A stretch of 64,000 bases of DNA from Candidatus Poribacteria bacterium. GTDB lineage: Bacteria > Poribacteria > WGA-4E > WGA-3G. The stretch lies in the NCBI GenBank assembly GCA_963664215.1, contig OY761015.1; one strand, 5' to 3'. The position numbers and the translations under genes are program-made. The notes under the pieces are model-generated. The model had not been told where the DNA came from, made no database searches, and saw nothing but the letters and a program-made list of their open reading frames with translations. Below, one piece after another: positions 1 to 64,000 of this stretch (positions are counted from its first letter, which is position 1; the number at the start of each line of letters is the position of its first letter).

Positions 1-804
1 CGCCCCCATCATAAACGCTCCCGGTAGGGTCGTAAAGGCGATGACGATCGTATACGCCAAACCGTACCATGTATTCGCATCCACCCCTTCCGAACTCAGT
101 TTTGACAGCATAATTGCATCAACACGAAAATAGAGCAGGTTAAAGAGATTACCGACCGCGAACGGCAGTGCCTGCTGCATCAGCACTTTCACGATCTCTC
201 GACTCGGTCGGAAACGGAGTTGGGTGAAGCGAAATCGGGTGAGTCCAACGCTCAGAATCAGATTAAGACAACTTGCGGCGAGCATCACTTGGCAGACGGG
301 CACGAGTCCGTATCCGCGTAAAATCGCGCCGCCGCCGATGACGAGAAACGCGCCACGCTCAGCTATCACAGTGAAAGCCTCATATTTCATCTCCTCGTGG
401 GCACGAAAGACGCAGCGATACAGTTGTGCTAAGGAATTGGCAATCTCTGCGAATCCAAGGAACACTATCATCTTTACGATTATCGATGGGTAGAGGAGTA
501 TACCACTGATAATCATGATGCCGTATGCAATGATTGAGAGAATACTACGAATGATGAGGGCGTTACCGAGGTAGTGTCGTGTGTGTTGCGGATGTAACGT
601 CATCTCTCGGATAAGCGGATTTTGTAATCCCAATTCCGTGAGAATCGCAATAAGGTTCGTGAGGGCGATGGCAACAAAATAGCCACCAAGTTCACTTTCA
701 GTGAAATAACGCGGCATGAGCCAGATCGTTATCACCAGTGAGCCGAGGCGACCGATAAGGTGAGCACTAAAAAGGGAGGACGTGTTTTTAAAGATACGGT
801 TCAT
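1..804 (-). CDS. polysaccharide/oligosaccharide flippase-like membrane protein (Wzx/MATE-type), N-terminal part only; gene runs off left window edge
   Basis: Manual minus-strand translation from ATG at 802-804 (MNRIFKNTSSLFSAHLIGRLGSLVITIWLMPRYF...) gives an uninterrupted multi-TM reading frame to position 1; absent from ORF track because no stop lies inside the window. Confidence 0.5.
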   Translation of the reverse strand, partial: MNRIFKNTSSLFSAHLIGRLGSLVITIWLMPRYFTESELGGYFVAIALTNLIAILTELGLQNPLIREMTLHPQHTRHYLGNALIIRSILSIIAYGIMIISGILLYPSIIVKMIVFLGFAEIANSLAQLYRCVFRAHEEMKYEAFTVIAERGAFLVIGGGAILRGYGLVPVCQVMLAASCLNLILSVGLTRFRFTQLRFRPSREIVKVLMQQALPFAVGNLFNLLYFRVDAIMLSKLSSEGVDANTWYGLAYTIVIAFTTLPGAFMMGA

Positions 805-1068
805 CTAATGGGGCGACGTTGATTCCCGTACGTGATTGATCAAAAGGGTATTTACTAAGGTTTCAATTGATACACCTTGTGCCTGTGCTTTTTGCCTGAG
901 CTCTTCAGCGATTTCAGGAAGAATTGCGACACGAATCGCCCGTTTGTGTCGTGTTTCAAAGCGAAACCACTGGTCATCGTCTTCCATGAAATCAGCGGTG
1001 TCTAAGTTATCCCAGAAATCAGCTTCCTCTTCATAAGTTGAAAACTCAGGTACCTGTAGTTCTTTCAT
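805..1068 (-). CDS. ribbon-helix-helix CopG/BrnA-like antitoxin family protein (orphan, no adjacent toxin seen)
   Basis: 87 aa; acidic N-terminus with DFWDNLDTADF followed by a RHH-like C-terminal segment (RAIRVAILPEIAEELRQKAQAQGVSIETLVNTLL), typical of the CopG-type type II antitoxin family; stop abuts the start of the flippase gene. Confidence 0.5.
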   Translation of the reverse strand: MKELQVPEFSTYEEEADFWDNLDTADFMEDDDQWFRFETRHKRAIRVAILPEIAEELRQKAQAQGVSIETLVNTLLINHVRESTSPH

Positions 1069-1187
1069 TTTCTGCGTCTCCTAAAGTTTCGTTTCTCATG
1101 GGTAGTCATATTTCGCGCGGTAATAGGTTTAGCTGATATACATGTGTTACTTTGACTATTTCAGATTTACAGCGAAATGTTTCAGCC

Positions 1188-1877
1188 TCAGTACAATCCA
1201 ATTCTAACATAATTTGGCACCAAAGTCCAGTAACTGTCATTATTGCCGTCCTGTAGACGTTGCGCGCCGAGGTGTGCGATCGTTGCACCGCGTGGAACAT
1301 TGAAAATCGGATCGGCAAAGTGTGCGCGTTCACCGAGTCTTTCTCGGATAACATTTCCGTACGTCAGGAGTCCATCCCCAAGGAAGTTAAAAGGAGTAGA
1401 CACACGCCGTTGTGCCGTCGCTTCACCAAGCTGATCGAGGAACGCATCGACGGGTAAGCAGAGGTCTTCGCTGAGGCGTTGCCATTCGGTGCCACCGCGG
1501 AAGACAGTTCCATAAATTTCGCTCCGTCGGGCATCGAGAAGTGGACAGATGACACCGTTTGTCGATCGAAGATTATAGGCGATTGCCTCCAAGGTCGAGA
1601 CACCAACAATCGGTTTGTCGAGCGCATAACAGACGGACTTGATCGTCGCGACACCGATGCGGATACCGGTGAACGATCCGGGGCCAATACCGACGGCACA
1701 TCCGTCCAGAGCATCTGCTGTGATGTCGCCCCATTTCAAGACACTATCAATTGCGGGCATGAGTCTGGAGGAGTGTGCTTGGACAATATTGAGCGTATGC
1801 TCGGCGACTAAATTATCGCCATCGATTAAAGCGATACTCCCGATAGGGGTTGAGGTGTCAATACCTAAAATTTTCAT
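1188..1877 (-). CDS. tsaB: tRNA threonylcarbamoyladenosine biosynthesis protein TsaB (YeaZ)
   Basis: 229 aa; MKILGIDTSTPIGSIALIDGD... and GIGPGSFTGIRIGVATIKS motifs of Kae1/TsaB/YeaZ family inactive homolog. Confidence 0.85.
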   Translation of the reverse strand: MKILGIDTSTPIGSIALIDGDNLVAEHTLNIVQAHSSRLMPAIDSVLKWGDITADALDGCAVGIGPGSFTGIRIGVATIKSVCYALDKPIVGVSTLEAIAYNLRSTNGVICPLLDARRSEIYGTVFRGGTEWQRLSEDLCLPVDAFLDQLGEATAQRRVSTPFNFLGDGLLTYGNVIRERLGERAHFADPIFNVPRGATIAHLGAQRLQDGNNDSYWTLVPNYVRIGLY

Positions 1878-1997
1878 GCTTTGCGTTGCGATTTTTCTTC
1901 ACCCTTGTGAAATTAGTATTAGTTTTCTCTCGTAGAAGTCCCGAAGGGGTTCCAAAACCCTTCGGGACTTCTCACACAAGGACTCATGTCCGAATGT

Positions 1998-2780
1998 CTA
2001 CTCCGTTTTCAACCGCGCCCATGTCGTTGCGAGTTTACCCTGCGCTTCCACATCAAGCGTATCAGGCAACAGTTTTTTGATCTCTGCCTCACTGAGAACA
2101 GAGGCGTAAATGCGTGAATCCACGATATGCGCGTCAAGATCGCCGGGACCTCCACCTAAACCACCGTGCCGCTTTCCCCAAATTGCCTCTGCATCCTCGT
2201 TATCAAAGGTCACAAATTGGCCAAATGTATAGTCGCCAATTTGGTCTCCGTTTCGATATATCTGCACACGCGCCGTGCCACCGTCATCTGTGTACGAGAT
2301 CGCCATCATAATTAGCTCTCCCGTTTTCTTTTCCTCGAACCCAGGTTTCGGATCTTGGGTGCGGTGAAACCAACCGCTGCCCGCCATCCAACGATGATGT
2401 TGGCGTTCCCCAAATACGATCGCATCGAATGTGGGGTCTGAGAGACGATCAATGGTTAATATTGAGCCTGCCTGGACGTCAAGGTTATCCATGATCGCCC
2501 ACGACACCAAGGTCTTTTCTCCGATATCCGGTCCATCATACCCACTCGCGATTGCCCATTTGCCAGGGTCAACGTTCAATTGACCGTCGTCGATTGTAGC
2601 ACCCATGAGTTGAATGTCGGCAAAGTTACCCGTGAGATCTTCGAGTTCGACACCTTTCTCGAATGTCCAGTGTCCAACAAGGGTTTCTGCCTTTTCACTC
2701 TGTCCCAGCACTGGCAATGATAAATTGAGCAGAAGCAGAACAGCGCATACCCAGGTGCAATAGCGTTCCAGGTACTCCAT
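1998..2780 (-). CDS. secreted concanavalin A-like lectin/glucanase (LamG-type) domain protein
   Basis: 260 aa; N-terminal signal peptide; beta-rich domain; C-terminal motif VEAQGKLATTWARLK shared with ORF 34274-34963. Confidence 0.45.
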   Translation of the reverse strand: MEYLERYCTWVCAVLLLLNLSLPVLGQSEKAETLVGHWTFEKGVELEDLTGNFADIQLMGATIDDGQLNVDPGKWAIASGYDGPDIGEKTLVSWAIMDNLDVQAGSILTIDRLSDPTFDAIVFGERQHHRWMAGSGWFHRTQDPKPGFEEKKTGELIMMAISYTDDGGTARVQIYRNGDQIGDYTFGQFVTFDNEDAEAIWGKRHGGLGGGPGDLDAHIVDSRIYASVLSEAEIKKLLPDTLDVEAQGKLATTWARLKTE

Positions 2781-2998
2781 GGTTATCTCCTCCGTCGTTA
2801 ATTTGGCTTGAGATTTTTCCAGAAACCGCTGAAATTCAGATGTAGTACTTGCGATTAACCACTATACGAACGCCACGGACTTGGCAGCGGTAACCCGCTG
2901 CACCGTGCGCATCCGCTAACAAAATGTTCGGACGCAGTATATCACGTCCGTGGAAAAATGTCATGTTATTTGTGTAGGTGATACGGGTATTTAGTTTC

Positions 2999-3128
2999 CC
3001 TGTAGGAGGGAACTCCGATTTCCGACTCTTATGCCCATTTCTGTAGGAGGGAACTCCGATTCCCGACTCTTATTCACCCCTGATACGGGATAGAGCGGTG
3101 CTGACCGCCGACTACTATTCCCGTTAGT
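2999..3128. repeat. cluster of intergenic hairpin repeats, family A (CTGTAGGAGGGAACTCCGATTCCCGAC, two tandem copies plus flanking GATACGGG partial units)
   Basis: Copies at 3001-3027 and 3041-3067; same unit recurs at 4750-4776 and 12242-12300; contains GGGAA-N6-TTCCC hairpin. Confidence 0.8.
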
Positions 3129-3134
3129 GTAATC

Positions 3135-3971
3135 TTAATTCAGGCGCGAGAGTAATTTTTGGAGGTGTTGTATGTTTCGCTCGACTGCCGTGGCGTCGGG
3201 AGGTTTTTTCGCGAGTCGGAGATATGTTTCAAAAGCGACAATGCTTTCACTATACGCATGATTTTTGTAGTGTAGGTAACCGAGCAGGCGGTAATCAGCG
3301 GCAGTATTCGGTAGTAACCACGTGATACGTTCAGCAGCTGTAAGGGCTTTGTCGTAATTCTCAAGAAGCGTGTAGGCGCGCGTCAGATTCCGCAGAATGC
3401 GTGCGAGGATCTCTTTATCTGTGGCTTCGGCTAACATATTCGATTCCAGCGATGCCGAGTCACCGAGCGTTTCTTGGAGTTTCGCTTGGAGTGCGTCTTC
3501 GCACATGAAAGATCCGTTTTCAAACACGTCAAGCAGAATATCCAAATGTTCACGTTGGTATCTGACGAGGAAATGTCCTGGGAAATTCACGCCCACGAGT
3601 GGTAACCCTGCGCGTCTGCCGACTTCAATATAGACAACGCCTAACGTAATCGGAATCCCTGTCTTTTTATCGAGGACAAAGTTGAGGAAGTTGTTGCCGA
3701 GTCCGTAGTAGTTATCGGTATTTCCTGTGAACCCTTTTTCCTGAAAGAGGTATTGATTCAGTTCAGTGATGTGTTGCTCAGGTAGCGTTGTCTCTTGGAT
3801 CCGTTCCCGAACCACATCCGCCATCTCATCGAGTTGGTGGAGATACTCCTCAATATTGAGTTCACCGTACTCGCTTTGGGCGATAAGCAGAGCACCCCTT
3901 GCGAGTTGAACGTCGTCGCTATCAAGGTTCGCGAAAGAGAAAAATGGATCTGTTTGCGGTTTTTTTGGCAT
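3135..3971 (-). CDS. transglutaminase-like/TPR protein of SirB1 (YchA, UPF0162) family
   Basis: 278 aa; N-terminal transglutaminase-like segment and C-terminal TPR-like helices resembling enterobacterial YchA/SirB1. Confidence 0.55.
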   Translation of the reverse strand: MPKKPQTDPFFSFANLDSDDVQLARGALLIAQSEYGELNIEEYLHQLDEMADVVRERIQETTLPEQHITELNQYLFQEKGFTGNTDNYYGLGNNFLNFVLDKKTGIPITLGVVYIEVGRRAGLPLVGVNFPGHFLVRYQREHLDILLDVFENGSFMCEDALQAKLQETLGDSASLESNMLAEATDKEILARILRNLTRAYTLLENYDKALTAAERITWLLPNTAADYRLLGYLHYKNHAYSESIVAFETYLRLAKKPPDATAVERNIQHLQKLLSRLN

Positions 3972-4042
3972 TTTTCCGAAAAAAGGTGAAATTTTTTTGC
4001 ATTCCCTGAGGATATGTGATATAATTAAAATAACCTTCGTGT

Positions 4043-4115
<73 letters not shown>

Positions 4116-4120
4116 CTTTT

Positions 4121-4630
4121 TTATTGCGTTCGCTGTTCTGGAGACGGTTTAGGCGTTTCGTCTGTGTTCTTGTTGGCTACTGCTTTCTTTGTTCTGCGTG
4201 GGATGCCGTTATCCAACACGCCCATCAGTGTTAAATGGAGTTGAGCTTGCGTCGGCAAGGTCTGAATCAACGCTTCCTCAATCTCTTCAATCTGTCCCTG
4301 CATTTCCTTCCGTTTCGCTCTAAATTGGTCCAAGGTTTCTTGAATTTCCGCATCTGCTACAAGCGAATCCTTTGCAAGTCGATTTAAGGTCTTCAAGTCG
4401 TTGATTGCCTGAATGTCCTTTTGGCGTTTCAGATCCCACAATTCTTCAAGTTGGGTTTTCTGTGCCTCTGTTACGCCGAGATCTACCAAGGTGACACCTT
4501 TCTTGTTTTCATCACTGGTCTTTTGTGCCCAGGCAAGGACACCACAAAGCACGACACACATCAGAATCGCCAAGATACGCTTTCCATAGATACGTAAGCC
4601 TTGGTTTCGTATCCGTTTGGCGTTTTGCAT
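4121..4630 (-). CDS. periplasmic LTXXQ-motif protein (Spy/CpxP-like helical chaperone family)
   Basis: 169 aa; signal peptide ILAILMCVVLCGVLAWAQ; helical, VTEAQKTQLEEL motif; Lys/Glu-rich. Confidence 0.45.
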   Translation of the reverse strand: MQNAKRIRNQGLRIYGKRILAILMCVVLCGVLAWAQKTSDENKKGVTLVDLGVTEAQKTQLEELWDLKRQKDIQAINDLKTLNRLAKDSLVADAEIQETLDQFRAKRKEMQGQIEEIEEALIQTLPTQAQLHLTLMGVLDNGIPRRTKKAVANKNTDETPKPSPEQRTQ

Positions 4631-4749
4631 AAATTTTCACCTCTAACTTCGATATGGAACTCGAAATAAATGCTCTTAATACCATGATACCATGAAGAGT
4701 GAAGGATGTCAAGGACAAACGGTGGAAATGTCAAAGGCATTCAATTCTC

Positions 4750-4776
4750 TTGTAGGAGGGAACTCCGATTCCCGAC
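4750..4776. repeat. family A intergenic hairpin repeat
   Basis: TGTAGGAGGGAACTCCGATTCCCGAC, identical to copies at 3041-3067 and 12242-12268. Confidence 0.8.
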
Positions 4777-4855
4777 GCATCCGGCAAGCATTGGATATAA
4801 CTTGGAGATTACGCTTATGCCGGCGTTGAGTGCCTCGAATCTGAGAAAATTTTGC

Positions 4856-4884
4856 TTGACAAAAAATAACCTATCTGTTACAAT
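4856..4884 (+). promoter_or_regulatory. sigma70-type promoter TTGACA-N17-TACAAT upstream of helicase gene
   Basis: TTGACA at 4856-4861, 17 nt spacer, TACAAT at 4879-4884; GGAGG SD further downstream before ATG 4955. Confidence 0.55.
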
Positions 4885-4954
4885 TGTCTTAAGATTATGC
4901 CTCCAACTGCTGGTACATTACGCAGAGGAGGTTTGGAGTTAAAGGGAGGGTTGG

Positions 4955-7417
4955 ATGCTGTACAAAGGGTTGCAACTGGATCGGTTTCAGGAGGAAGCGA
5001 TCGCGGCGATTAACCGGGATACCTCAGTGATTGTCACTGCCCCCACGGGTGCTGGTAAAACTGTCATCGCTGAATATGCCGTCGAAAAGTGTCTTAAAGA
5101 GAACCGCCGCGTTATCTATACCGCACCGATCAAAGCCCTCAGTAATCAGAAATATCGGGACTTTTACGCCGAATATGGGGAAAAAATCGGCATTGTTACA
5201 GGTGATGTGGTACTCAATCCGTATGCACAAGTCCTGTTGATGACGACCGAGATTTTTCGGAATACTATCTTTGACGATATTGAACGGTTACAAGACGTCT
5301 CTTACGTCATCTTTGATGAAATCCATTATATTAACGATATCGAGCGCGGCACCGTCTGGGAAGAGAGCCTCATTTTCGCACCCCAACATATCAAATTTGT
5401 CTGCCTGAGTGCTACAATCCCGAATATTAATCCTTTTACAGAATGGATGCAAAGTGTGCGGGATATTGACATTGAGATCGTCGAAGAATTAAAACGTCCC
5501 GTTCCTTTGGAACATCATCTCTATTTTAAAGATTACGGCGTTGGTGAGGTAGAGCATATCCCCGCGCTGCGGAAACGAGCCCAGCACGATACGCGTAAAC
5601 GAAAATCCGATCCATTTGACGATAAAACCCCTCCGGCACTTCCTTCTGATTTTGTAGAGACGCGTCTTATTCCACATCTTCGTCGAGAGAAACAACTCCC
5701 CTGTCTCTATTTCTGCTTTAGCCGTAAAGGTTGCGAAGAAAACGCATTTTCATTGGTGTTCGGATCGCAGTTACACTTGCTTAATAAAAAACAGACCGCA
5801 GAAATTTTAAAGCAATTTGATGAACTCTGCCGCCAATTTGACATTGTCGAGGAAAAGAAGATTACGGAATTCCGTAAGTTAGTAGGTTGTGGTATTGCCT
5901 ATCATCACGCCGGGATGTTACCAACCCTTAAAGAGGTTGTTGAAAGGTTATTTACCTCCGGATTGATTCAGCTCCTTTTTACTACCGAAACGTTCGCTGT
6001 TGGTATTAATATGCCAGCCTGTTCGGTGGTTTTTGACAGTCTTGAGAAATTTGATGGACTCGGTTTTCGATACCTCAAAGCACGGGAATATCATCAGATG
6101 TCAGGGCGCGCAGGCAGACGCGGTATTGACACTATCGGTTATGTTTATGCTCAAATTATGCCCGCATACGCCGATTTAAATGAAATTCGGGGTATTGTTT
6201 CTGATAAAATCGAACCCATAGAGAGTCAATTCAATCTTTCCTACTCCAGCATTCTCAACCTTTATCAGAAATATGGCGAAGACATTTACGATGTGTACAC
6301 GATGAGTTTGAGTAACCATCAGAACCGTGTACGGGTCTCTAAACTCAACAAACAGATTGAGGATAAGACGGAGAGACTTCAGACACTCCCTAAACCGGAG
6401 TGTATTCACGACGGTGTTGATGGGGGTGAGCAAATTGAGAAGCATTATCGCCAGGAACGAAATCATGAGAAAAAACTTCAGCGTTTGTATGTAGAGGTAT
6501 CGCAAATCAAATCACAGACGCGAGGGAAAAAACGGAAAAAGGAACGCGCGAAGAAGTTGAGGACCGTTCACAAAAAAATAAAACGTTTTCAAGCAAGTCG
6601 TGAGCAGAGTCTTTGTGACGAATGTCAACATTTGAATACGTGTACGGGAAGATATAAAACCATCCGCAAGGAGGAGGAGCGACTTCAGAAACTCAAGAAG
6701 CGGACAACATCTGTTGAGAACGATCCACAGCGACAGATAGCCGCCCGTTTGAAGGTGCTTGAAGAACTCGGATATATTGAAGCACAATCCATTCTACCGC
6801 GTGGGAACACCGCCGCTCATCTTTACGGATATGAGGTCCAGCTAACCCAATTACTCTTTAGTGGATTTTTTGAAAGACTCTCGGAGGACGCAATTAACTG
6901 TCTCATGGTGGCGATTGTTACCGAACCGCGTAAGGATGGATACTTCAAGCCCCTCAAAGACGAACGTTTGTTAGAGGAACTTTACACAGTCAATTCTGAA
7001 ATTTCGTTCATACAGCATTTAGAGGTCAAGCATAAAGTGACTGAAATCACACCGCTGTTGGAACTTCGGCTCTGCACTGCGATGCTCGCTTGGAGTCGAG
7101 GGTGTGACTTTGACAAGCTTGAAAGATATGCTCGTTTGGATGCCGGCGACTTTGTCAGAGCCTTTCGACTGGTTATCGATCAACTCCGCCAAATCCGTCG
7201 TACTATGAGTGGTCATACTGCCCTCGTTGAGAAACTCAATCGATGTATTGGCAAGATTAACAGAGATGTTGTGGATGCAGAGCGACAATTACGGATTGGG
7301 CAGGAAAGCCTTGATGAAGCAACAGTGGAAGATCCTGGCGTGGATGTAGAACAATCCGTTGCCGGTGAAAGTTCCGATGATGCTGAAACTGGAAATGATA
7401 CATCGGTTGCTTCTTAG
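4955..7417 (+). CDS. Ski2/HelY-family DEAD/DEAH-box ATP-dependent helicase
   Basis: 820 aa; Walker A APTGAGKT, DEIH box, helicase C motifs, Ski2-like C-terminal region with Cys cluster CDECQHLNTC. Confidence 0.8.
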   Translation: MLYKGLQLDRFQEEAIAAINRDTSVIVTAPTGAGKTVIAEYAVEKCLKENRRVIYTAPIKALSNQKYRDFYAEYGEKIGIVTGDVVLNPYAQVLLMTTEIFRNTIFDDIERLQDVSYVIFDEIHYINDIERGTVWEESLIFAPQHIKFVCLSATIPNINPFTEWMQSVRDIDIEIVEELKRPVPLEHHLYFKDYGVGEVEHIPALRKRAQHDTRKRKSDPFDDKTPPALPSDFVETRLIPHLRREKQLPCLYFCFSRKGCEENAFSLVFGSQLHLLNKKQTAEILKQFDELCRQFDIVEEKKITEFRKLVGCGIAYHHAGMLPTLKEVVERLFTSGLIQLLFTTETFAVGINMPACSVVFDSLEKFDGLGFRYLKAREYHQMSGRAGRRGIDTIGYVYAQIMPAYADLNEIRGIVSDKIEPIESQFNLSYSSILNLYQKYGEDIYDVYTMSLSNHQNRVRVSKLNKQIEDKTERLQTLPKPECIHDGVDGGEQIEKHYRQERNHEKKLQRLYVEVSQIKSQTRGKKRKKERAKKLRTVHKKIKRFQASREQSLCDECQHLNTCTGRYKTIRKEEERLQKLKKRTTSVENDPQRQIAARLKVLEELGYIEAQSILPRGNTAAHLYGYEVQLTQLLFSGFFERLSEDAINCLMVAIVTEPRKDGYFKPLKDERLLEELYTVNSEISFIQHLEVKHKVTEITPLLELRLCTAMLAWSRGCDFDKLERYARLDAGDFVRAFRLVIDQLRQIRRTMSGHTALVEKLNRCIGKINRDVVDAERQLRIGQESLDEATVEDPGVDVEQSVAGESSDDAETGNDTSVAS

Positions 7418-7580
7418 GATGTTTCGGTTTCAATGGGTACAACTTTAAAAAGTGATTGTAATGTGACGCAGATTGTATTACAATGGCAGAATAGATGTGT
7501 ATAGATGCTGGTTATTGGGACGCACTGCGGCGCAGTGCTTGAAGATGCTGGCACCTTGATAAAGATTAAAGGAGAATAAC

Positions 7581-8138
7581 ATGGCAAATCAAGATTTTGG
7601 CTTAACCGGTGCACTTAAAGTCCGCCCGGCTGAAGAAAACGATGCAACACATTTACACACATTTTGTTTTCCTGAAAAAACCAAAACAGAGGTTACGCAG
7701 GAACTGCAAGCCGATTTGGAATCAGATGGTCAGATCCATCGACTCGTTGCAGAGTCAAGTGGGTATCCAATCGGGCAAATCACCGTGAGTAAGGATGCTG
7801 GCGATCCTGAGGTAGCCCAAGTTGGAAATCTCGCTGTATCAGGACCCTTTCGGCAATTAGGCGTCGCCGACCATCTCATAAGGGCTGCCGAGGCTACCGC
7901 CGCAGAAAATGGCGCGAAAACGCTTGAAATTGAACTCTCCGCCTCGGAAACGAATGTCATCGACAGATATAAGGATTGGGGATTCGTTGAAAAGCCGCTT
8001 GTTATCCTGCAGAAAGCACTTGATGCAGAAGAGCCAGAAGAAGTTGAAGCAGTCGAAGAACCTGAACAGACGGACGAAAACGAGAGTGAAAACGTTGTTG
8101 AAGCCGGTGGTGAACAGCAGGAACTTCTTAATGCCTAA
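7581..8138 (+). CDS. GNAT family N-acetyltransferase with acidic C-terminal tail
   Basis: 185 aa; QVGNLAVSGPFRQLGVADHLIRAAEATAAENGAKTLEIE acetyl-CoA binding region. Confidence 0.65.
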   Translation: MANQDFGLTGALKVRPAEENDATHLHTFCFPEKTKTEVTQELQADLESDGQIHRLVAESSGYPIGQITVSKDAGDPEVAQVGNLAVSGPFRQLGVADHLIRAAEATAAENGAKTLEIELSASETNVIDRYKDWGFVEKPLVILQKALDAEEPEEVEAVEEPEQTDENESENVVEAGGEQQELLNA

Positions 8139-8266
8139 TGGTGTGACGCAGCCAACGAACCCGCACTGCCAGGGTCCCCACCCATTACTCGGAAGGGATA
8201 CTCAGCGAGGCAAGCGCGGTTTCATGAAGATTAATTTATTTATTCGGTAATGCTATTAAGAAAAGC

Positions 8267-8297
8267 ACTTGTAGGGGCAGGTCTTGTGCCTGCCCAC
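8267..8297. repeat. family D intergenic hairpin repeat (CTTGTAGGGGyAGGTCTTGTGCCTrCCCC)
   Basis: Matches 24340-24373; stem GGGGCAGG/CCTGCCC. Confidence 0.7.
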
Positions 8298-8333
8298 ATA
8301 TCACTGACCGACAGTGGCGTAGGAGAATGAACT

Positions 8334-9218
8334 ATGAAAAGAATCTGGCTTGCCTTGGTGCTTATACTCTTTGGAGTCGGATGTGGCACCCAGAACGAGA
8401 ACCTCGCGAAGGGTAAAGAACTGATTAAATCGGATAAACGCCGCAAAGAGGAACGCGCTGTCCGAGAATTTAAACTCGCACTCCAGCAGCAGATTGATAG
8501 TGCTGAGGCACACTATCTGCTCGGATTTTACAACTCACAGGAATTTTATGAGCCGAACACTACTGATTGGGAGGAAGCATCGATCACTGAGCGGGGCAAA
8601 CAGATGTTCCTCGCATATCAGGCGGAACAACGGAAATACCTCGAAAGACTCGTTTTTGAGACACTCCGTGATGATGATTTGGATGTCCAGAATGCCGCAC
8701 TTGATGCTCTCAGACGGGTTTATAAGAAAGGGGACCGGAAGCGACTCCTCAGTCAACTCCAAAAGGCGATTAAGTCGAGTGATAATCGCGATAGGCATAA
8801 TGCACATTGGATACTTGGGCAGATCGGTAAGGAGGATCCGGGGACGATTGTCCCTATCTTGGTGAAACTTCTGGATCATCGAAGAACGGAAACACGCTTG
8901 AATGCCGTCAAGGCACTCGGCGAGGTAGGCAGTGAACAAGCAATTCCAGCACTCGCTGCATTGATTGAGTCGGGTTCTGCGAAATGGGAGCGCGACCGAG
9001 AAGAACCTGAGGTGCGACAACTCGCTGTTGAATCACTTGGAAAGATCGGTGGTGCCGCTGTGCCAGAATTGGTCAAAATTGTGGAGAATAAGGGGTCATC
9101 GCTGCGTGTTGATGCCATTCGAGCGTTGGCAGTCCTCGGTGACGAAAAAGTTGTCGAACCTCTCTTAGAGGCTTTGAAAGAACAGAGCAGCCGGGATGTG
9201 GTTATCCCTCTTAACTGA
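8334..9218 (+). CDS. HEAT-repeat (PBS lyase-like) lipoprotein
   Basis: 294 aa; lipobox LFGVGC; repeated LxAxxALGxxGxxxAxxxL HEAT units. Confidence 0.6.
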   Translation: MKRIWLALVLILFGVGCGTQNENLAKGKELIKSDKRRKEERAVREFKLALQQQIDSAEAHYLLGFYNSQEFYEPNTTDWEEASITERGKQMFLAYQAEQRKYLERLVFETLRDDDLDVQNAALDALRRVYKKGDRKRLLSQLQKAIKSSDNRDRHNAHWILGQIGKEDPGTIVPILVKLLDHRRTETRLNAVKALGEVGSEQAIPALAALIESGSAKWERDREEPEVRQLAVESLGKIGGAAVPELVKIVENKGSSLRVDAIRALAVLGDEKVVEPLLEALKEQSSRDVVIPLN

Positions 9219-9349
9219 ACACTCAGCTGTTCTGACCCTTTTGGCGCAACTTGCAATCCGAATCTTCATAAGGCTATGTGCGTAGCTCGTAACGTAGTGG
9301 AGAGCGGATTTGAGAAAGGATTGTCAAAGTTCCAATCCATGTCATTTAA

Positions 9350-9372
9350 CCGCAAGGAATAATTAAAAAATG
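9350..9372 (+). promoter_or_regulatory. conserved leader motif CCGCAAGGAATAATTAAAAAATG ending on start codon
   Basis: Near-identical 23-mer also at 12319-12362 (two tandem copies), 46739-46761, 42609-42631; variants at 30993-31011, 55534-55557(-), 49914-49938(-), 32380-32416. Confidence 0.6.
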
Positions 9373-10818
9373 CGAAAAAAAATAACACGGTTTAGCACAC
9401 CTCACCGCTTGGTGTTTATCGTGCCCCTTCTTTTGGTCATGATACTCGGACTCGGATGTGATAACCAGTATCACGATGAACGCCTGAAGATGCAGGTACA
9501 GCAGTTAGACAGCGACCTGAAAGATCGCTGGTCAACCAGCGGTGTCGTTGTTTTGAGTACCACACCAAACGGACCCGCAGATAGAGCACAACTTGAGACC
9601 GGTGAGCTCATCTCTTATGTCATCGCAGAATATCCTGTCCGAAGTACCGGAGATTTTAACAGCGCCATGAAACAGGCAGTTGATGAGGATAATAACTTCG
9701 TCCTCTACTTGAAGGATAAACCGCCGCTCCGTATCGCGCTCCGAAGACGAGGGGATAAGGTGGGATTGAGTGTTGAAGGAAACGGCACCGTACGGGTCAA
9801 ACAGATTCAACCCGGCACTCCCGCCGCGAATGCTGATATTCAGGTAGGCGACATTATTGAGAAGATTGTTGATGAGCGCAAAATTTATAGCCTTGATGAC
9901 TATAAGGATACGCTTGGAAAACTCTCTGAGAAGCAAGTCACCTTCCGTACCTCTGAATTAATAGGTGTGAAGATTGCTGCTGTGAATGCGCTTGGCGATT
10001 TAGGGGATATCCGGGCAATTCAACCGCTCGTGGACCTCTTCAAAAATAGCACTGAGTTCTCGCTTCGAAAAGGGGCAATTAGTAGTCTGCAACGCCTTGT
10101 GGAATTGAGCGTCCTCAACGAGCTTTTCCAGCAGTTTCAGAGTGCTGATGTGAATCAGCTCCCAGCCGATAGCCTCCAGCCACAGCAGTTGGAGCCCGCG
10201 GCAATCCTCGGATTGCTTACTGTAGACAGGACCGAGAATACCGCTACGCTCAAAGCACCTTTCGGAACGCAATTCAGACACAGATCCGAGGCACTTTATC
10301 AGAAAATTAACGAAGGACAACTTGCTGAACTTGCCCAAGAATATATCCAGATCGAAGTAGAACCGGAGCAGGAGATTCGACGCGCGTGCTTGGCTATACT
10401 CGGAATTCTCAAACCAGTTTCTGCGATTGATGCACTCGTCGCTGTCCTGGAAAACCCAACAGAGATCCCCGGAATTCGCTTCCAAGCAGGGTTAGCGCTC
10501 AGTCAGATTGGTGAACCCGCTGTTGATGCGCTTATCGCCGCATTTGAAAAGGGAGATACCAGCACGCAGGACATTGCCGCTTCTGCACTCGGAGGCATTG
10601 GGGGGGCTAAGGCGCGTGATCGGTTGATTAATGCTTTGGAAAGTAGCACTGAGTCGGCGATTCAACTCACACTTGTCGATGCGATCGCAAAAATCGGCGA
10701 TGCACCCTCTATCCAGGCATTGGAACGCCAGCTTCAGCGGTCCCAGCAGGATGATGACAGCGGAGTCCGCATCTTTCTGGACGAGGTTTTCAGGAGTTTG
10801 GCATTTTCTAACGATTGA
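9370..10818 (+). CDS. membrane-anchored PDZ domain plus HEAT-repeat protein
   Basis: 482 aa; N-terminal TM; PDZ-like segment GTPAANADIQVGDIIEKI; multiple HEAT repeats. Confidence 0.55.
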   Translation: MRKKITRFSTPHRLVFIVPLLLVMILGLGCDNQYHDERLKMQVQQLDSDLKDRWSTSGVVVLSTTPNGPADRAQLETGELISYVIAEYPVRSTGDFNSAMKQAVDEDNNFVLYLKDKPPLRIALRRRGDKVGLSVEGNGTVRVKQIQPGTPAANADIQVGDIIEKIVDERKIYSLDDYKDTLGKLSEKQVTFRTSELIGVKIAAVNALGDLGDIRAIQPLVDLFKNSTEFSLRKGAISSLQRLVELSVLNELFQQFQSADVNQLPADSLQPQQLEPAAILGLLTVDRTENTATLKAPFGTQFRHRSEALYQKINEGQLAELAQEYIQIEVEPEQEIRRACLAILGILKPVSAIDALVAVLENPTEIPGIRFQAGLALSQIGEPAVDALIAAFEKGDTSTQDIAASALGGIGGAKARDRLINALESSTESAIQLTLVDAIAKIGDAPSIQALERQLQRSQQDDDSGVRIFLDEVFRSLAFSND

Positions 10819-10895
10819 ATCTGAACTGCTACGTCTGTTGTCTTTGCAGTATTTCAATCGTTCAAAATCTCTCATCATTGACAGACGGTTGGATC

Positions 10896-10977
10896 TAACC
10901 GAGAACCACCGTGAAACATTGTCCCGCAGGGCTCCTTGATAGGCTTGCACAGGGAACGGTGCCCAGATTCCCATAGC
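10896..10977. repeat. ~78 nt conserved intergenic element, family E copy 1
   Basis: TAACCGAgAACC...GTGAAACATTGTCC...AGGCTTGCACAGGGAACgGtGCCCAGATTCCCATAG; second copy at 29938-30015 with 33/36 identity in the 3' half. Confidence 0.8.
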
Positions 10978-11003
10978 TAAAAAAAACGGGTCGTGGGCTG
11001 CTA

Positions 11004-11840
11004 ATGAAGATTGGACTCATTTCAGACTTGCACACGGACATTACGCCTTGGAATAAGGCACTTGTCCCACATCTTATTGATGCCGTTAGTGCCGCAGAGC
11101 TTGATGTTTTCGTACTCGCAGGAGATCTCGCGCGACATTTAGTTCATCTTTCTGAAACGCTGAATGCCTTTCATCTTGCGGATCTGGCGTGTGAGAAATT
11201 GTTCGTTCCCGGTAACCACGACATTTGGGCTATTGAGACCGTTAACGTTACAAGTGAACAGAAGTGTGGGATTATTTCGGAACTCTGTCATGCCTGCGGA
11301 TTTCATCCGTTGATGGACGAACCCTTTATCACGGAAAAAGTCGGTTTCTGTGGGACTATCGGCTGGTACGATTATAGTTTTGCCCCAGACGGATACAATT
11401 TTTCCGACGATCAATATGCCGAAAAGGAATTGACGGGAGCCGTCTGGAACGATAAGCGATACGCTAAATGGGGTGATACCGATCCGGTTATTGCCCGACG
11501 TTTTGAAGCGGATCTTGAGAGGCAGATTGCCTCTATTCAGAGGGATGTATCTCGGATCGTTGTCGTTACACATCATGTTCCGTTTCGAGAGTGTATCCGA
11601 TACCGCGGTGAGTTGCCATGGGATTATTTTCGAGCATTCATGGGCAGCAAACATCTCGGGGCACAATGCTTACAGGAGTCTCTCGTCACGCATGCACTCT
11701 TCGGGCATGTACATCATGCAGTTGATATGCAAGTTCGCAGTGTACGGGCTATTTCTGCTCCTGTCGGTTATCTTCAGGAAGAACCTACCGTCGGATTGCA
11801 GACGTATGCCGCAGAATGTTTGACGTGTTTCAAGGTATAA
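11004..11840 (+). CDS. calcineurin-like metallophosphoesterase
   Basis: 278 aa; DLH, GDL, GNHD phosphoesterase motifs. Confidence 0.65.
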   Translation: MKIGLISDLHTDITPWNKALVPHLIDAVSAAELDVFVLAGDLARHLVHLSETLNAFHLADLACEKLFVPGNHDIWAIETVNVTSEQKCGIISELCHACGFHPLMDEPFITEKVGFCGTIGWYDYSFAPDGYNFSDDQYAEKELTGAVWNDKRYAKWGDTDPVIARRFEADLERQIASIQRDVSRIVVVTHHVPFRECIRYRGELPWDYFRAFMGSKHLGAQCLQESLVTHALFGHVHHAVDMQVRSVRAISAPVGYLQEEPTVGLQTYAAECLTCFKV

Positions 11841-11870
11841 TTGAATTTAAAGGATAGAAAGGAAAACACT

Positions 11871-12230
11871 ATGGATGTAACTTTAACGAACAGTAACGAT
11901 GCAGGGGCTCTTGAATTTCCGTGGGGCGCGATTAAGTGGCTCTGTAACGATCAGATTGATCCAGAAGCTGAGATGACATTTGGTGTCGTCTATATTAACG
12001 CCGGTGAAGGCAACCCTACCCACTATCATCCGAACTGTGAGGAGCTGATCTATGTGCTCTCAGGTGAATGCGATCACAGATTGGGAGATGAGGTGATCCC
12101 GCTCAGACCGGGTATGATGCTACGTATTCCGCGTAATGTCAAACACAATGCCGTCAACACCGGTTGGCAACCCGTAACGATGATTATCTGTTATTCGGAT
12201 GCCGATCGGCAAACCATTTTTGAAGAATAG
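11871..12230 (+). CDS. cupin domain protein
   Basis: ATG at 11871 preceded by GAAAGGAAAA RBS (track ORF starts at 11841 immediately after the upstream stop, unlikely); conserved HYHPNCEELIYVLSG and NVKHNAVN cupin motifs. Confidence 0.6.
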   Translation: MDVTLTNSNDAGALEFPWGAIKWLCNDQIDPEAEMTFGVVYINAGEGNPTHYHPNCEELIYVLSGECDHRLGDEVIPLRPGMMLRIPRNVKHNAVNTGWQPVTMIICYSDADRQTIFEE

Positions 12231-12241
12231 AAGCGATTCTT

Positions 12242-12300
12242 CTGTAGGAGGGAACTCCGATTCCCGATCGCTTCTGTAGGAGGGATTTTTAATCCCGACC
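12242..12300. repeat. family A hairpin repeats (two tandem copies, second with GGGAT-TTTTA-ATCCC stem variant)
   Basis: CTGTAGGAGGGAACTCCGATTCCCGAT and CTGTAGGAGGGATTTTTAATCCCGACC; compensatory stem change supports hairpin function. Confidence 0.75.
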
Positions 12301-12359
12301 CTATCCTACTCCATTTAACCGCAAGGAAAAATTAAAAAACCGCAAGGTATCATTAAAAA

Positions 12360-13073
12360 ATGTCTACAGAATCTCGTTGCAGTGTTAAAATCTGCGGTAT
12401 CACCTCTATCCATGATGCTCAACTTGCTGCCGATGCAGGCGCGGATTACATCGGGGTATTGGTGGATGTTGCCGTATCCGAACGGACACGCTCCGCGACG
12501 CAAGCCGCTGAAATTGCCAGCAAGAGTCCTATTCCTACCGTCATTCTACTCTATAACCGTTCAACATCTGACATCCAAGAAATCATCTCACAGGTCCAAC
12601 CTTTTGCCGTTCAACTCCTTGGCCAGGAACCTCCGCAACAAGTTGAGGCACTTAAACGCGAAGGCGCATGTCAATTTTGGAAATCGGTGTATTTGCCGGC
12701 GGGAAGTCCTAAAAATGTGGACATACCGGCTGTTCAGGAGGAGATGCAGGCATATTGGAAGGCGGGCGCGGATTTCCTGCTATTTGATAGCGTGGATATG
12801 AGCCTTGAAAAACCGAGATACGGCGGCACCGGAAAAACCTGTGATTGGAATGTTGCTGCTGGACTCATTACGAGGAGTCCACTGCCGGTTTTCTTCGCAG
12901 GTGGGATTCGTCCAGAGAACGTCAAAGCCGCGATTGAGACAATTCAGCCACACGGTATCGACCTCTGCTCCGGTGTCGAGGCATCAAAGGGTATCAAAGA
13001 TCCGAGCAAATTGGAACGACTTATGGCACAGGTTGAGCAGGCTGACAAAAAGCAGAGAAATTATTCACAATAA
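12360..13073 (+). CDS. trpF: phosphoribosylanthranilate isomerase
   Basis: 237 aa; KICGITSIHDAQLAADAGADYIGVL and C-terminal FAGGIRPENV motifs of TrpF; no other trp genes adjacent. Confidence 0.85.
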   Translation: MSTESRCSVKICGITSIHDAQLAADAGADYIGVLVDVAVSERTRSATQAAEIASKSPIPTVILLYNRSTSDIQEIISQVQPFAVQLLGQEPPQQVEALKREGACQFWKSVYLPAGSPKNVDIPAVQEEMQAYWKAGADFLLFDSVDMSLEKPRYGGTGKTCDWNVAAGLITRSPLPVFFAGGIRPENVKAAIETIQPHGIDLCSGVEASKGIKDPSKLERLMAQVEQADKKQRNYSQ

Positions 13074-13163
13074 TTGTTGACAAAATATTGCTGTAATTAC
13101 ATTATGAAATACTTTTAGGGCAAGACTTTTGTGTTCCTGCCTTATCACCTATAGGAGGTCTTT

Positions 13164-13895
13164 ATGAACGATCGTTTTGTTCAGACTTTTAGCAATCTTC
13201 TTCGGTTGGTTCCCATTGTAGCACTTGTTTGTGGGCTGTCTATTCTCGGATTTTCTACCGCCTTCGCGGATAGTCATGAAACTGAGGGTGAAGCGGCGGA
13301 AGAAAAACCGAAGATTACAGGTTGGTTCCAGATTGATGTCGATAGTTTAGGCACCTATTTTTTAGTTGGGGCGAGCCATCCGCTCAGCGGTGGCATCTCA
13401 TTTGATTCTAATATCTATGTTAATGATCATTTGGGCGAGTTTGATATGGGCGTTTCGTTCCCTGTTATCGCGAATGACAGCATGGCACTGCTGCTAACAC
13501 CAATGCTCGGTGTCGGGTTTGATTATACCACGGCAGATGGTCCCTATGCCTTATACCCACAAATCTTTGCGATTCTACCTGCTGGTAAAATCTTCGGCTT
13601 CCATTGGACAATCAGCACGGTCAAGACCCTATTTGATACCGAAAGCCTCAATGAAGTCTACAATCGAACTTATTTCACCTATGCTCTTAATGATATTGTC
13701 GCTGTCGGTCCGCAGTTTGAATCCGTACTCGGTCTCGGTGATGGTGGTGGACTGTGGGCTCTCAATTTCGGGGGGCGAGTGAATATCGGATATGGCGAGA
13801 ATAACACACTCGGTATATACGTTGGGTATGAAACTAAAAAGGGTGAAGGTGAAACCGGACTTACCGGTAGGATGAATTTTACGCGTAGATGGTAA
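13164..13895 (+). CDS. putative small outer-membrane beta-barrel protein (paralog of 15748-16467)
   Basis: 243 aa; signal peptide; alternating hydrophobic beta-strand pattern; C-terminal GRMNFTRRW ending in aromatic residue as in OMP beta-barrels. Confidence 0.4.
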   Translation: MNDRFVQTFSNLLRLVPIVALVCGLSILGFSTAFADSHETEGEAAEEKPKITGWFQIDVDSLGTYFLVGASHPLSGGISFDSNIYVNDHLGEFDMGVSFPVIANDSMALLLTPMLGVGFDYTTADGPYALYPQIFAILPAGKIFGFHWTISTVKTLFDTESLNEVYNRTYFTYALNDIVAVGPQFESVLGLGDGGGLWALNFGGRVNIGYGENNTLGIYVGYETKKGEGETGLTGRMNFTRRW

Positions 13896-13948
13896 GACAA
13901 ATTTAAGCAGGGCGCGGTTACAAACCGCGCCTATATCCCAATTCCTTT

Positions 13949-15355
13949 CTATTCCAACAGATACACATGAATTGTCCTATCTTTGGCACGCGAGAAGGCA
14001 GAAAACGTTTCCACAAGATGTCCGCGTTGACGGATCCAGTTGCGAACTTTCACATCAGCATCAAAGACATTAAAACTCGCTACATCCACCAGAAACCATA
14101 ACCGTTCTCTTCCAGAGGTTTCCCACTCCCTTTCAAATGTATCCGAATCCTCTAATAACCCGCCGATGTAGATGGATGTTAATTCTGGAAGATAATACTT
14201 GCCCATCTCAGGTTCTGAAAGTACCACTTTGTCGGTGGGCTTCTTCTCTGTTTGTACGACTTCAAATGCCTCCCGCCATTTCGGTCTTCCACCATTTTCG
14301 ATTTTGAAATAGAGATAATCTTGCGACAGGAGTGTCACCAGAAGTACGCACGGCACGAGTATGCCGAGCGTGTTTCCTGATTTCGTCTCTATTACTTCCG
14401 AGACCCGTTCACATGCAACACCTGCGAGGATAAAGTAGGCAGGTGTTGTCCAAAATAGGTAATAACCAGCGACATTTTGGAGTTGCGATGCGATCAGAAA
14501 AAGAATTAACGGGACACCCGCATAACAGAGTAGGAAAAGCGTGGCTCTATTGAATCGCATCGCGATGGGCGCGAAAAAGGCGGTAACAGCGACTGGAATA
14601 CTCACACCTTGGACGAGTGTTAGCACGATGTAGACTGGACTCCGTTGCCATACGTTACGTCCCCATCCGGAGAAGAGGTAACCTCGAACTTGTGGAAGTG
14701 CAAGCGTAAGCACCGGCATCGCGAACGGGATGAAAAAGATGAGTAGATTCAACCAACGCTTTCTGTTGGAGTTTTTGAATAGGCACATCACAGCGTACAC
14801 CGCTAAAGCCGGAACAATCACAACGGCGAGGGTATGCGAAAGAATTAAACAGAGACAGGCGACGAGCGCGCCTATCATCAAAAGTGTTGAATCGCGTTCG
14901 AGAGATGTATAGAAGAACCACGCCGTTAGGACAGCGAAGAAAAAGGTAAAGACCGGATAGCGCGCGTTTTGTGCCCAAAACAGATGCCAACTTGAGCATG
15001 CCACAAATGCACTACTCAGGATTCCGATCCGCCAATTAAAGAGTGTGCGTCCGAACCCAAAGACCACGGGGATTGAGACGATCCCAATTAGGCTTGGAAT
15101 GAATCGACTTCCCCATTCACTACTGCCAGCCAGCAAGATTGATAGTTTTACTGCCAGATAGGGAATCGGATTTGGGATGACTTGCCAGCTGTCGAATGAA
15201 AGGTTTTGGGCGTCCCGAACAGTGAAAACCTCATCGATCCAGAAACTCCAGTGCCCCAAGTTCCAAAATCGGAGTATTGCCCCGAACACCACAACGACAC
15301 TCAAAAGTGCCATTTGCATCTTTTTTGGGCAATCTTTTGTTGAAAATTTCAGCAT
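13949..15355 (-). CDS. glycosyltransferase family 39 (ArnT/PMT-like) membrane protein
   Basis: 468 aa; ~12 TM; N-terminal FWxxDE-type motif (HWSFWIDEVF) characteristic of GT-C/ArnT/PMT. Confidence 0.65.
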   Translation of the reverse strand: MLKFSTKDCPKKMQMALLSVVVVFGAILRFWNLGHWSFWIDEVFTVRDAQNLSFDSWQVIPNPIPYLAVKLSILLAGSSEWGSRFIPSLIGIVSIPVVFGFGRTLFNWRIGILSSAFVACSSWHLFWAQNARYPVFTFFFAVLTAWFFYTSLERDSTLLMIGALVACLCLILSHTLAVVIVPALAVYAVMCLFKNSNRKRWLNLLIFFIPFAMPVLTLALPQVRGYLFSGWGRNVWQRSPVYIVLTLVQGVSIPVAVTAFFAPIAMRFNRATLFLLCYAGVPLILFLIASQLQNVAGYYLFWTTPAYFILAGVACERVSEVIETKSGNTLGILVPCVLLVTLLSQDYLYFKIENGGRPKWREAFEVVQTEKKPTDKVVLSEPEMGKYYLPELTSIYIGGLLEDSDTFEREWETSGRERLWFLVDVASFNVFDADVKVRNWIRQRGHLVETFSAFSRAKDRTIHVYLLE

Positions 15356-15359
15356 TTTT

Positions 15360-15445
15360 TTAGAGTTATCGGTTATCAGTTATCGGTTATCAGTTTTAAA
15401 AATTGTCCGCCATTCGGTATCGGTTATCGGTTAAAGGCTTGTAAT
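15360..15445. repeat. tandem TATCGGTTATCAGTTA-type short repeats (family F, reverse orientation)
   Basis: TCGGTTATCAGTTATCGGTTATCAG...TATCGGTTATCGGTTA; reverse complement of the GATAACTGA units found upstream of both amt genes. Confidence 0.65.
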
Positions 15446-15747
15446 GTTTACATTACTGACAACTGAAAGTGAGCGTAGCGAACGCTCGGACAACCGATAA
15501 CTGGTAATTGGCACGCGTTTTGCTTTAAATGAAAACAGGTGCAGAGTAAGCACTGGTGAAAGCCTACTTTTATCGAAGAAGTGTCGAGAAGGACAGGCAA
15601 AATCACTATATCACAAATTTATGCTCAAGTCAAGCGGTCTCGTTCTCCATGAAAGCCGCAGATTACATTATCGCACCGTGATTGTAGGTTACTCAAATTT
15701 TATATAACCCTATAGGTGCGCTTTGGAAGCGCATGAAGGAGATTTAA

Positions 15748-16467
15748 ATGAAAACGCATATGTTCTGGTTGGTTCGTTTGTTAGTAATGGTTTGTATTTT
15801 CGCAGTTGGTAGTATCCCTATGGCTTATGCAGACGCGCATGAAGCCGGTGAAGAGATGGCGGAAGAAGAGGAGTCATCAGGGGTTTCCGGATGGTTCCGT
15901 ACCGATACAGATAGCTTAGGAACACAGATCTGGGTGGGTGCTAGCCATTCCCCGAGTTTCCTCGGTGGTCTTTCTCTGGATACCGATATTTACGTCGTTG
16001 GAACGTTCGGTGAATTAGACCTCGGACTCGGCATTCCAGTCGTCGATAGCGATTCACTGTCTCTCAGTTTCCTTCCGATGGTAGGTATCGGGTTCGATTA
16101 CGCCGCCGCAGACGGTCCATCTTCTCTGATTGCTCCACAATTATTCACGTATCTCACCGCTGGATCCATCTATTTTGAATCATGGATACAGGGGTTCTTG
16201 AATTCCATGTTTGATTATGGTGACGATTCCTTTTACACACGTAATTTTGTCCTCTATTCGCTGAATGATACCGTTGCTATCGGCCCTCAAGTAGAAGTGA
16301 CCTTTGATTTGACCGCAGGCGAAATCAGTAGTATAGCACCGGGTCTCCGTGCCAATGTCGGCTATGGCGAAAATAATACGCTCGGCGTCTTTGTTGGATT
16401 TGAGACCCAAAAAGGTGACGATGAAACAGGGATTACCGGCAGAATGACTTTCGTTCGTTCTTGGTAA
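15748..16467 (+). CDS. putative small outer-membrane beta-barrel protein (paralog of 13164-13895)
   Basis: 239 aa; signal peptide; shared motifs DxDSLGTxxxVGASH, NVGYGENNTLGxFVGxETxKGxxETGxTGRMxFxRxW. Confidence 0.4.
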   Translation: MKTHMFWLVRLLVMVCIFAVGSIPMAYADAHEAGEEMAEEEESSGVSGWFRTDTDSLGTQIWVGASHSPSFLGGLSLDTDIYVVGTFGELDLGLGIPVVDSDSLSLSFLPMVGIGFDYAAADGPSSLIAPQLFTYLTAGSIYFESWIQGFLNSMFDYGDDSFYTRNFVLYSLNDTVAIGPQVEVTFDLTAGEISSIAPGLRANVGYGENNTLGVFVGFETQKGDDETGITGRMTFVRSW

Positions 16468-16536
16468 AGATGGAAATTATCAGTTGTTAGTTATAAGTTA
16501 TGCGTAACAAGAGGTGTTTGATGTATCAGTCCCTCT

Positions 16537-16577
16537 TCACTGACTGCTGACAACTGATAACTGACTGCTCTTCTATA
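16537..16577. repeat. family F repeat (CTGACTGCTGACAACTGATAACTGACTGCTCTTC) in amt 5' region
   Basis: Related copies at 18352-18392 and 36650-36700. Confidence 0.6.
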
Positions 16578-16592
16578 AGGAGATAAGTTCAA

Positions 16593-17930
16593 ATGAAAAG
16601 TAAGGTTATCATAATAGTTTTCGCACTCACTTGCCTACTCAGCCTGAATGCTTTCGCCTTAAACGGATCCATCGAGGGTGAGAAAGTTTCTGATGCAAAG
16701 TATATGGCTGACACATTGTGGGTGCTTCTCGCTGCATTTCTGGTTTTCTTTATGCAGGCAGGGTTCGCTATGGTTGAGTCTGGATTCACGCGCGCCAAGA
16801 ACGCTGTCAATATTCTGATGAAAAACCTGCTGGACTTCTCGATGGGGTCGATCGCGTATTGGGCAATCGGTTTTGCCATTATGTTTGGAACCGGTAGCGC
16901 ATTCATGGGATTGAGTGGTTGGTTTGTTCCCTCTGATTCCACCGCTTTTGCTTCATTAGAATGGAGTTCAGTCCCAACACACGCCGCATGGCTCTTCCAG
17001 TTGGTATTTGCGGCGACTGCCGCGACGATCGTTTCTGGTGCCATGGCAGAACGTACACAGTTCAAAAGTTATCTGATTTACAGCGTCTTCATTACTGGTA
17101 TCATCTACCCTATTGTTGGACACTGGATTTGGGGCGGTGGGTGGTTATCAAGCATGGGTATGTCGGATTTCGCGGGTTCAACCGTGGTCCACTCAACGGG
17201 TGGCTGGCTCGCACTGACAGGTGCTATCGTTTTGGGTCCCCGTCTTGGTAAATACGATAACGATGGAAATCCACGACCGATTGCTGGGCACAATCTTCCG
17301 CTTGCCGCACTTGGCGTCTTTATCTTGTGGCTCGGTTGGTTCGGGTTTAACCCCGGTAGCCAAATGGGTGCAGATGCCGCAGATATTTCCAGTATTGCCG
17401 TAACGACGAACCTCGCCGCCGCCGCAGGTGCTATTCTGGCTATGATTACCGCATGGATATTCCTCGGTAAACCCGATGCCGGTATGTCACTTAACGGGGC
17501 ACTCGCAGGCTTAGTCGCTATCACCGCGGGTTGTGCATCTGTCAGCCCAGTGTCCGCCGCAATCATCGGTGCACTCGGTGGTATTGTTGTTGTCCTCAGT
17601 GTTCTGTTCTTTGAAAAACTTCGCATTGATGATCCAGTCGGTGCCATCTCTGTCCACGGGACCTGTGGTGCCTTAGGTACTATTCTCCTCGGGTTTTTCG
17701 ACAGTGAAAGTGGCGTTTTCTTTGGGGGAGGGTTTGGACTGCTCTGGGCACAAATCGTTGGTGTCGTCGCTGTTCTCGTATGGTGTCTCGTTACTGGCTT
17801 TATTCTCTTCTATGGAATCAAGGCTGTTACGGGCTTGCGAGTCAGTGAAGAGGAAGAGCAGGCAGGACTCGACTTCGGAGAACACGGTGCAAGTGCTTAT
17901 CCTGACTTTAATGTTTCCTCAATACGTTAG
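16593..17930 (+). CDS. amt: ammonium transporter (Amt/MEP family)
   Basis: 445 aa; signal peptide; DFAGGTVVH signature; 11 TM. Confidence 0.9.
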   Translation: MKSKVIIIVFALTCLLSLNAFALNGSIEGEKVSDAKYMADTLWVLLAAFLVFFMQAGFAMVESGFTRAKNAVNILMKNLLDFSMGSIAYWAIGFAIMFGTGSAFMGLSGWFVPSDSTAFASLEWSSVPTHAAWLFQLVFAATAATIVSGAMAERTQFKSYLIYSVFITGIIYPIVGHWIWGGGWLSSMGMSDFAGSTVVHSTGGWLALTGAIVLGPRLGKYDNDGNPRPIAGHNLPLAALGVFILWLGWFGFNPGSQMGADAADISSIAVTTNLAAAAGAILAMITAWIFLGKPDAGMSLNGALAGLVAITAGCASVSPVSAAIIGALGGIVVVLSVLFFEKLRIDDPVGAISVHGTCGALGTILLGFFDSESGVFFGGGFGLLWAQIVGVVAVLVWCLVTGFILFYGIKAVTGLRVSEEEEQAGLDFGEHGASAYPDFNVSSIR

Positions 17931-17987
17931 ACCTGGTTCAATATAGTCTTCGGTCCAAATAGGATCGAGACGAAAAAAACCGAATAG

Positions 17988-18058
17988 GAACGTCCACACG
18001 AAGTTTCACTTTTATCCCTGAGTTTTACTTCATGTTTCGTGGACGTTCCACTTTTTTT
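17988..18058 (+). terminator. long imperfect hairpin followed by T-run (intrinsic terminator after amt-1)
   Basis: GGAACGTCCACACGAA ...loop... TTCGTGGACGTTCC then CACTTTTTTTC. Confidence 0.55.
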
Positions 18059-18351
18059 CTTACTGCCACTTGCTCCTTTTTAACTGAAATATCTTCAGTC
18101 GAAATTAACTCTTGATACTATTGTGATATTCTGCTAAAATGCTGAATCAATATCTTCTGGAATTAGACTCGCTTTCAGGAAACGGTTAGAAAAGGTTAGT
18201 AGGACACAAGTACCTGTCCCTACAAAAATTGTGAAGAGGTAGACGAAGCGGTCTACCCTTACGGAATAACAGAACAAGCAATATCTGCTGAACGGCTATT
18301 GGTATCGGAAATCAGCACTTAAAGAGAAACCCGGTTTAACAGAACCTCTTC

Positions 18352-18392
18352 TTAACTGACTGCCGACTGCCGACTGCCGACAACTATTAACA
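18352..18392. repeat. family F repeat with CGACTGC x3 upstream of second amt
   Basis: TTAACAGAACCTCTTCTTAACTGACTGCCGACTGCCGACTGCCGACAACTA. Confidence 0.6.
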
Positions 18393-18404
18393 TGGAGGAT
18401 ACAG

Positions 18405-19778
18405 ATGCAACAACGATGTGCATCACAATCTGCAAAGGAGCGATCTGGTTATACACGAATTGGAACGCTAATTGTTATTTTATTGATGTGTGGCGTGCCG
18501 AGTTTAGCGATGGCACAAGAGGCAACTGCTCCTGATTCAGGCGACACCGCTTGGATGCTGACTTCAACTGCACTTGTGCTCTTTATGACGATTCCCGGGC
18601 TTGCACTCTTCTACGGTGGGCTCGTGCGCGTCCAAAATGTACTCTCTGTCCTTATGCAGTGTTTCGCATTGACAGGATTGATTACTATTGTGTGGGTTGT
18701 CTGTGGCTACAGCCTTGCTTTTAACACCACCGGTATGGAGGCGGGAACAATCACACTGACCTCGTTTGTCGGTGGACTTGGTACCATGTTCCTACGCGGT
18801 ATCGGCGTGGACACCCTTTCTGGGACTATCCCTGAGACGGTTTTTATTACCTTCCAGTTGACATTCGCGATTATCACACCCGCACTCATCGCTGGGGCAT
18901 TCGCAGAGCGGATGAAGTTCTCGGCGATGTTAATTTTCTCTGTTCTGTGGTCGATAATTGTGTACGCCCCGCTCTGCCACATGGCATGGTCAGGGGACGG
19001 TTCGTTATTTGGCGATATTATCGGGGCACTTGACTTCGCAGGTGGAACCGTTGTGCATATTAACGCAGGTATCGCGGCGTTGGTCGCTGCTATCTTAGTC
19101 GGCAAACGGATCGGTTATCAAACAACACCGATGCCGCCACACAGTTTGACACTCACCGTCGTTGGGGCGTCGATGCTCTGGGTGGGCTGGTTTGGCTTCA
19201 ATGCCGGTAGTGCTGTGGCTGCTGATGGTGCCGCTGGCATGGCAATGCTCGTTACCCAGATTTCAACGGCTACCGCCGCTATCGCTTGGATGTTCGTTGA
19301 ATGGGCAAAACACGGCAAACCCAGTGCTTTAGGTATTGTAACAGGCGCAGTCGCTGGATTGGTCGCGATTACCCCTGCCTCAGGTTCTGTAGGACCCATT
19401 GGCGCGCTGATTATCGGCATCGTCTCTGGCGTTGTCTGTTTCTGGGGCGCAACCAGCTTAAAGTCACAACTCGGTTATGATGATTCCCTAGATGCTTTCG
19501 GTGTTCACGGTATCGGTGGAATTGTCGGTGCCTTGTTGACTGGCGTTTTTGTCGCCGAGGGCTTAGGGGGTGTTGGATTAGCTGAAGGGATGACAATCGG
19601 AACGCAGGTATGGGCGCAGTTACTCAGCGTCATTGTTACCGTCGTTTGGAGTGGTGTGCTTTCGTTTATTATCCTCAAAATTGTTGATGCCACGGTGGGC
19701 TTACGCGTTGAGGAGGATGAAGAACGGATGGGACTTGACCTATCGCAGCACAACGAACGTGGATACAACCTCTCATAG
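18405..19778 (+). CDS. amt: ammonium transporter (Amt/MEP family), second copy
   Basis: 457 aa; DFAGGTVVHINAGIAAL signature; no glnK between or after the two amt genes. Confidence 0.9.
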   Translation: MQQRCASQSAKERSGYTRIGTLIVILLMCGVPSLAMAQEATAPDSGDTAWMLTSTALVLFMTIPGLALFYGGLVRVQNVLSVLMQCFALTGLITIVWVVCGYSLAFNTTGMEAGTITLTSFVGGLGTMFLRGIGVDTLSGTIPETVFITFQLTFAIITPALIAGAFAERMKFSAMLIFSVLWSIIVYAPLCHMAWSGDGSLFGDIIGALDFAGGTVVHINAGIAALVAAILVGKRIGYQTTPMPPHSLTLTVVGASMLWVGWFGFNAGSAVAADGAAGMAMLVTQISTATAAIAWMFVEWAKHGKPSALGIVTGAVAGLVAITPASGSVGPIGALIIGIVSGVVCFWGATSLKSQLGYDDSLDAFGVHGIGGIVGALLTGVFVAEGLGGVGLAEGMTIGTQVWAQLLSVIVTVVWSGVLSFIILKIVDATVGLRVEEDEERMGLDLSQHNERGYNLS

Positions 19779-19828
19779 AGGCATCTGATTTGTGATTCTG
19801 TGTGGTTACAAACCACGCGTACAAATTA

Positions 19829-19857
19829 AGGGCGGACCGTAGTGTCCGCCCAATTTT
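19829..19857 (+). terminator. intrinsic terminator hairpin GGGCGGAC-cgtagt-GTCCGCCC + AATTTTA
   Basis: Perfect 8 bp GC-rich stem followed by T-rich tract 50 nt after amt-2 stop. Confidence 0.6.
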
Positions 19858-20066
19858 ATGGTATATAGTGAATTCTATAGTGGATCCGAAAAATAAATGG
19901 GCACTTTCCACCCCCGGTAGGTGCGGTTTTGCGGTGTACTCACCCCGGTGAATGCTACACGGCATTCATACCGTTGATTCATGCGATCTGCATTCCAACC
20001 GCACCGATTTCGAAGTGCTCACTTAATTGTGGGTTTTACTACAAAAATAAATAAACATTTTGTATA

Positions 20067-22094
20067 CTACCCAACTACCTGTGTGATTATCTCTTCATCG
20101 GATAACCTGCCTTTTTCAACAAGTAAATCTTGATCTGCCCCGATGTTTCCGTAGACCTCAGCAATCCATCCTGTATCAAACACATCACCGGTGTTATGGA
20201 TAATCAGTGGTCGCGGGGCGATGAGTGTTCCAGCGGTTCGGAGATCACCGACTCGCCGGAGGCTCGGTATCGGTAAAGTTTCCAAGAAAGCCGCGTCGCT
20301 GTCGATGGCGTATTGTGCCGCATCCACAACAACATTTTTGACATCCGTAAATCCTGCCGCCAGCAAGCTCCACAATCCTGCTTCACCTATCCCAATCAGG
20401 TTCACCTCTGAGACATCGCCTCGGTTTGTGAAGCAGTGGAGTGCCGTTACAATATCTTGCACGCGTAACGCCGCTGTTGTTCGGTTATAAGTGGTAAAGT
20501 AGTTAGTATCTTCTGACCTCTCATACTCACTATGCTCACCCGTACCGAACACGTCGATGATTAGAACTTTCTGGTCAGCACTGAGTAAGTCGGTGATGAG
20601 CGAAGACGGTTCGCCTGTCTCCGAATTGATTAACTTTTCCTTACCCTCTGGATGCACAATAAGCGTTACCGGATCGTGTCCTACTTGGGGTTCTGGACTA
20701 AATAGCAGTGCCGGGATGGTGTCCCCTATACCCTTTCTACCGATGACAAGATGTTTCGCGGATAAATTGGGATGATACGTTGTCGGAAATGCGCCGTCTG
20801 GTTCAGTAAGTGTTACATCCGTGCCGCTCGGGATGTGTAACCCGAGTGCGTGTTGTAACCCACTCCCCATTTCTTCGCGAAATGTCTGGAGTTCTGATAC
20901 GTTTGTTGGCTTTAATGTGTCGATCGCTTGCTGAGAACGGTTCACCCAAGCCGGTAGAAACTCATCCTGTTTCAGGGCATGTGCAGGCATCTCGCGTTCC
21001 GAAAAAACCAGTAATGCCTCATCTGGCTCAACTTCAAACGCAACCTCTTTAAACGCTGAAGCGTCTTCCGCTCCCAGAAACCATTTCGCAAACCATGGGT
21101 AGACCGCCTCGCGACTTTCCTTATTATAATTATGCTCTGCGTCCACCTGAACCTGATGCACTTTATCTTCAGCATCAAAGTGTGCATAAATACTTCGGAT
21201 GGCGGGATATTCGACCGTGGGTGTTTTCACAGTCCAGTCACCTGTCGCAGACACGAGTAAGAGCGGACGGGGTGCCATCAGCGCACCGATTTCAATGTTG
21301 CTTACATCTAAACGGAGATTCGGAGCGTTTTCACAGATGCATCCGCCTTGCATCGTCGCTGAAATCATATTCACAGGTGCTGAGACCTTAATGCGTTCAT
21401 CAACCGCCGTCAATATAAAGGTCTGTGTGCCACCACCTGATGCGCCTGTACACCCAATGCGTTCATTATCTACATCTGGTAGGCTCTCTAAAAAGTCGAT
21501 GGACCGGATACTGTTCTGGAGTTGTAGTCCCATCGCAGAGAGTCCCCACAGTCCTTCGTGTGCGCCGCCATAGCCGTGTTCTATCTGTTTACCGCTGTCA
21601 TTGTAACCGAGCATATCGTATGCAAAAATGACGTAACCCTGTTTGGCGAAATTGATACAACGACCGGGGATTGAACCGCGCTCGATACTCTCAAGCCTAC
21701 CACGGCTCCAGTGTCCGTGCGGACTTACAATCCCTGGGAACGGACCGGATTTCCCAAGAGGTCGGTACAGATTTCCGGTCGTGAAGAAGCCAGGAAAGGG
21801 TTCAAAATAGACCTTTTCGACGCTATAATCTTCCCGCTCGATTTTCCCGAAGATCTCGGCATTTAGTGGTGTAGATTCGTGCGTTGGGATTAAGCCGTTA
21901 GCGACACGAATCTGCTGACGTAATGCCGCCGCTTTTTCTGTCCATTCCGCTTTGGTATATCCTGGAAAAGTATAGGGGGTGTTGAGGTCGCGTGGTGTGC
22001 CACCGCGGGCATCGTTAACGCCTTGCGAAGCCTCAGCAAAAACGTGAGCGAGTTCGTGGTGTTGTTCAGCCATTATCAATTCCTCCGTTATCAA
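20067..22094 (-). CDS. two-domain alpha/beta-hydrolase fold esterase-like protein
   Basis: 675 aa; N-terminal half with GCTGASGGG nucleophile-elbow-like motif; second alpha/beta-like half. Confidence 0.45.
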   Translation of the reverse strand: MITEELIMAEQHHELAHVFAEASQGVNDARGGTPRDLNTPYTFPGYTKAEWTEKAAALRQQIRVANGLIPTHESTPLNAEIFGKIEREDYSVEKVYFEPFPGFFTTGNLYRPLGKSGPFPGIVSPHGHWSRGRLESIERGSIPGRCINFAKQGYVIFAYDMLGYNDSGKQIEHGYGGAHEGLWGLSAMGLQLQNSIRSIDFLESLPDVDNERIGCTGASGGGTQTFILTAVDERIKVSAPVNMISATMQGGCICENAPNLRLDVSNIEIGALMAPRPLLLVSATGDWTVKTPTVEYPAIRSIYAHFDAEDKVHQVQVDAEHNYNKESREAVYPWFAKWFLGAEDASAFKEVAFEVEPDEALLVFSEREMPAHALKQDEFLPAWVNRSQQAIDTLKPTNVSELQTFREEMGSGLQHALGLHIPSGTDVTLTEPDGAFPTTYHPNLSAKHLVIGRKGIGDTIPALLFSPEPQVGHDPVTLIVHPEGKEKLINSETGEPSSLITDLLSADQKVLIIDVFGTGEHSEYERSEDTNYFTTYNRTTAALRVQDIVTALHCFTNRGDVSEVNLIGIGEAGLWSLLAAGFTDVKNVVVDAAQYAIDSDAAFLETLPIPSLRRVGDLRTAGTLIAPRPLIIHNTGDVFDTGWIAEVYGNIGADQDLLVEKGRLSDEEIITQVVG

Positions 22095-22130
22095 TCTATT
22101 ACCAATGTCCCATGTTTTTGTGGGCGTATA

Positions 22131-22862
22131 TCAGGAATCTGATATATCTTCCTCACCCAGCAACTTCGTTTCTATATTATTGAGGCTCTCTGCTATATTT
22201 GCAAGGACATTAACCTCTTCTGCTATGAAATAGGCAGCAATTAATAGTGCTGCCCCAGAGAGAACAGAGATCGCACACAAAATTACACCTGGGATAAGGT
22301 TCGGGGTTTCTCCAAGATCTGGCGGGACAGTGCCCAGTAACCCGCGGTCGTGCACCAAAAAAGTGAATAGTTTCGGAAACCCGGATCCGAAGATTGAAGC
22401 CACAAGCGATTGAACACCGGCTCCAACGAGTCCGAAGAAACTTATTTCACCAGCCAGTTGGATTATGATAACCGCAATAGATATTAAAATGAAATTCGGG
22501 TCATTATCAAGTGTTCTGATTTTATTGGATCTGTTCCAGAATAGCACGGCGAGAACTGTAGCAACAATGATGACGATGCAAACTTCCAAGATTGAACCGA
22601 TGATGGCAAGAATCCGTAAAGTCAATCCTAAATCGTTGTTCGCACCTATTGTGTCAACGCAAATTATAATACCCCACACGCTGATACCTACAGAGATAAT
22701 CACCGCAAGAATTTTGAGGAGAATTGCAGCCCAACTCCGAAATTGTCTACCGGATTCCAATGAATCAATCCATGTAATAATGCCTCGTAGATAGCGCATA
22801 GAATGCTTCCTCCTACCATTACAGATTGCGCTGCGACACAGTTCCCATAATCCTGAGATCAT
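22131..22862 (-). CDS. hypothetical integral membrane protein
   Basis: 243 aa; ~6 hydrophobic helices; no recognised motif. Confidence 0.4.
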   Translation of the reverse strand: MISGLWELCRSAICNGRRKHSMRYLRGIITWIDSLESGRQFRSWAAILLKILAVIISVGISVWGIIICVDTIGANNDLGLTLRILAIIGSILEVCIVIIVATVLAVLFWNRSNKIRTLDNDPNFILISIAVIIIQLAGEISFFGLVGAGVQSLVASIFGSGFPKLFTFLVHDRGLLGTVPPDLGETPNLIPGVILCAISVLSGAALLIAAYFIAEEVNVLANIAESLNNIETKLLGEEDISDS

Positions 22863-22931
22863 ATTGCGATAAGTATAGCAAGTCGCGGGGACTTTGTCAA
22901 ATTGTCAAATCCTTGCCAAATAATAACATCC

Positions 22932-22960
22932 TTGATTTCCCGAACACATTCTGGTATAAT
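22932..22960 (+). promoter_or_regulatory. sigma70-type promoter TTGATT-N17-TATAAT upstream of purD
   Basis: TTGATT 22932-22937, 17 nt spacer, TATAAT 22955-22960. Confidence 0.55.
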
Positions 22961-22982
22961 ACAGTCAAAAAGGATATGTAAT

Positions 22983-24260
22983 ATGAAAATTCTGGTTGTG
23001 GGGCAAGGTGGGCGCGAACACACGCTCGTCTGGAAACTCGCACAAAGCCCACTCGTCGAAAAAATCTATTGCGCGCCTGGGAATGCAGGCATCGCGCAAA
23101 TCTCAGAATCTATCCCGATGCCAGATCGGTTCACCGACTTGGCGGATTGGGCAGAGTCCCAAGACATTGCATTAACTGTTATCGGACCCGAAGTACCCTT
23201 AGCTGAAGGGATTGTTGATGCGTTCAGTGAACGCGGTCTGAGGGCATTTGGACCCAATAAGCAGGCAGCACGCCTTGAAGCGAGTAAGGATTTCGCCAAG
23301 CAATTGATGGTAAAAAACGGAATCCCGACAGCCGAACACCAGACGTTTACGGATCCCGAAAAAGCGATGGCTTATATCGAAGATCACAATGCACCTGTTT
23401 TCGTCAAAGCAAATGGACTCGCTGCAGGAAAGGGGGTTATCCCCGGACGCACCTTCAAAGAGGCATCGCAGGCTGTTACAACGATTTTGGTGGAGAGGGC
23501 ATTTGGCGAGGCAGGCGATAGCGTCCTAATTGAAGAAGAACTCATCGGCGAAGAAGCCTCCTTTACAGTCCTTACCGATGGCACCTACTGTCTCCCTTTT
23601 GTGAGCTCTCAGGATCACAAGATGTCCCACGATGGTGACACTGGCAAGAATACCGGAGGCATGGGAGCCTACTCTCCCGCGCCAGTGATTACACCAGAAT
23701 TGCACGACTATGTCATGGAGAGCGTCGTTTACCCTACTATCAACGGTATGGCGGATATTGGAAGTCCGTTCAAGGGTGTACTGTATGTTGGATTGATGAT
23801 TACGGATGCCGGTCCGAAAGTGCTGGAGTTCAACTGTCGCTTTGGCGATCCGGAAACACAGGTCCTCTTACCTCGTCTCAAGAGTGATTTGGTGCCTTTG
23901 CTAATCGCATGTATTGACGGAACACTTGAACAACAGCACGCTGACGTGCAATGGCATGACGAAGCCGCGGCGTGTGTCGTTATGGCTTCGGGTGGGTATC
24001 CAGATCCCTACGAGACAGGGATCGTTATCACAGGGCTTGAAGATGCCGATGCGATTGAAGGGATCAGCGTCTTTCACGCAGGCACAAAGCAGGATGGTGA
24101 AAACATTGTCACGGATGGCGGTAGAGTGTTGGGGGTCACGGCTGTGGCTGGTGGGTTGCACGATGCGATTCAACAGGCATATAAAGGTGTTTCGGCGATT
24201 CATTTTGAGAATGCACACACACGAAATGACATCGGACATCGGGCATTGAAGCCGGAATAA
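22983..24260 (+). CDS. purD: phosphoribosylamine--glycine ligase
   Basis: Start at internal Met (MKILVVGQGGREHTLVWKL...), 425 aa; ATP-grasp motifs; track ORF start 22902 is an upstream in-frame extension. Confidence 0.85.
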   Translation: MKILVVGQGGREHTLVWKLAQSPLVEKIYCAPGNAGIAQISESIPMPDRFTDLADWAESQDIALTVIGPEVPLAEGIVDAFSERGLRAFGPNKQAARLEASKDFAKQLMVKNGIPTAEHQTFTDPEKAMAYIEDHNAPVFVKANGLAAGKGVIPGRTFKEASQAVTTILVERAFGEAGDSVLIEEELIGEEASFTVLTDGTYCLPFVSSQDHKMSHDGDTGKNTGGMGAYSPAPVITPELHDYVMESVVYPTINGMADIGSPFKGVLYVGLMITDAGPKVLEFNCRFGDPETQVLLPRLKSDLVPLLIACIDGTLEQQHADVQWHDEAAACVVMASGGYPDPYETGIVITGLEDADAIEGISVFHAGTKQDGENIVTDGGRVLGVTAVAGGLHDAIQQAYKGVSAIHFENAHTRNDIGHRALKPE

Positions 24261-24285
24261 GGCATTCATATAACCCTCAAGGACT

Positions 24286-24373
24286 CCTTGTGGGGCTTGG
24301 GTGTTTCTGGGTCTTGTGTCTACCCCGCATCTAAAGGGTCTCTTGTAGGGGTAGGTCTTGTGCCTACCCCGCA
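24286..24373. repeat. family D hairpin repeats (partial + full copy)
   Basis: CCTTGTGGGGCTTGGG...GGGTCTTGTGTCTACCCCGC and TCTTGTAGGGGTAGGTCTTGTGCCTACCCCGCAC. Confidence 0.7.
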
Positions 24374-24441
24374 CCCTATAGTTATATCCATAAAAAGATG
24401 TCAACTTATGTTAATATATGGCGTTGTAATGGTACAGAAAG

Positions 24442-24951
24442 ATGGGAATTGAATTAACATATAAAATCGCCAAGTGTTGCACGCCACAAGAGGGTAACGC
24501 AATTACTGGCTATTTTAAAGAGGATGGCACTATTGCTGTTCATGATGCCACATGTAGCACGGTACAAGATTTACGAACTGAACGATTACTACAAGTAACT
24601 TGGAATGAGATTCGAGCAACCGAGGCTCCGACGGATTCAATTGCACTCCCCCCTGAATTTGCGGAGCTTGATGAGACTGATTACTTCATACTGAAACATC
24701 ACCAAGAATTCGGAATGGACTACTCTATTGTTGTCGCGGAAGCCTTAAGAATCCCGCTGGAGGAGATGCACCAGCGACATCGTAAATTGAGAGACTTAGG
24801 GGGTTTGAAACGGGTTGAAGGACGTATCATCCACTATCGAAAAAATATTGTCAAGGGGAAATGGATTAAACACCGAAATCACACCTATTATGAACTGACA
24901 CCTGAAGGCAAAACGTGGATCCAAGCTTTTGAAAATCAGCAATTTGCGTAA
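24442..24951 (+). CDS. stand-alone RelA/SpoT C-terminal conserved-cysteine (CC/ZFD-like) domain fused to putative winged-helix domain
   Basis: 169 aa; KIAKCCTPQEGNAITGYFKEDGTIAVHDATC resembles the RelA/SpoT CC motif (AKCC-P-GD-I-GY...G-I-VH---C); C-terminal YYELTPEGK PadR/MarR-like segment. Confidence 0.4.
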   Translation: MGIELTYKIAKCCTPQEGNAITGYFKEDGTIAVHDATCSTVQDLRTERLLQVTWNEIRATEAPTDSIALPPEFAELDETDYFILKHHQEFGMDYSIVVAEALRIPLEEMHQRHRKLRDLGGLKRVEGRIIHYRKNIVKGKWIKHRNHTYYELTPEGKTWIQAFENQQFA

Positions 24952-24993
24952 GTCCTGTAATATAAAGAGAAATGAAACGCGGAGAACTTCATT

Positions 24994-26205
24994 ATGTTAA
25001 ATCATTTACTGAACTGGGGCATTGATGCACGGCGCCGTAAAAACCGCACGCGCTCTGTCATCTTATTATCGCTTATTCTACACATGATTTTCGCGATTAC
25101 CTACCTATTTCTTCCAATGAATCAACTCACCCAAGAACAAGCGGATGCCCTCGCTGTTGACTTGCTTAACGATGCCGATGCCCCCACAAAACGGAAACCG
25201 AAACCGAAACCGCCACTCACTAAGAAAATGTATGATCCCAACGAGGAACTTGCCAGAAATGCAGAGCAGAAAAAGATTGAAGCCGCTCGGAATAAGATAG
25301 ATGAGGTCATGAAACTCAGCCCGCGGGTTGTTCTCAAAGATGTGGAGGTCAACAAAGCACCTGTGAGTGAAATTATTCCAGATGTTATGACGGACGCACA
25401 ACTCCGGGATGCGGAAGCGTCAAATCTCAGTAGACTTATCGCACAACCCGGACGGACCGATGGACGCGGTCTCGTTACCGGTCGGGTCCGAGCACGCGGC
25501 GACGGTATGGGCAGATTCCGTGGAGATGGACAAGAGGGCTCCGACGGTGGACTGCTCGGGGGCGGCGGAAAGGATGGTGCCGCGGATCGACTCGGTCTCA
25601 TTGATTTTCTTGATGAATTCGGGGGACCCAAAGACGTCGTCTACTGTCTTGACATAACCGCAAGCATGCAGGCAGCCGGAATGAAAAAATTGCCACTCGC
25701 AATAAACGCTCTCAAAGATTCTGTAATGATGTTAGGAAACAATGACAAGTTGAACATTGTCGCGTTTTCCAACACAGCGAAACCTATGAGTGAGGAAATG
25801 CTGCCGGCGAACCCAGCGAACATAAAACGAGTCTTGAAGTATCTTGACAGGTTCACACCGAGAAGTATTCAAGGCAATGTGGACACTAACATTCTCTCTG
25901 CCATTAAAGTCGCCTTGACCTTTGAACCCACTGTTGTTGTTTTAATAACAGACGGCTTACCCCAGGTAGATGAGGGGTCTGGTGTACATATTGAAACAAA
26001 TACACAGAAGATTCTTGATATTGTGCGTGAACATAACCGTAACAACGCTGCTATCTATGTGGTAGCACTTGAGATTGATTTGAAACGTTCACGTGGTGCA
26101 GAACTGCTTATCTCCCTTACTGAGGAACATGGTGGAAAAATAAAGGCTATTGACGGCGGGCAACTGTTTGAATTCGCGGAACAGGATGGGCTGACCGATA
26201 ATTAA
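24994..26205 (+). CDS. membrane-anchored von Willebrand factor A (VWA) domain protein
   Basis: 403 aa; N-terminal TM; PKPKPKPP linker; Gly-rich segment; VWA with MIDAS DITASM. Confidence 0.65.
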   Translation: MLNHLLNWGIDARRRKNRTRSVILLSLILHMIFAITYLFLPMNQLTQEQADALAVDLLNDADAPTKRKPKPKPPLTKKMYDPNEELARNAEQKKIEAARNKIDEVMKLSPRVVLKDVEVNKAPVSEIIPDVMTDAQLRDAEASNLSRLIAQPGRTDGRGLVTGRVRARGDGMGRFRGDGQEGSDGGLLGGGGKDGAADRLGLIDFLDEFGGPKDVVYCLDITASMQAAGMKKLPLAINALKDSVMMLGNNDKLNIVAFSNTAKPMSEEMLPANPANIKRVLKYLDRFTPRSIQGNVDTNILSAIKVALTFEPTVVVLITDGLPQVDEGSGVHIETNTQKILDIVREHNRNNAAIYVVALEIDLKRSRGAELLISLTEEHGGKIKAIDGGQLFEFAEQDGLTDN

Positions 26206-26225
26206 AGTTTGGAATTGGAGTAATT

Positions 26226-27032
26226 ATGAATCAAAAATCTGCTACGGGGATCGTTGAACACTTTCGATTGGATGGCAAGGTAAGTCTCGTCACAGGGGCG
26301 AGTCGCGGTATTGGGCTTGCAATGGCAGAAGGACTCGCAGGCGCGGGTTCAGATCTCGTCGTTGTGGGTCGGGAGATAGAAACGTTAACTCCCGTCGCTG
26401 AACGGATTGCCGGTGAAACTGGTAGAAACGTCCTCCCTATTCAGGCGGATGTCAGCAATCTAACAGAAATTGACGCACTCGTCGCGCAGACCGTGGAAAC
26501 TTTGGGGAGGCTCGATGTCCTCGTTAACAACGCCGGTGTCAATATACGCAACCCTGCCTTGGAATTTACCGAGGCGGATTGGGATTTCGTTACGGATGTT
26601 AATCTAAAAGGTGCATTTTTTCTCGCAAAGGCTTGCGGCAAGGTCATGCAGCGACAAAAATCGGGGAAGGTCATCAATACGTTGTCGCTCACCTCAGCAA
26701 TCGGGTTGCCGACGAGTGTCGCCTATACGGCGGCGAAGGGGGGACTCCTCCAATTGACAAAACTTCTCGCCGTAGAATGGGCGGAACACAATATTCAGGT
26801 CAACGGCATCGCTCCCGGCTTCATCCGAACCGAGATGACTGCCCCCGCACGAGAAGACAACCGAAACCGATGGATCCTCAATCGGACACCCGCCGAGCGG
26901 TGGGGTGAACCTGAAGACTTGGCAGGTTTGACAATCTTCTTCGCCTCTAACGCCTCTGACTTTGTTACGGGACAAATGGTGTTCGTTGATGGTGGATTCA
27001 TGGCAGGGAGTGACTGGAGGCGACAGTCCTAA
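26226..27032 (+). CDS. SDR family oxidoreductase (KduD/gluconate 5-dehydrogenase-like)
   Basis: 268 aa; TGASRGIGLA, NNAG, YTAAKGG motifs. Confidence 0.75.
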   Translation: MNQKSATGIVEHFRLDGKVSLVTGASRGIGLAMAEGLAGAGSDLVVVGREIETLTPVAERIAGETGRNVLPIQADVSNLTEIDALVAQTVETLGRLDVLVNNAGVNIRNPALEFTEADWDFVTDVNLKGAFFLAKACGKVMQRQKSGKVINTLSLTSAIGLPTSVAYTAAKGGLLQLTKLLAVEWAEHNIQVNGIAPGFIRTEMTAPAREDNRNRWILNRTPAERWGEPEDLAGLTIFFASNASDFVTGQMVFVDGGFMAGSDWRRQS

Positions 27033-27033
27033 A

Positions 27034-27270
27034 ATGGAAAGAAATCCTGATACGGTGCAAGCCGAAAATCCCGTAACATTGGTAGAGATCAAGCAGATCC
27101 TGAGCGAATTTGAGCTTGAAGACGTTTTGCTTTTTGACCATACGCCAGTTTTGCGGATACAGGTCTCGGAAGCACAATTTACGCGTGCCCTCCAATTGCG
27201 AGAAACGCTGGTTGATCGCATAAAACCCCTTGGATACCGATTCATCGCACTCGATTTAGACGAATTGTAG
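27034..27270 (+). CDS. small hypothetical protein, translationally coupled to SDR gene
   Basis: 78 aa from ATG 27034 (1 nt after SDR stop; GGAGG 13 nt upstream); no recognised family. Confidence 0.35.
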   Translation: MERNPDTVQAENPVTLVEIKQILSEFELEDVLLFDHTPVLRIQVSEAQFTRALQLRETLVDRIKPLGYRFIALDLDEL

Positions 27271-27555
27271 TCTCTTGAACTCGGTGCCAAGGAGAAAACC
27301 AGGAAACAAATGAGATTGACATCCAAGCGCAAATATGATTAACTATACGCGAAGGCAACACATCATGAAAACACTCGTTTTTTTTCTCTATACTTTTTTG
27401 TGCAATCGCGCTGTCTTCGCATGCCGAATTAATTGATTTTTCGCTTTGCTATGAAAACTGTGAAAATATCGTTTGTCATCTTGTAAATCCTCTAATCCTG
27501 TAAATCCTGATTCAGACAGTGGACAAATATCCTACCCTCCCTGTCCAACAAAAAT

Positions 27556-27584
27556 TTGATTTTCGCCCCGCAATATGTTATAAT
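27556..27584 (+). promoter_or_regulatory. sigma70-type promoter TTGATT-N17-TATAAT with ~120 nt leader before polyprenyl synthase gene
   Basis: TTGATT 27556-27561, TATAAT 27579-27584; leader contains hairpin ACGCTTGATGAAGCGT. Confidence 0.5.
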
Positions 27585-27703
27585 TTTTAAACAAAACCTA
27601 CGAGTCGACGCTTGATGAAGCGTGATGTTCGTGCTCAGGGATCCGACAAAATTATGGGAGGACTGAGTGAAATAAAAAGACGGCGTAAAACATAAGGAAA
27701 CTA

Positions 27704-28768
27704 ATGCAGAAAACTGGACAAGAATCCTCACCAACAAAGCATCTTGTCACAACATACCTCAGCGATGTCAAAAGTAAGGTCGATGCCTGTATTTTTGATT
27801 TTCTCCCGACTACCCACAAGCACCCGGATGTCCATCAGTTGTACCAGATGATGTTAGACTACCCGCGCCGCGCCGCGAAGGGGTTACGTCCCGCGCTCTG
27901 TATGCTCATGTGTGAGGCATTCGGTGGAGATACACAACGCGCCGTTAACACTGCCGCCTCACTTGAACTCCTCCAGAATTGGCTCCTGATACACGACGAT
28001 ATTGAAGACGGCTCCGAGCTCCGCAGAGGTGAACCTTGCCTCCATCAAAAGCACGGAATTCCAATGGCTATCAACGTTGGGGATGCCCTCCATTGCAAGA
28101 TGTGGGAGATGCTTCACCGAAACACTGAGATTCTTGGACATCAACTCGCTTTCCGCATTTTATCTGAATTCATACAGCTCAGCAACCAAGTCGTTGAAGG
28201 ACAGCACATTGAATTGAGTTGGGTTCGCGATAACCGCTGGGATCTCGATGAAGATGACTACTTAACGATGTGTGTGCAGAAAACCGCATGGTATACTTGT
28301 ATCACACCGTGTCGCGTTGGGGCTATCATCGGGGGCGCAAGTGAAACAGAAATAGATGGACTCGTAGAACTCGGCAAAGAAATCGGTATCGCCTTCCAAA
28401 TTCAGGACGATGTCCTTAACCTGATCGGCGATGTCGGTAGGTATGGAAAAGAGATTGCTGGCGATATTAGTGAAGGTAAGCGGACCCTCGTTCTTATTCA
28501 TCTTATCAGTAATTGCAGTTCGGCTGAAGCCCAGCAGGTGATCGATATCATGGCACGTCCCCGTGATGAGAAAACCGAGGCAGAGGTCGAAAGCGTACTC
28601 CGCTTAATGCAAAAATATAAATCGATTACCTATGCCCAACAACGATCTCAGGCACTCTTACAGGAAGCCGCTGGACGGTTTAAAAACAATTTTGCCCATC
28701 TCCCTGATGGACGAGCGAAGCAACTGTTTTTCTCTTTAATCCGTTTTTTCGTTGAACGTGAATACTAA
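27704..28768 (+). CDS. polyprenyl (isoprenyl diphosphate) synthase
   Basis: 354 aa; two DDxxD motifs (LIHDDIEDGSELRRG; FQIQDDVLN). Confidence 0.8.
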   Translation: MQKTGQESSPTKHLVTTYLSDVKSKVDACIFDFLPTTHKHPDVHQLYQMMLDYPRRAAKGLRPALCMLMCEAFGGDTQRAVNTAASLELLQNWLLIHDDIEDGSELRRGEPCLHQKHGIPMAINVGDALHCKMWEMLHRNTEILGHQLAFRILSEFIQLSNQVVEGQHIELSWVRDNRWDLDEDDYLTMCVQKTAWYTCITPCRVGAIIGGASETEIDGLVELGKEIGIAFQIQDDVLNLIGDVGRYGKEIAGDISEGKRTLVLIHLISNCSSAEAQQVIDIMARPRDEKTEAEVESVLRLMQKYKSITYAQQRSQALLQEAAGRFKNNFAHLPDGRAKQLFFSLIRFFVEREY

Positions 28769-28788
28769 TGAAAAAGGAGTAGAAGTAA

Positions 28789-29853
28789 ATGAACGATATT
28801 TCATCTGGTAAATTGCGGGGTATCATGAAACTTGCCGATGCGAATGGTCGCTTCAAAATGATGGCGATCGACCAGCGGGGTTCCATGGTACAAGCACTCG
28901 CAGATGCACTCGACAAGGACAACGATGATGTCCTATACGAAGATGTCGCAGCATTGAAAACTTTGATTACCCGAATCCTTTCCCGGAATGCAACAGCCGT
29001 TCTGACCGACCCAATTTACGGGCATCCCTACTCTATTACCGAGATTCCACGGGATGTCGCATTGCTGTTAGCTTATGAAGAATCCGGTTATGTCAGCGAA
29101 GGGGTCGGTGAAAACGAACGTCTCTCCAATCCGATCGCAAACTGGAGTATCGCCAAGGCACAGCGCGCCGGGGCAGATGCCATTAAACTCCTCGCCTATT
29201 ACCATCCTGACGCCTCCGCGGAAACCCTTGAACACCAGCAAGCCTTTGTGCGTCATGTCGGAGACGAATGCGAAAAGCAGGATTTGCCGTTTTTGTTGGA
29301 ATTGGTCAGTTATGCGCTTGAAGGCACCACAAAGAGTGTCGCCTTCGCGAAACAGAAACCCGACCTCGTGATTCGGAGTGTCGAGGAGTTCACCGAGCCA
29401 AGCTACAAAGTTGACATTCTGAAGTTAGAATTTCCTGCCGATCTGAAATACACAGCAGATTATCAAGATGCCAGTTTTTACGCAGGGGATTCGGCGTATG
29501 GACTCGCTGAAGTGAAGGAAATCTGCCAGAAATTAGACGAAACCTCGACGCTGCCGTGGGTGATTTTGAGCGCCGGTGTGGATATTGAGGAATTCATCGA
29601 AAATGTTGACCTCGCAACTGGTGCCGGAGCAAGTGGTTTCCTCTGCGGAAGAGCCATCTGGAAAGATGCTGTCCAATACTATCCTGATGCTGGGGCAGTT
29701 GAGCGGTTCTTGGAAAACGAGGCAACAACGAACTTTAAGAACGCAAACGCTGCCGCAGAAAACGCGTTACCGTGGTTCAAGCATCGCCAATTTGGGGGTG
29801 TGGAAAACGTTCAAGTTGCTAAGCAATCCGCAACGTGGTATCAAGACTATTAG
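28789..29853 (+). CDS. class I aldolase of DeoC/LacD (tagatose-bisphosphate aldolase-like) family
   Basis: 354 aa; FKMMAIDQRGS resembles LacD AFDQRGAL; TIM-barrel-like. Confidence 0.5.
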   Translation: MNDISSGKLRGIMKLADANGRFKMMAIDQRGSMVQALADALDKDNDDVLYEDVAALKTLITRILSRNATAVLTDPIYGHPYSITEIPRDVALLLAYEESGYVSEGVGENERLSNPIANWSIAKAQRAGADAIKLLAYYHPDASAETLEHQQAFVRHVGDECEKQDLPFLLELVSYALEGTTKSVAFAKQKPDLVIRSVEEFTEPSYKVDILKLEFPADLKYTADYQDASFYAGDSAYGLAEVKEICQKLDETSTLPWVILSAGVDIEEFIENVDLATGAGASGFLCGRAIWKDAVQYYPDAGAVERFLENEATTNFKNANAAAENALPWFKHRQFGGVENVQVAKQSATWYQDY

Positions 29854-29937
29854 GGGATATCTACGTTTACCCGGTTACCGTTTGGGGGGCGATACAGCAA
29901 AGGCAATTATGCAACCGATTCCCAGGCGGGTGAGAAT

Positions 29938-30015
29938 TAACCGAAAACCGTTGTGAAACATTGTCCTGCAAGCCTATAGAGGCTTGCACAGGGAACAGCG
30001 CCCAGATTCCCATAG
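29938..30015. repeat. ~78 nt conserved intergenic element, family E copy 2 (perfect hairpin GCAAGCCT-ATAG-AGGCTTGC)
   Basis: Ends exactly at the stop codon of minus-strand gene 30016-30492. Confidence 0.8.
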
Positions 30016-30492
30016 TTAGAGAGACAGCAGTGCGCTCTGAATTTTCTTGGAAATTTTTTTGGCGATATGGAGGGTCGTTTCCTCGGGAACCTGCCCTCCT
30101 ATTTCAGCGACCAGCACGACGACAGTTTGTTGTACGAACAGAAAGTTCGATCCAGCCTGCCACACTATATCACCCAGACCATGTTTGTTATTTGATGGAG
30201 GTTGATAGATAGAATCACGTCCACCTAATTTCGGCACGGTCTGCGCGGAAAGCCGAAATCTGCCTTCATCAGCGACTGTGCGTGCTTCGTCGTGTGACTC
30301 GAAGAACCAGTAATTGATGACAACTTGCTGGGTGGCTGTGTGGTTTAACCACCATCTATCGCGCCAACCGAATTGTGCGATCGGTCGTCTTGGGGCTGTT
30401 GGAGAGTAGATTTCTTGGGCAGAAGTACGACGCGCGGCTACATCTGCCAAGTCATCAGGTGTAAGTTGAATTGCTTCAAGCGTGAGTTCCAT
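30016..30492 (-). CDS. hypothetical protein
   Basis: 158 aa ORF; Trp/Arg-rich; no recognised motif. Confidence 0.35.
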   Translation of the reverse strand: MELTLEAIQLTPDDLADVAARRTSAQEIYSPTAPRRPIAQFGWRDRWWLNHTATQQVVINYWFFESHDEARTVADEGRFRLSAQTVPKLGGRDSIYQPPSNNKHGLGDIVWQAGSNFLFVQQTVVVLVAEIGGQVPEETTLHIAKKISKKIQSALLSL

Positions 30493-30706
30493 GTTGGTAT
30501 GATAACATCACTCACAGCAAAAATTCAAATTAAAAACAGGATTCGCTGCGACGCTGATGGAACCCCTTCCCCGATAGGTGCGGTTTCTAAACGCCCATAG
30601 GTGTCAATTTCAGAAAAAGAGTCGTGTTTCTTTCGATGAAAAAGCATTATCAGACAGTGGGATCCCTTGTATCTCCCAGAAAACGTGAGGTGCCTATTTG
30701 GTCTTC

Positions 30707-30781
30707 AGCCCCAGCGGGGCGACATCTATGTAGAAACGGGGTCCCCCCAAGGAGTAAGCCCCAGCGGGGCGACATGTGTGG
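30707..30781. repeat. family C hairpin repeats (AGCCCCAGCGGGGCGACATCTATGTAGAAAC + degenerate second unit)
   Basis: Related copies at 39684-39712 and 55682-55760; GCCCC-N3-GGGGC stem then TCTAnnTAGA box. Confidence 0.75.
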
Positions 30782-31008
30782 TCCACTAAAAATTGTCCAA
30801 AGCTGAGTATAAAAAATTATGAAGGTTTTTCGGGCACAAATCAACAAATAGAAAAGAACTGTATTAGTTCTATGATTCGCTTAAGGGAAGCTGCGGTTAC
30901 GAACAATTGTCTTAAGACGGCAACCTGCAACAACGGCGCAGGCGTATATAAAGAAAAGTGAGGCATAAACAGACCACCTTATTTTAACGTCTCGCGAATA
31001 ATTAAAAA

Positions 31009-32208
31009 ATGAGAATATTAGCGCGGTATATACTTAAAGAATTTTTTCCACCATTCATCATAGCACTTATCTGTTTTACCTTTATCCTCATCTTCGATGA
31101 CCTTTTTCGGTTGACGAAGTTGTTTGTGCAAAAGGGGATAAGTCCGGTTTACCTTGTCGAATTGCTCTTCTATGTGATGCCAGCGACGGTGGTGTTATCT
31201 CTTCCGATGGCGGCTTTGGTCGCGATTTTACTTTCTCTCGGTAGACTCTCTACCGATAATGAGATCATCGCGATGAAAGCACACGGTGTCCCTTTCCATC
31301 ATCTCATGCTACCACTTTTAGGCATTGCAGTGGTACTCAGCGTTGTCGATCTCGGATTGATGGACTACGCGCTGCCGAAGGCGAATCTTGCTTACGCCAC
31401 GCTCAAACGCGATATCCAAAGACACAATCCAACGTTCGTTTTGGAAGAAGCCACTGTCATGAAAGAATTGGAGAAAGAAGGCAAATTATGGATGTACGAA
31501 TCCACGGATGCCAAGAGTGGGCGCATGCAGGATGTCAAAATCTGGGACGGTATCTGGACTGGGCGTCCGCGGTTCAGCCACGCCCGAGAAGGCACCCTCG
31601 GTTTTGAAGGCGGTAGAGCCATGCTTACGCTTTACGATGGGCTCACTTACGAACCGACAACCGATGATTCAGAGGCATATCGTGTAACACAGTTCCAGCA
31701 GCAACAACTGGCACTGCAGATGACCGAGGATCTGGAGCGCGGCGCGTTTCGGAACCAGACACCACGGTCAATGAGTATTGTCCAACTCAAGGCATTCATC
31801 AATACGTTGGCAGCCTCCGTACAAACCAGCCAAAATCCTGATTATACCCGGAGTAGACTCCGTTTTGCGGAAGTCGAGTATCACAAAAAGTTTTCTATCC
31901 CTTTCGCGTGTTTGGCGTTCGGGTTGATGGGCGTGCCGCTTGGGTTGATGGTAAAACAGAGCGGGAAAATGATTGGCTTTGGTCTCGGCTTAGCTGTGAT
32001 TTTAGTTTACTACTTACTGCTTCAGATCGGCCAAAGCGCAGGTTTGAACGGTATGATATCTCCTGCCCTTGCCATGTGGCTGCCCAATATTGCTATCGGT
32101 GCGTTCGGCGTTTTCCTGAGTATCCGTATGATAGGTGAAGGAACGCTGCGAACTTGGCGTACCCGCGACACATTGCCCCTTGTCGTCAATAGGAAAGTCG
32201 AATCATAG
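31009..32208 (+). CDS. lptF: LptF/LptG family LPS export permease
   Basis: 399 aa; MRILARYILKEFFPPF N-terminus and YjgP/YjgQ topology. Confidence 0.75.
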   Translation: MRILARYILKEFFPPFIIALICFTFILIFDDLFRLTKLFVQKGISPVYLVELLFYVMPATVVLSLPMAALVAILLSLGRLSTDNEIIAMKAHGVPFHHLMLPLLGIAVVLSVVDLGLMDYALPKANLAYATLKRDIQRHNPTFVLEEATVMKELEKEGKLWMYESTDAKSGRMQDVKIWDGIWTGRPRFSHAREGTLGFEGGRAMLTLYDGLTYEPTTDDSEAYRVTQFQQQQLALQMTEDLERGAFRNQTPRSMSIVQLKAFINTLAASVQTSQNPDYTRSRLRFAEVEYHKKFSIPFACLAFGLMGVPLGLMVKQSGKMIGFGLGLAVILVYYLLLQIGQSAGLNGMISPALAMWLPNIAIGAFGVFLSIRMIGEGTLRTWRTRDTLPLVVNRKVES

Positions 32209-32413
32209 CCAAGTATTGCTTCAACTTTGACTTTATGATCAGTAGGTCGGGTAGAGCGTCAGCGAAACCCGACATCTTCGGGCATTCTTCATGGCATCCG
32301 AAGACCCGCCCTCAAACGCAATATTGACAGACTACGAGGGAGACTGTCAGCAGTCAGTTGCCAGTTCCATGTTGTTATTCCGCAAGGTAAGTTAGAAAAT
32401 CAGGACATAAGCC

Positions 32414-33475
32414 TTGAATATTTTAGATCGGTACCTGCTTCGCGAATATCTCAAAGCCTTTTTTGTCGGGCTTTTGTTCTTTATCGCTCTGATTATTATC
32501 GTGCGTCTGTTGGATAAGGACATGAAGAAGTTTGATGATGGGGTCGCTTATATGACCGCCGTTAAAATTGTTCTCTTCCAAGCACCACGTCGGATTATGG
32601 AGGTCGTACCCGTTGCGGCATTTGTGGCGATCTTTTTTGTGCTCGGTAGGATGGTCCAAAGCAATGAGTTCACTGCTATGAAGGCGGGCGGTCTAAGTGT
32701 CTATCGGCTCCTCATTCCTGTTCTAATTGTAACGCTCGTTATCTGTGGACTCTTCGCACTTTTTTATAACCGGGTCGCGGCACCTGCTTTTCATGAAGCA
32801 CATCTCTTACAAAATAAGGAGAGACCGCGTCGCGGCAGGAACGTCGTCTTCAAAGGCAAGGGCGATCGTATCTTTTACTCACAGCGGATCGCTTTGGACG
32901 CTCGCAAAATCCAACAACTCACCATTTATCAATATGATACAGAGGGGAAACTCACTCGTGTGACGTTCGCAAAGTCAGCGGAGTGGACACCTACTGAGTG
33001 GCAATTAACGGATGGATACATTCGCCACTTTGACGGGGGGATAGAGGTTAGCTATGAAGCTTTCGATACACATACGATAGAGCGGCACGAAGATCCTGCC
33101 CGTTTCATCGGGAGTGAAAAGGATCCCAGGGCGATGACAATCGAAGAACTCCGTCAACAGATCTCCTATAAACAGGAAGCCGGACAGATTTCGCGTAAAG
33201 AGCAGGTAAAATTGTATCACAAGACGGCGTATCCGTTCGCAGCTGTCGTTGTTATTATGCTGGGTGCCCCTATCGCTATCCGTTTTGGTAGGGCGGGTTT
33301 CTTTGCTGGTTTGGTTATCGCTTTCTTCCTCTCTTTTATCTATTGGGCACTCTCCTTTGCAACGCTTGAGGGACTGAGTGAAAGCGGCAAGCTTCACCCG
33401 TTTCTCGCGTGTTGGGGAGCGAACATCCTCTACGCTGTTGTTGGAGGTATCATGATCTGGCGTACACCCAAATGA
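32414..33475 (+). CDS. lptG: LptF/LptG family LPS export permease (second of pair)
   Basis: 353 aa; TTG start; MNILDRYLLREYLKAFF; YjgP/YjgQ family. Confidence 0.7.
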   Translation: MNILDRYLLREYLKAFFVGLLFFIALIIIVRLLDKDMKKFDDGVAYMTAVKIVLFQAPRRIMEVVPVAAFVAIFFVLGRMVQSNEFTAMKAGGLSVYRLLIPVLIVTLVICGLFALFYNRVAAPAFHEAHLLQNKERPRRGRNVVFKGKGDRIFYSQRIALDARKIQQLTIYQYDTEGKLTRVTFAKSAEWTPTEWQLTDGYIRHFDGGIEVSYEAFDTHTIERHEDPARFIGSEKDPRAMTIEELRQQISYKQEAGQISRKEQVKLYHKTAYPFAAVVVIMLGAPIAIRFGRAGFFAGLVIAFFLSFIYWALSFATLEGLSESGKLHPFLACWGANILYAVVGGIMIWRTPK

Positions 33476-34104
33476 AACGTAGGGGCGAGGTAACCTCGCC
33501 CCTACGACACGGCAGAAACATGGTCTCCCCAAAAATTGGCAACTTCTTCTTCAAAATCCGCAGTTTCACACCCATCCCTTTTATCTTCGCGCTCCTCTAT
33601 TTCGCTGAGCCTTTCTGGTACACCGTAGTCATTGGTGTGTTGTTCATAGCGACAGGCGAATTACTCAGGATATGGGCGGTAGGATATGCAGGAGCGTCCA
33701 CCCGTGCAAGAACGCTCGGTACCGCGCGGGATCTCGTCACAACAGGCCCCTATTCTTACGTCCGTAATCCACTCTATCTCGGTAATTTCCTACTCAGTCT
33801 TGGCGTCTGTTTTGTTGCGAATGTCTATTGGCTCGTAGCGGTGCTAATTGTTGGCTATTTCTTTCAATACCTACCGATTATTGCCGTAGAAGAGTCGTAT
33901 CTGATGGAATCCTGTGGTCCAGTTTATCAGGCATACCGAGACTGGGTGCCCCGCTTTATTCCCCGATTCCGTTCCTACCCCGAACCCTCTCCTCACGATT
34001 TTTCTTGGACACGCGCCATCAAAAGCGAAAAGCGAACCTTGACAGCGATTGTCTGCGTCATCAGCTTGATTTTCGCAAGGCAGTTTGTCGACCTATCATT
34101 ATAG
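33472..34104 (+). CDS. isoprenylcysteine carboxyl methyltransferase (ICMT)/phospholipid methyltransferase family membrane protein
   Basis: ATGA overlap with lptG stop; GPYSYVRNPLYLG motif. Confidence 0.65.
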   Translation: MKRRGEVTSPLRHGRNMVSPKIGNFFFKIRSFTPIPFIFALLYFAEPFWYTVVIGVLFIATGELLRIWAVGYAGASTRARTLGTARDLVTTGPYSYVRNPLYLGNFLLSLGVCFVANVYWLVAVLIVGYFFQYLPIIAVEESYLMESCGPVYQAYRDWVPRFIPRFRSYPEPSPHDFSWTRAIKSEKRTLTAIVCVISLIFARQFVDLSL

Positions 34105-34142
34105 CGATAATATTCTACACATGCCGAAATTCACAATTTTTC

Positions 34143-34171
34143 TTGACATTATTTTCACAATAGTGTATAAT
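34143..34171 (+). promoter_or_regulatory. consensus sigma70 promoter TTGACA-N17-TATAAT
   Basis: TTGACA 34143-34148, 17 nt spacer, TATAAT 34166-34171; AAGGAG SD before ATG 34274. Confidence 0.6.
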
Positions 34172-34273
34172 GAAAAGCGATGATGTTGTTCGACTTTCAA
34201 ACGTGTGTTCACAAGTGCCTGCCTGGATAACCTGAAGTCCATACCTGTTCACAAACAGAAGGAGACGCATCTC

Positions 34274-34963
34274 ATGAAAAAAATGTATTTCTCGCCGATG
34301 ATGCCCTTCGTCCTCCTAATACTCTTGGTTCTACCCGTTAACATCGCCTCGGCACGAGCGTTTAACAACGATTTTGAGACCGGTGACCTCACGGATTGGG
34401 AGACAGATGGAGAGGCATTCGATTTCCAGCCTACCTGGGGAGATAATCCAACAGCCCGAAACCGCGGTCAGCCCTCTGAACATCAAGGGGATTGGTGGTT
34501 AGGGTTATATGAAAAGTACCAAGGTCCGGATAAAGGGAAGAAACTCGGACAGAATCCGGGTGCCACCCAGGGCGATGGACCCCAAGGCACCCTGACATCG
34601 ATTGAATTCACGATTATCGGAAAAACAATGAATTTCCTCATCGGCGGTGGCAATCACCCGTGGAAGGATGATCCCGCTCCATGTTGTGTTAACCTCGAAA
34701 TCAAAGGCAAAGTCGTGCTGACAGCAACGGGGAAGGCTACCGAAACGATGGCGCGGGTAGAGTGGGATGTCTCTGAGTTCCAAGGTAAGACCGCCCAAAT
34801 TGTTGTTGTTGATAACAATAGCGGCGGATGGGGACATCCGAACTTTGATGATATACATCAAGCCGATTCAAAAGGAAAAAATATCCCGTGGGAGCAGGTC
34901 CTGTCTGTGGATGCCCGCGGGAAGTTGGCTGCCACTTGGGCACAGATGAAGAAGTACTATTAG
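34274..34963 (+). CDS. secreted hypothetical protein sharing C-terminal GKLAxTWAxxK motif with 1998-2780
   Basis: Start at MKKMYFSPMMPFVLLILLVLPVNIASA signal peptide; ends VDARGKLAATWAQMKKYY. Confidence 0.5.
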   Translation: MKKMYFSPMMPFVLLILLVLPVNIASARAFNNDFETGDLTDWETDGEAFDFQPTWGDNPTARNRGQPSEHQGDWWLGLYEKYQGPDKGKKLGQNPGATQGDGPQGTLTSIEFTIIGKTMNFLIGGGNHPWKDDPAPCCVNLEIKGKVVLTATGKATETMARVEWDVSEFQGKTAQIVVVDNNSGGWGHPNFDDIHQADSKGKNIPWEQVLSVDARGKLAATWAQMKKYY

Positions 34964-35031
34964 GATGAGAATCGAACAACATCATCGTTCTTTCATTCTC
35001 TAATAGATGGAGTGCTTTCTGTCCCAAGCAA

Positions 35032-35997
35032 CTATATCTGCGCCAACCCTGCGCGTTCTCGGAAACGATTGAACGTTTTCAGGATCCCTTGTTCCATCGT
35101 GTAGTCAGGCGTAAATCCCATCTCCTCAGCGATCGGTGTTGCGTCGTAGTCCCACGATATTCCAAATACCCCCGGCTCCAGCGTAATCTCTGCATCTGGC
35201 ACCAACGTCTTGAGATACGCCACGCCGTCTTTGACAGGTCGGATGCCGCCTTTCACATTGAAGACGCGTGTCTGTGTTGTCGGACAGGTACAAGCGACAA
35301 CAATCGAACGGGAGACGTCCTCCACGTACTGCCAATCCACCGCATCATCGCTAAACGGACAGACATGCGATTTCCCTAACGCCACGGCTTCAATCATTTG
35401 CGTCGTAAATGAACTCATGCCGCGGGTTCTGCCGACGCCATAGACAGCGGTAAACCGCAGCCCAATCGAATCCACGCCGTACGCATCGAAGTAGTGCATC
35501 GCGTATCTTTCGTTGAGGGATTTGCATGCCCCATAAATGAACTTCGGATAGTGCGGCGCATCGTTGAGAATCTGTTCGTGGTTGTAATCCTCTGGCGCGC
35601 CGAAGACCGCAACACTGCTTGCCCATACGACACGTTTGAGATTGAAAATACGCGCCGCTTCCAATATATTGATTGTGCCTTCGCAAACCACCTTGAGTGC
35701 CTCCGGTGGATTCGCGTTGCACGCCGGCACCTGCCACGAGGCGAGATGGATAACCCGATCAATCTCATGTTCTTGGATGGTACGTAAAACGTGTGGTAGG
35801 TCGGTGATGTCGCCCTGCACGAAGGTGAACCCTTCAATCTGTTCATCCGTGAGGACCATTTTGGGAATCGTCAGGTCGTAAGCAAAATCGTATACAACTA
35901 CCTTTTCACCGGCGGTCAATAGGTCGCGGATGACGTAAGTACCGATGCACCCCATGCCACCGGTGAGCAGATATGCCATAGTGTTTTTCTCCTTCAT
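35032..35997 (-). CDS. NAD-dependent epimerase/dehydratase (extended SDR)
   Basis: 321 aa; TGGMGCIG Rossmann motif (start may be Met7, MAYLLTGG). Confidence 0.7.
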   Translation of the reverse strand: MKEKNTMAYLLTGGMGCIGTYVIRDLLTAGEKVVVYDFAYDLTIPKMVLTDEQIEGFTFVQGDITDLPHVLRTIQEHEIDRVIHLASWQVPACNANPPEALKVVCEGTINILEAARIFNLKRVVWASSVAVFGAPEDYNHEQILNDAPHYPKFIYGACKSLNERYAMHYFDAYGVDSIGLRFTAVYGVGRTRGMSSFTTQMIEAVALGKSHVCPFSDDAVDWQYVEDVSRSIVVACTCPTTQTRVFNVKGGIRPVKDGVAYLKTLVPDAEITLEPGVFGISWDYDATPIAEEMGFTPDYTMEQGILKTFNRFRERAGLAQI

Positions 35998-36044
35998 TTC
36001 AACGGGCGCGATCGGAGGACCGCGCCGTTCTACCGAAACAGATG

Positions 36045-36371
36045 CTAACTCGCTTGGACGGGCGTTTCCACATTCACGAGGATATCTTCACCCTCTACTT
36101 TGACAGGATAGGTGGGGAGTTTCTCTTCGCCGGGCCACACACACTCACCTGTCGTCACATCAAATTCCCACATGTGCAGTGGACACGTAACACAGTTGTT
36201 GTCTAAAAAGCCGTAACTCAAAACGCCGCCGAGGTGTGGGCAGATGTTGTTCATGGCGTAATACTCGCCTTTCACGTTGTAGATGCCGATGAAAACACCT
36301 TCGACTTTCACACCAATACATTTACCGGGTTGAATCTGGTCGGTTGTCGCGGCTTTTACAAATTGTGACAT
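36045..36371 (-). CDS. Rieske [2Fe-2S] domain ferredoxin-like protein
   Basis: 108 aa; CPHLGG ... CPLHMWEF Rieske ligand boxes. Confidence 0.75.
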   Translation of the reverse strand: MSQFVKAATTDQIQPGKCIGVKVEGVFIGIYNVKGEYYAMNNICPHLGGVLSYGFLDNNCVTCPLHMWEFDVTTGECVWPGEEKLPTYPVKVEGEDILVNVETPVQAS

Positions 36372-36649
36372 AATTTCTCCGTCTTGTCGTGCCTTTTACG
36401 AAGCACGAGATGTGAAATAGACATCATCACGGATTTTTTTATGAAGTTTAAGTATTTAATTCGGTAATATTTATTTTCCCCAAGTTCGGTAGGTGCGGTT
36501 TGTAACCAGGGTTCCCGCCCGTTACTGGGAAGGGACACCCGGTATGGTTATGGAATTACCGAAATATTTTATTAATCTTCATTCAAAAAACCCTTTCAAT
36601 GGCAAACACTTAGTTAAGAGGTTTTCGTTTAACAACGCCTCTTTTAACA

Positions 36650-36700
36650 GACGACTGATAACTGATAATGGGTGACTCTGATTGCTGACTGCTCTTCTTC
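36650..36700. repeat. family F repeat (TTAACAGACGACTGATAACTGATAATGGGTGACTCTGATTGCTGACTGCTCTTC)
   Basis: Shares TTAACAGA..CTCTTCTTAACTGACTGC / GATAACTGA units with amt-upstream copies. Confidence 0.6.
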
Positions 36701-36805
36701 TGGAAGATTTCGATCCTCGGCTCTGGTCCAAAATGGATGAGAACCGTCTGGCTCCGGAAACTGCTTACGAACCATGCGAAAACTTGTATGTTGATCCTTG
36801 GCGGA

Positions 36806-37594
36806 TTAGACATCATCCATTGGATACAGGCTACATCCGCCGTCTACGAGTAGCACTGTTCCCGTCATATAATCTGCCGCGGTGCTGCACAAAAACAGAA
36901 AGGCGTCTGCCACCGAATCCAGCGGTTGCATAACGCCAAGCGGAATTGCTTTCTGTGCCCGAGCACGATACGTTGGATCCGTATCCCACTGTTGTTTCGC
37001 AAGCCCAACACTGACGATCCCGGGGGCGACTGCATTTGCACGAATCCCTTTGTCAGCGAGTTCCCGCGCAAAAGAACGCATGAGTTGCTTCATTGCTGCC
37101 TTGCTTGCGTTATACGGTCCGATCTCGGGCCACGGCACATCGGCGACCCAAGATGTCGTAAAAATGAGGTGTCCTTTAATGCCATCTTCAAGCATTGAAC
37201 GGGATGCGGCACTGCCCAACAAGAACGCTGTCCGCACATTGACCGCCATGGTCTCATCCCACTCTTCTGCATTGTAGTCCAACAACGGTTTCGGAATCAC
37301 CATACCGATATGACACAGCGCGACGTCGATAGGTCCGAGCCGTTCACGAGCACTGTTTACCAGCATATCGGTTTCATCGGTATCCGTCAGGTCTGCCTTA
37401 ACATAGTTTATTTTCGATGGGTCAATGCCGTTCTGACTGAGCCGGTCTGTTGCCCGCTGATCCGACAGGATGTCGTTCACCGTTACGTTTGCGCCGTGCG
37501 CCATCAATTTTTTGACGATTCCGAGTCCGATCGCTCCGCACCCGCCGGAAATAACGATATGTCGTCCAGCGAGTGCGTCGTTACGGAAAGCCAT
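36806..37594 (-). CDS. SDR family oxidoreductase
   Basis: 262 aa; ISGGCGAIGLG, YNASKAA motifs. Confidence 0.7.
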   Translation of the reverse strand: MAFRNDALAGRHIVISGGCGAIGLGIVKKLMAHGANVTVNDILSDQRATDRLSQNGIDPSKINYVKADLTDTDETDMLVNSARERLGPIDVALCHIGMVIPKPLLDYNAEEWDETMAVNVRTAFLLGSAASRSMLEDGIKGHLIFTTSWVADVPWPEIGPYNASKAAMKQLMRSFARELADKGIRANAVAPGIVSVGLAKQQWDTDPTYRARAQKAIPLGVMQPLDSVADAFLFLCSTAADYMTGTVLLVDGGCSLYPMDDV

Positions 37595-37609
37595 TGCCAG
37601 ATTCTCCTC

Positions 37610-39211
37610 TTATTTCGACATTACTTTGCCTTCGCCACGCGGATCCGTGCCACCGTCGTGGTGCGTTCCATCTTCCGAGACACGCACGCCGTGTCCTGGA
37701 CCTCCGATACCCGCACTTGGGGTAACTTCATGTCCGAGTTCTCTTAACGCTGTGAGCACATCTTCACCAGCGCGAGGTTCGACTTGGATCGGTTCGGCGC
37801 CATCGGAGTGGAACCGTGGTGCGTCCAGTGCCTGTTGCATTGAGACTTGTAAATCTATAAGACTCACGCTGATGTTAAACTGGTTGTTCGGGATAGTTCT
37901 GCCGCCGGGGATACCGTAAGTAGCAAAGGGTTTGCCGTCCCGCGTGGCGAGACACGGTGCCATGTTGTGAAGTGGACGTTTGCCCGGTCCTACTGAATTC
38001 GCAATCCCCGGTCGCGGATCGAAACGTCCGACACCGTGCCCGAAGAGGAGTCCTGTTCCCGGCACTGTCACCATTGAACCGAATCCACCGCCGTGTGTTT
38101 GTGTAAGGGATACCATATTCCCGTGTGCGTCCGCAGTAGAGATGTGACTCGTACAGTTCATCGGTTCATAGTAGACGACCTCCCCCGGTTGCGGCGATTT
38201 AAGCCCAGTCTTCAGTTTTTCGCTGAGTGTAGCCGTGAAACTATCGGAGAGTTCCGTTTCGATATCTATATCAACGAAAGTTGGGTCACCGAATCGACGG
38301 AGTCTTTCGGGCCAGCAGACTTTCATGGCTTCAGCGAACAGGTGGAACCTCTCAGAGACGGACATCGCCGCCACGTCAAATTCCTCTGCCAACCGGAGCA
38401 TCTGTAGCGTGGTGAGTCCACCTGCGCCGAGCGGTGCCGTATAGACCGAGTAGCCTCGATACTGAATTTCGTAGGGTTCTGTGATGAAGGGGCGGTAGTT
38501 TTTGAGATCGTCCACGGTGAGGCATCCGCCCAATTCCTGAATGTGGTTTGCAATGGTTTCGGCGATCGCACCTTCATAGAATGCGGAACGTCCGCCTTCA
38601 GCGACTGCCTCCAAAGTTCGGGCAAGTTCGGGATTTGTGAGTGTTTCCCCTTTCTTCGGCGGTCTACCATTTTTGAGGAAAACGCGTGCTGTTTCAGGGA
38701 AGTCCTGTTTCCATCGTTCCGCATTTCCTGCGATTCCACCACAGTTCGCGCTGTTCGGAGCATAGCCGTAGCGCGCGGAATTGATGGCGGGTCGGAGAAC
38801 ATCAGCGAGTGGCAGACTTCCGAACTCCTCCAAAGCCAAGCACAAGCCAGCGACGACCCCTGGCACCCCAATAGCCAACGGTCCGTGAACGTTTACGCGT
38901 CCCGGCACTCGGTACCCGGCGACTGCATCGGGTGCGTCTTCGATCGTAAACATATCCTCGGAGGCGGCAGCCGGTGCCGCAGTGTTGTAGTCTATCGCGA
39001 TGACATCTTCCGTCTGCTTACGATAGATAAGCACACAACCGCCGTACCCCGCGATACCGTTATGAGAGGGTTCCACAACCCCTTCCGCAAAGGCAGCGGC
39101 AACAGCGGCATCAACGGCGTTTCCACCGGCAAGGAGCATTTCATACCCTGCTTGGGCAGTGCGGGGATGTGGTCCAGCGACAGTCCCATAGTCCTTTTTG
39201 TGTAAAGTCAC
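37610..39211 (-). CDS. ggt: gamma-glutamyltranspeptidase
   Basis: 533 aa; GGT family N-terminal region and conserved Thr nucleophile segment. Confidence 0.8.
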   Translation of the reverse strand: MTLHKKDYGTVAGPHPRTAQAGYEMLLAGGNAVDAAVAAAFAEGVVEPSHNGIAGYGGCVLIYRKQTEDVIAIDYNTAAPAAASEDMFTIEDAPDAVAGYRVPGRVNVHGPLAIGVPGVVAGLCLALEEFGSLPLADVLRPAINSARYGYAPNSANCGGIAGNAERWKQDFPETARVFLKNGRPPKKGETLTNPELARTLEAVAEGGRSAFYEGAIAETIANHIQELGGCLTVDDLKNYRPFITEPYEIQYRGYSVYTAPLGAGGLTTLQMLRLAEEFDVAAMSVSERFHLFAEAMKVCWPERLRRFGDPTFVDIDIETELSDSFTATLSEKLKTGLKSPQPGEVVYYEPMNCTSHISTADAHGNMVSLTQTHGGGFGSMVTVPGTGLLFGHGVGRFDPRPGIANSVGPGKRPLHNMAPCLATRDGKPFATYGIPGGRTIPNNQFNISVSLIDLQVSMQQALDAPRFHSDGAEPIQVEPRAGEDVLTALRELGHEVTPSAGIGGPGHGVRVSEDGTHHDGGTDPRGEGKVMSK

Positions 39212-39683
39212 AAGTTTCTTCCTTTTGCTGAAGGCTAATACGCTGAATTCTAAAAGTTTTTCACAGAATTGTCAAGCATTTCAAGGATTGTAGACGCTTT
39301 TTTGACATATTACAGTAAAATCCGAAATTTAAGGAGACATTTTTGCTCAAGTTGGTTCGTAGTCGTGCGATTCATCGCACGTCATATCGTTCAAGATTAC
39401 CCAATTTATTTGTTAATCCTCATTAAGCAATATTAAAAAACAATCTGTTACTTCTCTACCAGGGGTCGAACTCGTAGGGGCTGGGTTTCCCTGCCCGTTA
39501 TCAATTTGGACACGCTTATTGTGGCGCAAACTGAAATTGGGTGCTGTGAATCTCTATGGATCATGAACCGCTTTCACGAAAAACGGTGTTTGCCCCTCTA
39601 AAATTTTGTAAATAGCAAGTTGGGTATTATAACCCACGTTGTTATCTATAGGCAACAGGCCTGTTTGCTCCATGTATTCGGTT

Positions 39684-39712
39684 CCCTAACGGGACGACAT
39701 CTATGTAGAAAC
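39684..39712. repeat. family C repeat (CCCTAACGGGACGACATCTATGTAGAAAC)
   Basis: Matches GGGGCGACATCTATGTAGAAAC core of 30707 and 55682 copies. Confidence 0.7.
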
Positions 39713-39803
39713 TCTTAGGAATTTCTATTCAATTTTTCAAGGAATCGTGATAAAATCTGAACACCGACATTCTCAAGCACCAATTATTGAAAGAGGAAAC
39801 CTG

Positions 39804-42350
39804 ATGAACAATCAAGTGACGTCCCCCGAAGCATTCTTTGGATTCCAACTCGGCTCTGACCGTAAGATCGCCCCTTGGGACAAGATCGTTGCGTATTTGC
39901 GCCTGTTAGAGCAGGAGAGCGACTGCCTGCGGGTCATTGATATGGGTCCCTCTACAGAGGGGAACCCGTTTCTGCTATCCATCATCTCATCGCCACAAAA
40001 TCTGGCGAATTTAGCGCGCCTGCAAACGGTCAACGCCCAAATAAGCGACCCCCGGGAACTCTCGGAGGACGCCGCGAAGTCCCTGATCGGCGAGGGAAAG
40101 GTCGTACTCTGTCAGTCAATGGGTATTCACGCCACAGAGATCGGGAGCACGCAGATGGCATCAGAACTTACCTACGATTTGATAACCAAAACGGATGCGG
40201 AAACCCAGCGCATTCTTGATAACGTGATTTTCCTGATGTTTCCCTGCCTGAACCCCGACGGACTGATGATGACAACAGATTGGTACAACGAATATCTCGA
40301 TACCGAATACGAAGGCTGTAATCTTCCGTGGCTGTATCATAAATATGCCGGGCACGACAACAACCGGGACGCCTTTATGTTGAATCTCGTGGAATCGCAA
40401 TACGTCGCACGGATTCTGTTTCAGGAGTGGCACCCGCAAGTGTTCCAAGACCACCACGAGATGGGGAGTTACGGGGCACGCCTATACATTGCTCCGTATT
40501 GTGAACCCATTCACCCGCATGCCGATCCGATCGTCTGGCGGGAGATGAGCTGGTACGGGGCGCACATGGCATACAGACTGGAAGAGGCAGGGAAGACAGG
40601 CGTCCTGAATGCCGCACAATTTCCAGCGTGGAGTCACCTCGGATTCCACTGGATCGGGAACTATCACAACATCGCTAGCATCTTGACAGAATCTGCACAC
40701 ACCCAGATGGCGACACCCTTGTATATCCACAAGGCGCAATTGAAAGCCCAAGGTGGACGACTCAGGGCATTTCCGCATTATAAACCGCAGACCAATTTTC
40801 CGCATCCGTGGCTCGGCGGTTGGTGGCGATTACGCGACATCGTCGAGCAACAGAAGATTGCCGCCTGGGGCTTGCTCGATTTAGCGGCGCGGCACAAGGA
40901 TACCATCCTATCGAACGCATATCTGAAAGCGAAACGTCAGACGGCGCGTGGGGCTACGGGGACGCCAAAGGCGTATCTCATCCGTCCGATACAGCATGAT
41001 ACCTTGACCGTCGTGGATCTGATCAATAAACTGATCGCCCAAGGGATTGACATCCAGAAAGCAACGCAAACCTTCACCACCAATGATGTAACCTATCCGG
41101 CGGGTACGTACGCCATTTTCCTCAATCAGCCGAAAATGGCGATCATCAAAACCCTGCTCGGACAGACCTTTTTCCCTGATGATGCTTGGACACGCACGCC
41201 GGACGGTGTGCCAAATCGACCGTATGATACGGCGACGGACACAATAGCGGAGTTTATGGGTGTGAATGTCGAACCTGTCGATGCTTTGATATGCGATACT
41301 GCTATTTTCGATCTACTTACAGCACCCGAGCAGCCCACGGGACGGTTGGTTGGCGAATCGGAATTTGGCTATATCTTCGATGGGCGACTCAACGAAAGCT
41401 TCAGGCTGGTCAACGAGTTACTGGCGCGAGACAGCCGAGTCATCCGGGTTGATGAAGCCATCGAAGTTGGAGATACGCAATTTCCACCGGGAGCGTTTGT
41501 AGTTCTTGCTGAATCGAGAGAGACTCTTGACGAATTGACGCGCAATTCCGGGGTCACGTTCTATGCCTTAGAACAGGAACTCTTGGTCCCCTGTCATGAT
41601 GTCCAACAATTGCGCATCGGTATGTACCAGCGATACCACGGGGGCAATATGGATGAAGGGTGGACGCGATTGGTCCTTGAACAGTTCGGATTCTCCTATC
41701 AGACGTTGAAAGACGATGACATCACGGGCGGCGACTTAAGACAGCGACTTGACGTTTTCATACTCCCCGATGACACCACCAACGGGATTGTTGGCAAAGC
41801 GGAAACGGATGAAACCGACGAAGATGAATCCAAGGAATTCAACGTTCCGCCAGCGTACCGAAGCGGTATCGGTAAGGAAGGGGTTAAAGCGATTAAGCAG
41901 TTCGTCGAAGAAGGAGGAACGCTACTTGCCCTTAACGAGGCGTGTGAGTTCGCAATTGAGACATTGGATTTGCAAGTCAGCAATACCCTTAAAGGAAAGT
42001 CATCGAAGTCGTTCTTTTGTCCCGGCTCGACATTGAAAGCGTCTGTTGACACAAATCACCCGCTTGGATACGGTATGCCTGATGAAACGCTCGTCCTGTT
42101 CTGGGATAGTCCGGCATTCGAGATTCAACACTCACGCTTCAGTGAAAGATATGAGCTTGTTGTTCAGTATCCAGAAAAGGCTATCTTGAAAAGCGGTTGG
42201 CTTATCGGTGAGGACCATCTCGCGGCACAAGCGGCTATGGTCTCGGCGCAATATGGTGCCGGACGTGTCATCCTTTTCGGATTTCGACCGCAGTTCCGTG
42301 CACAAACCCGTGGGACGTTTAAGTTGTTTTTTAATCCGCTTCTCGGTTAG
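39804..42350 (+). CDS. M14 family zinc carboxypeptidase-like protein with large C-terminal extension
   Basis: Start at Met20 of track ORF (RBS AAGAGGAAA); GIHATE (HxxE) and LNPDG M14 motifs. Confidence 0.55.
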   Translation: MNNQVTSPEAFFGFQLGSDRKIAPWDKIVAYLRLLEQESDCLRVIDMGPSTEGNPFLLSIISSPQNLANLARLQTVNAQISDPRELSEDAAKSLIGEGKVVLCQSMGIHATEIGSTQMASELTYDLITKTDAETQRILDNVIFLMFPCLNPDGLMMTTDWYNEYLDTEYEGCNLPWLYHKYAGHDNNRDAFMLNLVESQYVARILFQEWHPQVFQDHHEMGSYGARLYIAPYCEPIHPHADPIVWREMSWYGAHMAYRLEEAGKTGVLNAAQFPAWSHLGFHWIGNYHNIASILTESAHTQMATPLYIHKAQLKAQGGRLRAFPHYKPQTNFPHPWLGGWWRLRDIVEQQKIAAWGLLDLAARHKDTILSNAYLKAKRQTARGATGTPKAYLIRPIQHDTLTVVDLINKLIAQGIDIQKATQTFTTNDVTYPAGTYAIFLNQPKMAIIKTLLGQTFFPDDAWTRTPDGVPNRPYDTATDTIAEFMGVNVEPVDALICDTAIFDLLTAPEQPTGRLVGESEFGYIFDGRLNESFRLVNELLARDSRVIRVDEAIEVGDTQFPPGAFVVLAESRETLDELTRNSGVTFYALEQELLVPCHDVQQLRIGMYQRYHGGNMDEGWTRLVLEQFGFSYQTLKDDDITGGDLRQRLDVFILPDDTTNGIVGKAETDETDEDESKEFNVPPAYRSGIGKEGVKAIKQFVEEGGTLLALNEACEFAIETLDLQVSNTLKGKSSKSFFCPGSTLKASVDTNHPLGYGMPDETLVLFWDSPAFEIQHSRFSERYELVVQYPEKAILKSGWLIGEDHLAAQAAMVSAQYGAGRVILFGFRPQFRAQTRGTFKLFFNPLLG

Positions 42351-42557
42351 GGACTCACAAGTGTGCGACAGTGAAAGCAGCGCGTTTCAGGTAATCTCTA
42401 AGGTTATGGATTCAGAGATCGCACAGCAAGAGAACTATGGTAAACCCAAAAAATAAATAGACATTTTCCTTGACCCGGTAGGCGAGGATTGTATCCTCGC
42501 CTCTTTGGCGTGTCTAATTAATTCTAAGCTTTACCATAAATGCCTCTGGCGTTTTGT

Positions 42558-42586
42558 TTGACATACCGTCCGAAACTGTGTATAAT
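42558..42586 (+). promoter_or_regulatory. consensus sigma70 promoter TTGACA-N17-TATAAT upstream of nusB
   Basis: TTGACA 42558-42563, TATAAT 42581-42586, followed by CCGCAAGGTAAATTAAAACTATG leader. Confidence 0.6.
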
Positions 42587-42628
42587 ACTAAGGTATAATT
42601 AAAAATCTCCGCAAGGTAAATTAAAACT

Positions 42629-43048
42629 ATGTCTCTCCGTAGGCGATCTCGCATCGTTGCGATGCAAATACTATATCAGATTCAACTCACCGCCGCGCCA
42701 GTGCCAAGCGTTATGGAACGGTTTTGGCAGAGCCAAGACACATCGGCAGAACTCCGACCCTTCGCTTTGGAACTCGTTGAAGGCACGACTTCACATCTGG
42801 AGGCGATTGATACAATACTCCAAGATACATCCAAAAATTGGAAACTCCACCGGATGCCTGTCGTCGATCTCTCTATTCTGCGATGTGCAACTTACGAAAT
42901 TCTCTATCTTGACGATATCGACGCGGCAACCTCGATCAACGAGGCTGTTGAGATCGCTAAATCCTACAGCACCCCGGACTCCCCTAAATTTATCAATGGG
43001 GTCTTGGACAATATCCGAAAAAAACATCCGCATGTTCCTGAATCTTAA
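42629..43048 (+). CDS. nusB: transcription antitermination factor NusB
   Basis: 139 aa; MSLRRRSRIVAMQILYQ N-terminus typical of NusB. Confidence 0.8.
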   Translation: MSLRRRSRIVAMQILYQIQLTAAPVPSVMERFWQSQDTSAELRPFALELVEGTTSHLEAIDTILQDTSKNWKLHRMPVVDLSILRCATYEILYLDDIDAATSINEAVEIAKSYSTPDSPKFINGVLDNIRKKHPHVPES

Positions 43049-43083
43049 CATATCCTATTTCTGATTAATTTTTGACCCCAGGC

Positions 43084-43111
43084 CTGGTAGGTGCGGTTTC
43101 ACAACCGCACC
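43084..43111 (+). terminator. family B hairpin (GGTAGGTGCGGTT-tcac-AACCGCACC) downstream of nusB
   Basis: Perfect 8 bp stem; family also at 19914-19936, 30581-30603, 36487-36507 and inverted at 55803-55829. Confidence 0.5.
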
Positions 43112-43443
43112 GGAGTGGCGAAAAGAGGCATGAAACCCAAGATTTTCTTAAAACTAAATGACCCTGTAGGTTGGGTAGAGCGGTAAAACACCAAGAAACT
43201 TTTAAGTATACAGAGAATTCCCAGTGTCAATAACCGATCCGTAAAGATATACATAGCGAAACCCAACAATTCAAGTGCTACAGGTGCGATAATCCGTTGG
43301 GTTTCACTCAGCATACTCCTGGTCCAGTTCACTACCAAGGCAGAGGAATATGGCTCATTAACATCTACTTTCAAAGTTTCCGTTCTACCCAACCTACAAG
43401 AAACTGATCCTTATCAAATTCATGTTAATCCTATAAAGTTCAA

Positions 43444-45303
43444 ATGTTTAACTTAAAATACTTAATGTTTTGTTTGTTATTCCTGATGCCGATGTCTATA
43501 GACGCCGCGCAGGAATTCAAATTTGTGAATGCGTTCGGTGAGAAAGGAGCGGGTGAAGCACAATTCGCAAAAACCGTGTTCATGGCGTTCGGTCCTGACG
43601 GTGCCATTTACGTAACGGATACAGATAACTTCCGGATACAGAAGTTCAATGAGATGGGAGTTTTTGTATTTGACATCCGGATGCAAGCAGAGAGCGAGTT
43701 CCGGTTCATTAACCCTACAGCTATCGCTATTGGGACGGATAGCAGTATCTATGTAATGGATTGGATGTTCGTGGAGATTTCAGCGGAGGCACGCCATCAC
43801 GATGATCGGGATCGCGGGACCTCCGAAGACGCAGACCTGCAAGAGGATCAGAATCCCAAGATATTCAACTACGGTCCGTGTATCCATAAGTTTGATGCGA
43901 GCGGTATATTTATCGCAAGTTACCCGATCCAAGATTTGAGCCAGCGGATAAAACGTCTTGAAGCCGCCGCCCCAGGCTTAGATGCGGATGGTAATTATGC
44001 CCTAATTATTCCACAGGGCGACACGAAACGGAAATTTCTACTAACAACCGATGTCCAGAATAATCTCTATGTTTGCGACAATGGTGTGCCGAATAAGCTT
44101 ATCGTCAAATTGGATGCGAACGGCAAAACGGTTGCCCGCTATTTCCTTGACCAACCCGGGGTGGGATACATCGCACAGCCCGCGGATATGGCGGCGGATA
44201 AAGATGGGAATCTCTATGTCGTTGATGAAAAGGGGCATCGGGTCCTGAAATACAATGCCGATGGGAAGTTCGAGCGTGCCTTTGGTAAGTATGGCGATGC
44301 CGCTGGGGAATTTATCGCACCTTTTCGGATAACGACATTGGCAGATGGCACGCTTCTGATCGCCGATACAGCGAAATACTTAAAGGACTTCGCCTCCACG
44401 CTCCCGAAACGACTCGACGATCCGACCCGACGCTACGACGGTTATACAAGGCTGTTTCGCTATCGACTGCGCCGGATCCAACGATTTACGACCGATGGTG
44501 CTTATACACAGAAGTTACTGATCCCTTTTCAACGAGAAGTTGAGACCGATCTGGCACTCCAACTCAAAGGTATTGACAGACGTGGGAACCTTTACTATCT
44601 GGATCCAGCAGAACAGCAATTTAGGAAATACGCACCAACCACGTCATTGATCTCCTCAATGTTCCAAACGGAGCTTAAACTCCGTTATACACGCAATCTA
44701 CACGACGTTGAAATCGACAATCAAGATGATTTGGACGCAGATCTCTATACCAAATCCGATTTTGACGAACAAATTATTCAAGATACCGCGCACGCAAATT
44801 TGACCTTCTCTTACGATCTCAGTGAGGCGTACCGCATCGCGGTGTCGAATCGACTCACGTACGTGCGAATGACCGATACGAGTTATTATCGGGCAAGGGA
44901 TTTTGAGGACTTCCGCGGACGGTTCAATCAAGATGATCGGGCGACTGAAAACTCTTGGGACGATCGTATCCAACTTGATTTTACATGGGTTCGCGATCAT
45001 AGTCTCTATAATTATCGGGAAGCGCGTGTCTTTGCCTACTATAGCCTCATCCGCGTCGATTTCATCAACGATGCCCTTGACAGTTTCAACTTCCGATTCT
45101 TCGACTTCAACGCCAACCTCTCTGACTGGGGGGCAGGGATACACTACGACTTGAGTCGAACGTTCCGCCTGAATTTTGAGATCACACATTTCTTCGGTGA
45201 GAATCGGTATACCTATGTTGACGAAACGAATGTGCTCTACACCACCGGTTTCCAGGAAGGAGATCTGACCCGCGCTGTGCTGTCTATAAATGGGATCTTT
45301 TAA
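43444..45303 (+). CDS. NHL-repeat beta-propeller protein with C-terminal putative beta-barrel domain
   Basis: 619 aa; signal peptide; NHL units (GAIYVTDTDNFRIQKF, GNLYVVDEKGHRVLKY); C-terminal 250 aa ends ...LSINGIF. Confidence 0.5.
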   Translation: MFNLKYLMFCLLFLMPMSIDAAQEFKFVNAFGEKGAGEAQFAKTVFMAFGPDGAIYVTDTDNFRIQKFNEMGVFVFDIRMQAESEFRFINPTAIAIGTDSSIYVMDWMFVEISAEARHHDDRDRGTSEDADLQEDQNPKIFNYGPCIHKFDASGIFIASYPIQDLSQRIKRLEAAAPGLDADGNYALIIPQGDTKRKFLLTTDVQNNLYVCDNGVPNKLIVKLDANGKTVARYFLDQPGVGYIAQPADMAADKDGNLYVVDEKGHRVLKYNADGKFERAFGKYGDAAGEFIAPFRITTLADGTLLIADTAKYLKDFASTLPKRLDDPTRRYDGYTRLFRYRLRRIQRFTTDGAYTQKLLIPFQREVETDLALQLKGIDRRGNLYYLDPAEQQFRKYAPTTSLISSMFQTELKLRYTRNLHDVEIDNQDDLDADLYTKSDFDEQIIQDTAHANLTFSYDLSEAYRIAVSNRLTYVRMTDTSYYRARDFEDFRGRFNQDDRATENSWDDRIQLDFTWVRDHSLYNYREARVFAYYSLIRVDFINDALDSFNFRFFDFNANLSDWGAGIHYDLSRTFRLNFEITHFFGENRYTYVDETNVLYTTGFQEGDLTRAVLSINGIF

Positions 45304-45384
45304 AAGGGTTGCAAAATATCCCCAAATTAGATATTATCAGGTTTGAAGTCCTTGTGAGGTGTGCTCAAAATGCTTGTGAGGTAA

Positions 45385-45735
45385 ATGAAGTGTCTTGTGG
45401 AACATGTCCAAAGGAGATTTTCAGCGGTGCAAACATACCCTTTATTACAACTCACCGAAGAAACACTCAATGCACTTGTAACTCTGGACGAGCAGCCAGA
45501 TGTATCTGACAAATGGGATGAAATGACATGTGTTCTGGCTCCCGAAGAAATCATGTTACTTAACCATCTCAAATCTCTCTTGCATGGACGCCACCTAGTA
45601 CTCATGAACGAGGCCACCCTATGGGCACGTGCTATCTATCCGTTGTTGGTTCTTGCAGAGCAAGGACATATTCAAGCGACCGAAAAACCGACACTCAACA
45701 TTGAATTCGGTCCTGTCCACAATGGTGTTCTCTAA
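45385..45735 (+). CDS. hypothetical protein
   Basis: 116 aa; GAGG RBS 3 nt upstream; preceded by TTGCAA-N17-TATTAT promoter at 45309-45337. Confidence 0.3.
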   Translation: MKCLVEHVQRRFSAVQTYPLLQLTEETLNALVTLDEQPDVSDKWDEMTCVLAPEEIMLLNHLKSLLHGRHLVLMNEATLWARAIYPLLVLAEQGHIQATEKPTLNIEFGPVHNGVL

Positions 45736-45812
45736 GCGGAACGTATCGTTCAGATTCTGAAATCTATTGTCGCTAAGCACTCAAAGGTCAATTACGCATA
45801 GGAGGTATTAAC

Positions 45813-46660
45813 ATGGCATCTTTTGGAACAGGTGATTATCAGTATGAAGTCGTCGAAGGGTGGGGGATGATTCCGCAACTCGGACTCGTTTCCGGCGTAG
45901 CATGCGACTCAAATGACAGAGTCTACGTTTTTAATCGGAGTCCACAACCTGCGATGCTCGTTTTCGAGGCAGATGGCACCTTCGTAACGGAATGGGGTAA
46001 GGACATCTTTCAGAAACCACACGGTATCTGGATAAGTCCCGACGATGAAATCTATACCACAGACACCGTTGATCATACCGTGCGGAAATTCTCGCTGGGT
46101 GGGGAATTGTTAGAGACCTTCGGCACTGTCGACCAGCCGGGACCACCAGGCGGACCTTTTAATGAACCGACGCGTGCTGTTCTCTCGACATCTGGGAGAT
46201 GTACGTCTCTGATGGCTATGGACAGTCGCGGGTGCACCGAATGACTGCCGATGGTGAGGTTATCGTTTCATGGGGCGCACCTGGCACCGGACCTGGTGAA
46301 TTTAACCTTCCACACGATGTTACCGTGGACCATAATGACCGCGTTTATATTCTCGATCGTGGGAACCTCCGCTGTCAGATTTTTAACAACAACGGTGAAT
46401 ACCTGACGGAGTGGACAGATCTCCGTTCCCCGAATGATCTTTTCATTGATAGTGATAACATCATTCACATCGCTGAAGGTGGGCAGCGCATCAGCATCAT
46501 GACGCTTGAGGGTGACGTCATCGGACGGTGGGGCGAGAAGGGAGATGCTCCCGGACAATTCAGTGATTCCCCACACGGCATTTGGATCGATTCAAATGGG
46601 AACATCTATGTCAGTGAAGTCATCGCTGATAGACGTTTCCAGAAATTCGCAAGGGTTTAA
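45813..46660 (+). pseudogene. NHL-repeat protein gene interrupted by -1 frameshift in a G-run (track ORFs 45813-46244 and 46199-46660 are one gene)
   Basis: Frame A ends ...FNEPTRAVLSTSGRCTSL; frame B continues ...IWEMYVSDGYGQSRVHRMTADGE; restoring one G at 46194-46196 (GGG to GGGG) gives ...AVLSTSGEMYVSDGYGQSRV, a canonical NHL unit. Confidence 0.6.
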
Positions 46661-46758
46661 TTGGTTAACTGAAACGCAACCAACGGGCGTGCTGACTCGA
46701 ACCTAATACGGGTCAAATTTCAATTTGCTGTTACTTATCCGCAAGGAATAATTAAAAA

Positions 46759-47751
46759 ATGGTTCAACATCTATGTTTTGGCAGTGCGATGTGTAAACGT
46801 GTATTGCAGATCAGTCTCATTGTTATCGGTGTTATGGTGTGTGCGTCGGCTTTTGCTGACGAAGGGCATGAACATTCAGGCGATCGGATAAAAGAGTTTA
46901 TGACCCAACCGCTGACGCTCCAGTTTATAATCGCTGCGCTCGTCATCTCATTCGTACTCGGCGGCTTGCACGCATTGACACCCGGACACGGGAAAGCCAT
47001 AGTCGCCGCTTATCTCGTCGGTTCCAAAGGCAGGGTAATTGACGCAGTTTTTCTTGGGCTTGTTGTCACCTTTACGCACACCTTCAGTGTCATAGCACTT
47101 GGCATCGTGATGCTGGTAGCACAAGGGTTCGCACCGGAGGATATCGTTCCGTGGTTAAGTCTATTCTCTGGTGTTTTAATTGTGGGTATAGGCGCGTGGC
47201 TGTTCACGAAAAATATGAAACAGTACTATACTGGTGGTGCACACAGCCACAGCCATGGACATGGAGACGGGCATCACCACCCGCATGACCACGACCATTC
47301 ACATGACCATGACCCCGACCACGACCATGATCATAATCACGATCACGGTCATTCACATGATCACGACCATGACCCCGACCAGGGACTTACACACAGTCAT
47401 GGGGGACGGGTGCATAGTCATGCCCCGCCGGAACGGACAGGTTTTTGGGGATTGCTATCGCTCGGTATCTCCGGTGGCATTGTCCCTTGTGTTGATGCGC
47501 TCGTTGGGCTTCTGTTCGCGATTAATCTCAACAAACTTGTCTGGGGTCTAATTATTCTATGTGCTTTCTCATTGGGGCTTGCCGCTGTTCTGGTTGCTAT
47601 CGGTATTCTGATGGTGATGGCGAAACCGTTGTTTGAACGCTTCACAGGCGAAGGTATCTGGCTCCAACGCCTACCGATTATCAGTGCCGCTGTCGTTGTT
47701 CTGCTCGGTGCAGTATTAGTATTCAAGGCACTCAACACTGTCGGTATTTAG
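46759..47751 (+). CDS. NicO/RcnA family nickel/cobalt transporter with histidine-rich loop
   Basis: 330 aa; LTPGHGKA motif; long HDHDHSHDHDPDHDHDHNHDHGHSHDHDHD loop. Confidence 0.65.
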   Translation: MVQHLCFGSAMCKRVLQISLIVIGVMVCASAFADEGHEHSGDRIKEFMTQPLTLQFIIAALVISFVLGGLHALTPGHGKAIVAAYLVGSKGRVIDAVFLGLVVTFTHTFSVIALGIVMLVAQGFAPEDIVPWLSLFSGVLIVGIGAWLFTKNMKQYYTGGAHSHSHGHGDGHHHPHDHDHSHDHDPDHDHDHNHDHGHSHDHDHDPDQGLTHSHGGRVHSHAPPERTGFWGLLSLGISGGIVPCVDALVGLLFAINLNKLVWGLIILCAFSLGLAAVLVAIGILMVMAKPLFERFTGEGIWLQRLPIISAAVVVLLGAVLVFKALNTVGI

Positions 47752-47771
47752 ATTTGAAAAGGAGGCAACCT

Positions 47772-48653
47772 ATGCCGAATACTGTTGGAATCTTAAGTCC
47801 CGGTGATATGGGACACACCGTCGGGAATGTTCTCCGTCAAAACGGTTTGCGCGTCATTACTTGTCTGGAGGGAAGGAGCCAACGTACTCGAGAACTCGCT
47901 GAGAAAGCAGGCATTGTGGATGTATCAACGTATCCGCAATTCGTCACCGAAGCCGATCTGATCCTCTCAATCATGGTACCCGCACAGGCGATGTCCGCCG
48001 CCTCTATAGTCGCAGAAACGCTACAGCAGGTGGACACGACGTTAACATACACCGATTGCAACGCCATCGCACCACAGACGGTTCGTAAATTGGGTGAGAT
48101 CATCACCTCTGCGGGTGGAACGTTCGTTGATGCCTCCATCATCGGTCCACCACCACGCACACCAGGAGCAACGCGCTTCTACGCATCGGGACCCGACCTT
48201 GACCTGTTTTCAGAACTCAACGATTATGGATTAGATGTGAGGGCGCTCGGTGAGGAGATAGGACTCGCTTCGGCGATTAAGATGTGCTACGCCTCTCTGA
48301 CAAAAGGGTTGACCGCGCTCTGTACCGAACTGCTCACAGCGGCATCCATGTTAGGGGTTTCAGACGCACTCACTGCGGAGTTTCAATTGAGTCAATCTGC
48401 ACTTTTTGAAAGGATGGAAAAAGGGTTGCCGAGTATGCCACCGAAAGCGAGACGCTGGATCGGTGAGATGGAAGAGATTTCAGCAACCTTTGCGCATGTC
48501 GGGTTGACACCGAACATCTTGACGGGTGCAGCGGACATGTATCGGTTTGTTGGGGACACGCATCTCGCGGATCTTCCCCCTGAGGCGCGTGACGAATTTC
48601 CGGACTTGGCAGGATTGATTGAAATCTTAGCGAAGAATCTTAAATCGGAATAG
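47772..48653 (+). CDS. NAD(P)-binding dehydrogenase (6-PGDH/HIBADH-like N-terminal fold)
   Basis: Start at MPNTVGILSPGDMGHTVG (AAGGAGG 7 nt upstream); Rossmann GxGxxG. Confidence 0.55.
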   Translation: MPNTVGILSPGDMGHTVGNVLRQNGLRVITCLEGRSQRTRELAEKAGIVDVSTYPQFVTEADLILSIMVPAQAMSAASIVAETLQQVDTTLTYTDCNAIAPQTVRKLGEIITSAGGTFVDASIIGPPPRTPGATRFYASGPDLDLFSELNDYGLDVRALGEEIGLASAIKMCYASLTKGLTALCTELLTAASMLGVSDALTAEFQLSQSALFERMEKGLPSMPPKARRWIGEMEEISATFAHVGLTPNILTGAADMYRFVGDTHLADLPPEARDEFPDLAGLIEILAKNLKSE

Positions 48654-48662
48654 AGAAGGGTA

Positions 48663-58009: not shown

Positions 58010-60985
58010 CTATTTTTCTTCAAGCCCGATGTGCAATATCCCCCGATCTTCAGTAGCACTATAAAGCCTATTGTTAGCAATAGCGAGGGCATTGATTTCA
58101 TCTGGTACTTCTGAAGCAACCTGGGTCCATTGACTATAAGGGTCCAAATGATGGACCCCCGCATCGCCAATACCGTAAACTTTAGAGTCGTCCATAGCAA
58201 ATTTGTCTATGATGGTACGCGCCCCAGTGTTATCTGTTATCACGCGCCAGTGTTCGCCGGTTTGTGAAACTAAAACACCAGTGTCAGTTGCGATGTAAAC
58301 GGTTGATCTCACAAAAGCGATCTCATTGAAGCGGATAAATCGGAGTGGAAGGCTGGGTGTAACATCTTTCCAATAAGTTCCCCCATCCAGGGACTGAAAC
58401 AACTTACCATTCCGTTTCCCGACGTAGACGGTTTCTCCCGATACCGCTACCTTGAGTCCCTTTCTGGAATCACGGTCAAACATGTGACTTGTATCTACCA
58501 ATCCAGTATTTATCCACTCTGGATCTCCAAGCCTCCATTTGAAAAGTCCGCGTTTGTATTCCACGTAGAATACATCACGACTGACTGCAACTGTTTTGAC
58601 TTCCACATTTCCAGGAACAGGAGATGTAGAGGTTGACGCAGCGCCTTCTTTTGAGCTGTCGGACGAGCGTTTTGTCTTTACCTTCGTGCCACTTGCCCAC
58701 AATTCGGGAGATAACGTTCTATCATCAAAAGCAGGTATGCCTTGTACAAGACTGAGCGTATTGCCATCTGTAGATAAGCGGAAAATTTTCAATTTCTTTT
58801 CTGCACGTGCGAAAAAATATAGACAATTGTCATCCGCTATCAGTTTTGAATAAAAAAGAGTATAGACGCGAACCTTGTTCTCGTTTTGTTCTGACCATTC
58901 AAACTCAGTACCCTCCACCTCAAAGTTTCCGTCAATCGCAAGATTTTTCCAAGACCTACCTTCATCGGTTGATTCGTAAACCTCATAACCTGTATACGCG
59001 TATAATCTGTTGTTGCATACAACCAAATCCTTTAGCCTTGTTCCCATCATCCCATTCACAAATAGACGCCACGATTTACCACCATTGGTCGTGCGAAAAA
59101 TACCGTATGGACCAGTTTTGTAAAATGTTTTCTCATTCACCGCCACAGCTGGAAGGCTGTTGACCATGAACATATTCGTATCTCCTGCAAATTCTGTCCA
59201 AGTTTGTCCACCATCTGTTGAATGAGATTCGGTGGCACCCAATGTTATGAGCGTTTCGCCAGCCGCCAAAACCCCTATACCCGATGGTACCGCCTCTGAG
59301 TAATCCTTATACGTTATTTCAGTCCAAGATTCTCCTAAGTCAGCGGAATGACAAATTCTGACTGAATGTGATTCGCTTTTCGACACTATTTGTTCTGTTG
59401 CTCTTGGAGTGAATCCCAACAGATAGGGACCCGTTCCCATATAGAGGTTATTCCCAGATACTGTCAAGGAGTAGACGGCTCTTGATGTCTCCACAGGCAA
59501 CTTTTTCCAAACACCTGAGTCGAGACGGTAGAGACCGCGCCCTGTACCCGTAAATACCGTTTCTCCAACAGCAGTCACTGCCGAAATTATTTCGCCTGTC
59601 AAGCCATCGTTAAACGGATGCCATTGTATCCCACCGTCTGTGGATCGGAAAACTCCTGCATCCCTAAGTGCCAGATACATCGTGATATCTGCTTGTGAAT
59701 CGGCATCTTGGGGTGCGTCTGTGATGATGAATCCAACGGCGTGGCCCTTTGGTCGGGGACCCAGCATATGCCACGTCTCACCACGATCAACTGAAGTGAA
59801 TATTTCATCCACAGAGGCGATATACAGGCTTCCGTTATGTTCTGCCATCGGCATTCGAGAGTTATCTATCGGGAAGCTCGCGTTGACGTGTGTCCATGCG
59901 GTCGCATCTGCTGCTAATTTGAACATTCCTGTGGGGGCAACAGCATAGACAGTTCCTTCAGATGTAGCGAACATACTACGGACATGGCCCCCTGGCGGTG
60001 CGCTCCCCTGCGTCCATTGTGAGAAGGCGGTGGACTCGCGTGAATCCTCTAACATATTGGATTTTGAAACGGTTTCAAAATCCTGGATACCAGCACTGCT
60101 TCTACCCGGAGTAGTGGTTTCCCCAAACTGATTGCGTATAGCCGGCTTTGATACAATATCAAGGACGATAGGAGCATCAACAATTTCAATTGTAAGTTCA
60201 GATTCCGCCTCAAAACTATACGGTTTCTGGAACCAAGCGAGGAGTTGGTTACTCACGCCGAGCATCAACATAACCAAAACCACCGCCGTCCCGAAAGCCG
60301 CCCACGGTAGTAATGGCTTTCCAACTGGAGGCTGTATCGGTTTCATGTTTGCGACCTGTTCCATGATACGCGCAGTGAAATCGGCAGGGATTTGGATGCT
60401 TCCGAGCGTTTCACTCACCAAGAATTCCTCTTGTTGTTCCTGTAAACGTTTCCGACCCCGGCGAAGTCGGCTCTTAATCGTGTTCACCGACACGCCTAAG
60501 AGTTTTCCAATCTCCTTTGCTGTCATCTCTCCGAGGAAGTGGAGTGTTACCACTGTGCGTTCACTCTCCGGTAGTTTTGCCAGAAGTTTTTTGACGAGTT
60601 CATGGCGATTTTCGGTAATCTCTGTCTGTCGCTGTTCCGATACGTGATGTGTGTAAGAGGATTCTTCGATGTCTTCCACAGGTGTGTCCTCCAATGAGTG
60701 CATCACAGATGTGTTTTTATTCTTTTGAAGCCATTTAAGGCAGAGTCGACTCGCGATGACATACATCCATCCCGAGAACTGATTTGGATTCTTGAGTTGC
60801 GCGAGATTCTTATAGACTTGAAGGAAAGTGTCTTGTGCAATCTCTTCAGCAATGTGAAAATCACCAACTTTTCGCCACGCAAGTGCGTGAATACCCTTTT
60901 GGTGCCTACGGACCAAAGTACCGAATGCTTCATCGTCACCCAACAAAATTCGTCGAATGAGTTGAACATCGTTTTTCTTATCCAT
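58010..60985 (-). CDS. ECF-type sigma-70 factor fused via one TM helix to a large periplasmic BNR/Asp-box beta-propeller domain
   Basis: 991 aa; sigma70 region 2 (FLQVYKNLAQL) and region 4 (LPESERTVVTLHFLGEMTAKEIGKLLGVSVNTIKSRLRRGR); TM PLLPWAAFGTAVVLVMLMLGV; >=7 Asp-box units SxDxGxTW. Confidence 0.75.
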   Translation of the reverse strand: MDKKNDVQLIRRILLGDDEAFGTLVRRHQKGIHALAWRKVGDFHIAEEIAQDTFLQVYKNLAQLKNPNQFSGWMYVIASRLCLKWLQKNKNTSVMHSLEDTPVEDIEESSYTHHVSEQRQTEITENRHELVKKLLAKLPESERTVVTLHFLGEMTAKEIGKLLGVSVNTIKSRLRRGRKRLQEQQEEFLVSETLGSIQIPADFTARIMEQVANMKPIQPPVGKPLLPWAAFGTAVVLVMLMLGVSNQLLAWFQKPYSFEAESELTIEIVDAPIVLDIVSKPAIRNQFGETTTPGRSSAGIQDFETVSKSNMLEDSRESTAFSQWTQGSAPPGGHVRSMFATSEGTVYAVAPTGMFKLAADATAWTHVNASFPIDNSRMPMAEHNGSLYIASVDEIFTSVDRGETWHMLGPRPKGHAVGFIITDAPQDADSQADITMYLALRDAGVFRSTDGGIQWHPFNDGLTGEIISAVTAVGETVFTGTGRGLYRLDSGVWKKLPVETSRAVYSLTVSGNNLYMGTGPYLLGFTPRATEQIVSKSESHSVRICHSADLGESWTEITYKDYSEAVPSGIGVLAAGETLITLGATESHSTDGGQTWTEFAGDTNMFMVNSLPAVAVNEKTFYKTGPYGIFRTTNGGKSWRLFVNGMMGTRLKDLVVCNNRLYAYTGYEVYESTDEGRSWKNLAIDGNFEVEGTEFEWSEQNENKVRVYTLFYSKLIADDNCLYFFARAEKKLKIFRLSTDGNTLSLVQGIPAFDDRTLSPELWASGTKVKTKRSSDSSKEGAASTSTSPVPGNVEVKTVAVSRDVFYVEYKRGLFKWRLGDPEWINTGLVDTSHMFDRDSRKGLKVAVSGETVYVGKRNGKLFQSLDGGTYWKDVTPSLPLRFIRFNEIAFVRSTVYIATDTGVLVSQTGEHWRVITDNTGARTIIDKFAMDDSKVYGIGDAGVHHLDPYSQWTQVASEVPDEINALAIANNRLYSATEDRGILHIGLEEK

Positions 60986-61223
60986 CAGAATACTCCAAGA
61001 TTATATGCCGCCGAGTTTAGACTAACACAGCGGTAAATAGACAATTTCTCTCAATATCGAGTTACTTCCCTACTGGAGAGTATACCAAACACAACGCTAA
61101 AATGAAACCGTTAAATTTGCAACATCACTTTATCGTTCTATAATTAAAGATACTATTTTGAGAGGGAAAGGGTGCATAACTTAGAAAAAAATAACAGAAA
61201 CCTGAATTTTTATTTGATTGCGA

Positions 61224-62345
61224 TCAAATATCAGAACGGAAGAATTTCAGAAACGCTACCGTTGTCAATACCACCGCAAAGAAGCAGAGCAGCAGCACAT
61301 CCACCGCCGATTGACGGAATGTCTCTCCTAAGGTTGGGGTTTCTAAAGATGATGGCTGCCTGATTTTGACGATGTCTCTCTCTGGGTGGAACGTTCTCGT
61401 GATAGCATGGTCTATAATTTTACTGAACACATCCGTCTGAAGCGCATCATAGTAACGCTCACCTGCTTGAAAGTAGGCATTTCTTTTTCGTTTTCCAGTC
61501 TGTGTTAAATTTGTAGCGAGATAGGTTAGGGAGGATGTCGGTGTGATTCGTGAAAGCGTTTCACCTACCTGCTCTTGGTGCTTCTTTTCACGCTGATAGT
61601 TTCGATCTATTTCATCAGTATGCTCTTTGAATTTCTGCCGAAATTCCTCTTCGAGAGGTTTCATCTGTTCATCCACCTTTTCTCCGATTTCCCCCTGTTC
61701 TTCAAAGGAAGGTTGCCGACGATCCTTCCAGTGTTCTTTGTGTATTTCCCTTTGTTTCTCTTCAAGTTCTGCCTTGAAATTCTCACGGAGAGCCGTCTTT
61801 TCCAGATAGACACTCTGTGATGTTCGCGTTGGCGCGATGAATTTCGCCGCGATAAATCCGACGCGCGGCGTAATCAGCACGGCAAACACCCAAACCGTAA
61901 AGGCGACGATGAGTGCAGTCTTGGAATTATCTAAGTAGGTTGAAATGACTGTCCCTATCGCGAAGAAAACCGTAATATAGAGCAGCGAGGCGAGAGTTAG
62001 ACTAAACACCCGTGGAAAAATTTCGGGTTCACCGAGGGGAAAACCTTGCCAGACAAGTACCAATAAGCCGAACAGAAAGGATACCAAAAACGGCACCACG
62101 AATACTATATATCCACCAATTAATTTACTCCACAGAAAGAGGTCACGCGGCAGAGAATTCGCTAAGGTGACCCGAAGAGTACCCGCTTCTCGCTCCCCAG
62201 CAACTGCATCAAAGGTAAATAGCAGCGCGAGCAAACTGAAAACAGTGCCTACAAGAAAAAGAAAGTCGAGATGTCCGAAAAGATAGGAAAGGGAATCCGA
62301 AACCAAAGCCGGAGCTCCTTGAATAATCCCACTGACATTTCTCAC
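61224..62345 (-). CDS. ABC-2 family permease, C-terminal portion (TM2-TM6 with ExExGTL motif) plus long charged coiled-coil insert
   Basis: DAVAGEREAGTLRVTLANSLPRDL motif of ABC-2 permeases; GTG start only; TM1 is encoded separately at 62596-62976. Confidence 0.5.
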   Translation of the reverse strand: MRNVSGIIQGAPALVSDSLSYLFGHLDFLFLVGTVFSLLALLFTFDAVAGEREAGTLRVTLANSLPRDLFLWSKLIGGYIVFVVPFLVSFLFGLLVLVWQGFPLGEPEIFPRVFSLTLASLLYITVFFAIGTVISTYLDNSKTALIVAFTVWVFAVLITPRVGFIAAKFIAPTRTSQSVYLEKTALRENFKAELEEKQREIHKEHWKDRRQPSFEEQGEIGEKVDEQMKPLEEEFRQKFKEHTDEIDRNYQREKKHQEQVGETLSRITPTSSLTYLATNLTQTGKRKRNAYFQAGERYYDALQTDVFSKIIDHAITRTFHPERDIVKIRQPSSLETPTLGETFRQSAVDVLLLCFFAVVLTTVAFLKFFRSDI

Positions 62346-62595
62346 AACTATTCAGACCCTGTAAAAAATAAGTGAAAATGAAACTTTTTACCCCTATAAC
62401 CATTGACTTCGTGAAAACAAACGCACGCACATTTTACAGGAGTGAAAGTTTTCTAATTCTCCTAAACCGAATAACATTCATACGAAATACAGATGAAAAA
62501 CCTCTCTAATGGACGATTTTATTCTATTTTGTATTGGAGATAAGGCATTTTTTTTCACACAATGGAGATCTATCCATTCGCATTTTTTAGCATTT

Positions 62596-62976
62596 TCATA
62601 ACCTCACATTGAGAGAACCCTGATAGATAGTAGCTTCTGAGGACTTTTGAGAAATCCCAGTCCCATTACGGGTCATGCCAAGGTGACTTGGCAGCGCGTC
62701 TCCTAATCCATTTGCAAACACACTCAAAGGGGTCGGTTTGAGAAAGAGTTTAGAAATCTCAATCTCCGGTTCCAGCGGCATCTTGGGGTTTACTGTCTTT
62801 TCTTCAATATTTGCCAGTTTAACGGCTTCTTGATAGTCTACTAAGTTTTGGCGATAGTTTCGATAGTTAATAGAAAGGGTCAGCGGAATGAGTAGGAGAC
62901 ACATCAACAGAAGCGCGACAAACCGGACGCTCAGAATGTGCAGCATAATCTCTTTTTGAATCATCGTCATTAACAT
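62596..62976 (-). CDS. ABC-2 family permease N-terminal fragment (TM1 + periplasmic loop start), separated from remainder by ~250 bp AT-rich non-coding DNA
   Basis: MLMTMIQKEIMLHILSVRFVALLLMCLLLIPLTL matches ABC-2 permease N-terminus; stop then 62346-62595 lacks coding potential. Confidence 0.4.
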   Translation of the reverse strand: MLMTMIQKEIMLHILSVRFVALLLMCLLLIPLTLSINYRNYRQNLVDYQEAVKLANIEEKTVNPKMPLEPEIEISKLFLKPTPLSVFANGLGDALPSHLGMTRNGTGISQKSSEATIYQGSLNVRL

Positions 62977-63096
62977 ATTGAACTCCCTTTAATTTGATTC
63001 TAACAGGACTTACGCATTTTTCCGTGATAACGGACGTATGACACCCTGCAGGCGGGGTTTGAAACCTCGCTTGCAAAGGGACTGCGTAAGTTCTAT

Positions 63097-64000
63097 CTAA
63101 TTTGGCTCGTCAGGAGGCAGTGGTTCCTGAGGATGCATCGGTTCTTCGGGGCGTTCTAAAGCCTCTTGTGTGCGCGCAATCTGTTTCCTTGCGTGCTCAA
63201 GTTGCTCCCTAACATGCTCAAGCTGCTGTGAATTCAACGTTTTCTGGGCACCTCTAACCTGTTCAATGCTATGTTCAAGTTGAACCAGAGCGCGTGCAAT
63301 TGATTCCTTACTGCGTTTAACGGCAAGTTTAACTTGCTCTCTACTACGTTCTATTTGCGCTTTAGAACGTTCTATTTGTTCTTTACTCTGCTCAATCTGC
63401 GCTTTGGCACGTTCAACTATTTTCTTACTACGTTCAATCTGTTTTGCAGCTGCCCGGATCTTGGTGTGCTTGCTTACCAACTTCTTGATGTAAGCGGCTT
63501 CATAAGTTTCCCAATCATCTGTTGGTGGAATACCGCGATACCCCGCCTCATACAAATTTGGATTGTCTGCCAAGAGTGCCAAAAGGTAACGCTCTGCTAA
63601 CAAGGACGCATACTCGTCGGAGCTATCTATGGTGATGCCTTCATCCAAAAGCAGCTGAAGCCATTCTGCCCGTGGATACCTTGCATCTATCTCATTGATT
63701 GTGAGGTCGCTGCTATAAGTCGTAGTTTCTGGCTGTTCCAGTATCTCCCCGTTGCGAATCACCAGACTGCCATCGGATATAATCACTTTGGTCTCTGGCA
63801 GCCTCTTTGACAGTGCCTTATTGTAATCCGCATCTAACGCTTTCATCACTTCCTGCGCGTTTTGAGGACCGGTATACCTTTTATAACTGGATGGCATCGA
63901 GGTGAATTCAATGGATTCACTTTTTATCTCTGTCTTCGACGATCCAGTTTCGGAACTTTCTGTATATGCATGGGTGCCTCCCCACAAAAGGATGGTGAGT
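63097..64000 (-). CDS. coiled-coil protein with tandem QIERSK-type repeats, N-terminus beyond window
   Basis: Frame open to window edge (…LTILLWGGTHAY…); C-terminal AKQIERSKKIVERAKAQIEQSKEQIERSKAQIERSREQ repeats. Confidence 0.5.
   Translation of the reverse strand, partial: LTILLWGGTHAYTESSETGSSKTEIKSESIEFTSMPSSYKRYTGPQNAQEVMKALDADYNKALSKRLPETKVIISDGSLVIRNGEILEQPETTTYSSDLTINEIDARYPRAEWLQLLLDEGITIDSSDEYASLLAERYLLALLADNPNLYEAGYRGIPPTDDWETYEAAYIKKLVSKHTKIRAAAKQIERSKKIVERAKAQIEQSKEQIERSKAQIERSREQVKLAVKRSKESIARALVQLEHSIEQVRGAQKTLNSQQLEHVREQLEHARKQIARTQEALERPEEPMHPQEPLPPDEPN
63190..63470. repeat. tandem ~30 bp degenerate DNA repeats within coiled-coil gene
   Basis: Repeated CGTTCTATTTG..CTTTAGAACG/CTCTGCTCAATCTGCGCTTTGGCACGTTCAA units. 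Confidence 0.6.

What the first reader, a model, noticed from the sequence alone, without database searches (positions are those of the whole stretch)
9350..9372. Recurrent 23-nt leader CCGCAAGGnAnAATTAAAAAATG fused to start codons of unrelated genes
Near-identical copies end on the ATG of the PDZ/HEAT gene (9350), trpF (two tandem copies, 12319-12362), nusB (42609), the RcnA-like gene (46739) and an ABC exporter (55534-55557, minus strand). Shorter variants sit before lptF (30993), lptG (32380) and the MacB-like permease (49914-49938, where it forms the perfect palindrome CCTTGCAAGG). Several copies share a further upstream CATTTAACC. The genes are functionally unrelated, so this looks like a lineage-specific expression signal (an extended AAGGA SD plus an A-rich enhancer, or a binding site) rather than a regulon. 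The distance to the ATG is too short for the motif to act as a -35 element.
Basis: seen in the sequence. Interest (0 to 1): 0.55.

Follow-up and report, generated by a model that had tools for sequence, protein, structure and literature searches.

The report
Poribacterial repeat carrying a start-codon leader
The 23-base "leader" is real, but it is only the tail of a ~105-base hairpin-containing intergenic repeat that I found only in the sponge-symbiont phylum Poribacteria; the repeat sits flush against the start codons of many unrelated genes and seems to supply, and sometimes overwrite, their ribosome-loading site and ATG.

Summary
CCGCAAGGNANAATTAAAAAATG occurs 5 times in the window (0 expected by chance), always ending on, or tandem to a copy that ends on, the ATG of an unrelated gene. 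All 113 genome blocks returned by an exact-match scan come from Poribacteria MAGs.

The motif is not a free-standing consensus signal. It is the 3' module of a ~105-115-nt dispersed repeat made of four parts:
- a short leader;
- a GTAG-tagged hairpin with a covarying stem;
- a second imperfect hairpin;
- CCGCAAGG + WAWAATTAAAAA + ATG.

Ordinary Poribacteria genes use a canonical GGAG Shine-Dalgarno (SD) sequence at -12..-9. The 16S 3' end is canonical, so CCGC has no rRNA partner and AAGG(A) pairs no better than random sequence.

The repeat lies mostly in co-directional spacers and points at the downstream gene. Orthologue comparisons show recent gains that replace the native spacer, SD and even a TTG start codon. 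5'-truncated copies reduced to the 3' module form whole intercistronic spacers.

Best reading: a REP-like repeat family whose unstructured A/U-rich tail acts as a portable translation-initiation region. Main rival: a -10 box for leaderless mRNA. I rate it a new variant of a known kind. I found no prior description.

The parts
9267..9281 (+). 5' leader of the full element upstream of the HEAT/PDZ gene (family consensus TTWNACCAAANCCG; a poor match to it here)
   Evidence: Logo anchored on the TAG of 106 non-redundant copies shows conservation from about -15 to -1. Sequence read.
9282..9305 (+). Hairpin 1: GTAG-tagged palindrome GTAGCTCGTAACGTAGTGGAGAGC (REP-like)
   Evidence: Covarying stem in alignment A1: cols 13-32 CG38/UA7, 14-31 CG36/UA10, 15-30 UA26/CG20, 21-25 CG38/UA9. 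0 of 500 shuffles reach the observed covariation, and slid controls collapse. Coordinates.
9306..9349 (+). Domain 2: second imperfect hairpin (GGATTTGAGAAAGGATTGTCAAAGTTCCAATCCATGTCATTTAA).
   Evidence: Closing pairs 41-77 (CG20/GU10/AU9) and 42-76 (GC22/AU19) covary across three subfamilies. MFE fold.
9350..9369 (+). 3' unit CCGCAAGGAATAATTAAAAA (the reported motif)
   Evidence: Identical in the orthologues L074, L113, L068 and L056.
9370..9372 (+). ATG of the HEAT/PDZ gene; behaves as part of the repeat unit
   Evidence: In an orthologue comparison among the fetched loci, L034 (with the repeat) starts on ATG where L025 and L101 have TTG.
9274..9372 (+). Whole element as matched by covariance model R1 (98.4 bits, E 2e-20)
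12244..12309 (+). Two GTAG palindromes of another type (GTAGGAGGGAACTCCGATTCCC; GTAGGAGGGATTTTTAATCCCGACCCTATCCTAC) upstream of trpF
   Evidence: The same module lies upstream of trpF in L057.
12319..12339 (+). Upstream tandem copy of the 3' unit (CCGCAAGGAAAAATTAAAAAA), not on a start codon
12340..12362 (+). Start-proximal 3' unit + ATG of trpF (PRAI); orthologous to the unit in L056, L113, L057 and L068 while the upstream modules differ
30912..31011 (+). Full element upstream of lptF: hairpin 1 of the other loop type (CCTGCAACAACGGCGCAGG, 30924-30942), degenerate 3' unit (CGCGAATAATTAAAAA, 30993-31008) and ATG at 31009
   Evidence: R1 hit of 45.3 bits, E 3e-8.
42588..42631 (+). Two degenerate tandem 3' units (CTAAGGTATAATTAAAAA; CCGCAAGGTAAATTAAAACT) + ATG of nusB, directly downstream of a canonical TTGACA-N17-TATAAT promoter
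   Evidence: (17.9 bits).
46656..46761 (+). Full element of the 'GACTCGAAC...ACTTAT' subfamily + ATG of the NicO/RcnA-like gene. A degenerate older 3' unit (TCGCAAGGGTTTAATT) lies just upstream.
   Evidence: R1 hit of 46.3 bits, E 2e-8.
55534..55607 (-). 5'-truncated element + ATG of the ABC exporter (3' unit 55537-55556, ATG 55536-55534)
   Evidence: R1 hit of 33.7 bits. A truncated element also precedes the orthologue in L022.
49914..49945 (-). Degenerate 3' unit (CCTTGCAAGGTAAAATCGAGAA) + ATG of the MacB-like permease
   Evidence: Weak R1 hit of 12.7 bits.
32380..32399 (+). Degenerate, unfused 3' unit (CCGCAAGGTAAGTTAGAAAA), 14 nt before the TTG of lptG
   Evidence: (11.6 bits).

Best explanation
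What it is. The 23-nt motif is the 3' terminal module of a dispersed intergenic repeat of about 105-115 nt that I found only in Poribacteria. The repeat has four parts: a short leader, a GTAG-tagged hairpin of REP type, a second imperfect hairpin, and then single-stranded CCGCAAGG-WAWAATTAAAAA-ATG.

Abundance and position. By extrapolation there are roughly 10-13 copies per 100 kb. Copies lie mainly in spacers between co-directional genes, point towards the downstream gene and, in a large fraction, end exactly on its ATG.

How it works (inferred). The element is co-transcribed with its neighbours. The two hairpins act as RNA structure, as a stabiliser, barrier or insulator. The unstructured A/U-rich tail, with a weak and distant AAGG, is the ribosome-loading region for the downstream gene, probably depending more on A/U-richness and accessibility than on SD pairing.

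How it spreads. Gains are shown to replace the native spacer, the SD and even the start codon, so the ATG behaves as part of the unit. The spreading mechanism is unknown. Candidates are mobilisation by a RAYT-type Y1 transposase and/or recombination or template switching between copies.

Open point. The near-invariant CCGCAAGG serves the element itself (a recognition or structural role), not rRNA pairing.
For: Shown: it is a repeat.
- Conservation extends 50 nt or more upstream of CCGCAAGG but not into the coding sequence.
- 47 full copies align over 103 columns at 71% mean identity.
- Stem covariation beats 500/500 shuffles and the slid controls.
- The covariance model finds 6 significant copies in the window, all ending on a same-strand ATG.
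- nhmmer finds 237 copies in 959 kb.
- No Rfam family matches, even at E<=10.

Shown: lineage. All 113 blocks are Poribacteria MAGs from 25 or more assemblies.

Shown: position.
- 138 of 153 copies point at a same-strand downstream gene.
- 123 of 153 lie between co-directional genes.
- The distance to the downstream start is 0 at the median, whereas the distance from the upstream stop is broad (median 95 nt).
- 90% of element-bearing genes have a co-directional upstream neighbour, against 74% of other genes.

Shown: it substitutes for the ribosome-binding site.
- The cupin gene (window 11871) has a native 30-nt spacer with the SD GAAAGGAAA in the window, L113 and L057. In L056 the whole spacer is replaced by an element abutting the ATG.
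- L034 has the element plus ATG where L025 and L101 have ACAGGAGGACACT-TTG.
- 14 of 60 orthologue groups had at least one orthologue lacking the 3'-unit pattern; on inspection about 8 of these are clear presence/absence cases and the rest carry degenerate or offset units.
- In 19 cases the upstream ORF stops 70 nt or less from the ATG with only the 3' unit between them. In L014 and L068 the stop codon lies inside the unit.
- At nusB the units lie downstream of a perfect TTGACA-N17-TATAAT promoter, i.e. in the 5' UTR.
- Positions -12..-1 are predicted unpaired with probability 0.75, against 0.50 in other genes.

Shown: REP context. A Y1_Tnp (RAYT-like) gene flanked by GTAG palindromes exists in a Poribacteria chromosome.

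Inferred: co-transcription, the role of the hairpins, and the mode of spread.
Against: - Anti-SD pairing of the unit (-4.0 to -5.3 kcal/mol) is no better than random intragenic sequence (-4.6). AAGG lies 12 nt from the ATG, against a predicted duplex-to-ATG spacer of about 7 nt (median) at ordinary genes. As an SD it is weak, so the initiation function rests on context evidence only.
- CCGCAAGG is about 97% conserved in fused and unfused copies alike and is not explained by translation.
- About half of the non-ascertained copies are not on a start codon: 64 unfused and 16 followed by another unit, against 44 fused.
- WAWAAT at -12..-7 with the A of ATG at +1 is exactly the geometry of a -10 box for a leaderless mRNA.
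- No expression data are available.
- No target-site duplication or cognate transposase has been identified. The one RAYT found has a different REP.
- The fetched loci were ascertained on the perfect motif, so counts from them are biased.
Confidence: 0.6

Rival explanations
1. The 3' unit is an outward-facing -10 promoter element. WAWAAT occupies -12..-7 and transcription would start at the A of the ATG, giving leaderless mRNAs. The repeat would then be a portable promoter rather than a portable ribosome-binding site.
For: - The conservation profile of the unit fits a -10 hexamer: A at -11 0.92, T at -7 0.90, A at -9 0.88, A at -8 0.78, W at -12 and -10.
- The spacing to the ATG is fixed, and ATG is almost always the start. 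The element replaced a TTG by ATG, and leaderless translation favours AUG.
- Anti-SD pairing is weak.
Against: - There is no -35-like hexamer 16-18 nt upstream. That position reads ACCCAC or ATCCAC. The two-hexamer scan calls nothing at the units, yet it finds the canonical promoter upstream of gene 13164.
- Canonical TTGACA/TAnAAT promoters are used elsewhere in the window.
- Element-bearing genes are depleted in divergent, promoter-only spacers: 10% against 26%.
- Copies reduced to 14-35-nt intercistronic spacers, or overlapping the upstream stop codon, look like operon-internal ribosome-binding sites.
- At nusB the units lie downstream of a perfect promoter.
- AAGG is retained even in the most truncated copies (L068), which a -10 box would not require.
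- A second start-fused family shares AATTAAAAA-ATG but not a good -10 in every copy.
Confidence: 0.15
2. The shared leader (CCGCAAGG and/or the hairpins) is a recognition site for a trans-acting factor: an RNA-binding protein of CsrA type (GGA in CAAGGA), an sRNA or an RNase. Hundreds of unrelated genes would then form one post-transcriptional regulon. This is compatible with the best explanation but adds a regulatory layer.
For: - CCGCAAGG is about 97% conserved irrespective of fusion to a start codon and is not explained by rRNA pairing.
- CC-GCAA-GG can form a GNRA-capped mini-hairpin that presents GGA next to the start region.
- The element is strand-specific. G-U pairs are frequent in the stems (UG 19 at cols 17-28; GU 10 at cols 41-77), pointing to function of one strand, most simply RNA.
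Against: - No candidate factor has been identified.
- High conservation may simply reflect young copies or the needs of the mobilisation machinery.
- Invariant positions give no covariation evidence.
- 40% of copies read AAGGT rather than AAGGA.
Confidence: 0.12
3. One reading: the motif is the lineage's general extended Shine-Dalgarno plus A-rich enhancer, arising independently at each gene by selection, not a repeat.
For: AAGGA can pair with CCUUU of the 16S tail. An A-rich -5..-1 region is common at starts in these genomes.
Against: - About 85 nt of shared, hairpin-forming sequence lies upstream of the motif.
- Ordinary genes use GGAG at -12..-9.
- CCGC has no complement in the canonical 16S tail.
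- Copies occur away from starts and in tandem arrays.
- Presence/absence varies between close relatives.
Confidence: 0.03
4. The unit mimics helix 27 of 16S rRNA (CCGCAAGGUUAAAACUC, with the GCAA tetraloop) and binds a ribosomal or assembly factor.
For: The Poribacteria 16S itself carries CCGCAAGGTTAAAACTCAAGG. CCGCAAGGTAAAA matches 12 of 13 positions.
Against: The local alignment score is not exceptional. It is reached by 16, 64 and 439 of 1000 shuffles for three unit variants, and by 233 of 1000 for the full consensus. No similarity extends beyond 13 nt.
Confidence: 0.02

Closest known systems
GTAG-tagged REP sequences / BIMEs and their RAYT (Y1) transposases (Di Nocera et al. 2013, PMC3733652; Nunvar et al. 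2010, PMC2817692)
   Same: - An unpaired GTAG tag followed by a 20-25-nt imperfect palindrome with a covarying stem.
- Extragenic, high copy number, several types per genome.
- Mainly between unidirectional ORFs and plausibly transcribed.
- A Y1_Tnp gene flanked by GTAG palindromes exists in the lineage.
   Different: - Classical REPs sit close to the 3' end of the upstream ORF and at variable distance from the downstream one (PMC3733652, section on genome distribution). This element is the reverse: flush with the downstream ATG and variable from the upstream stop.
- It is a ~105-nt composite carrying a second hairpin and a start region.
- Copies are single or in direct tandem (23 direct against 4 inverted neighbour pairs), not inverted REPIN/BIME pairs.
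- No cognate RAYT was found for its hairpin types.
Mycobacterial interspersed repetitive units, MIRUs (from my own knowledge: Supply et al. 1997, Mol Microbiol)
   Same: Intercistronic repeats of 40-100 bp, oriented with the operon, whose ends overlap the stop and start codons of flanking genes and are thought to provide translational coupling. Tandem copy-number variation occurs.
   Different: MIRUs are open-reading tandem units without the GTAG hairpin or the second hairpin. They are few in number (tens). They are not known to overwrite SD and start codon at hundreds of genes. The phylum is different.
Promoter- or stability-modulating MITEs such as Neisseria Correia elements, ERIC, BOX/RUP (from my own knowledge)
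   Same: Dispersed ~100-150-nt intergenic repeats that are co-transcribed, fold into hairpins and change the expression of neighbouring genes. Presence/absence varies between close relatives.
   Different: Those elements have terminal inverted repeats and target-site duplications, insert at variable distance from genes and in both orientations. None is described as ending precisely on the start codon.
A/U-rich, weak-SD translation initiation regions (S1-dependent enhancers) and leaderless-mRNA promoters
   Same: An unstructured A/U-rich tract immediately 5' of AUG with little anti-SD pairing. Alternatively, a TAnAAT-like hexamer lies 6-7 nt before the AUG.
   Different: Here the signal is a fixed 20-nt sequence delivered by a repeat, in genomes that otherwise use canonical SDs and canonical two-hexamer promoters.

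Membership tests
REP (GTAG super-family) | Unpaired GTAG tag at one end of a 20-40-bp imperfect palindrome | tested here: met
   Positions preceding the stem: G 0.66, T 0.81, A 1.00, G 1.00 (A and G were fixed by the anchoring pattern used). The stem covaries.
REP (GTAG super-family) | High copy number (more than 100 per genome), extragenic | tested here: inconclusive
   6-8 copies in the 64-kb window. About 119 non-ascertained copies in 895 kb. Extrapolation gives several hundred per 5-6-Mb genome, but no whole genome was counted. All copies examined are extragenic or overlap gene ends.
REP (GTAG super-family) | Located near the 3' end of the upstream ORF; mostly unidirectional or convergent spacers | tested here: not met
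   The preference for unidirectional spacers is met (123 of 153 copies). However, the element is anchored to the downstream start (median distance 0) and lies at a median of 95 nt from the upstream stop. Only 4 of 153 copies are in convergent spacers.
REPIN / BIME | REPs arranged as inverted pairs or in alternating orientation | tested here: not met
   Neighbouring hairpin-1 copies within 250 nt: 23 direct, 4 inverted. 128 of 142 hairpins lie inside the composite unit.
REP/RAYT system | A cognate RAYT (Y1 transposase) gene flanked by the same REP | tested here: inconclusive
   A Y1_Tnp gene (L093 2558-3031; Pfam E 5e-10) is flanked by GTAG palindromes, but of a different sequence (GTAGGAGCGAGCTGTGCTCGC).
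MITE | Terminal inverted repeats and target-site duplication | tested here: not met
   The 5' leader (TTWNACCAAANCCG) and the 3' end (ATTAAAAA) are not inverted copies of each other. Filled/empty comparisons show replacement of native sequence without duplication.
Shine-Dalgarno sequence | Complementarity to the 16S 3' tail stronger than background, 5-9 nt from the start | tested here: not met
   16S tail CACCUCCUUUCU. Unit duplex -4.0 to -5.3 kcal/mol, against -4.6 for random sequence and -6.4 for other genes. AAGG ends 12 nt from the ATG.
Sigma-70 promoter | -35 and -10 hexamers 16-18 nt apart | tested here: not met
   A -10-like WAWAAT is present, but there is no -35 and the scan makes no call at the units.
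Any Rfam family | Covariance-model match | tested here: not met
   Only tRNA-Ala reaches the gathering threshold. Nothing overlaps the elements even at E<=10.
MIRU-like intercistronic repeat | Unit reads through as a small ORF overlapping the flanking stop and start codons | not tested
   Only noted that in L014 and L068 the upstream stop lies inside the 3' unit. No systematic frame analysis was done.

The most novel reading that the evidence does not exclude
A mobile or recombining 'portable gene-start cassette' (hairpins, ribosome-loading tract and ATG) has overwritten the native 5' ends of several percent of genes across a bacterial phylum. Hundreds of unrelated mRNAs would then share one leader that a single trans-acting factor recognising CCGCAAGG or the hairpins could control: a genome-encoded counterpart of a spliced leader. 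Alternatively, the cassette spreads by a so far undescribed start-codon-targeted replacement mechanism.
Probability: 0.2. Interest if true: 0.85.

Novelty: new variant of a known kind. Interest (0 to 1): 0.66.

Why it matters
- Role of repeats. Dispersed bacterial repeats (REPs, MITEs) are known to end transcripts, stabilise mRNAs or create promoters. I found no report, in the literature I could search or from my own knowledge, of one that delivers the ribosome-loading region and the start codon itself, flush against many unrelated genes, and displaces the native SD and start. If confirmed, gene starts in this phylum are partly standardised by a repeat family.
- Annotation. The motif would be a strong start-codon marker in Poribacteria MAGs.
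- Translation. It is a natural case of weak-SD, A/U-rich initiation inside an SD-using organism.
- Genome evolution. Whole-spacer replacement occurs between close relatives.
- Possible global control. Uncultivated sponge symbionts might regulate many genes through one shared leader.
- Practical use. It offers a natural insulated 5' UTR design.

Tried and rejected
1. Extended anti-SD pairing. I recovered the Poribacteria 16S 3' end from L034 and a full 16S from L152. The tail is canonical and CCGC has no partner.
2. Mimicry of 16S helix 27 (CCGCAAGGUUAAAAC). The match is real but not significant against shuffles.
3. Known RNA family. Rfam at gathering threshold and at E<=10 finds nothing on the elements. 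A remembered 'Poribacteria-1' motif could not be traced in the paper library.
4. Two-hexamer promoter in the unit or in the 5' leader. None is called.
5. MITE-type inverted ends or target duplication. None seen.
6. Pairing of CCGC with the conserved GCGG after hairpin 1. It appears in some single-sequence folds, but both sides are invariant or subfamily-inconsistent, so it is untestable.
7. RNAalifold on the full alignment recovers only hairpin 1 and the CC/GG mini-stem. The inner stem of domain 2 (cols 46-49 with 65-69) pairs in only 40% of cells.
8. The first metagenome scan for a 16S V9 signature found nothing.
9. Literature searches for Poribacteria plus SD, repeat, palindrome or RNA motif gave nothing relevant.
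10. Comparing per-position conservation in fused and unfused copies gave only a small difference, in the A-run, and is confounded by detection bias.
Full report

Yes. The pattern CCGCAAGGNANAATTAAAAAATG matches exactly at 9350-9372(+), 46739-46761(+) and 55534-55556(-). It matches with 1-2 mismatches at 12319-12341 and 12340-12362, a tandem pair with a 21-nt period. No match occurred in any of 100 dinucleotide-preserving shuffles.

The 8-mer CCGCAAGG occurs 8 times against 2.0 expected.

Pfam confirms that the genes are unrelated: HEAT/PDZ, PRAI, NusB, NicO, ABC_tran, LptF_LptG twice, and MacB_PCD/FtsX. Domain matches begin within the first 1-9 residues in several, so the ATGs are genuine starts. 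Independent gene calls on four public metagenome contigs use the same ATGs for trpF and the neighbouring cupin gene.

**2. Where does it occur?**

112 are titled Candidatus/uncultured Poribacteria. The remaining one ('uncultured bacterium', L046) carries a near-identical element and gene start to the Poribacteria block L008. At least 25 assemblies are represented, including complete chromosomes.

The window itself is syntenic at 75-90% identity with several of these blocks: L074, L068, L113, L056 and L057 over 3744-13894, and L022 over 47771-60861. The window is therefore from a Poribacteria genome, and the motif is specific to this lineage as far as the truncated scan shows.

**3. The motif is the tip of a longer repeat.**

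I aligned all 265 CCGCAAGG sites in the window plus the blocks (959 kb). Information content extends at least 50 nt upstream but vanishes 3' of the ATG. Reading the sites shows one architecture.

Forty-seven full copies align over 103 columns at 71% mean identity (A1). From 5' to 3' the unit consists of:
- a ~15-nt leader, TTWNACCAAANCCG;
- a GTAG-tagged hairpin with two loop types, GTAGCCTGCAACAACGGCGCAGGC and GTAGCCCGTAACGAAGTGGAGGGC;
- a ~45-nt second domain with a conserved CGTCAAAGTYC centre and three subfamilies of closing strands.
- CCGCAAGG-WAWAATTAAAAA and ATG.

The stem of hairpin 1 covaries: cols 13-32 CG38/UA7, 14-31 CG36/UA10, 15-30 UA26/CG20, and inner pair 21-25 CG38/UA9. The closing pairs of domain 2 also covary: 41-77 CG20/GU10/AU9 and 42-76 GC22/AU19. 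Overall covariation exceeds 500 of 500 shuffles, and all slid controls collapse. Frequent G-U pairs suggest that one strand, most simply RNA, is what folds.

No Rfam family matches the element, even at E<=10.

A covariance model (R1) finds six significant copies in the window:
- 9274-9372;
- 46656-46761;
- 30912-31011;
- 55534-55607(-);
- 12268-12362;
- 42572-42631.

All six end on the ATG of a same-strand ORF. There are also weak remnants at the MacB-like gene and at lptG.

**4. How common is it, and how is it placed?**

nhmmer finds 237 copies in 959 kb. The blocks were ascertained on one perfect, ATG-containing motif each, so I set those 113 copies aside. Of the rest:
- about 44 are fused to a start codon with an ORF;
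- 16 are followed by another 3' unit;
- about 64 are not fused.

The unfused copies include tandem arrays of the whole unit (142-nt period in L049, 104 in L065, 114 in L066, 105 in L009). They also include copies followed at 10-30 nt by a canonical AGGAG SD and ATG, and a few abutting the stop of a convergent gene.

The non-ascertained density is about 13 per 100 kb, and about 10 per 100 kb in the window. That extrapolates to several hundred copies per 5-6-Mb genome. No whole genome was counted.

Orientation is strongly non-random:
- 138 of 153 copies point at a same-strand downstream gene;
- 123 of 153 lie between co-directional genes;
- the distance to the downstream start is 0 at the median, while the distance from the upstream stop to the GTAG is broad (median 95 nt).

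Ninety percent of element-bearing genes have a co-directional upstream neighbour, against 74% of other genes. This is the mirror image of classical GTAG REPs. Those hug the upstream stop and lie at variable distance from the downstream ORF (PMC3733652, read).

**5. What the 23 nt is not.**

*Not an extended Shine-Dalgarno.* The 16S 3' end of a motif-bearing Poribacteria genome (L034), and a complete Poribacteria 16S recovered from a metagenome contig (L152, 99% identical over the shared part), read ...GGATCACCTCCTTTCT. Only AAGG(A) can pair. The duplex energy is -4.0 kcal/mol (AAGGT) or -5.3 kcal/mol (AAGGA). Random intragenic sequence gives -4.6, other gene starts give -6.4 on average, and clear canonical SDs give -7 to -9.

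*Not the lineage's general signal.* Other genes show GGAG peaking at -12..-10. Conserved examples are AAAGGAGAATAAC-ATG, GTAGGAGAATGAACT-ATG and ATAGGAGGTCTTT-ATG. In the unit, AAGG starts at -16.

*Not a two-hexamer promoter.* Canonical TTGACA-N17-TAcAAT promoters are present upstream of genes 4955, 7581 and 13164 and are conserved in orthologues. Nothing -35-like lies 16-18 nt from WAWAAT, and the scan makes no call there.

*Probably not a helix 27 mimic.* The resemblance to 16S helix 27 (CCGCAAGGTTAAAACTC, present in the Poribacteria 16S) is not significant against shuffles.

**6. What it most likely does.**

Several independent observations point to a translation-initiation role for AAGG-WAWAATTAAAAA.

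(a) *It substitutes for the native site.* The cupin gene at window 11871 has a 30-nt native spacer with the SD GAAAGGAAA in the window, L113 and L057. In L056 (92% identical CDS) the whole spacer is replaced by a full element flush with the ATG. L034 has the element plus ATG where L025 and L101 have ACAGGAGGACACT-TTG, and the last codons of the upstream gene are changed as well. L089 reads ATG-CAC where L051 reads ATG-ATA-CAC. In the automated screen 14 of 60 orthologue groups had at least one orthologue lacking the 3'-unit pattern. On inspection about 8 of these are clear presence/absence cases; the others carry degenerate or offset units.

(b) *The 3' unit is the stable part.* Upstream of trpF, all five orthologues keep AAGG..ATTAAAAA-ATG, while the upstream modules differ. 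L056 and L113 have hairpin type A plus domain 2. L057 has type B. The window has another GTAG palindrome plus a tandem unit. L068 has nothing beyond TAAGGAATAATTAAAAA-ATG.

(c) *The unit alone can be the whole spacer.* In 19 cases a long upstream ORF stops 70 nt or less from the ATG, with only the unit (with or without a piece of domain 2) between them. In L014 and L068 the stop codon lies inside the unit. These are operon-internal arrangements.

(d) *It can sit in a 5' UTR.* At nusB, two degenerate units lie immediately downstream of a perfect TTGACA-N17-TATAAT promoter.

(e) *It is predicted to be accessible.* Positions -12..-1 are unpaired with probability 0.75 in element genes, against 0.50 in others. 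They are free in all six single-sequence folds.

Because SD pairing is weak and distant, I infer that loading relies mainly on the A/U-rich unstructured tract. The hairpins would act as structural boundaries or stabilisers in a co-transcribed RNA. None of this has been measured.

**7. What remains unexplained.**

- CCGCAAGG is about 97% conserved whether or not the copy is fused. It therefore serves the element itself. It may be a recognition or recombination site, a GCAA-capped mini-hairpin, or a protein site.
- WAWAAT at -12..-7, with the A of ATG at +1, has exactly the geometry and conservation profile of a -10 hexamer for a leaderless mRNA. I keep this as the main rival (0.15). The context evidence in 6(c) and 6(d), the depletion from divergent spacers and the missing -35 argue against it.
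- Gains are replacements with no target duplication. Junctions lie at the ATG or inside ATTAAAAA, as in L103 against L107, which at 95% CDS identity carry different element families between shared ends. The mechanism is unknown.

**8. Relation to known systems.**

Hairpin 1 meets the definition of a GTAG-tagged REP. A 157-aa Y1_Tnp (RAYT-like) gene flanked by GTAG palindromes exists in a Poribacteria chromosome (L093). Its REP differs from hairpin 1, and no cognate transposase was identified.

The composite fails other REP, REPIN and BIME features. Its anchoring is reversed, and its neighbours are direct rather than inverted (23 against 4). It also fails the MITE features of inverted ends and target duplication.

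Functionally the nearest analogue I know is the MIRU of mycobacteria, an intercistronic, operon-oriented repeat that overlaps stop and start codons. That comparison rests on my own knowledge and was not tested.

Searches of the paper library found no description of such an element in Poribacteria. I rate it a new variant of a known kind: a REP-like intergenic repeat with an unusual, start-codon-fused, RBS-replacing 3' module.

**9. Caveats.**

- The 113 blocks were ascertained on the perfect motif including the ATG. I corrected for this only crudely.
- Gene calls for the statistics are longest-ATG ORFs.
- The genome scan was truncated.
- Copy numbers are extrapolations.
- All functional statements are inferences from sequence context.

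Noticed in passing
L093:2300-3100: A 157-aa Y1_Tnp (IS200-like/RAYT) gene (2558-3031; Pfam E 5e-10; 26% identity to E. coli RayT). It is flanked by three direct GTAG palindromes upstream and one inverted palindrome downstream (GTAGGAGCGAGCTGTGCTCGCGATC). This is a classical RAYT/REP unit in a Poribacteria chromosome. The REP type has 12 copies in 7 of the fetched blocks.
   Followed up: partly
window 3043-3064, 4752-4773, 12244-12265, 12276-12309; ~32243-32275: Other GTAG-tagged palindrome families occur in the window: GTAGGAGGGAACTCCGATTCCC three times, GTAGGAGGGATTTTTAATCCCGACCCTATCCTAC, and GTAGGTCGGG...CCCGAC. The intergenic spacers of this genome hold several REP types.
   Followed up: partly
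L107 (upstream of ATGAAAAAC); L005:5015-5035; L107:1090-1110; L002:5170-5192; L033:2112-2132: A second, shorter start-codon-fused repeat family. It has a hairpin CTGCC-YGWAAYGAARTGGAR-GGCAG followed directly by CCCAGGAGCC(N)ATAAATTAAAAA-ATG. It shares the AATTAAAAA-ATG tail but carries GGAG (14 nt from the ATG) instead of CCGCAAGG.
   Followed up: partly
window 42555-42583: A perfect sigma-70 promoter, TTGACA-N17-TATAAT, lies immediately upstream of the two degenerate 3' units of nusB. The predicted transcript would begin at about the first unit.
   Followed up: no
L049:2650-3600 (minus strand); L065:1180-1700; L066:610-940; L009 (minus strand): Tandem arrays of the whole element: 7 copies at a 142-nt period in L049, and others at 104-, 114- and 105-nt periods. 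Only the last copy is fused to an ATG.
   Followed up: partly
46 copies in 36 of the fetched blocks (e.g. L052:4537-4656, L089, L111); none in the window: A 25-nt module, GGGTTTTTGCTTGGGTGTTTC, is inserted right after hairpin 1. Together with the hairpin it looks like an intrinsic terminator (stem followed by a T-run). Its reverse complement (CCCAAGCAAAAAC) occurs nearby in some loci.
   Followed up: no
L074:~5800-5880; L113:~3130-3230 (orthologues of window 9282-9305): In two orthologues, the loop of hairpin 1 upstream of the HEAT/PDZ gene carries nested palindromic insertions, e.g. ACCGCAAGCCTCTATAGGCTTGCGCTG.
   Followed up: no
L152:6640-8260 (minus strand); L034:1-290: A complete Poribacteria 16S rRNA gene. 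Its helix 27 reads CCGCAAGGTTAAAACTCAAGG, which resembles the 3' unit, but the resemblance is not significant against shuffles.
   Followed up: yes
L089 (minus strand, upstream of the element at 2211-2328): A tandem array with a ~35-nt period of another GTAG palindrome, GTAGTAGGCACACTCCGCTGTGCC.
   Followed up: no
window 48646-53689 versus L022: Synteny with L022 skips about 5 kb of the window (the MacB-like gene and its neighbours). This is a presence/absence difference between related genomes.
   Followed up: no

Follow-up and report, generated by a model that had tools for sequence, protein, structure and literature searches.

An intergenic segment of about 80 nt occurs twice, in two distant places, in a 64-kb stretch of DNA (hereafter called the window) from Candidatus Poribacteria, which are uncultured sponge symbionts. 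This raises the question of what the two copies are: a binding site for a protein, a structured RNA serving the neighboring genes, or a piece of mobile DNA. In the literature searched, no description of intergenic repeats in Poribacteria was found.

Both copies lie on the + strand, in direct orientation, and they are ~85% identical, with 12 mismatches and one 3-nt indel over 84 alignment columns. Copy 1 (84 nt) spans positions 10896-10979, as delimited by pattern matches, local alignment and the repeat families D8/D9; copy 2 (81 nt) spans positions 29938-30018, on the basis of pattern matches, local alignment and repeat families. Three blocks, GTGAAACATTGTCC, AGGCTTGCACAGGGAAC and GCCCAGATTCCCATAG, are identical in the two. 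A search of both strands of the 64-kb window, in which up to 3 mismatches were tolerated, places the 3' block AGGCTTGCACAGGGAACNGNGCCCAGATTCCCATAG at 10941-10976 and 29980-30015 and nowhere else, and the 5' block TAACCGANAACCNNNGTGAAACATTGTCC at 10896-10924 and 29938-29966, likewise exclusively. In the control, 100 dinucleotide shuffles gave 0 block matches, vs 2 in the real sequence, and the number expected by chance is 0. Thus, the two conserved copies described in the original prediction are found at these places and nowhere else in the window, where no third copy, even a diverged one, was detected. The conservation of the 3' block is likewise borne out, with an identity of 34/36 in place of the 33/36 first claimed. 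The starts initially assigned to both copies stand, while the right ends have to be moved by 3 nt, to 10979 and 30018, the positions that the homology reaches in local alignment and in the repeat families, with the ending ...CCCATAG[C/T]TA. On the left side, an extension of 19-20 nt shows no significant similarity in local alignment (139/500 shuffles score equally). Copy 1 is made of a 5' tail, TAACCGAGAACC, a long hairpin and a 3' tail, CCCAGATTCCCATAGCTA. An identical copy 1 is carried by a contig from the same species (L107, a 3-kb Logan contig, SRR32085980, 99% identical).

From its base outward, the predicted hairpin comprises a 6-bp basal stem (P1), a 9-nt asymmetric bulge, a 4-bp middle stem (P2) and an apical stem of 8-9 bp (P3). 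In copy 1, it covers 55 nt of the + strand (10907-10961; MFE fold, RNAalifold consensus and pair counts). There, CACCGT (10907-10912) is paired with ACGGTG (10956-10961) in P1, the bulge GAAACATTG occupies positions 10913-10921, and TCCC is paired with GGGA in P2. In the register of the alignment, P3 reads GCAGG[GCT]CCT - TGAT - AGGCTTGC and includes one G.U pair as well as a bulge of 3 nt; when copy 1 is folded alone, the MFE structure (-19.2 kcal/mol, 52% of the ensemble) shows a slightly different arrangement of this apical part. In copy 2, the hairpin lies at 29949-30000 on the + strand (MFE -20.7 kcal/mol, z = -3.5; RNAalifold and pair counts). Its P1 pairs CGTTGT (29949-29954) with ACAGCG (29995-30000), GAAACATTG is found again as the bulge (29955-29963), P2 pairs TCCT with GGGA, and P3 corresponds to GCAAGCCT-ATAG-AGGCTTGC (29968-29987). 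The perfect hairpin noticed earlier in copy 2, TGCAAGCCT-ATAG-AGGCTTGCA, is therefore confirmed. By contrast, the 5' arm of copy 1, which had been considered degenerate, differs only by the 3-nt insertion that forms the bulge and by an A-to-G change giving the G.U pair, and the folding is kept.

All the stem substitutions that separate the two window copies keep pairing (7/7). In the outer stem, CACCGT/ACGGTG in copy 1 vs CGTTGT/ACAGCG in copy 2, the five differences amount to two compensatory double changes and one wobble; elsewhere in the stems, C-G is replaced by U.G and A-U by G.U. An RNAalifold alignment of 6 family members, the two window cores and four relatives from other Poribacteria described below, gives one long imperfect hairpin common to all 6, with 97.9% of the pair cells standard and double (compensatory) changes at 4 pairs. 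For covariation, a score of 0.279 was obtained, vs 0.138 for shuffles, 0/500 of which reached it. As a control, sliding the 3' partners by 1-3 columns leaves only 29-46% of the cells paired. Moreover, when read on the + strand, all three wobbles are G.U, and this strand is more stable than its complement in 6/6 members. It is therefore the + strand that would fold, as RNA or as single-stranded DNA. The unpaired bulge, G[A/T]AACATTG, is almost invariant in the family, which suggests a sequence-specific recognition. Taken at the level of the alignment, this pattern of substitutions shows that the hairpin is under selection. The original prediction, in which sequence rather than structure was conserved, has to be reversed on this point: stem changes co-vary, no pair is broken, and both copies share one fold. 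The protein-binding site deduced from it loses its footing in the same way, because the variation between copies obeys base-pairing and the outer 6-bp stem co-varies.

As had been stated, each copy follows a + strand gene. Copy 1 starts 78 nt 3' of the stop codon of a HEAT/PDZ gene (9370-10818, +) and ends 25 nt 5' of the ATG (11004) of a metallophosphoesterase gene (11004-11840). Copy 2 starts 85 nt 3' of the stop codon of a tagatose-bisphosphate-type aldolase gene (28789-29853, +). Its reported contact with the stop codon of a convergent gene is also real, since this codon falls inside the copy: the last three conserved bases (TTA) are the stop codon of a 158-aa gene located at 30016-30492(-). 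The genes flanking the two copies are functionally unrelated, and the flanking proteins have homologues, 85-99% identical, that are named Candidatus Poribacteria; the window therefore belongs to the chromosome of a Poribacteria of the sponge-symbiont type. The other genes of the window are ordinary housekeeping or transport genes, except for one Tn5/IS4-like transposase gene at 51466-53199(-), with Tnp_DNA_bind and Dimer_Tnp_Tn5 domains, which is the sole transposase gene of the window. Two further features of the gene content can be mentioned: a 991-aa protein (58010-60985(-)) in which an ECF sigma-70 factor (regions 2 and 4) is fused to BNR/sortilin-type beta-propeller repeats, and a tRNA gene (4043-4115(+)), the sole Rfam match in the window.

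The history of the two sites was examined in syntenic regions from more than 80 Poribacteria genomes (about 1.7-1.8 Mb). In at least 10 related Poribacteria genomes, the spacers at both junctions measure only 8-48 nt. At site 2, between the aldolase gene and the convergent gene, the junction is a continuous sequence of 45-48 nt in L001, L002, L007, L046, L036, L037 and L041; L110, with an aldolase 96.6% identical, has an empty site too, of about the same length. In the window, this spacer measures 186 nt and is interrupted by a block of 121-138 nt. The 121-nt inserted block (29900-30020, +), absent from L001, L002, L007, L046, L061 and L110, where the ancestral sequence is continuous, consists of copy 2 and of 38 nt of 5' sequence without counterpart in copy 1. 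The 8-mer GATTCCCA is found both in this unshared 5' part (29917-29924) and in the conserved 3' tail (30005-30012), as an internal direct repeat. The block is bordered by the 9-nt direct repeat D2, GATACAGCA on the left (29891-29899) and GAGACAGCA on the right (30021-30029). Because the relatives hold a single homologous CGACGGCAG, D2 can be read as a target-site duplication of ~9 bp. The convergent gene still has its ancestral C-terminus, ...SALLS, encoded by the right duplication, GAGACAGCA. The block landed in the last codons of this gene, where ...SALLS was kept and is followed by a leucine (L) and a stop codon that come from the element.

At site 1, between the HEAT/PDZ and metallophosphoesterase genes, the spacer measures 37-38 nt in L007, L014, L015, L022 and L036 and 47 nt in L061, L065 and L076; it reaches 185 nt in the window and in L107. 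To the left of copy 1, ACGGTTGG (10885-10892) is a possible target duplication that resembles the ancestral spacer ACGGGTTGTGG through a degenerate match; ACGGGTTGTGG has a single occurrence in L007, L015, L022 and L036. To the right, a possible counterpart, ACGGGTCGTGG (10986-10996), was aligned to the empty sites of L007, L014, L015, L022 and L036 and runs on into the ancestral spacer GGCTGCTA-ATG. It is plausible that ACGGTTGG and ACGGGTCGTGG, around copy 1, derive from a degraded duplication of ACGGGTTGTGG. In L108/L109, the nearest complete relative (96% identical), this spacer measures only 8 nt (9992-10001 in L108, 2368-2377 in L109). Relative to window positions 10825-11001, this genome misses a 177-nt block that includes the ancestral spacer, and a CTGCTA direct repeat is present at the junctions in the window. 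Since the ancestral spacer is also lost, this genome was rejected as a clean empty site 1, read as a secondary deletion and left out of the evidence; the 177-nt loss looks like a deletion between short repeats. Upstream of copy 1, a 15-nt inverted repeat (TTTCTAACGATTGAA at 10805-10819, TTCAATCGTTCAAAA at 10853-10867; 87% complementary) straddles the stop codon of gene 9370-10818; the 33 nt between its two arms are missing in more distant relatives. This region is a second small rearrangement.

The comparison of orthologous junctions therefore shows that both copies sit within lineage-specific inserted blocks. The suggestion that the element was recently mobilized finds support here, both copies being contained in insertions that are missing from the same junctions of related genomes. 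Other insertions of 100-215 nt, unrelated to the element, occur at these junctions in L003, L032, L010, L065, L076, L018, L027, L028, L015, L016, L020 and L029-L031. The one present at site 1 in L010 is a classic MITE with 13-bp inverted ends (TTTTATAGTAAAG...CTTTACTATAAAA). With such unrelated small insertions at the same two junctions in other species, the junctions can be regarded as insertion hot spots.

Are there relatives of the element outside the window? Full copies were searched for with BLASTN, nhmmer and the covariance model R1 in the about 1.7-1.8 Mb from more than 80 Poribacteria genomes, and none was found elsewhere, the only hit being a distant relative in L046. The exact 3' block CAGGGAACNNNGCCCAGATTCCC has 0 matches in GTDB representative genomes and JGI metagenomes. 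A metagenome scan with the hairpin block AACATTGTCCNGCAAGCCT returned 24 matches, of which 5 are true relatives (3 distinct) and the rest chance matches; the same block has 0 matches in viral contigs. In total, related cores were recognized in L046, L089 (two copies, one of them decayed), L090 (same as L092) and L100 (same as L104). They share the arrangement aaaccGTAG-stem-G[A/T]AACATTGTCC[C/T]GCAAGCCT-loop-AGGCTTGC, with GTAG at the base of the stem, and their 3' parts are unlike the CCCAGATTCCCATAG tail of the window copies. The L046 core is an insertion too, relative to L003 and L010. The L090 core is antisense to both of its neighboring genes; therefore, the orientation of the element relative to transcription is not fixed. 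From these alignments, a wider family of this hairpin is shown to exist in other Poribacteria.

The window itself holds at least 4 other families of short intergenic repeats, mostly made of GTAG followed by a GC-rich hairpin (for instance CTGTAGGAGGGAACTCCGATTCCCGAC, CTTGTAGGGGCAGGTCTTGTGCCTGCCC and GGTAGGTGCGGTTTCTAAACCGCAC). Their members are located at 2986-3067, 4736-4776 and 12228-12268 for one family; at 8268-8295 and 24342-24369 for another; at 30562-30592, 36477-36507, 43075-43110 and 55803-55830 for a third; and at 30702-30780, 39677-39709 and 55679-55760 for a fourth. GTAG precedes 6/76 of the perfect hairpins of the window (stem of at least 7 bp), vs 0-2 for four control tetramers that bear no relation to it. 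Two other controls, which have three bases in common with GTAG by overlap, score as high (TAGG 6, GGTA 5), as is to be expected when the same sites are counted. A 79-nt direct repeat pair, 77% identical (30669-30747 and 55646-55724), contains a hairpin GCCCC(N3)GGGGC followed by GACATCTATGTAGA. Independently, a ~24-nt motif, TTAACCGCAAGGAATAATTAAAAA, is found directly 5' of the ATG, at a fixed spacing, in five unrelated genes (9346-9372; 12313-12362, as two tandem copies; 42609-42631; 46735-46761; 55534-55560(-)), with AATAAT at -12 to -7 from the ATG. To judge from its position, it could be a leaderless-type promoter or a translation-initiation module. In relatives, the reversed motif TTTTAATTTTACCTTGCGG occurs directly after stop codons. 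The TTAACCGCAAGGAATAATTAAAAA/TTTTAATTTTACCTTGCGG motif borders repeated units of ~100-150 nt, three of them in tandem in L005, and flanks the L046 element; TTAACCGCAAGGAATAATTAAAAA has 46 matches in 1.8 Mb.

REP and REPIN sequences are among the closest known systems. REPs have GTAG at the 5' foot of the hairpin as a hallmark and are mobilized by RAYT (Y1 HUH) transposases. Like them, the present element is an extragenic hairpin with an imperfect palindrome, of similar size, repeated, found in either orientation and evolving through compensatory stem changes. The Poribacteria relatives (L046, L089, L090 and L100) have GTAG at the stem base, and the same genome carries the several other families of GTAG plus hairpin. 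The GTAG and the palindrome of the relatives would, by analogy, imply a RAYT-type enzyme, and the REP-like repertoire of GTAG hairpins implies a RAYT-type system somewhere in the genome. However, the place of GTAG is taken by ACCG in copy 1 and by GTTG in copy 2 of the window. REPs and REPINs reach tens to hundreds of copies per genome, whereas the number of copies is low here as far as seen: two in 64 kb, with one orthologous copy in L107. The window contains no RAYT gene, and no integrase or Y1 transposase (Y1_Tnp domain) was found among its ORFs. Finally, RAYT and IS200/IS605 enzymes insert without target duplication, whereas duplications of ~9 bp are apparent at copy 2 and degenerate at copy 1.

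Target duplications would rather recall MITEs, for which Correia/CREE, ERIC, RUP and Nezha are bacterial examples. As in MITEs, the unit is non-coding, measures ~100 nt, is folded, resides in intergenic DNA and gene ends, and is present or absent between relatives. The target duplication, clear at site 2 and suggestive only at site 1, goes in the same direction, as does the remodeling of a gene's C-terminus and stop codon. However, no terminal inverted repeats were found at either inserted block, where only TAAC...G[T/C]TA (3-4 bp) could pair. Therefore, the element is not a textbook MITE, and the lack of inverted ends argues against an ordinary MITE of the DDE type. The two inserted blocks are also of unequal length on their 5' side, and an IS that could be the parent, with the ends of the element, was not seen in the window. 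The Tn5-like IS was considered as a parent element and rejected, its ends and flanks being without similarity to the repeat. PATEs, which derive from IS200/IS605, have in common with the element the absence of TIRs, recognition through a hairpin and strand specificity. But PATEs insert 3' of a fixed tetra- or pentanucleotide, without target duplication, whereas the element has such a duplication and its left junctions differ (TTGG|ATC vs CAGCA|AAGG).

Could the hairpin instead serve the host? A structured RNA included in the mRNA of the upstream gene, as a 3' UTR or intercistronic stabilizer, a processing site or a small RNA, would account for the co-orientation of both window copies with their upstream gene, for the location of copy 1 inside what in L108 is an operon with an 8-nt spacing, and for the three features of the fold underlined above: compensatory changes that keep it, a near-invariant unpaired bulge, and G.U wobbles and higher stability on the + strand. 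It would also be compatible with mobility, as for E. coli REPs, the transcribed hairpins of which protect mRNA 3' ends or intercistronic regions. However, the element is missing at the same junctions in all related species, and therefore neither of the flanking operons needs it. In addition, the flanking genes have no functional relation, the L090 relative is antisense to both neighbors, and the element has no Rfam match, either at the gathering threshold or at E<=10 in the window and at E<=1 in the relatives. No sigma-70-like promoter or intrinsic terminator was found at the element either. A host-functional RNA as the primary nature of the element thus appears unlikely. A further alternative is a double-stranded DNA site for a regulatory protein. 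The long identical blocks of the two copies (GTGAAACATTGTCC, AGGCTTGCACAGGGAAC, GCCCAGATTCCCATAG) are what such a site would leave, but the variation between the copies follows base-pairing rules and not those of a duplex motif, copy 2 sits where two genes converge, a position devoid of any promoter to control, and promoter-like sites are lacking, as is the element itself at orthologous sites. We therefore consider a duplex binding site very improbable.

Another comparison is with integron attC sites, which the integron integrase uses as folded single strands. Imperfect palindromes with unpaired bases, located 3' of ORFs and conserved in structure above sequence, are common to both. Copy 1 begins with ATCTAAC, which fits RYYYAAC, and the end of copy 2, GTTAGAG, agrees with GTTRRRY at 6/7 positions. 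But in attC sites the R'' box (RYYYAAC) pairs with the R' box (GTTRRRY), and the L boxes contain extrahelical bases, whereas each copy has one approximate box, neither has both, and the terminal boxes are unpaired in every predicted fold. Moreover, there is no integrase in the window and no cassette array, and no ORF is present in the inserted block, whose flanking duplications stem from two different targets, so that an attC-like site is hardly to be expected here. Least credible of all are two readings that take the copies either as the attL/attR ends of a 19-kb integrated island or as a conserved small ORF on the minus strand (MGIWA...). The former would agree with direct repeats 19 kb apart, but trpF, two amt genes, purD, a polyprenyl synthase gene and others that lie between the copies are syntenic in relatives without the repeats; therefore, the copies are not island ends, and this candidate was rejected. 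As for the latter, an ATG-initiated ORF does begin at the same position of the element in both copies, but the peptides differ at many positions, show no coding constraint and have no protein homologues; the substitutions not being coding-like, this candidate was rejected as well. When the peptide encoded across copy 2 was used as a protein query, which would have revealed copies mis-called as genes, no match was obtained.

Altogether, the two copies probably represent a new family of REP/MITE-like, non-autonomous mobile hairpin elements, ~85-120 nt long and non-coding. The evidence tends toward the plain REP/MITE that the original prediction had named as its refuting outcome. The alignments show that the element is repeated and that it was inserted at both sites. 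Its ends are poorly defined, given the 38 extra 5' nt of the copy 2 block and the degenerate duplication at site 1. It can be proposed that the imperfect hairpin of ~55 nt on the + strand is the functional core of the element. This hairpin, folded in single-stranded DNA (or in RNA), and its bulge GAAACATTG would be the recognition target of a trans-acting enzyme. Such an enzyme, presumably encoded elsewhere in the genome, would copy or move the element to new intergenic sites, and the insertion would leave a short target duplication (~9 bp). Alongside mobility, a host role of the transcribed hairpin is possible by analogy, in the protection of mRNA 3' ends or intercistronic regions, since a transcribed copy of the element could act on mRNA ends as E. 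coli REPs do.

More speculatively, the strand-specific hairpin might spread by a mechanism not yet described for bacterial small repeats, which we regard as rather improbable. The argument for it would be the combination of a near-invariant 9-nt bulge, target duplications of ~9 bp and no terminal inverted repeats. Under this doubtful reading, the 3' end (A-rich in copy 1) would be constant from copy to copy, and the 5' end would vary or be truncated. At the same low level of confidence, this mix of features would fit either a hairpin-recognizing enzyme making staggered cuts or an RNA-mediated, target-primed (SINE-like) copying in Poribacteria.

For annotation purposes, repeat masking should be applied to these 80 nt, and they should be treated neither as a regulatory motif nor as a small gene, and it should be noted that the stop codon and the last residue of gene 30016-30492(-) are supplied by the element. 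With REP/MITE-like mobility as the probable nature of the copies, they would belong to a common kind of genomic parasite and not to a new regulatory system. The window and its relatives contain several small hairpin repeat families, a repeated leader-like motif and gene ends that are recurrent hot spots of insertion. Elements of this kind are useful as strain markers; in genomes that are out of reach of manipulation in culture, they can also change the expression of operons and the ends of genes. With a selected hairpin, a target duplication and no inverted ends, this family would be a reasonable place to seek a mobilizing enzyme.

Follow-up and report, generated by a model that had tools for sequence, protein, structure and literature searches.

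Poribacteria associated with sponges carry a locus in which two ammonium transporter genes stand behind a gene for a small secreted protein, a paralog of that gene lies close by, and, in some lineages, short repeats decorate the spacers between them. What is the small protein for, and are the repeats its control elements? The original prediction was that an ammonia-specific porin may be paired here with the Amt transporters under a nitrogen-responsive operator array. We have examined both parts of this idea in a 64-kb stretch of DNA (the window), whose nearest homologues carry the name of Candidatus Poribacteria, a sponge symbiont, and in related loci.

Results

Two paralogous signal-peptide ORFs of about 240 aa had been expected at 13164 and 15748; they are found exactly there and their products, ParA and ParB, are 45% identical (E 4e-66). 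It had also been claimed that each lies upstream of an amt gene. This is true for parB only, since parA is followed by a membrane glycosyltransferase gene (GT), convergent with parA, divergent from parB and kept as a neighbour of parB across the Poribacteria loci. The ORF coordinates agree with the order parB, amt-1, amt-2 (Table 1). Both amt genes encode full-length PF00909/TIGR00836 proteins: the top model for amt-1 is TIGR00836 (450 bits), the marine-subtype model TIGR03644 scoring 436 bits, under its own cut-off, and the top NCBIfam model for amt-2 is AmtB (NF007947; 488 bits, under its own cut-off). A recent tandem duplication was considered and rejected, since the proteins are 36% identical and have different best models, which indicates two Amt types.

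Table 1. Genes, promoters, terminators and heptad elements of the window
Feature	Position	Strand	Description
Sigma-70-like promoter before parA	13077..13105	+	TTGACA-17-CATTAT; consensus scan, 10/12 matches
parA (paralog A)	13164..13895	+	243 aa, C-terminus ...TRRW; signal peptide and predicted 12-stranded beta-barrel
GT	13949..15355	-	PMT_2-family (ArnT/PMT-like) membrane glycosyltransferase; Pfam PF13231, E 2.6e-11
Inverted heptad arrays, GT/parB spacer	15364..15508	.	TRF, array scan
Sigma-54 -24/-12 promoter	15509..15524	+	TGGCACGCGTTTTGCT; ~225 nt upstream of parB; sole perfect match in the window
parB leader	15525..15747	+	Long; conserved primary-sequence blocks (alignment of 25 leaders)
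parB (paralog B)	15748..16467	+	239 aa, C-terminus ...VRSW; signal peptide and predicted 12-stranded, very acidic beta-barrel
Intercistronic heptad hairpin (form 1), parB/amt-1	16477..16568	+	RNA fold -36.5 kcal/mol, z -3.3
amt-1	16593..17930	+	Ammonium transporter; PF00909, E 4e-131
Intrinsic-terminator-like hairpin and T-run after amt-1	17987..18059	+	Read from sequence
Sigma-70-like promoter for amt-2	18112..18140	+	TTGATA-17-TAAAAT; scan, 10/12 matches, extended -10
Heptad hairpin in amt-2 5' UTR	18293..18392	+	RNA fold -30.3 kcal/mol, z -4.2
amt-2	18405..19778	+	AmtB-like ammonium transporter; PF00909, E 1.8e-117
Bidirectional terminator-like hairpin after amt-2	19830..19851	.	Scan
Weak 3-unit heptad array, lptF/lptG spacer	32344..32364	-	Array scan
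Partial heptad copy	36617..36705	+	AAGAGG..CCTCTT hairpin and heptads, no left arm; between two minus-strand ORFs

The OMP-type nature proposed for the paralogs is supported by structure prediction: the AF2 model of ParA (mean pLDDT 85.3) has 12 strands, and ParB is likewise predicted to be a 12-stranded beta-barrel. After a signal peptide and a short linker of acidic residues, both proteins are essentially all barrel, with no passenger or enzymatic domain, and the best structural matches of both models are small monomeric porins of the KdgM/NanC type. The members of that family (KdgM, NanC, VhGalP) are substrate-specific and share the barrel architecture of ParA and ParB, but no sequence relationship to them is detectable (9-13% identity, no match to Pfam KdgM). 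Indeed, neither protein matched any family in Pfam or NCBIfam. A minority of distant members of the barrel family gave weak matches to DUF6733 (PF20507; best E 8.5e-4, 19 bits), all under the 27-bit gathering score and covering part of the profile only; ParA and ParB of the window gave none. On these models ParA and ParB belong to an uncharacterised family of outer-membrane barrels, small, very acidic and 12-stranded, with KdgM/NanC-like architecture; ParA is probably the older paralog. The composition of ParB is strongly acidic, as could also be the case if it merely mirrored a marine proteome.

In every Poribacteria locus that reaches beyond parB (79), the next gene is an amt (amt-1 and amt-2 in 67, a single amt in 12). 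Outside this synteny the barrel gene precedes amt-amt-PII (L086), amt-PII (L091) or amt (L105), lies downstream of PII-amt (L096), or is divergent from amt (L090 and L095), so that the adjacency recurs, in three different arrangements, in contigs with no other shared synteny. Together with the barrel models and their porin matches, this gives good support to the proposed pairing of a porin with Amt. Since more distant members of the family, Myxococcota-like and others, have no amt close by, the substrate of the family may be broader or different. The lack of glnK beside either amt, already pointed out in the original prediction, is correct for the Poribacteria locus: tblastn detected no PII homologue in the window, and in 80 orthologous loci none was found within ±7 kb. 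In contrast, glnK comes after amt in relatives outside the synteny.

The sigma-54 motif TGGCAC-N5-TTGCT is present in 79/79 GT/parB spacers, with parB as the first gene downstream, and is mostly missing in the relatives outside the Poribacteria synteny. The parB leader yielded no consensus structure with RNAalifold (25 leaders) and no match in Rfam. No sigma-54, NtrC or PII gene was seen within the 64-kb window, and no NtrC-type dyad was identified upstream of the promoter. Between parB and amt-1 the scan found no terminator-like site; after amt-1 it caught the core of the hairpin at 18039-18051, followed by TTTTTTT. The sigma-70-like promoter block of amt-2 is kept in related loci.

The repeats, initially described as a family F of GATAACTGA/CTGACTG units, do exist, and are tandem heptads (consensus CYGAYWR, period 7) that make up both arms of one composite hairpin: reverse heptads, AAGAGG, loop, CCTCTT, heptads. 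TRF reports arrays at 15364-15395, 15414-15433, 16539-16565, 18358-18381 (GACTGCC x3.4) and 36654-36668. At ≤1 mismatch, CTGATAACTGA has 8 copies in the window versus 1.07 expected, a number reached by 0/100 shuffles, and there are 5 arrays of at least 3 heptads versus 0-1 in shuffles. In the GT/parB spacer, minus-oriented heptads (15364-15433) abut the GT start codon and plus-oriented ones (15456-15508) abut the -24 box, with the palindrome GTAATGTTTACATTAC (15441-15456) and a hairpin GAGCG..CGCTC (15471-15487) between them; the DNA of these arrays folds at -26.5 kcal/mol (z -3.5). In form 1, reverse-complement heptads make up the left arm and an AAGAGG..CCCTCTT hairpin the apex; the right arm (CTGACTG CTGACAA CTGATAA CTGACTG) stops 25 nt short of the amt-1 ATG, and the heptads of the amt-2 element (CTGACTG CCGACTG CCGACTG CCGACAA) stop 21 nt short of the amt-2 ATG. 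The partial copy near 36650, antisense to both flanking ORFs (36045-36371, 108 aa; 36806-37594), folds no better than shuffles. The 5' region of parA has no heptad element in the window, and other genomes have one at that position. The sense arm lies directly 5' of the RBS or start codon of GT, amt-1, amt-2 and, in other genomes, parA.

Across the 80 loci (1.1 Mb), 82 of the 83 arrays lie in front of parA, in the GT/parB spacer, or before amt-1 or amt-2 (73 kb, 256 gaps), versus one in other non-coding DNA (107 kb, 309 gaps). The repeats are therefore not spread at random, the pattern that would have spoken against the original prediction; since all 80 loci are orthologous, however, the independent sites behind this enrichment number about five, and clustering of this kind could come from local copying without function. 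Within orthologous spacers the arrays are patchy (parB/amt-1 25/67, GT/parB 28/79, parA 10/47, amt-2 2/79), and the heptad spacer is exchangeable with a different spacer cassette. Across 23 genomes the arms of form 1 are 91-97% identical versus 56% at amt-1 four-fold sites, the neighbouring synonymous sites being near saturation, and the loop, unlike the arms, drops to 76%. The form 1 fold is preserved in 91% of cells; no significant covariation was detected in these 23 genomes, and, compared over the heptad sites, the sense strand has no consistent advantage in stability over the antisense.

Discussion

We propose, at a probability of about 0.6, that the locus is a conserved sigma-54-driven parB-amt-1 unit with an ammonium-type porin, in which the heptads are cis-acting accessory elements. 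The sigma-54-type promoter would most likely give a bicistronic parB-amt-1 transcript, made when an NtrC-type activator signals nitrogen demand, and amt-2 would be transcribed from its own sigma-70-like promoter. In Proteobacteria, amtB and glnK form an operon of the NtrC/sigma-54 nitrogen regulon. The Poribacteria amt genes resemble this system in lying behind a -24/-12 promoter, and in relatives outside the synteny the barrel gene precedes amt-glnK. The Poribacteria locus differs from it in having no glnK within 7 kb, an outer-membrane barrel gene in the promoter-proximal position and no identified NtrC-type dyad. Since the promoter is present in 79/79 loci and the heptads are patchy and replaceable, the conserved nitrogen control would appear to be the promoter; the proposed operator array is unsupported as the core control.

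KdgM and NanC are basic pores that carry acidic sugars, and the acidity of ParB, set against them, points to a cation as cargo. ParB would then most likely be an outer-membrane channel through which ammonium, or a small nitrogen cation closely related to it, reaches the periplasm and so the Amt transporters; specificity for ammonium is what we infer from this context. It is possible, though on the unlikely side, that ParA and ParB are barrels of another role, for another solute, in structure or anchoring, or as partners of GT, and that the proximity of amt is historical. Many members of the family have no amt nearby, parA does not adjoin one, GT is linked to parB as tightly as amt is, and autotransporter domains, intimin, PcoB and LpxR are 12-stranded barrels too. 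Yet this would have to accommodate an adjacency to amt that recurs without shared synteny, the place of parB between a conserved sigma-54 promoter and the amt that follows it directly, a protein that is nearly all barrel, with no passenger or enzymatic domain, and best structural matches that are specific porins.

The heptads invite two further readings. That they are selfish or neutral repeats, spread locally among long spacers, seems to us unlikely. Cyanobacterial STRR heptanucleotide repeats and MITE/REP/Correia-type elements are intergenic hairpin repeats, co-transcribed and strain-variable, with filled and empty sites. The heptads are broadly like them in being intergenic 7-nt tandem units, often hairpins, of variable presence and copy number, and probably co-transcribed with the genes beside them. 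Their unit number differs in 7-nt steps, the whole-spacer alternatives do not follow gene phylogeny, they have inverted-repeat ends and partial copies elsewhere in the window, and at amt-2 the composite element, found only in the window and L001, sits inside a small conserved hairpin (ACAAGC..GCTTGT) that is uninterrupted in most related loci, so that it looks like a recent insertion into an empty site. Many IMG/VR contigs also have similar heptamer arrays (at least 120 stretches, whereas two control heptamers with permuted letters gave 37 and 81), and one further locus (L120) carries the composite element. However, the heptads differ from those repeats in phylum, unit sequence and low copy density in the sampled DNA, and in that no clean target-site duplication or cognate transposase is seen. 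Above all, they stand sense-oriented before the start codons of one gene set, almost absent from other non-coding DNA, and their orthologous, immobile copies retain conserved arms around a freer loop beside saturated synonymous sites.

That the heptads are instead cooperative DNA operators, joining parA, parB, amt-1 and amt-2 in one nitrogen-responsive regulon, we consider quite unlikely. The regulator could be of the RHH type: the omega (ParB) protein of plasmid pSM19035 recognises 5'-WATCACW-3' operators, contiguous 7-bp units, 2-10 per site, in direct or inverted orientation and overlapping promoters (PMC9499535). The heptads are likewise contiguous 7-bp units in both orientations and variable number, and the unit TATCAGT is one position off this consensus. 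The -24 box lies 5-145 bp downstream of the GT/parB arrays, conservation concerns the arm sequence itself and not compensatory pairs, the arrays cluster at these genes, and those at different spacers co-occur per genome (18 both, 39 neither, 9 discordant). But the heptads are chromosomal and nitrogen-related, and they adjoin start codons and stand within an operon, whereas the omega operators lie over promoters. Moreover, array positions follow start codons and not promoters, the amt-1 copy lies between two cistrons, a place that needs no promoter, most orthologous loci without arrays still keep the sigma-54 promoter, no candidate regulator gene was identified, and the copies at 32344 and 36650 adjoin lptG and unannotated minus-strand ORFs, no nitrogen-related gene being identified beside them.

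Within the unit that we propose, a regulatory role of the heptads is plausible, because the arrays are concentrated at these genes and their arms are constrained. Their most probable action would be in cis, the long stem beside the RBS affecting how the mRNA is processed, how stable it is or how it is translated; the main alternative is that they bind a heptad-recognising protein. Taken together, the heptads would be an accessory cis-element, variable among lineages and selectively maintained where present, of a proposed porin and Amt partnership whose conserved nitrogen control probably resides in the sigma-54 promoter.

Organization of the amt locus

All the features named in the original prediction are present in the window where it had placed them, with one correction to the layout: both signal-peptide paralogs were thought to lie upstream of a tandem amt, but amt is preceded by paralog B (parB) only and not by paralog A (parA). 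Both amt products match PF00909 over their full length (437.8 bits for amt-1 and 392.9 bits for amt-2; cut-off 23.2 bits), and a TIGR00836 match of about 450 bits, above the cut-off of 343 bits, assigns them to the Amt/MEP/Rh family. The two proteins are 36% identical and have different top NCBIfam models; on these sequence comparisons, they are two Amt types rather than a fresh duplication.

Features of the amt locus and other features of the window
Feature	Coordinates	Strand	Remarks
trpF-like gene	12360-13073	+	
parA (paralog A)	13164-13895	+	predicted outer-membrane barrel
PMT_2-family glycosyltransferase (GT)	13949-15355	-	divergent from parB
Sigma-54 -24/-12 element	15509-15524		TGGCACGCGTTTTGCT; sole perfect match in the window
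parB leader	15525-15747		~225 nt
parB (paralog B)	15748-16467	+	predicted outer-membrane barrel
amt-1	16593-17930	+	
Hairpin and T-run	17987-18059		strong; 3' of amt-1
Sigma-70-like promoter	18112-18140		5' of amt-2; kept in related loci
amt-2	18405-19778	+	predicted bidirectional terminator on its 3' side
Esterase-like gene	20067-22094	-	
Heptad half element	36617-36705		antisense to its neighbours
NicO-family nickel-transporter gene	46759-47751		
6/12/24-nt repeats (CATGAC/CACGAC)	47284-47381		within the NicO-family gene; probably encode a His/Asp-rich loop
Tn5-type transposase gene	51466-53199	-	Tnp_DNA_bind and Dimer_Tnp_Tn5 domains
Gene for a 991-aa protein	58010-60985	-	N-terminal sigma-70 regions 2 and 4, C-terminal BNR/sortilin-type repeats; an unusual fusion
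42-nt tandem repeat	63338-63441		2.5 copies, 74% matches; close to the window end

We retrieved 80 orthologous loci (numbered with the prefix L) from Poribacteria MAGs and chromosomes; the complete chromosomes include OY764016.1, OY762722.1 and OZ244804.1. The reported lack of a glnK (PII) gene beside either amt extends to all of them: tblastn with GlnB and GlnK queries gave no significant match in the 64-kb window, none of the 80 loci has a PII gene within ±7 kb, and the canonical amtB-glnK pair was not encountered there. In the 79 loci that reach past parB, amt lies directly 3' of it without exception, and GT is divergent and upstream. Both amt-1 and amt-2 follow in 67 of these loci and a single amt in 12, so that the two-amt arrangement is not universal. 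The lone amt of those 12 (L018, L024, L038, L047, L049, L064, L070-L073, L076 and L078) has amt-2 as its top match.

The linkage recurs outside the Poribacteria synteny. Relatives about 45-57% identical to ParB, on contigs otherwise devoid of that synteny, again adjoin amt, in several arrangements: barrel-amt-amt-PII (L086/L087), barrel-amt-PII (L091), barrel-amt (L105), PII-amt upstream of the barrel gene (L096), and amt divergent from it (L090 and L095). A PII gene thus adjoins amt in L086, L091 and L096. No amt was found near the Myxococcota-like or the most distant family members. Such repeated adjacency argues strongly that barrel and amt are functionally linked in this sub-clade; it does not of itself prove the substrate.

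ParA and ParB as predicted outer-membrane barrels

ParA and ParB are 45% identical to one another, and their closest homologues are throughout hypothetical proteins of Candidatus Poribacteria (77-95% identity). Neither has any family match in Pfam or NCBIfam. AlphaFold (AF2) models built from alignments predict for both a signal helix and, after it, 12 beta-strands; mean pLDDT is 77 for ParB and 85 for ParA, whose barrel is mostly above 90 and whose five models are concordant. Strand faces alternate between polar and apolar, and the C-termini read ...RSW (ParB) and ...RRW (ParA). In the models, then, both proteins combine an N-terminal signal peptide, an even count of amphipathic strands closing into a barrel, and an aromatic residue at the C-terminus, the features by which outer-membrane beta-barrels are recognized, and the proposal that the paralogs are such barrels is borne out by predicted structure. 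Mature ParB is strongly acidic (31 D+E versus 6 K+R), and a simple alternation analysis puts the family-invariant residues R51, D53, D55, E144, W146, R165, E183 and R232 on the polar strand face, which presumably looks into the lumen.

This is a small family with no characterised member: only 156 clusters emerged when 1.8 billion representatives were searched with its profile. A few distant members alone gave sub-threshold matches to DUF6733, on which we found no literature, and the family profile had only two matches among PDB sequences, both at chance level (E 0.85 and 1.9). The KdgM porin sequence family was also considered and rejected, ParA and ParB having no Pfam match; with KdgM/NanC they would have the fold alone in common.

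A conserved, putative sigma-54 promoter upstream of parB

A putative sigma-54 promoter was called where TGGCAC-N5-TTGCW, with its GG at -24 and its GC at -12, was exactly spaced and conserved upstream of the gene. The perfect element of the window lies in the spacer between GT and parB, and the motif is present in that spacer in 79/79 loci; outside the Poribacteria synteny, it occurs upstream of a barrel relative in L092 only. Among the larger ORFs of the window that were examined there are no sigma-54, NtrC-type or PII genes. No terminator-like site lies between parB and amt-1, and the strong hairpin and the sigma-70-like promoter both fall between amt-1 and amt-2. The best reading is that parB-amt-1 would form a sigma-54-dependent operon, with amt-2 transcribed separately.

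The leader between this promoter and parB contains primary-sequence blocks common to all the Poribacteria loci, namely GTGC-N6-GCAC right after the promoter and TATCACAARTTNATGCCAGAATCAAG. RNAalifold gave no consensus structure for it, and it has no Rfam match.

Architecture and placement of the heptad elements

The repeats are a real feature; they have a period of 7 and are far above chance in the window. Their units (CTGATAA, CCGATAA, CTGACAA, CTGACTG and CCGACTG) give the consensus CYGAYWR. A full element consists of a reverse-complement left arm, an apical AAGAGG..CCTCTT hairpin and a sense right arm that stops 20-25 nt short of a start codon. In the window, amt-1 and amt-2 are preceded by this three-part form, as is parA in about ten further genomes. 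In the GT-parB spacer, one arm, in minus orientation, lies right against the start codon of the longest GT ORF, and the plus-oriented arm adjoins the sigma-54 -24 box. The three full copies of the window fold into long stems (z -3.3 to -4.2); the half element folds no better than shuffles. The spacer between lptF and lptG has a weak array of 3 units.

Distribution was read from the window and from the locus flanks of the 80 loci. The Poribacteria loci (1.1 Mb) contain 83 arrays, which are far from randomly spread: 82 precede parA, GT/parB, amt-1 or amt-2, a count that represents only some five independent placements because the loci are orthologous; the remaining non-coding DNA of these loci, which is larger, holds one. 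Outside the locus there are two weak copies in 57 kb of the window and one in the flanks of the 80 loci. Arrays are present in 25/67 of the parB-amt-1 spacers, 28/79 of the GT-parB spacers, 10/47 of the regions upstream of parA and 2/79 of those upstream of amt-2, and arrays of different spacers tend to share genomes.

The parB-amt-1 spacer exists in two alternative conserved forms, carrying either the heptad hairpin (form 1) or an ATCGCGAAYC..GRTTCGCGAT hairpin (form 2), and the distribution of the two does not track gene similarity. Form 2 takes the place of the heptad hairpin in L008 (7745-7925), L012, L014 and about 34 further loci, and its motif is almost exclusive to this spacer (37 loci). 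Several genomes have a different, MITE-like insert with the ends GGACTTACGCA...TGCGTAAGTCC nested in the spacers of this locus: L023 (~7750-7850), L019 (GT-parB spacer) and, upstream of parA, L009 and L041.

IMG/VR contigs, too, contain such tandem heptamers, some of them as inverted pairs beside start codons. At least 120 IMG/VR stretches carry the heptamer versus 37 and 81 for permuted control heptamers, which are thus fairly common too, so that CYGAYAA arrays elsewhere are not evidence of a universal motif. One contig filed as viral (IMGVR_UViG_3300009932_000002; L120, 1-400) has the same composite element, GGTTAAGAGAAAG..CCCTCTTAAC followed by CCGATAA/CCGACAA heptads with CCATTCCT between them, just 3' of a gene for a 275-aa signal-peptide protein ending ...KLSF; this contig may be derived from Poribacteria.

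Nitrogen operator, mobile repeat or accessory cis-element

The heptads had been proposed as an operator array exerting nitrogen control. As the primary control this is not supported: presence is patchy, alternative cassettes replace the arrays, and one copy appears recently inserted, while the sigma-54 promoter is invariant. Only the window and L001, its nearest relative, have the composite amt-2 element, which splits a small hairpin left whole in most related loci, a pattern that argues for a recent insertion. The inverted arrays, which form long stems, provide terminal inverted repeats of the MITE kind; no target-site duplication could be defined at this insertion in the amt-2 5' UTR when the window and L001 were compared with related loci, the junctions not being clean. 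Placement, co-occurrence and conservation in turn argue against junk: across the 23 genomes with the amt-1 element, its arms are 91% and 97% identical and its apical part 76%, and the four-fold degenerate sites of amt-1 in those genomes are 56% identical. Taken together, the heptad elements are, as far as sequence comparison can tell, non-random and conserved accessory cis-elements.

The siting of the elements beside ribosome-binding sites, even within an operon, favours a role at the mRNA level, in processing, stability or translation. The sense strand is the more stable at amt-1 (23/23) but not at the parA and amt-2 copies, an asymmetry that favours RNA at the former and not at the latter. 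In the amt-1 hairpin 91% of cells pair, and its covariation score of 0.096 (0.089 in shuffles, of which 35/500 reach it) is not significant; with so little variation in the arms, it is uninformative. An Rfam scan of 12900-20200 (E<=1) returned only a sub-threshold chance match, inside the GT gene. A protein reader has its own precedent: the omega protein of pSM19035 reads operators made of contiguous 7-bp units, direct or inverted (PMC9499535), and the heptad arrays resemble these RHH-type operators both in that architecture and in the conservation of the heptad sequence in either array orientation. Unlike in an RHH-type operator overlapping its promoter, only the GT-parB copy abuts a promoter. 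The palindrome at 15441-15456 was considered as an NtcA-type site (GTA-N8-TAC) and rejected by eye on its spacing.

Discussion

General porins are usually taken to be the route of ammonium across the outer membrane, and to our knowledge no dedicated outer-membrane channel for it has been characterised; the literature searched likewise yielded no characterised ammonium-specific one. Nor did we find anything specific on Poribacteria amt loci, porin-amt operons or the heptamer sequences. That porins induced under nitrogen or ammonium limitation might aid ammonium influx has been raised as speculation only (PMC7438415; PMC3870248). Against this background, the pairing of a porin with Amt first suggested for this locus is backed by predicted structure, by synteny that is invariant and by conservation of the sigma-54 promoter, and it recurs in other lineages.

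The most far-reaching interpretation, to which we give roughly one chance in five, is that these proteins are acidic, 12-stranded ammonium channels of an undescribed family that feed Amt in diderms, accompanied by a portable heptad cis-module. Such a module would be recognised by a protein or RNA that binds heptads, would plug in ahead of start codons in nitrogen-uptake genes and would swap between lineages. The finding itself relates to known kinds, the small substrate-specific porins encoded with their inner-membrane transporter and the intergenic hairpin repeats. The heptad elements would offer a compact case of purifying selection on intergenic cassettes that can replace one another. The barrel family, promoter-proximal before amt and behind a sigma-54 promoter, provides a concrete candidate for an ammonium channel, in an abundant phylum of sponge symbionts and again in other lineages, and one that bears on the scavenging of host ammonium.
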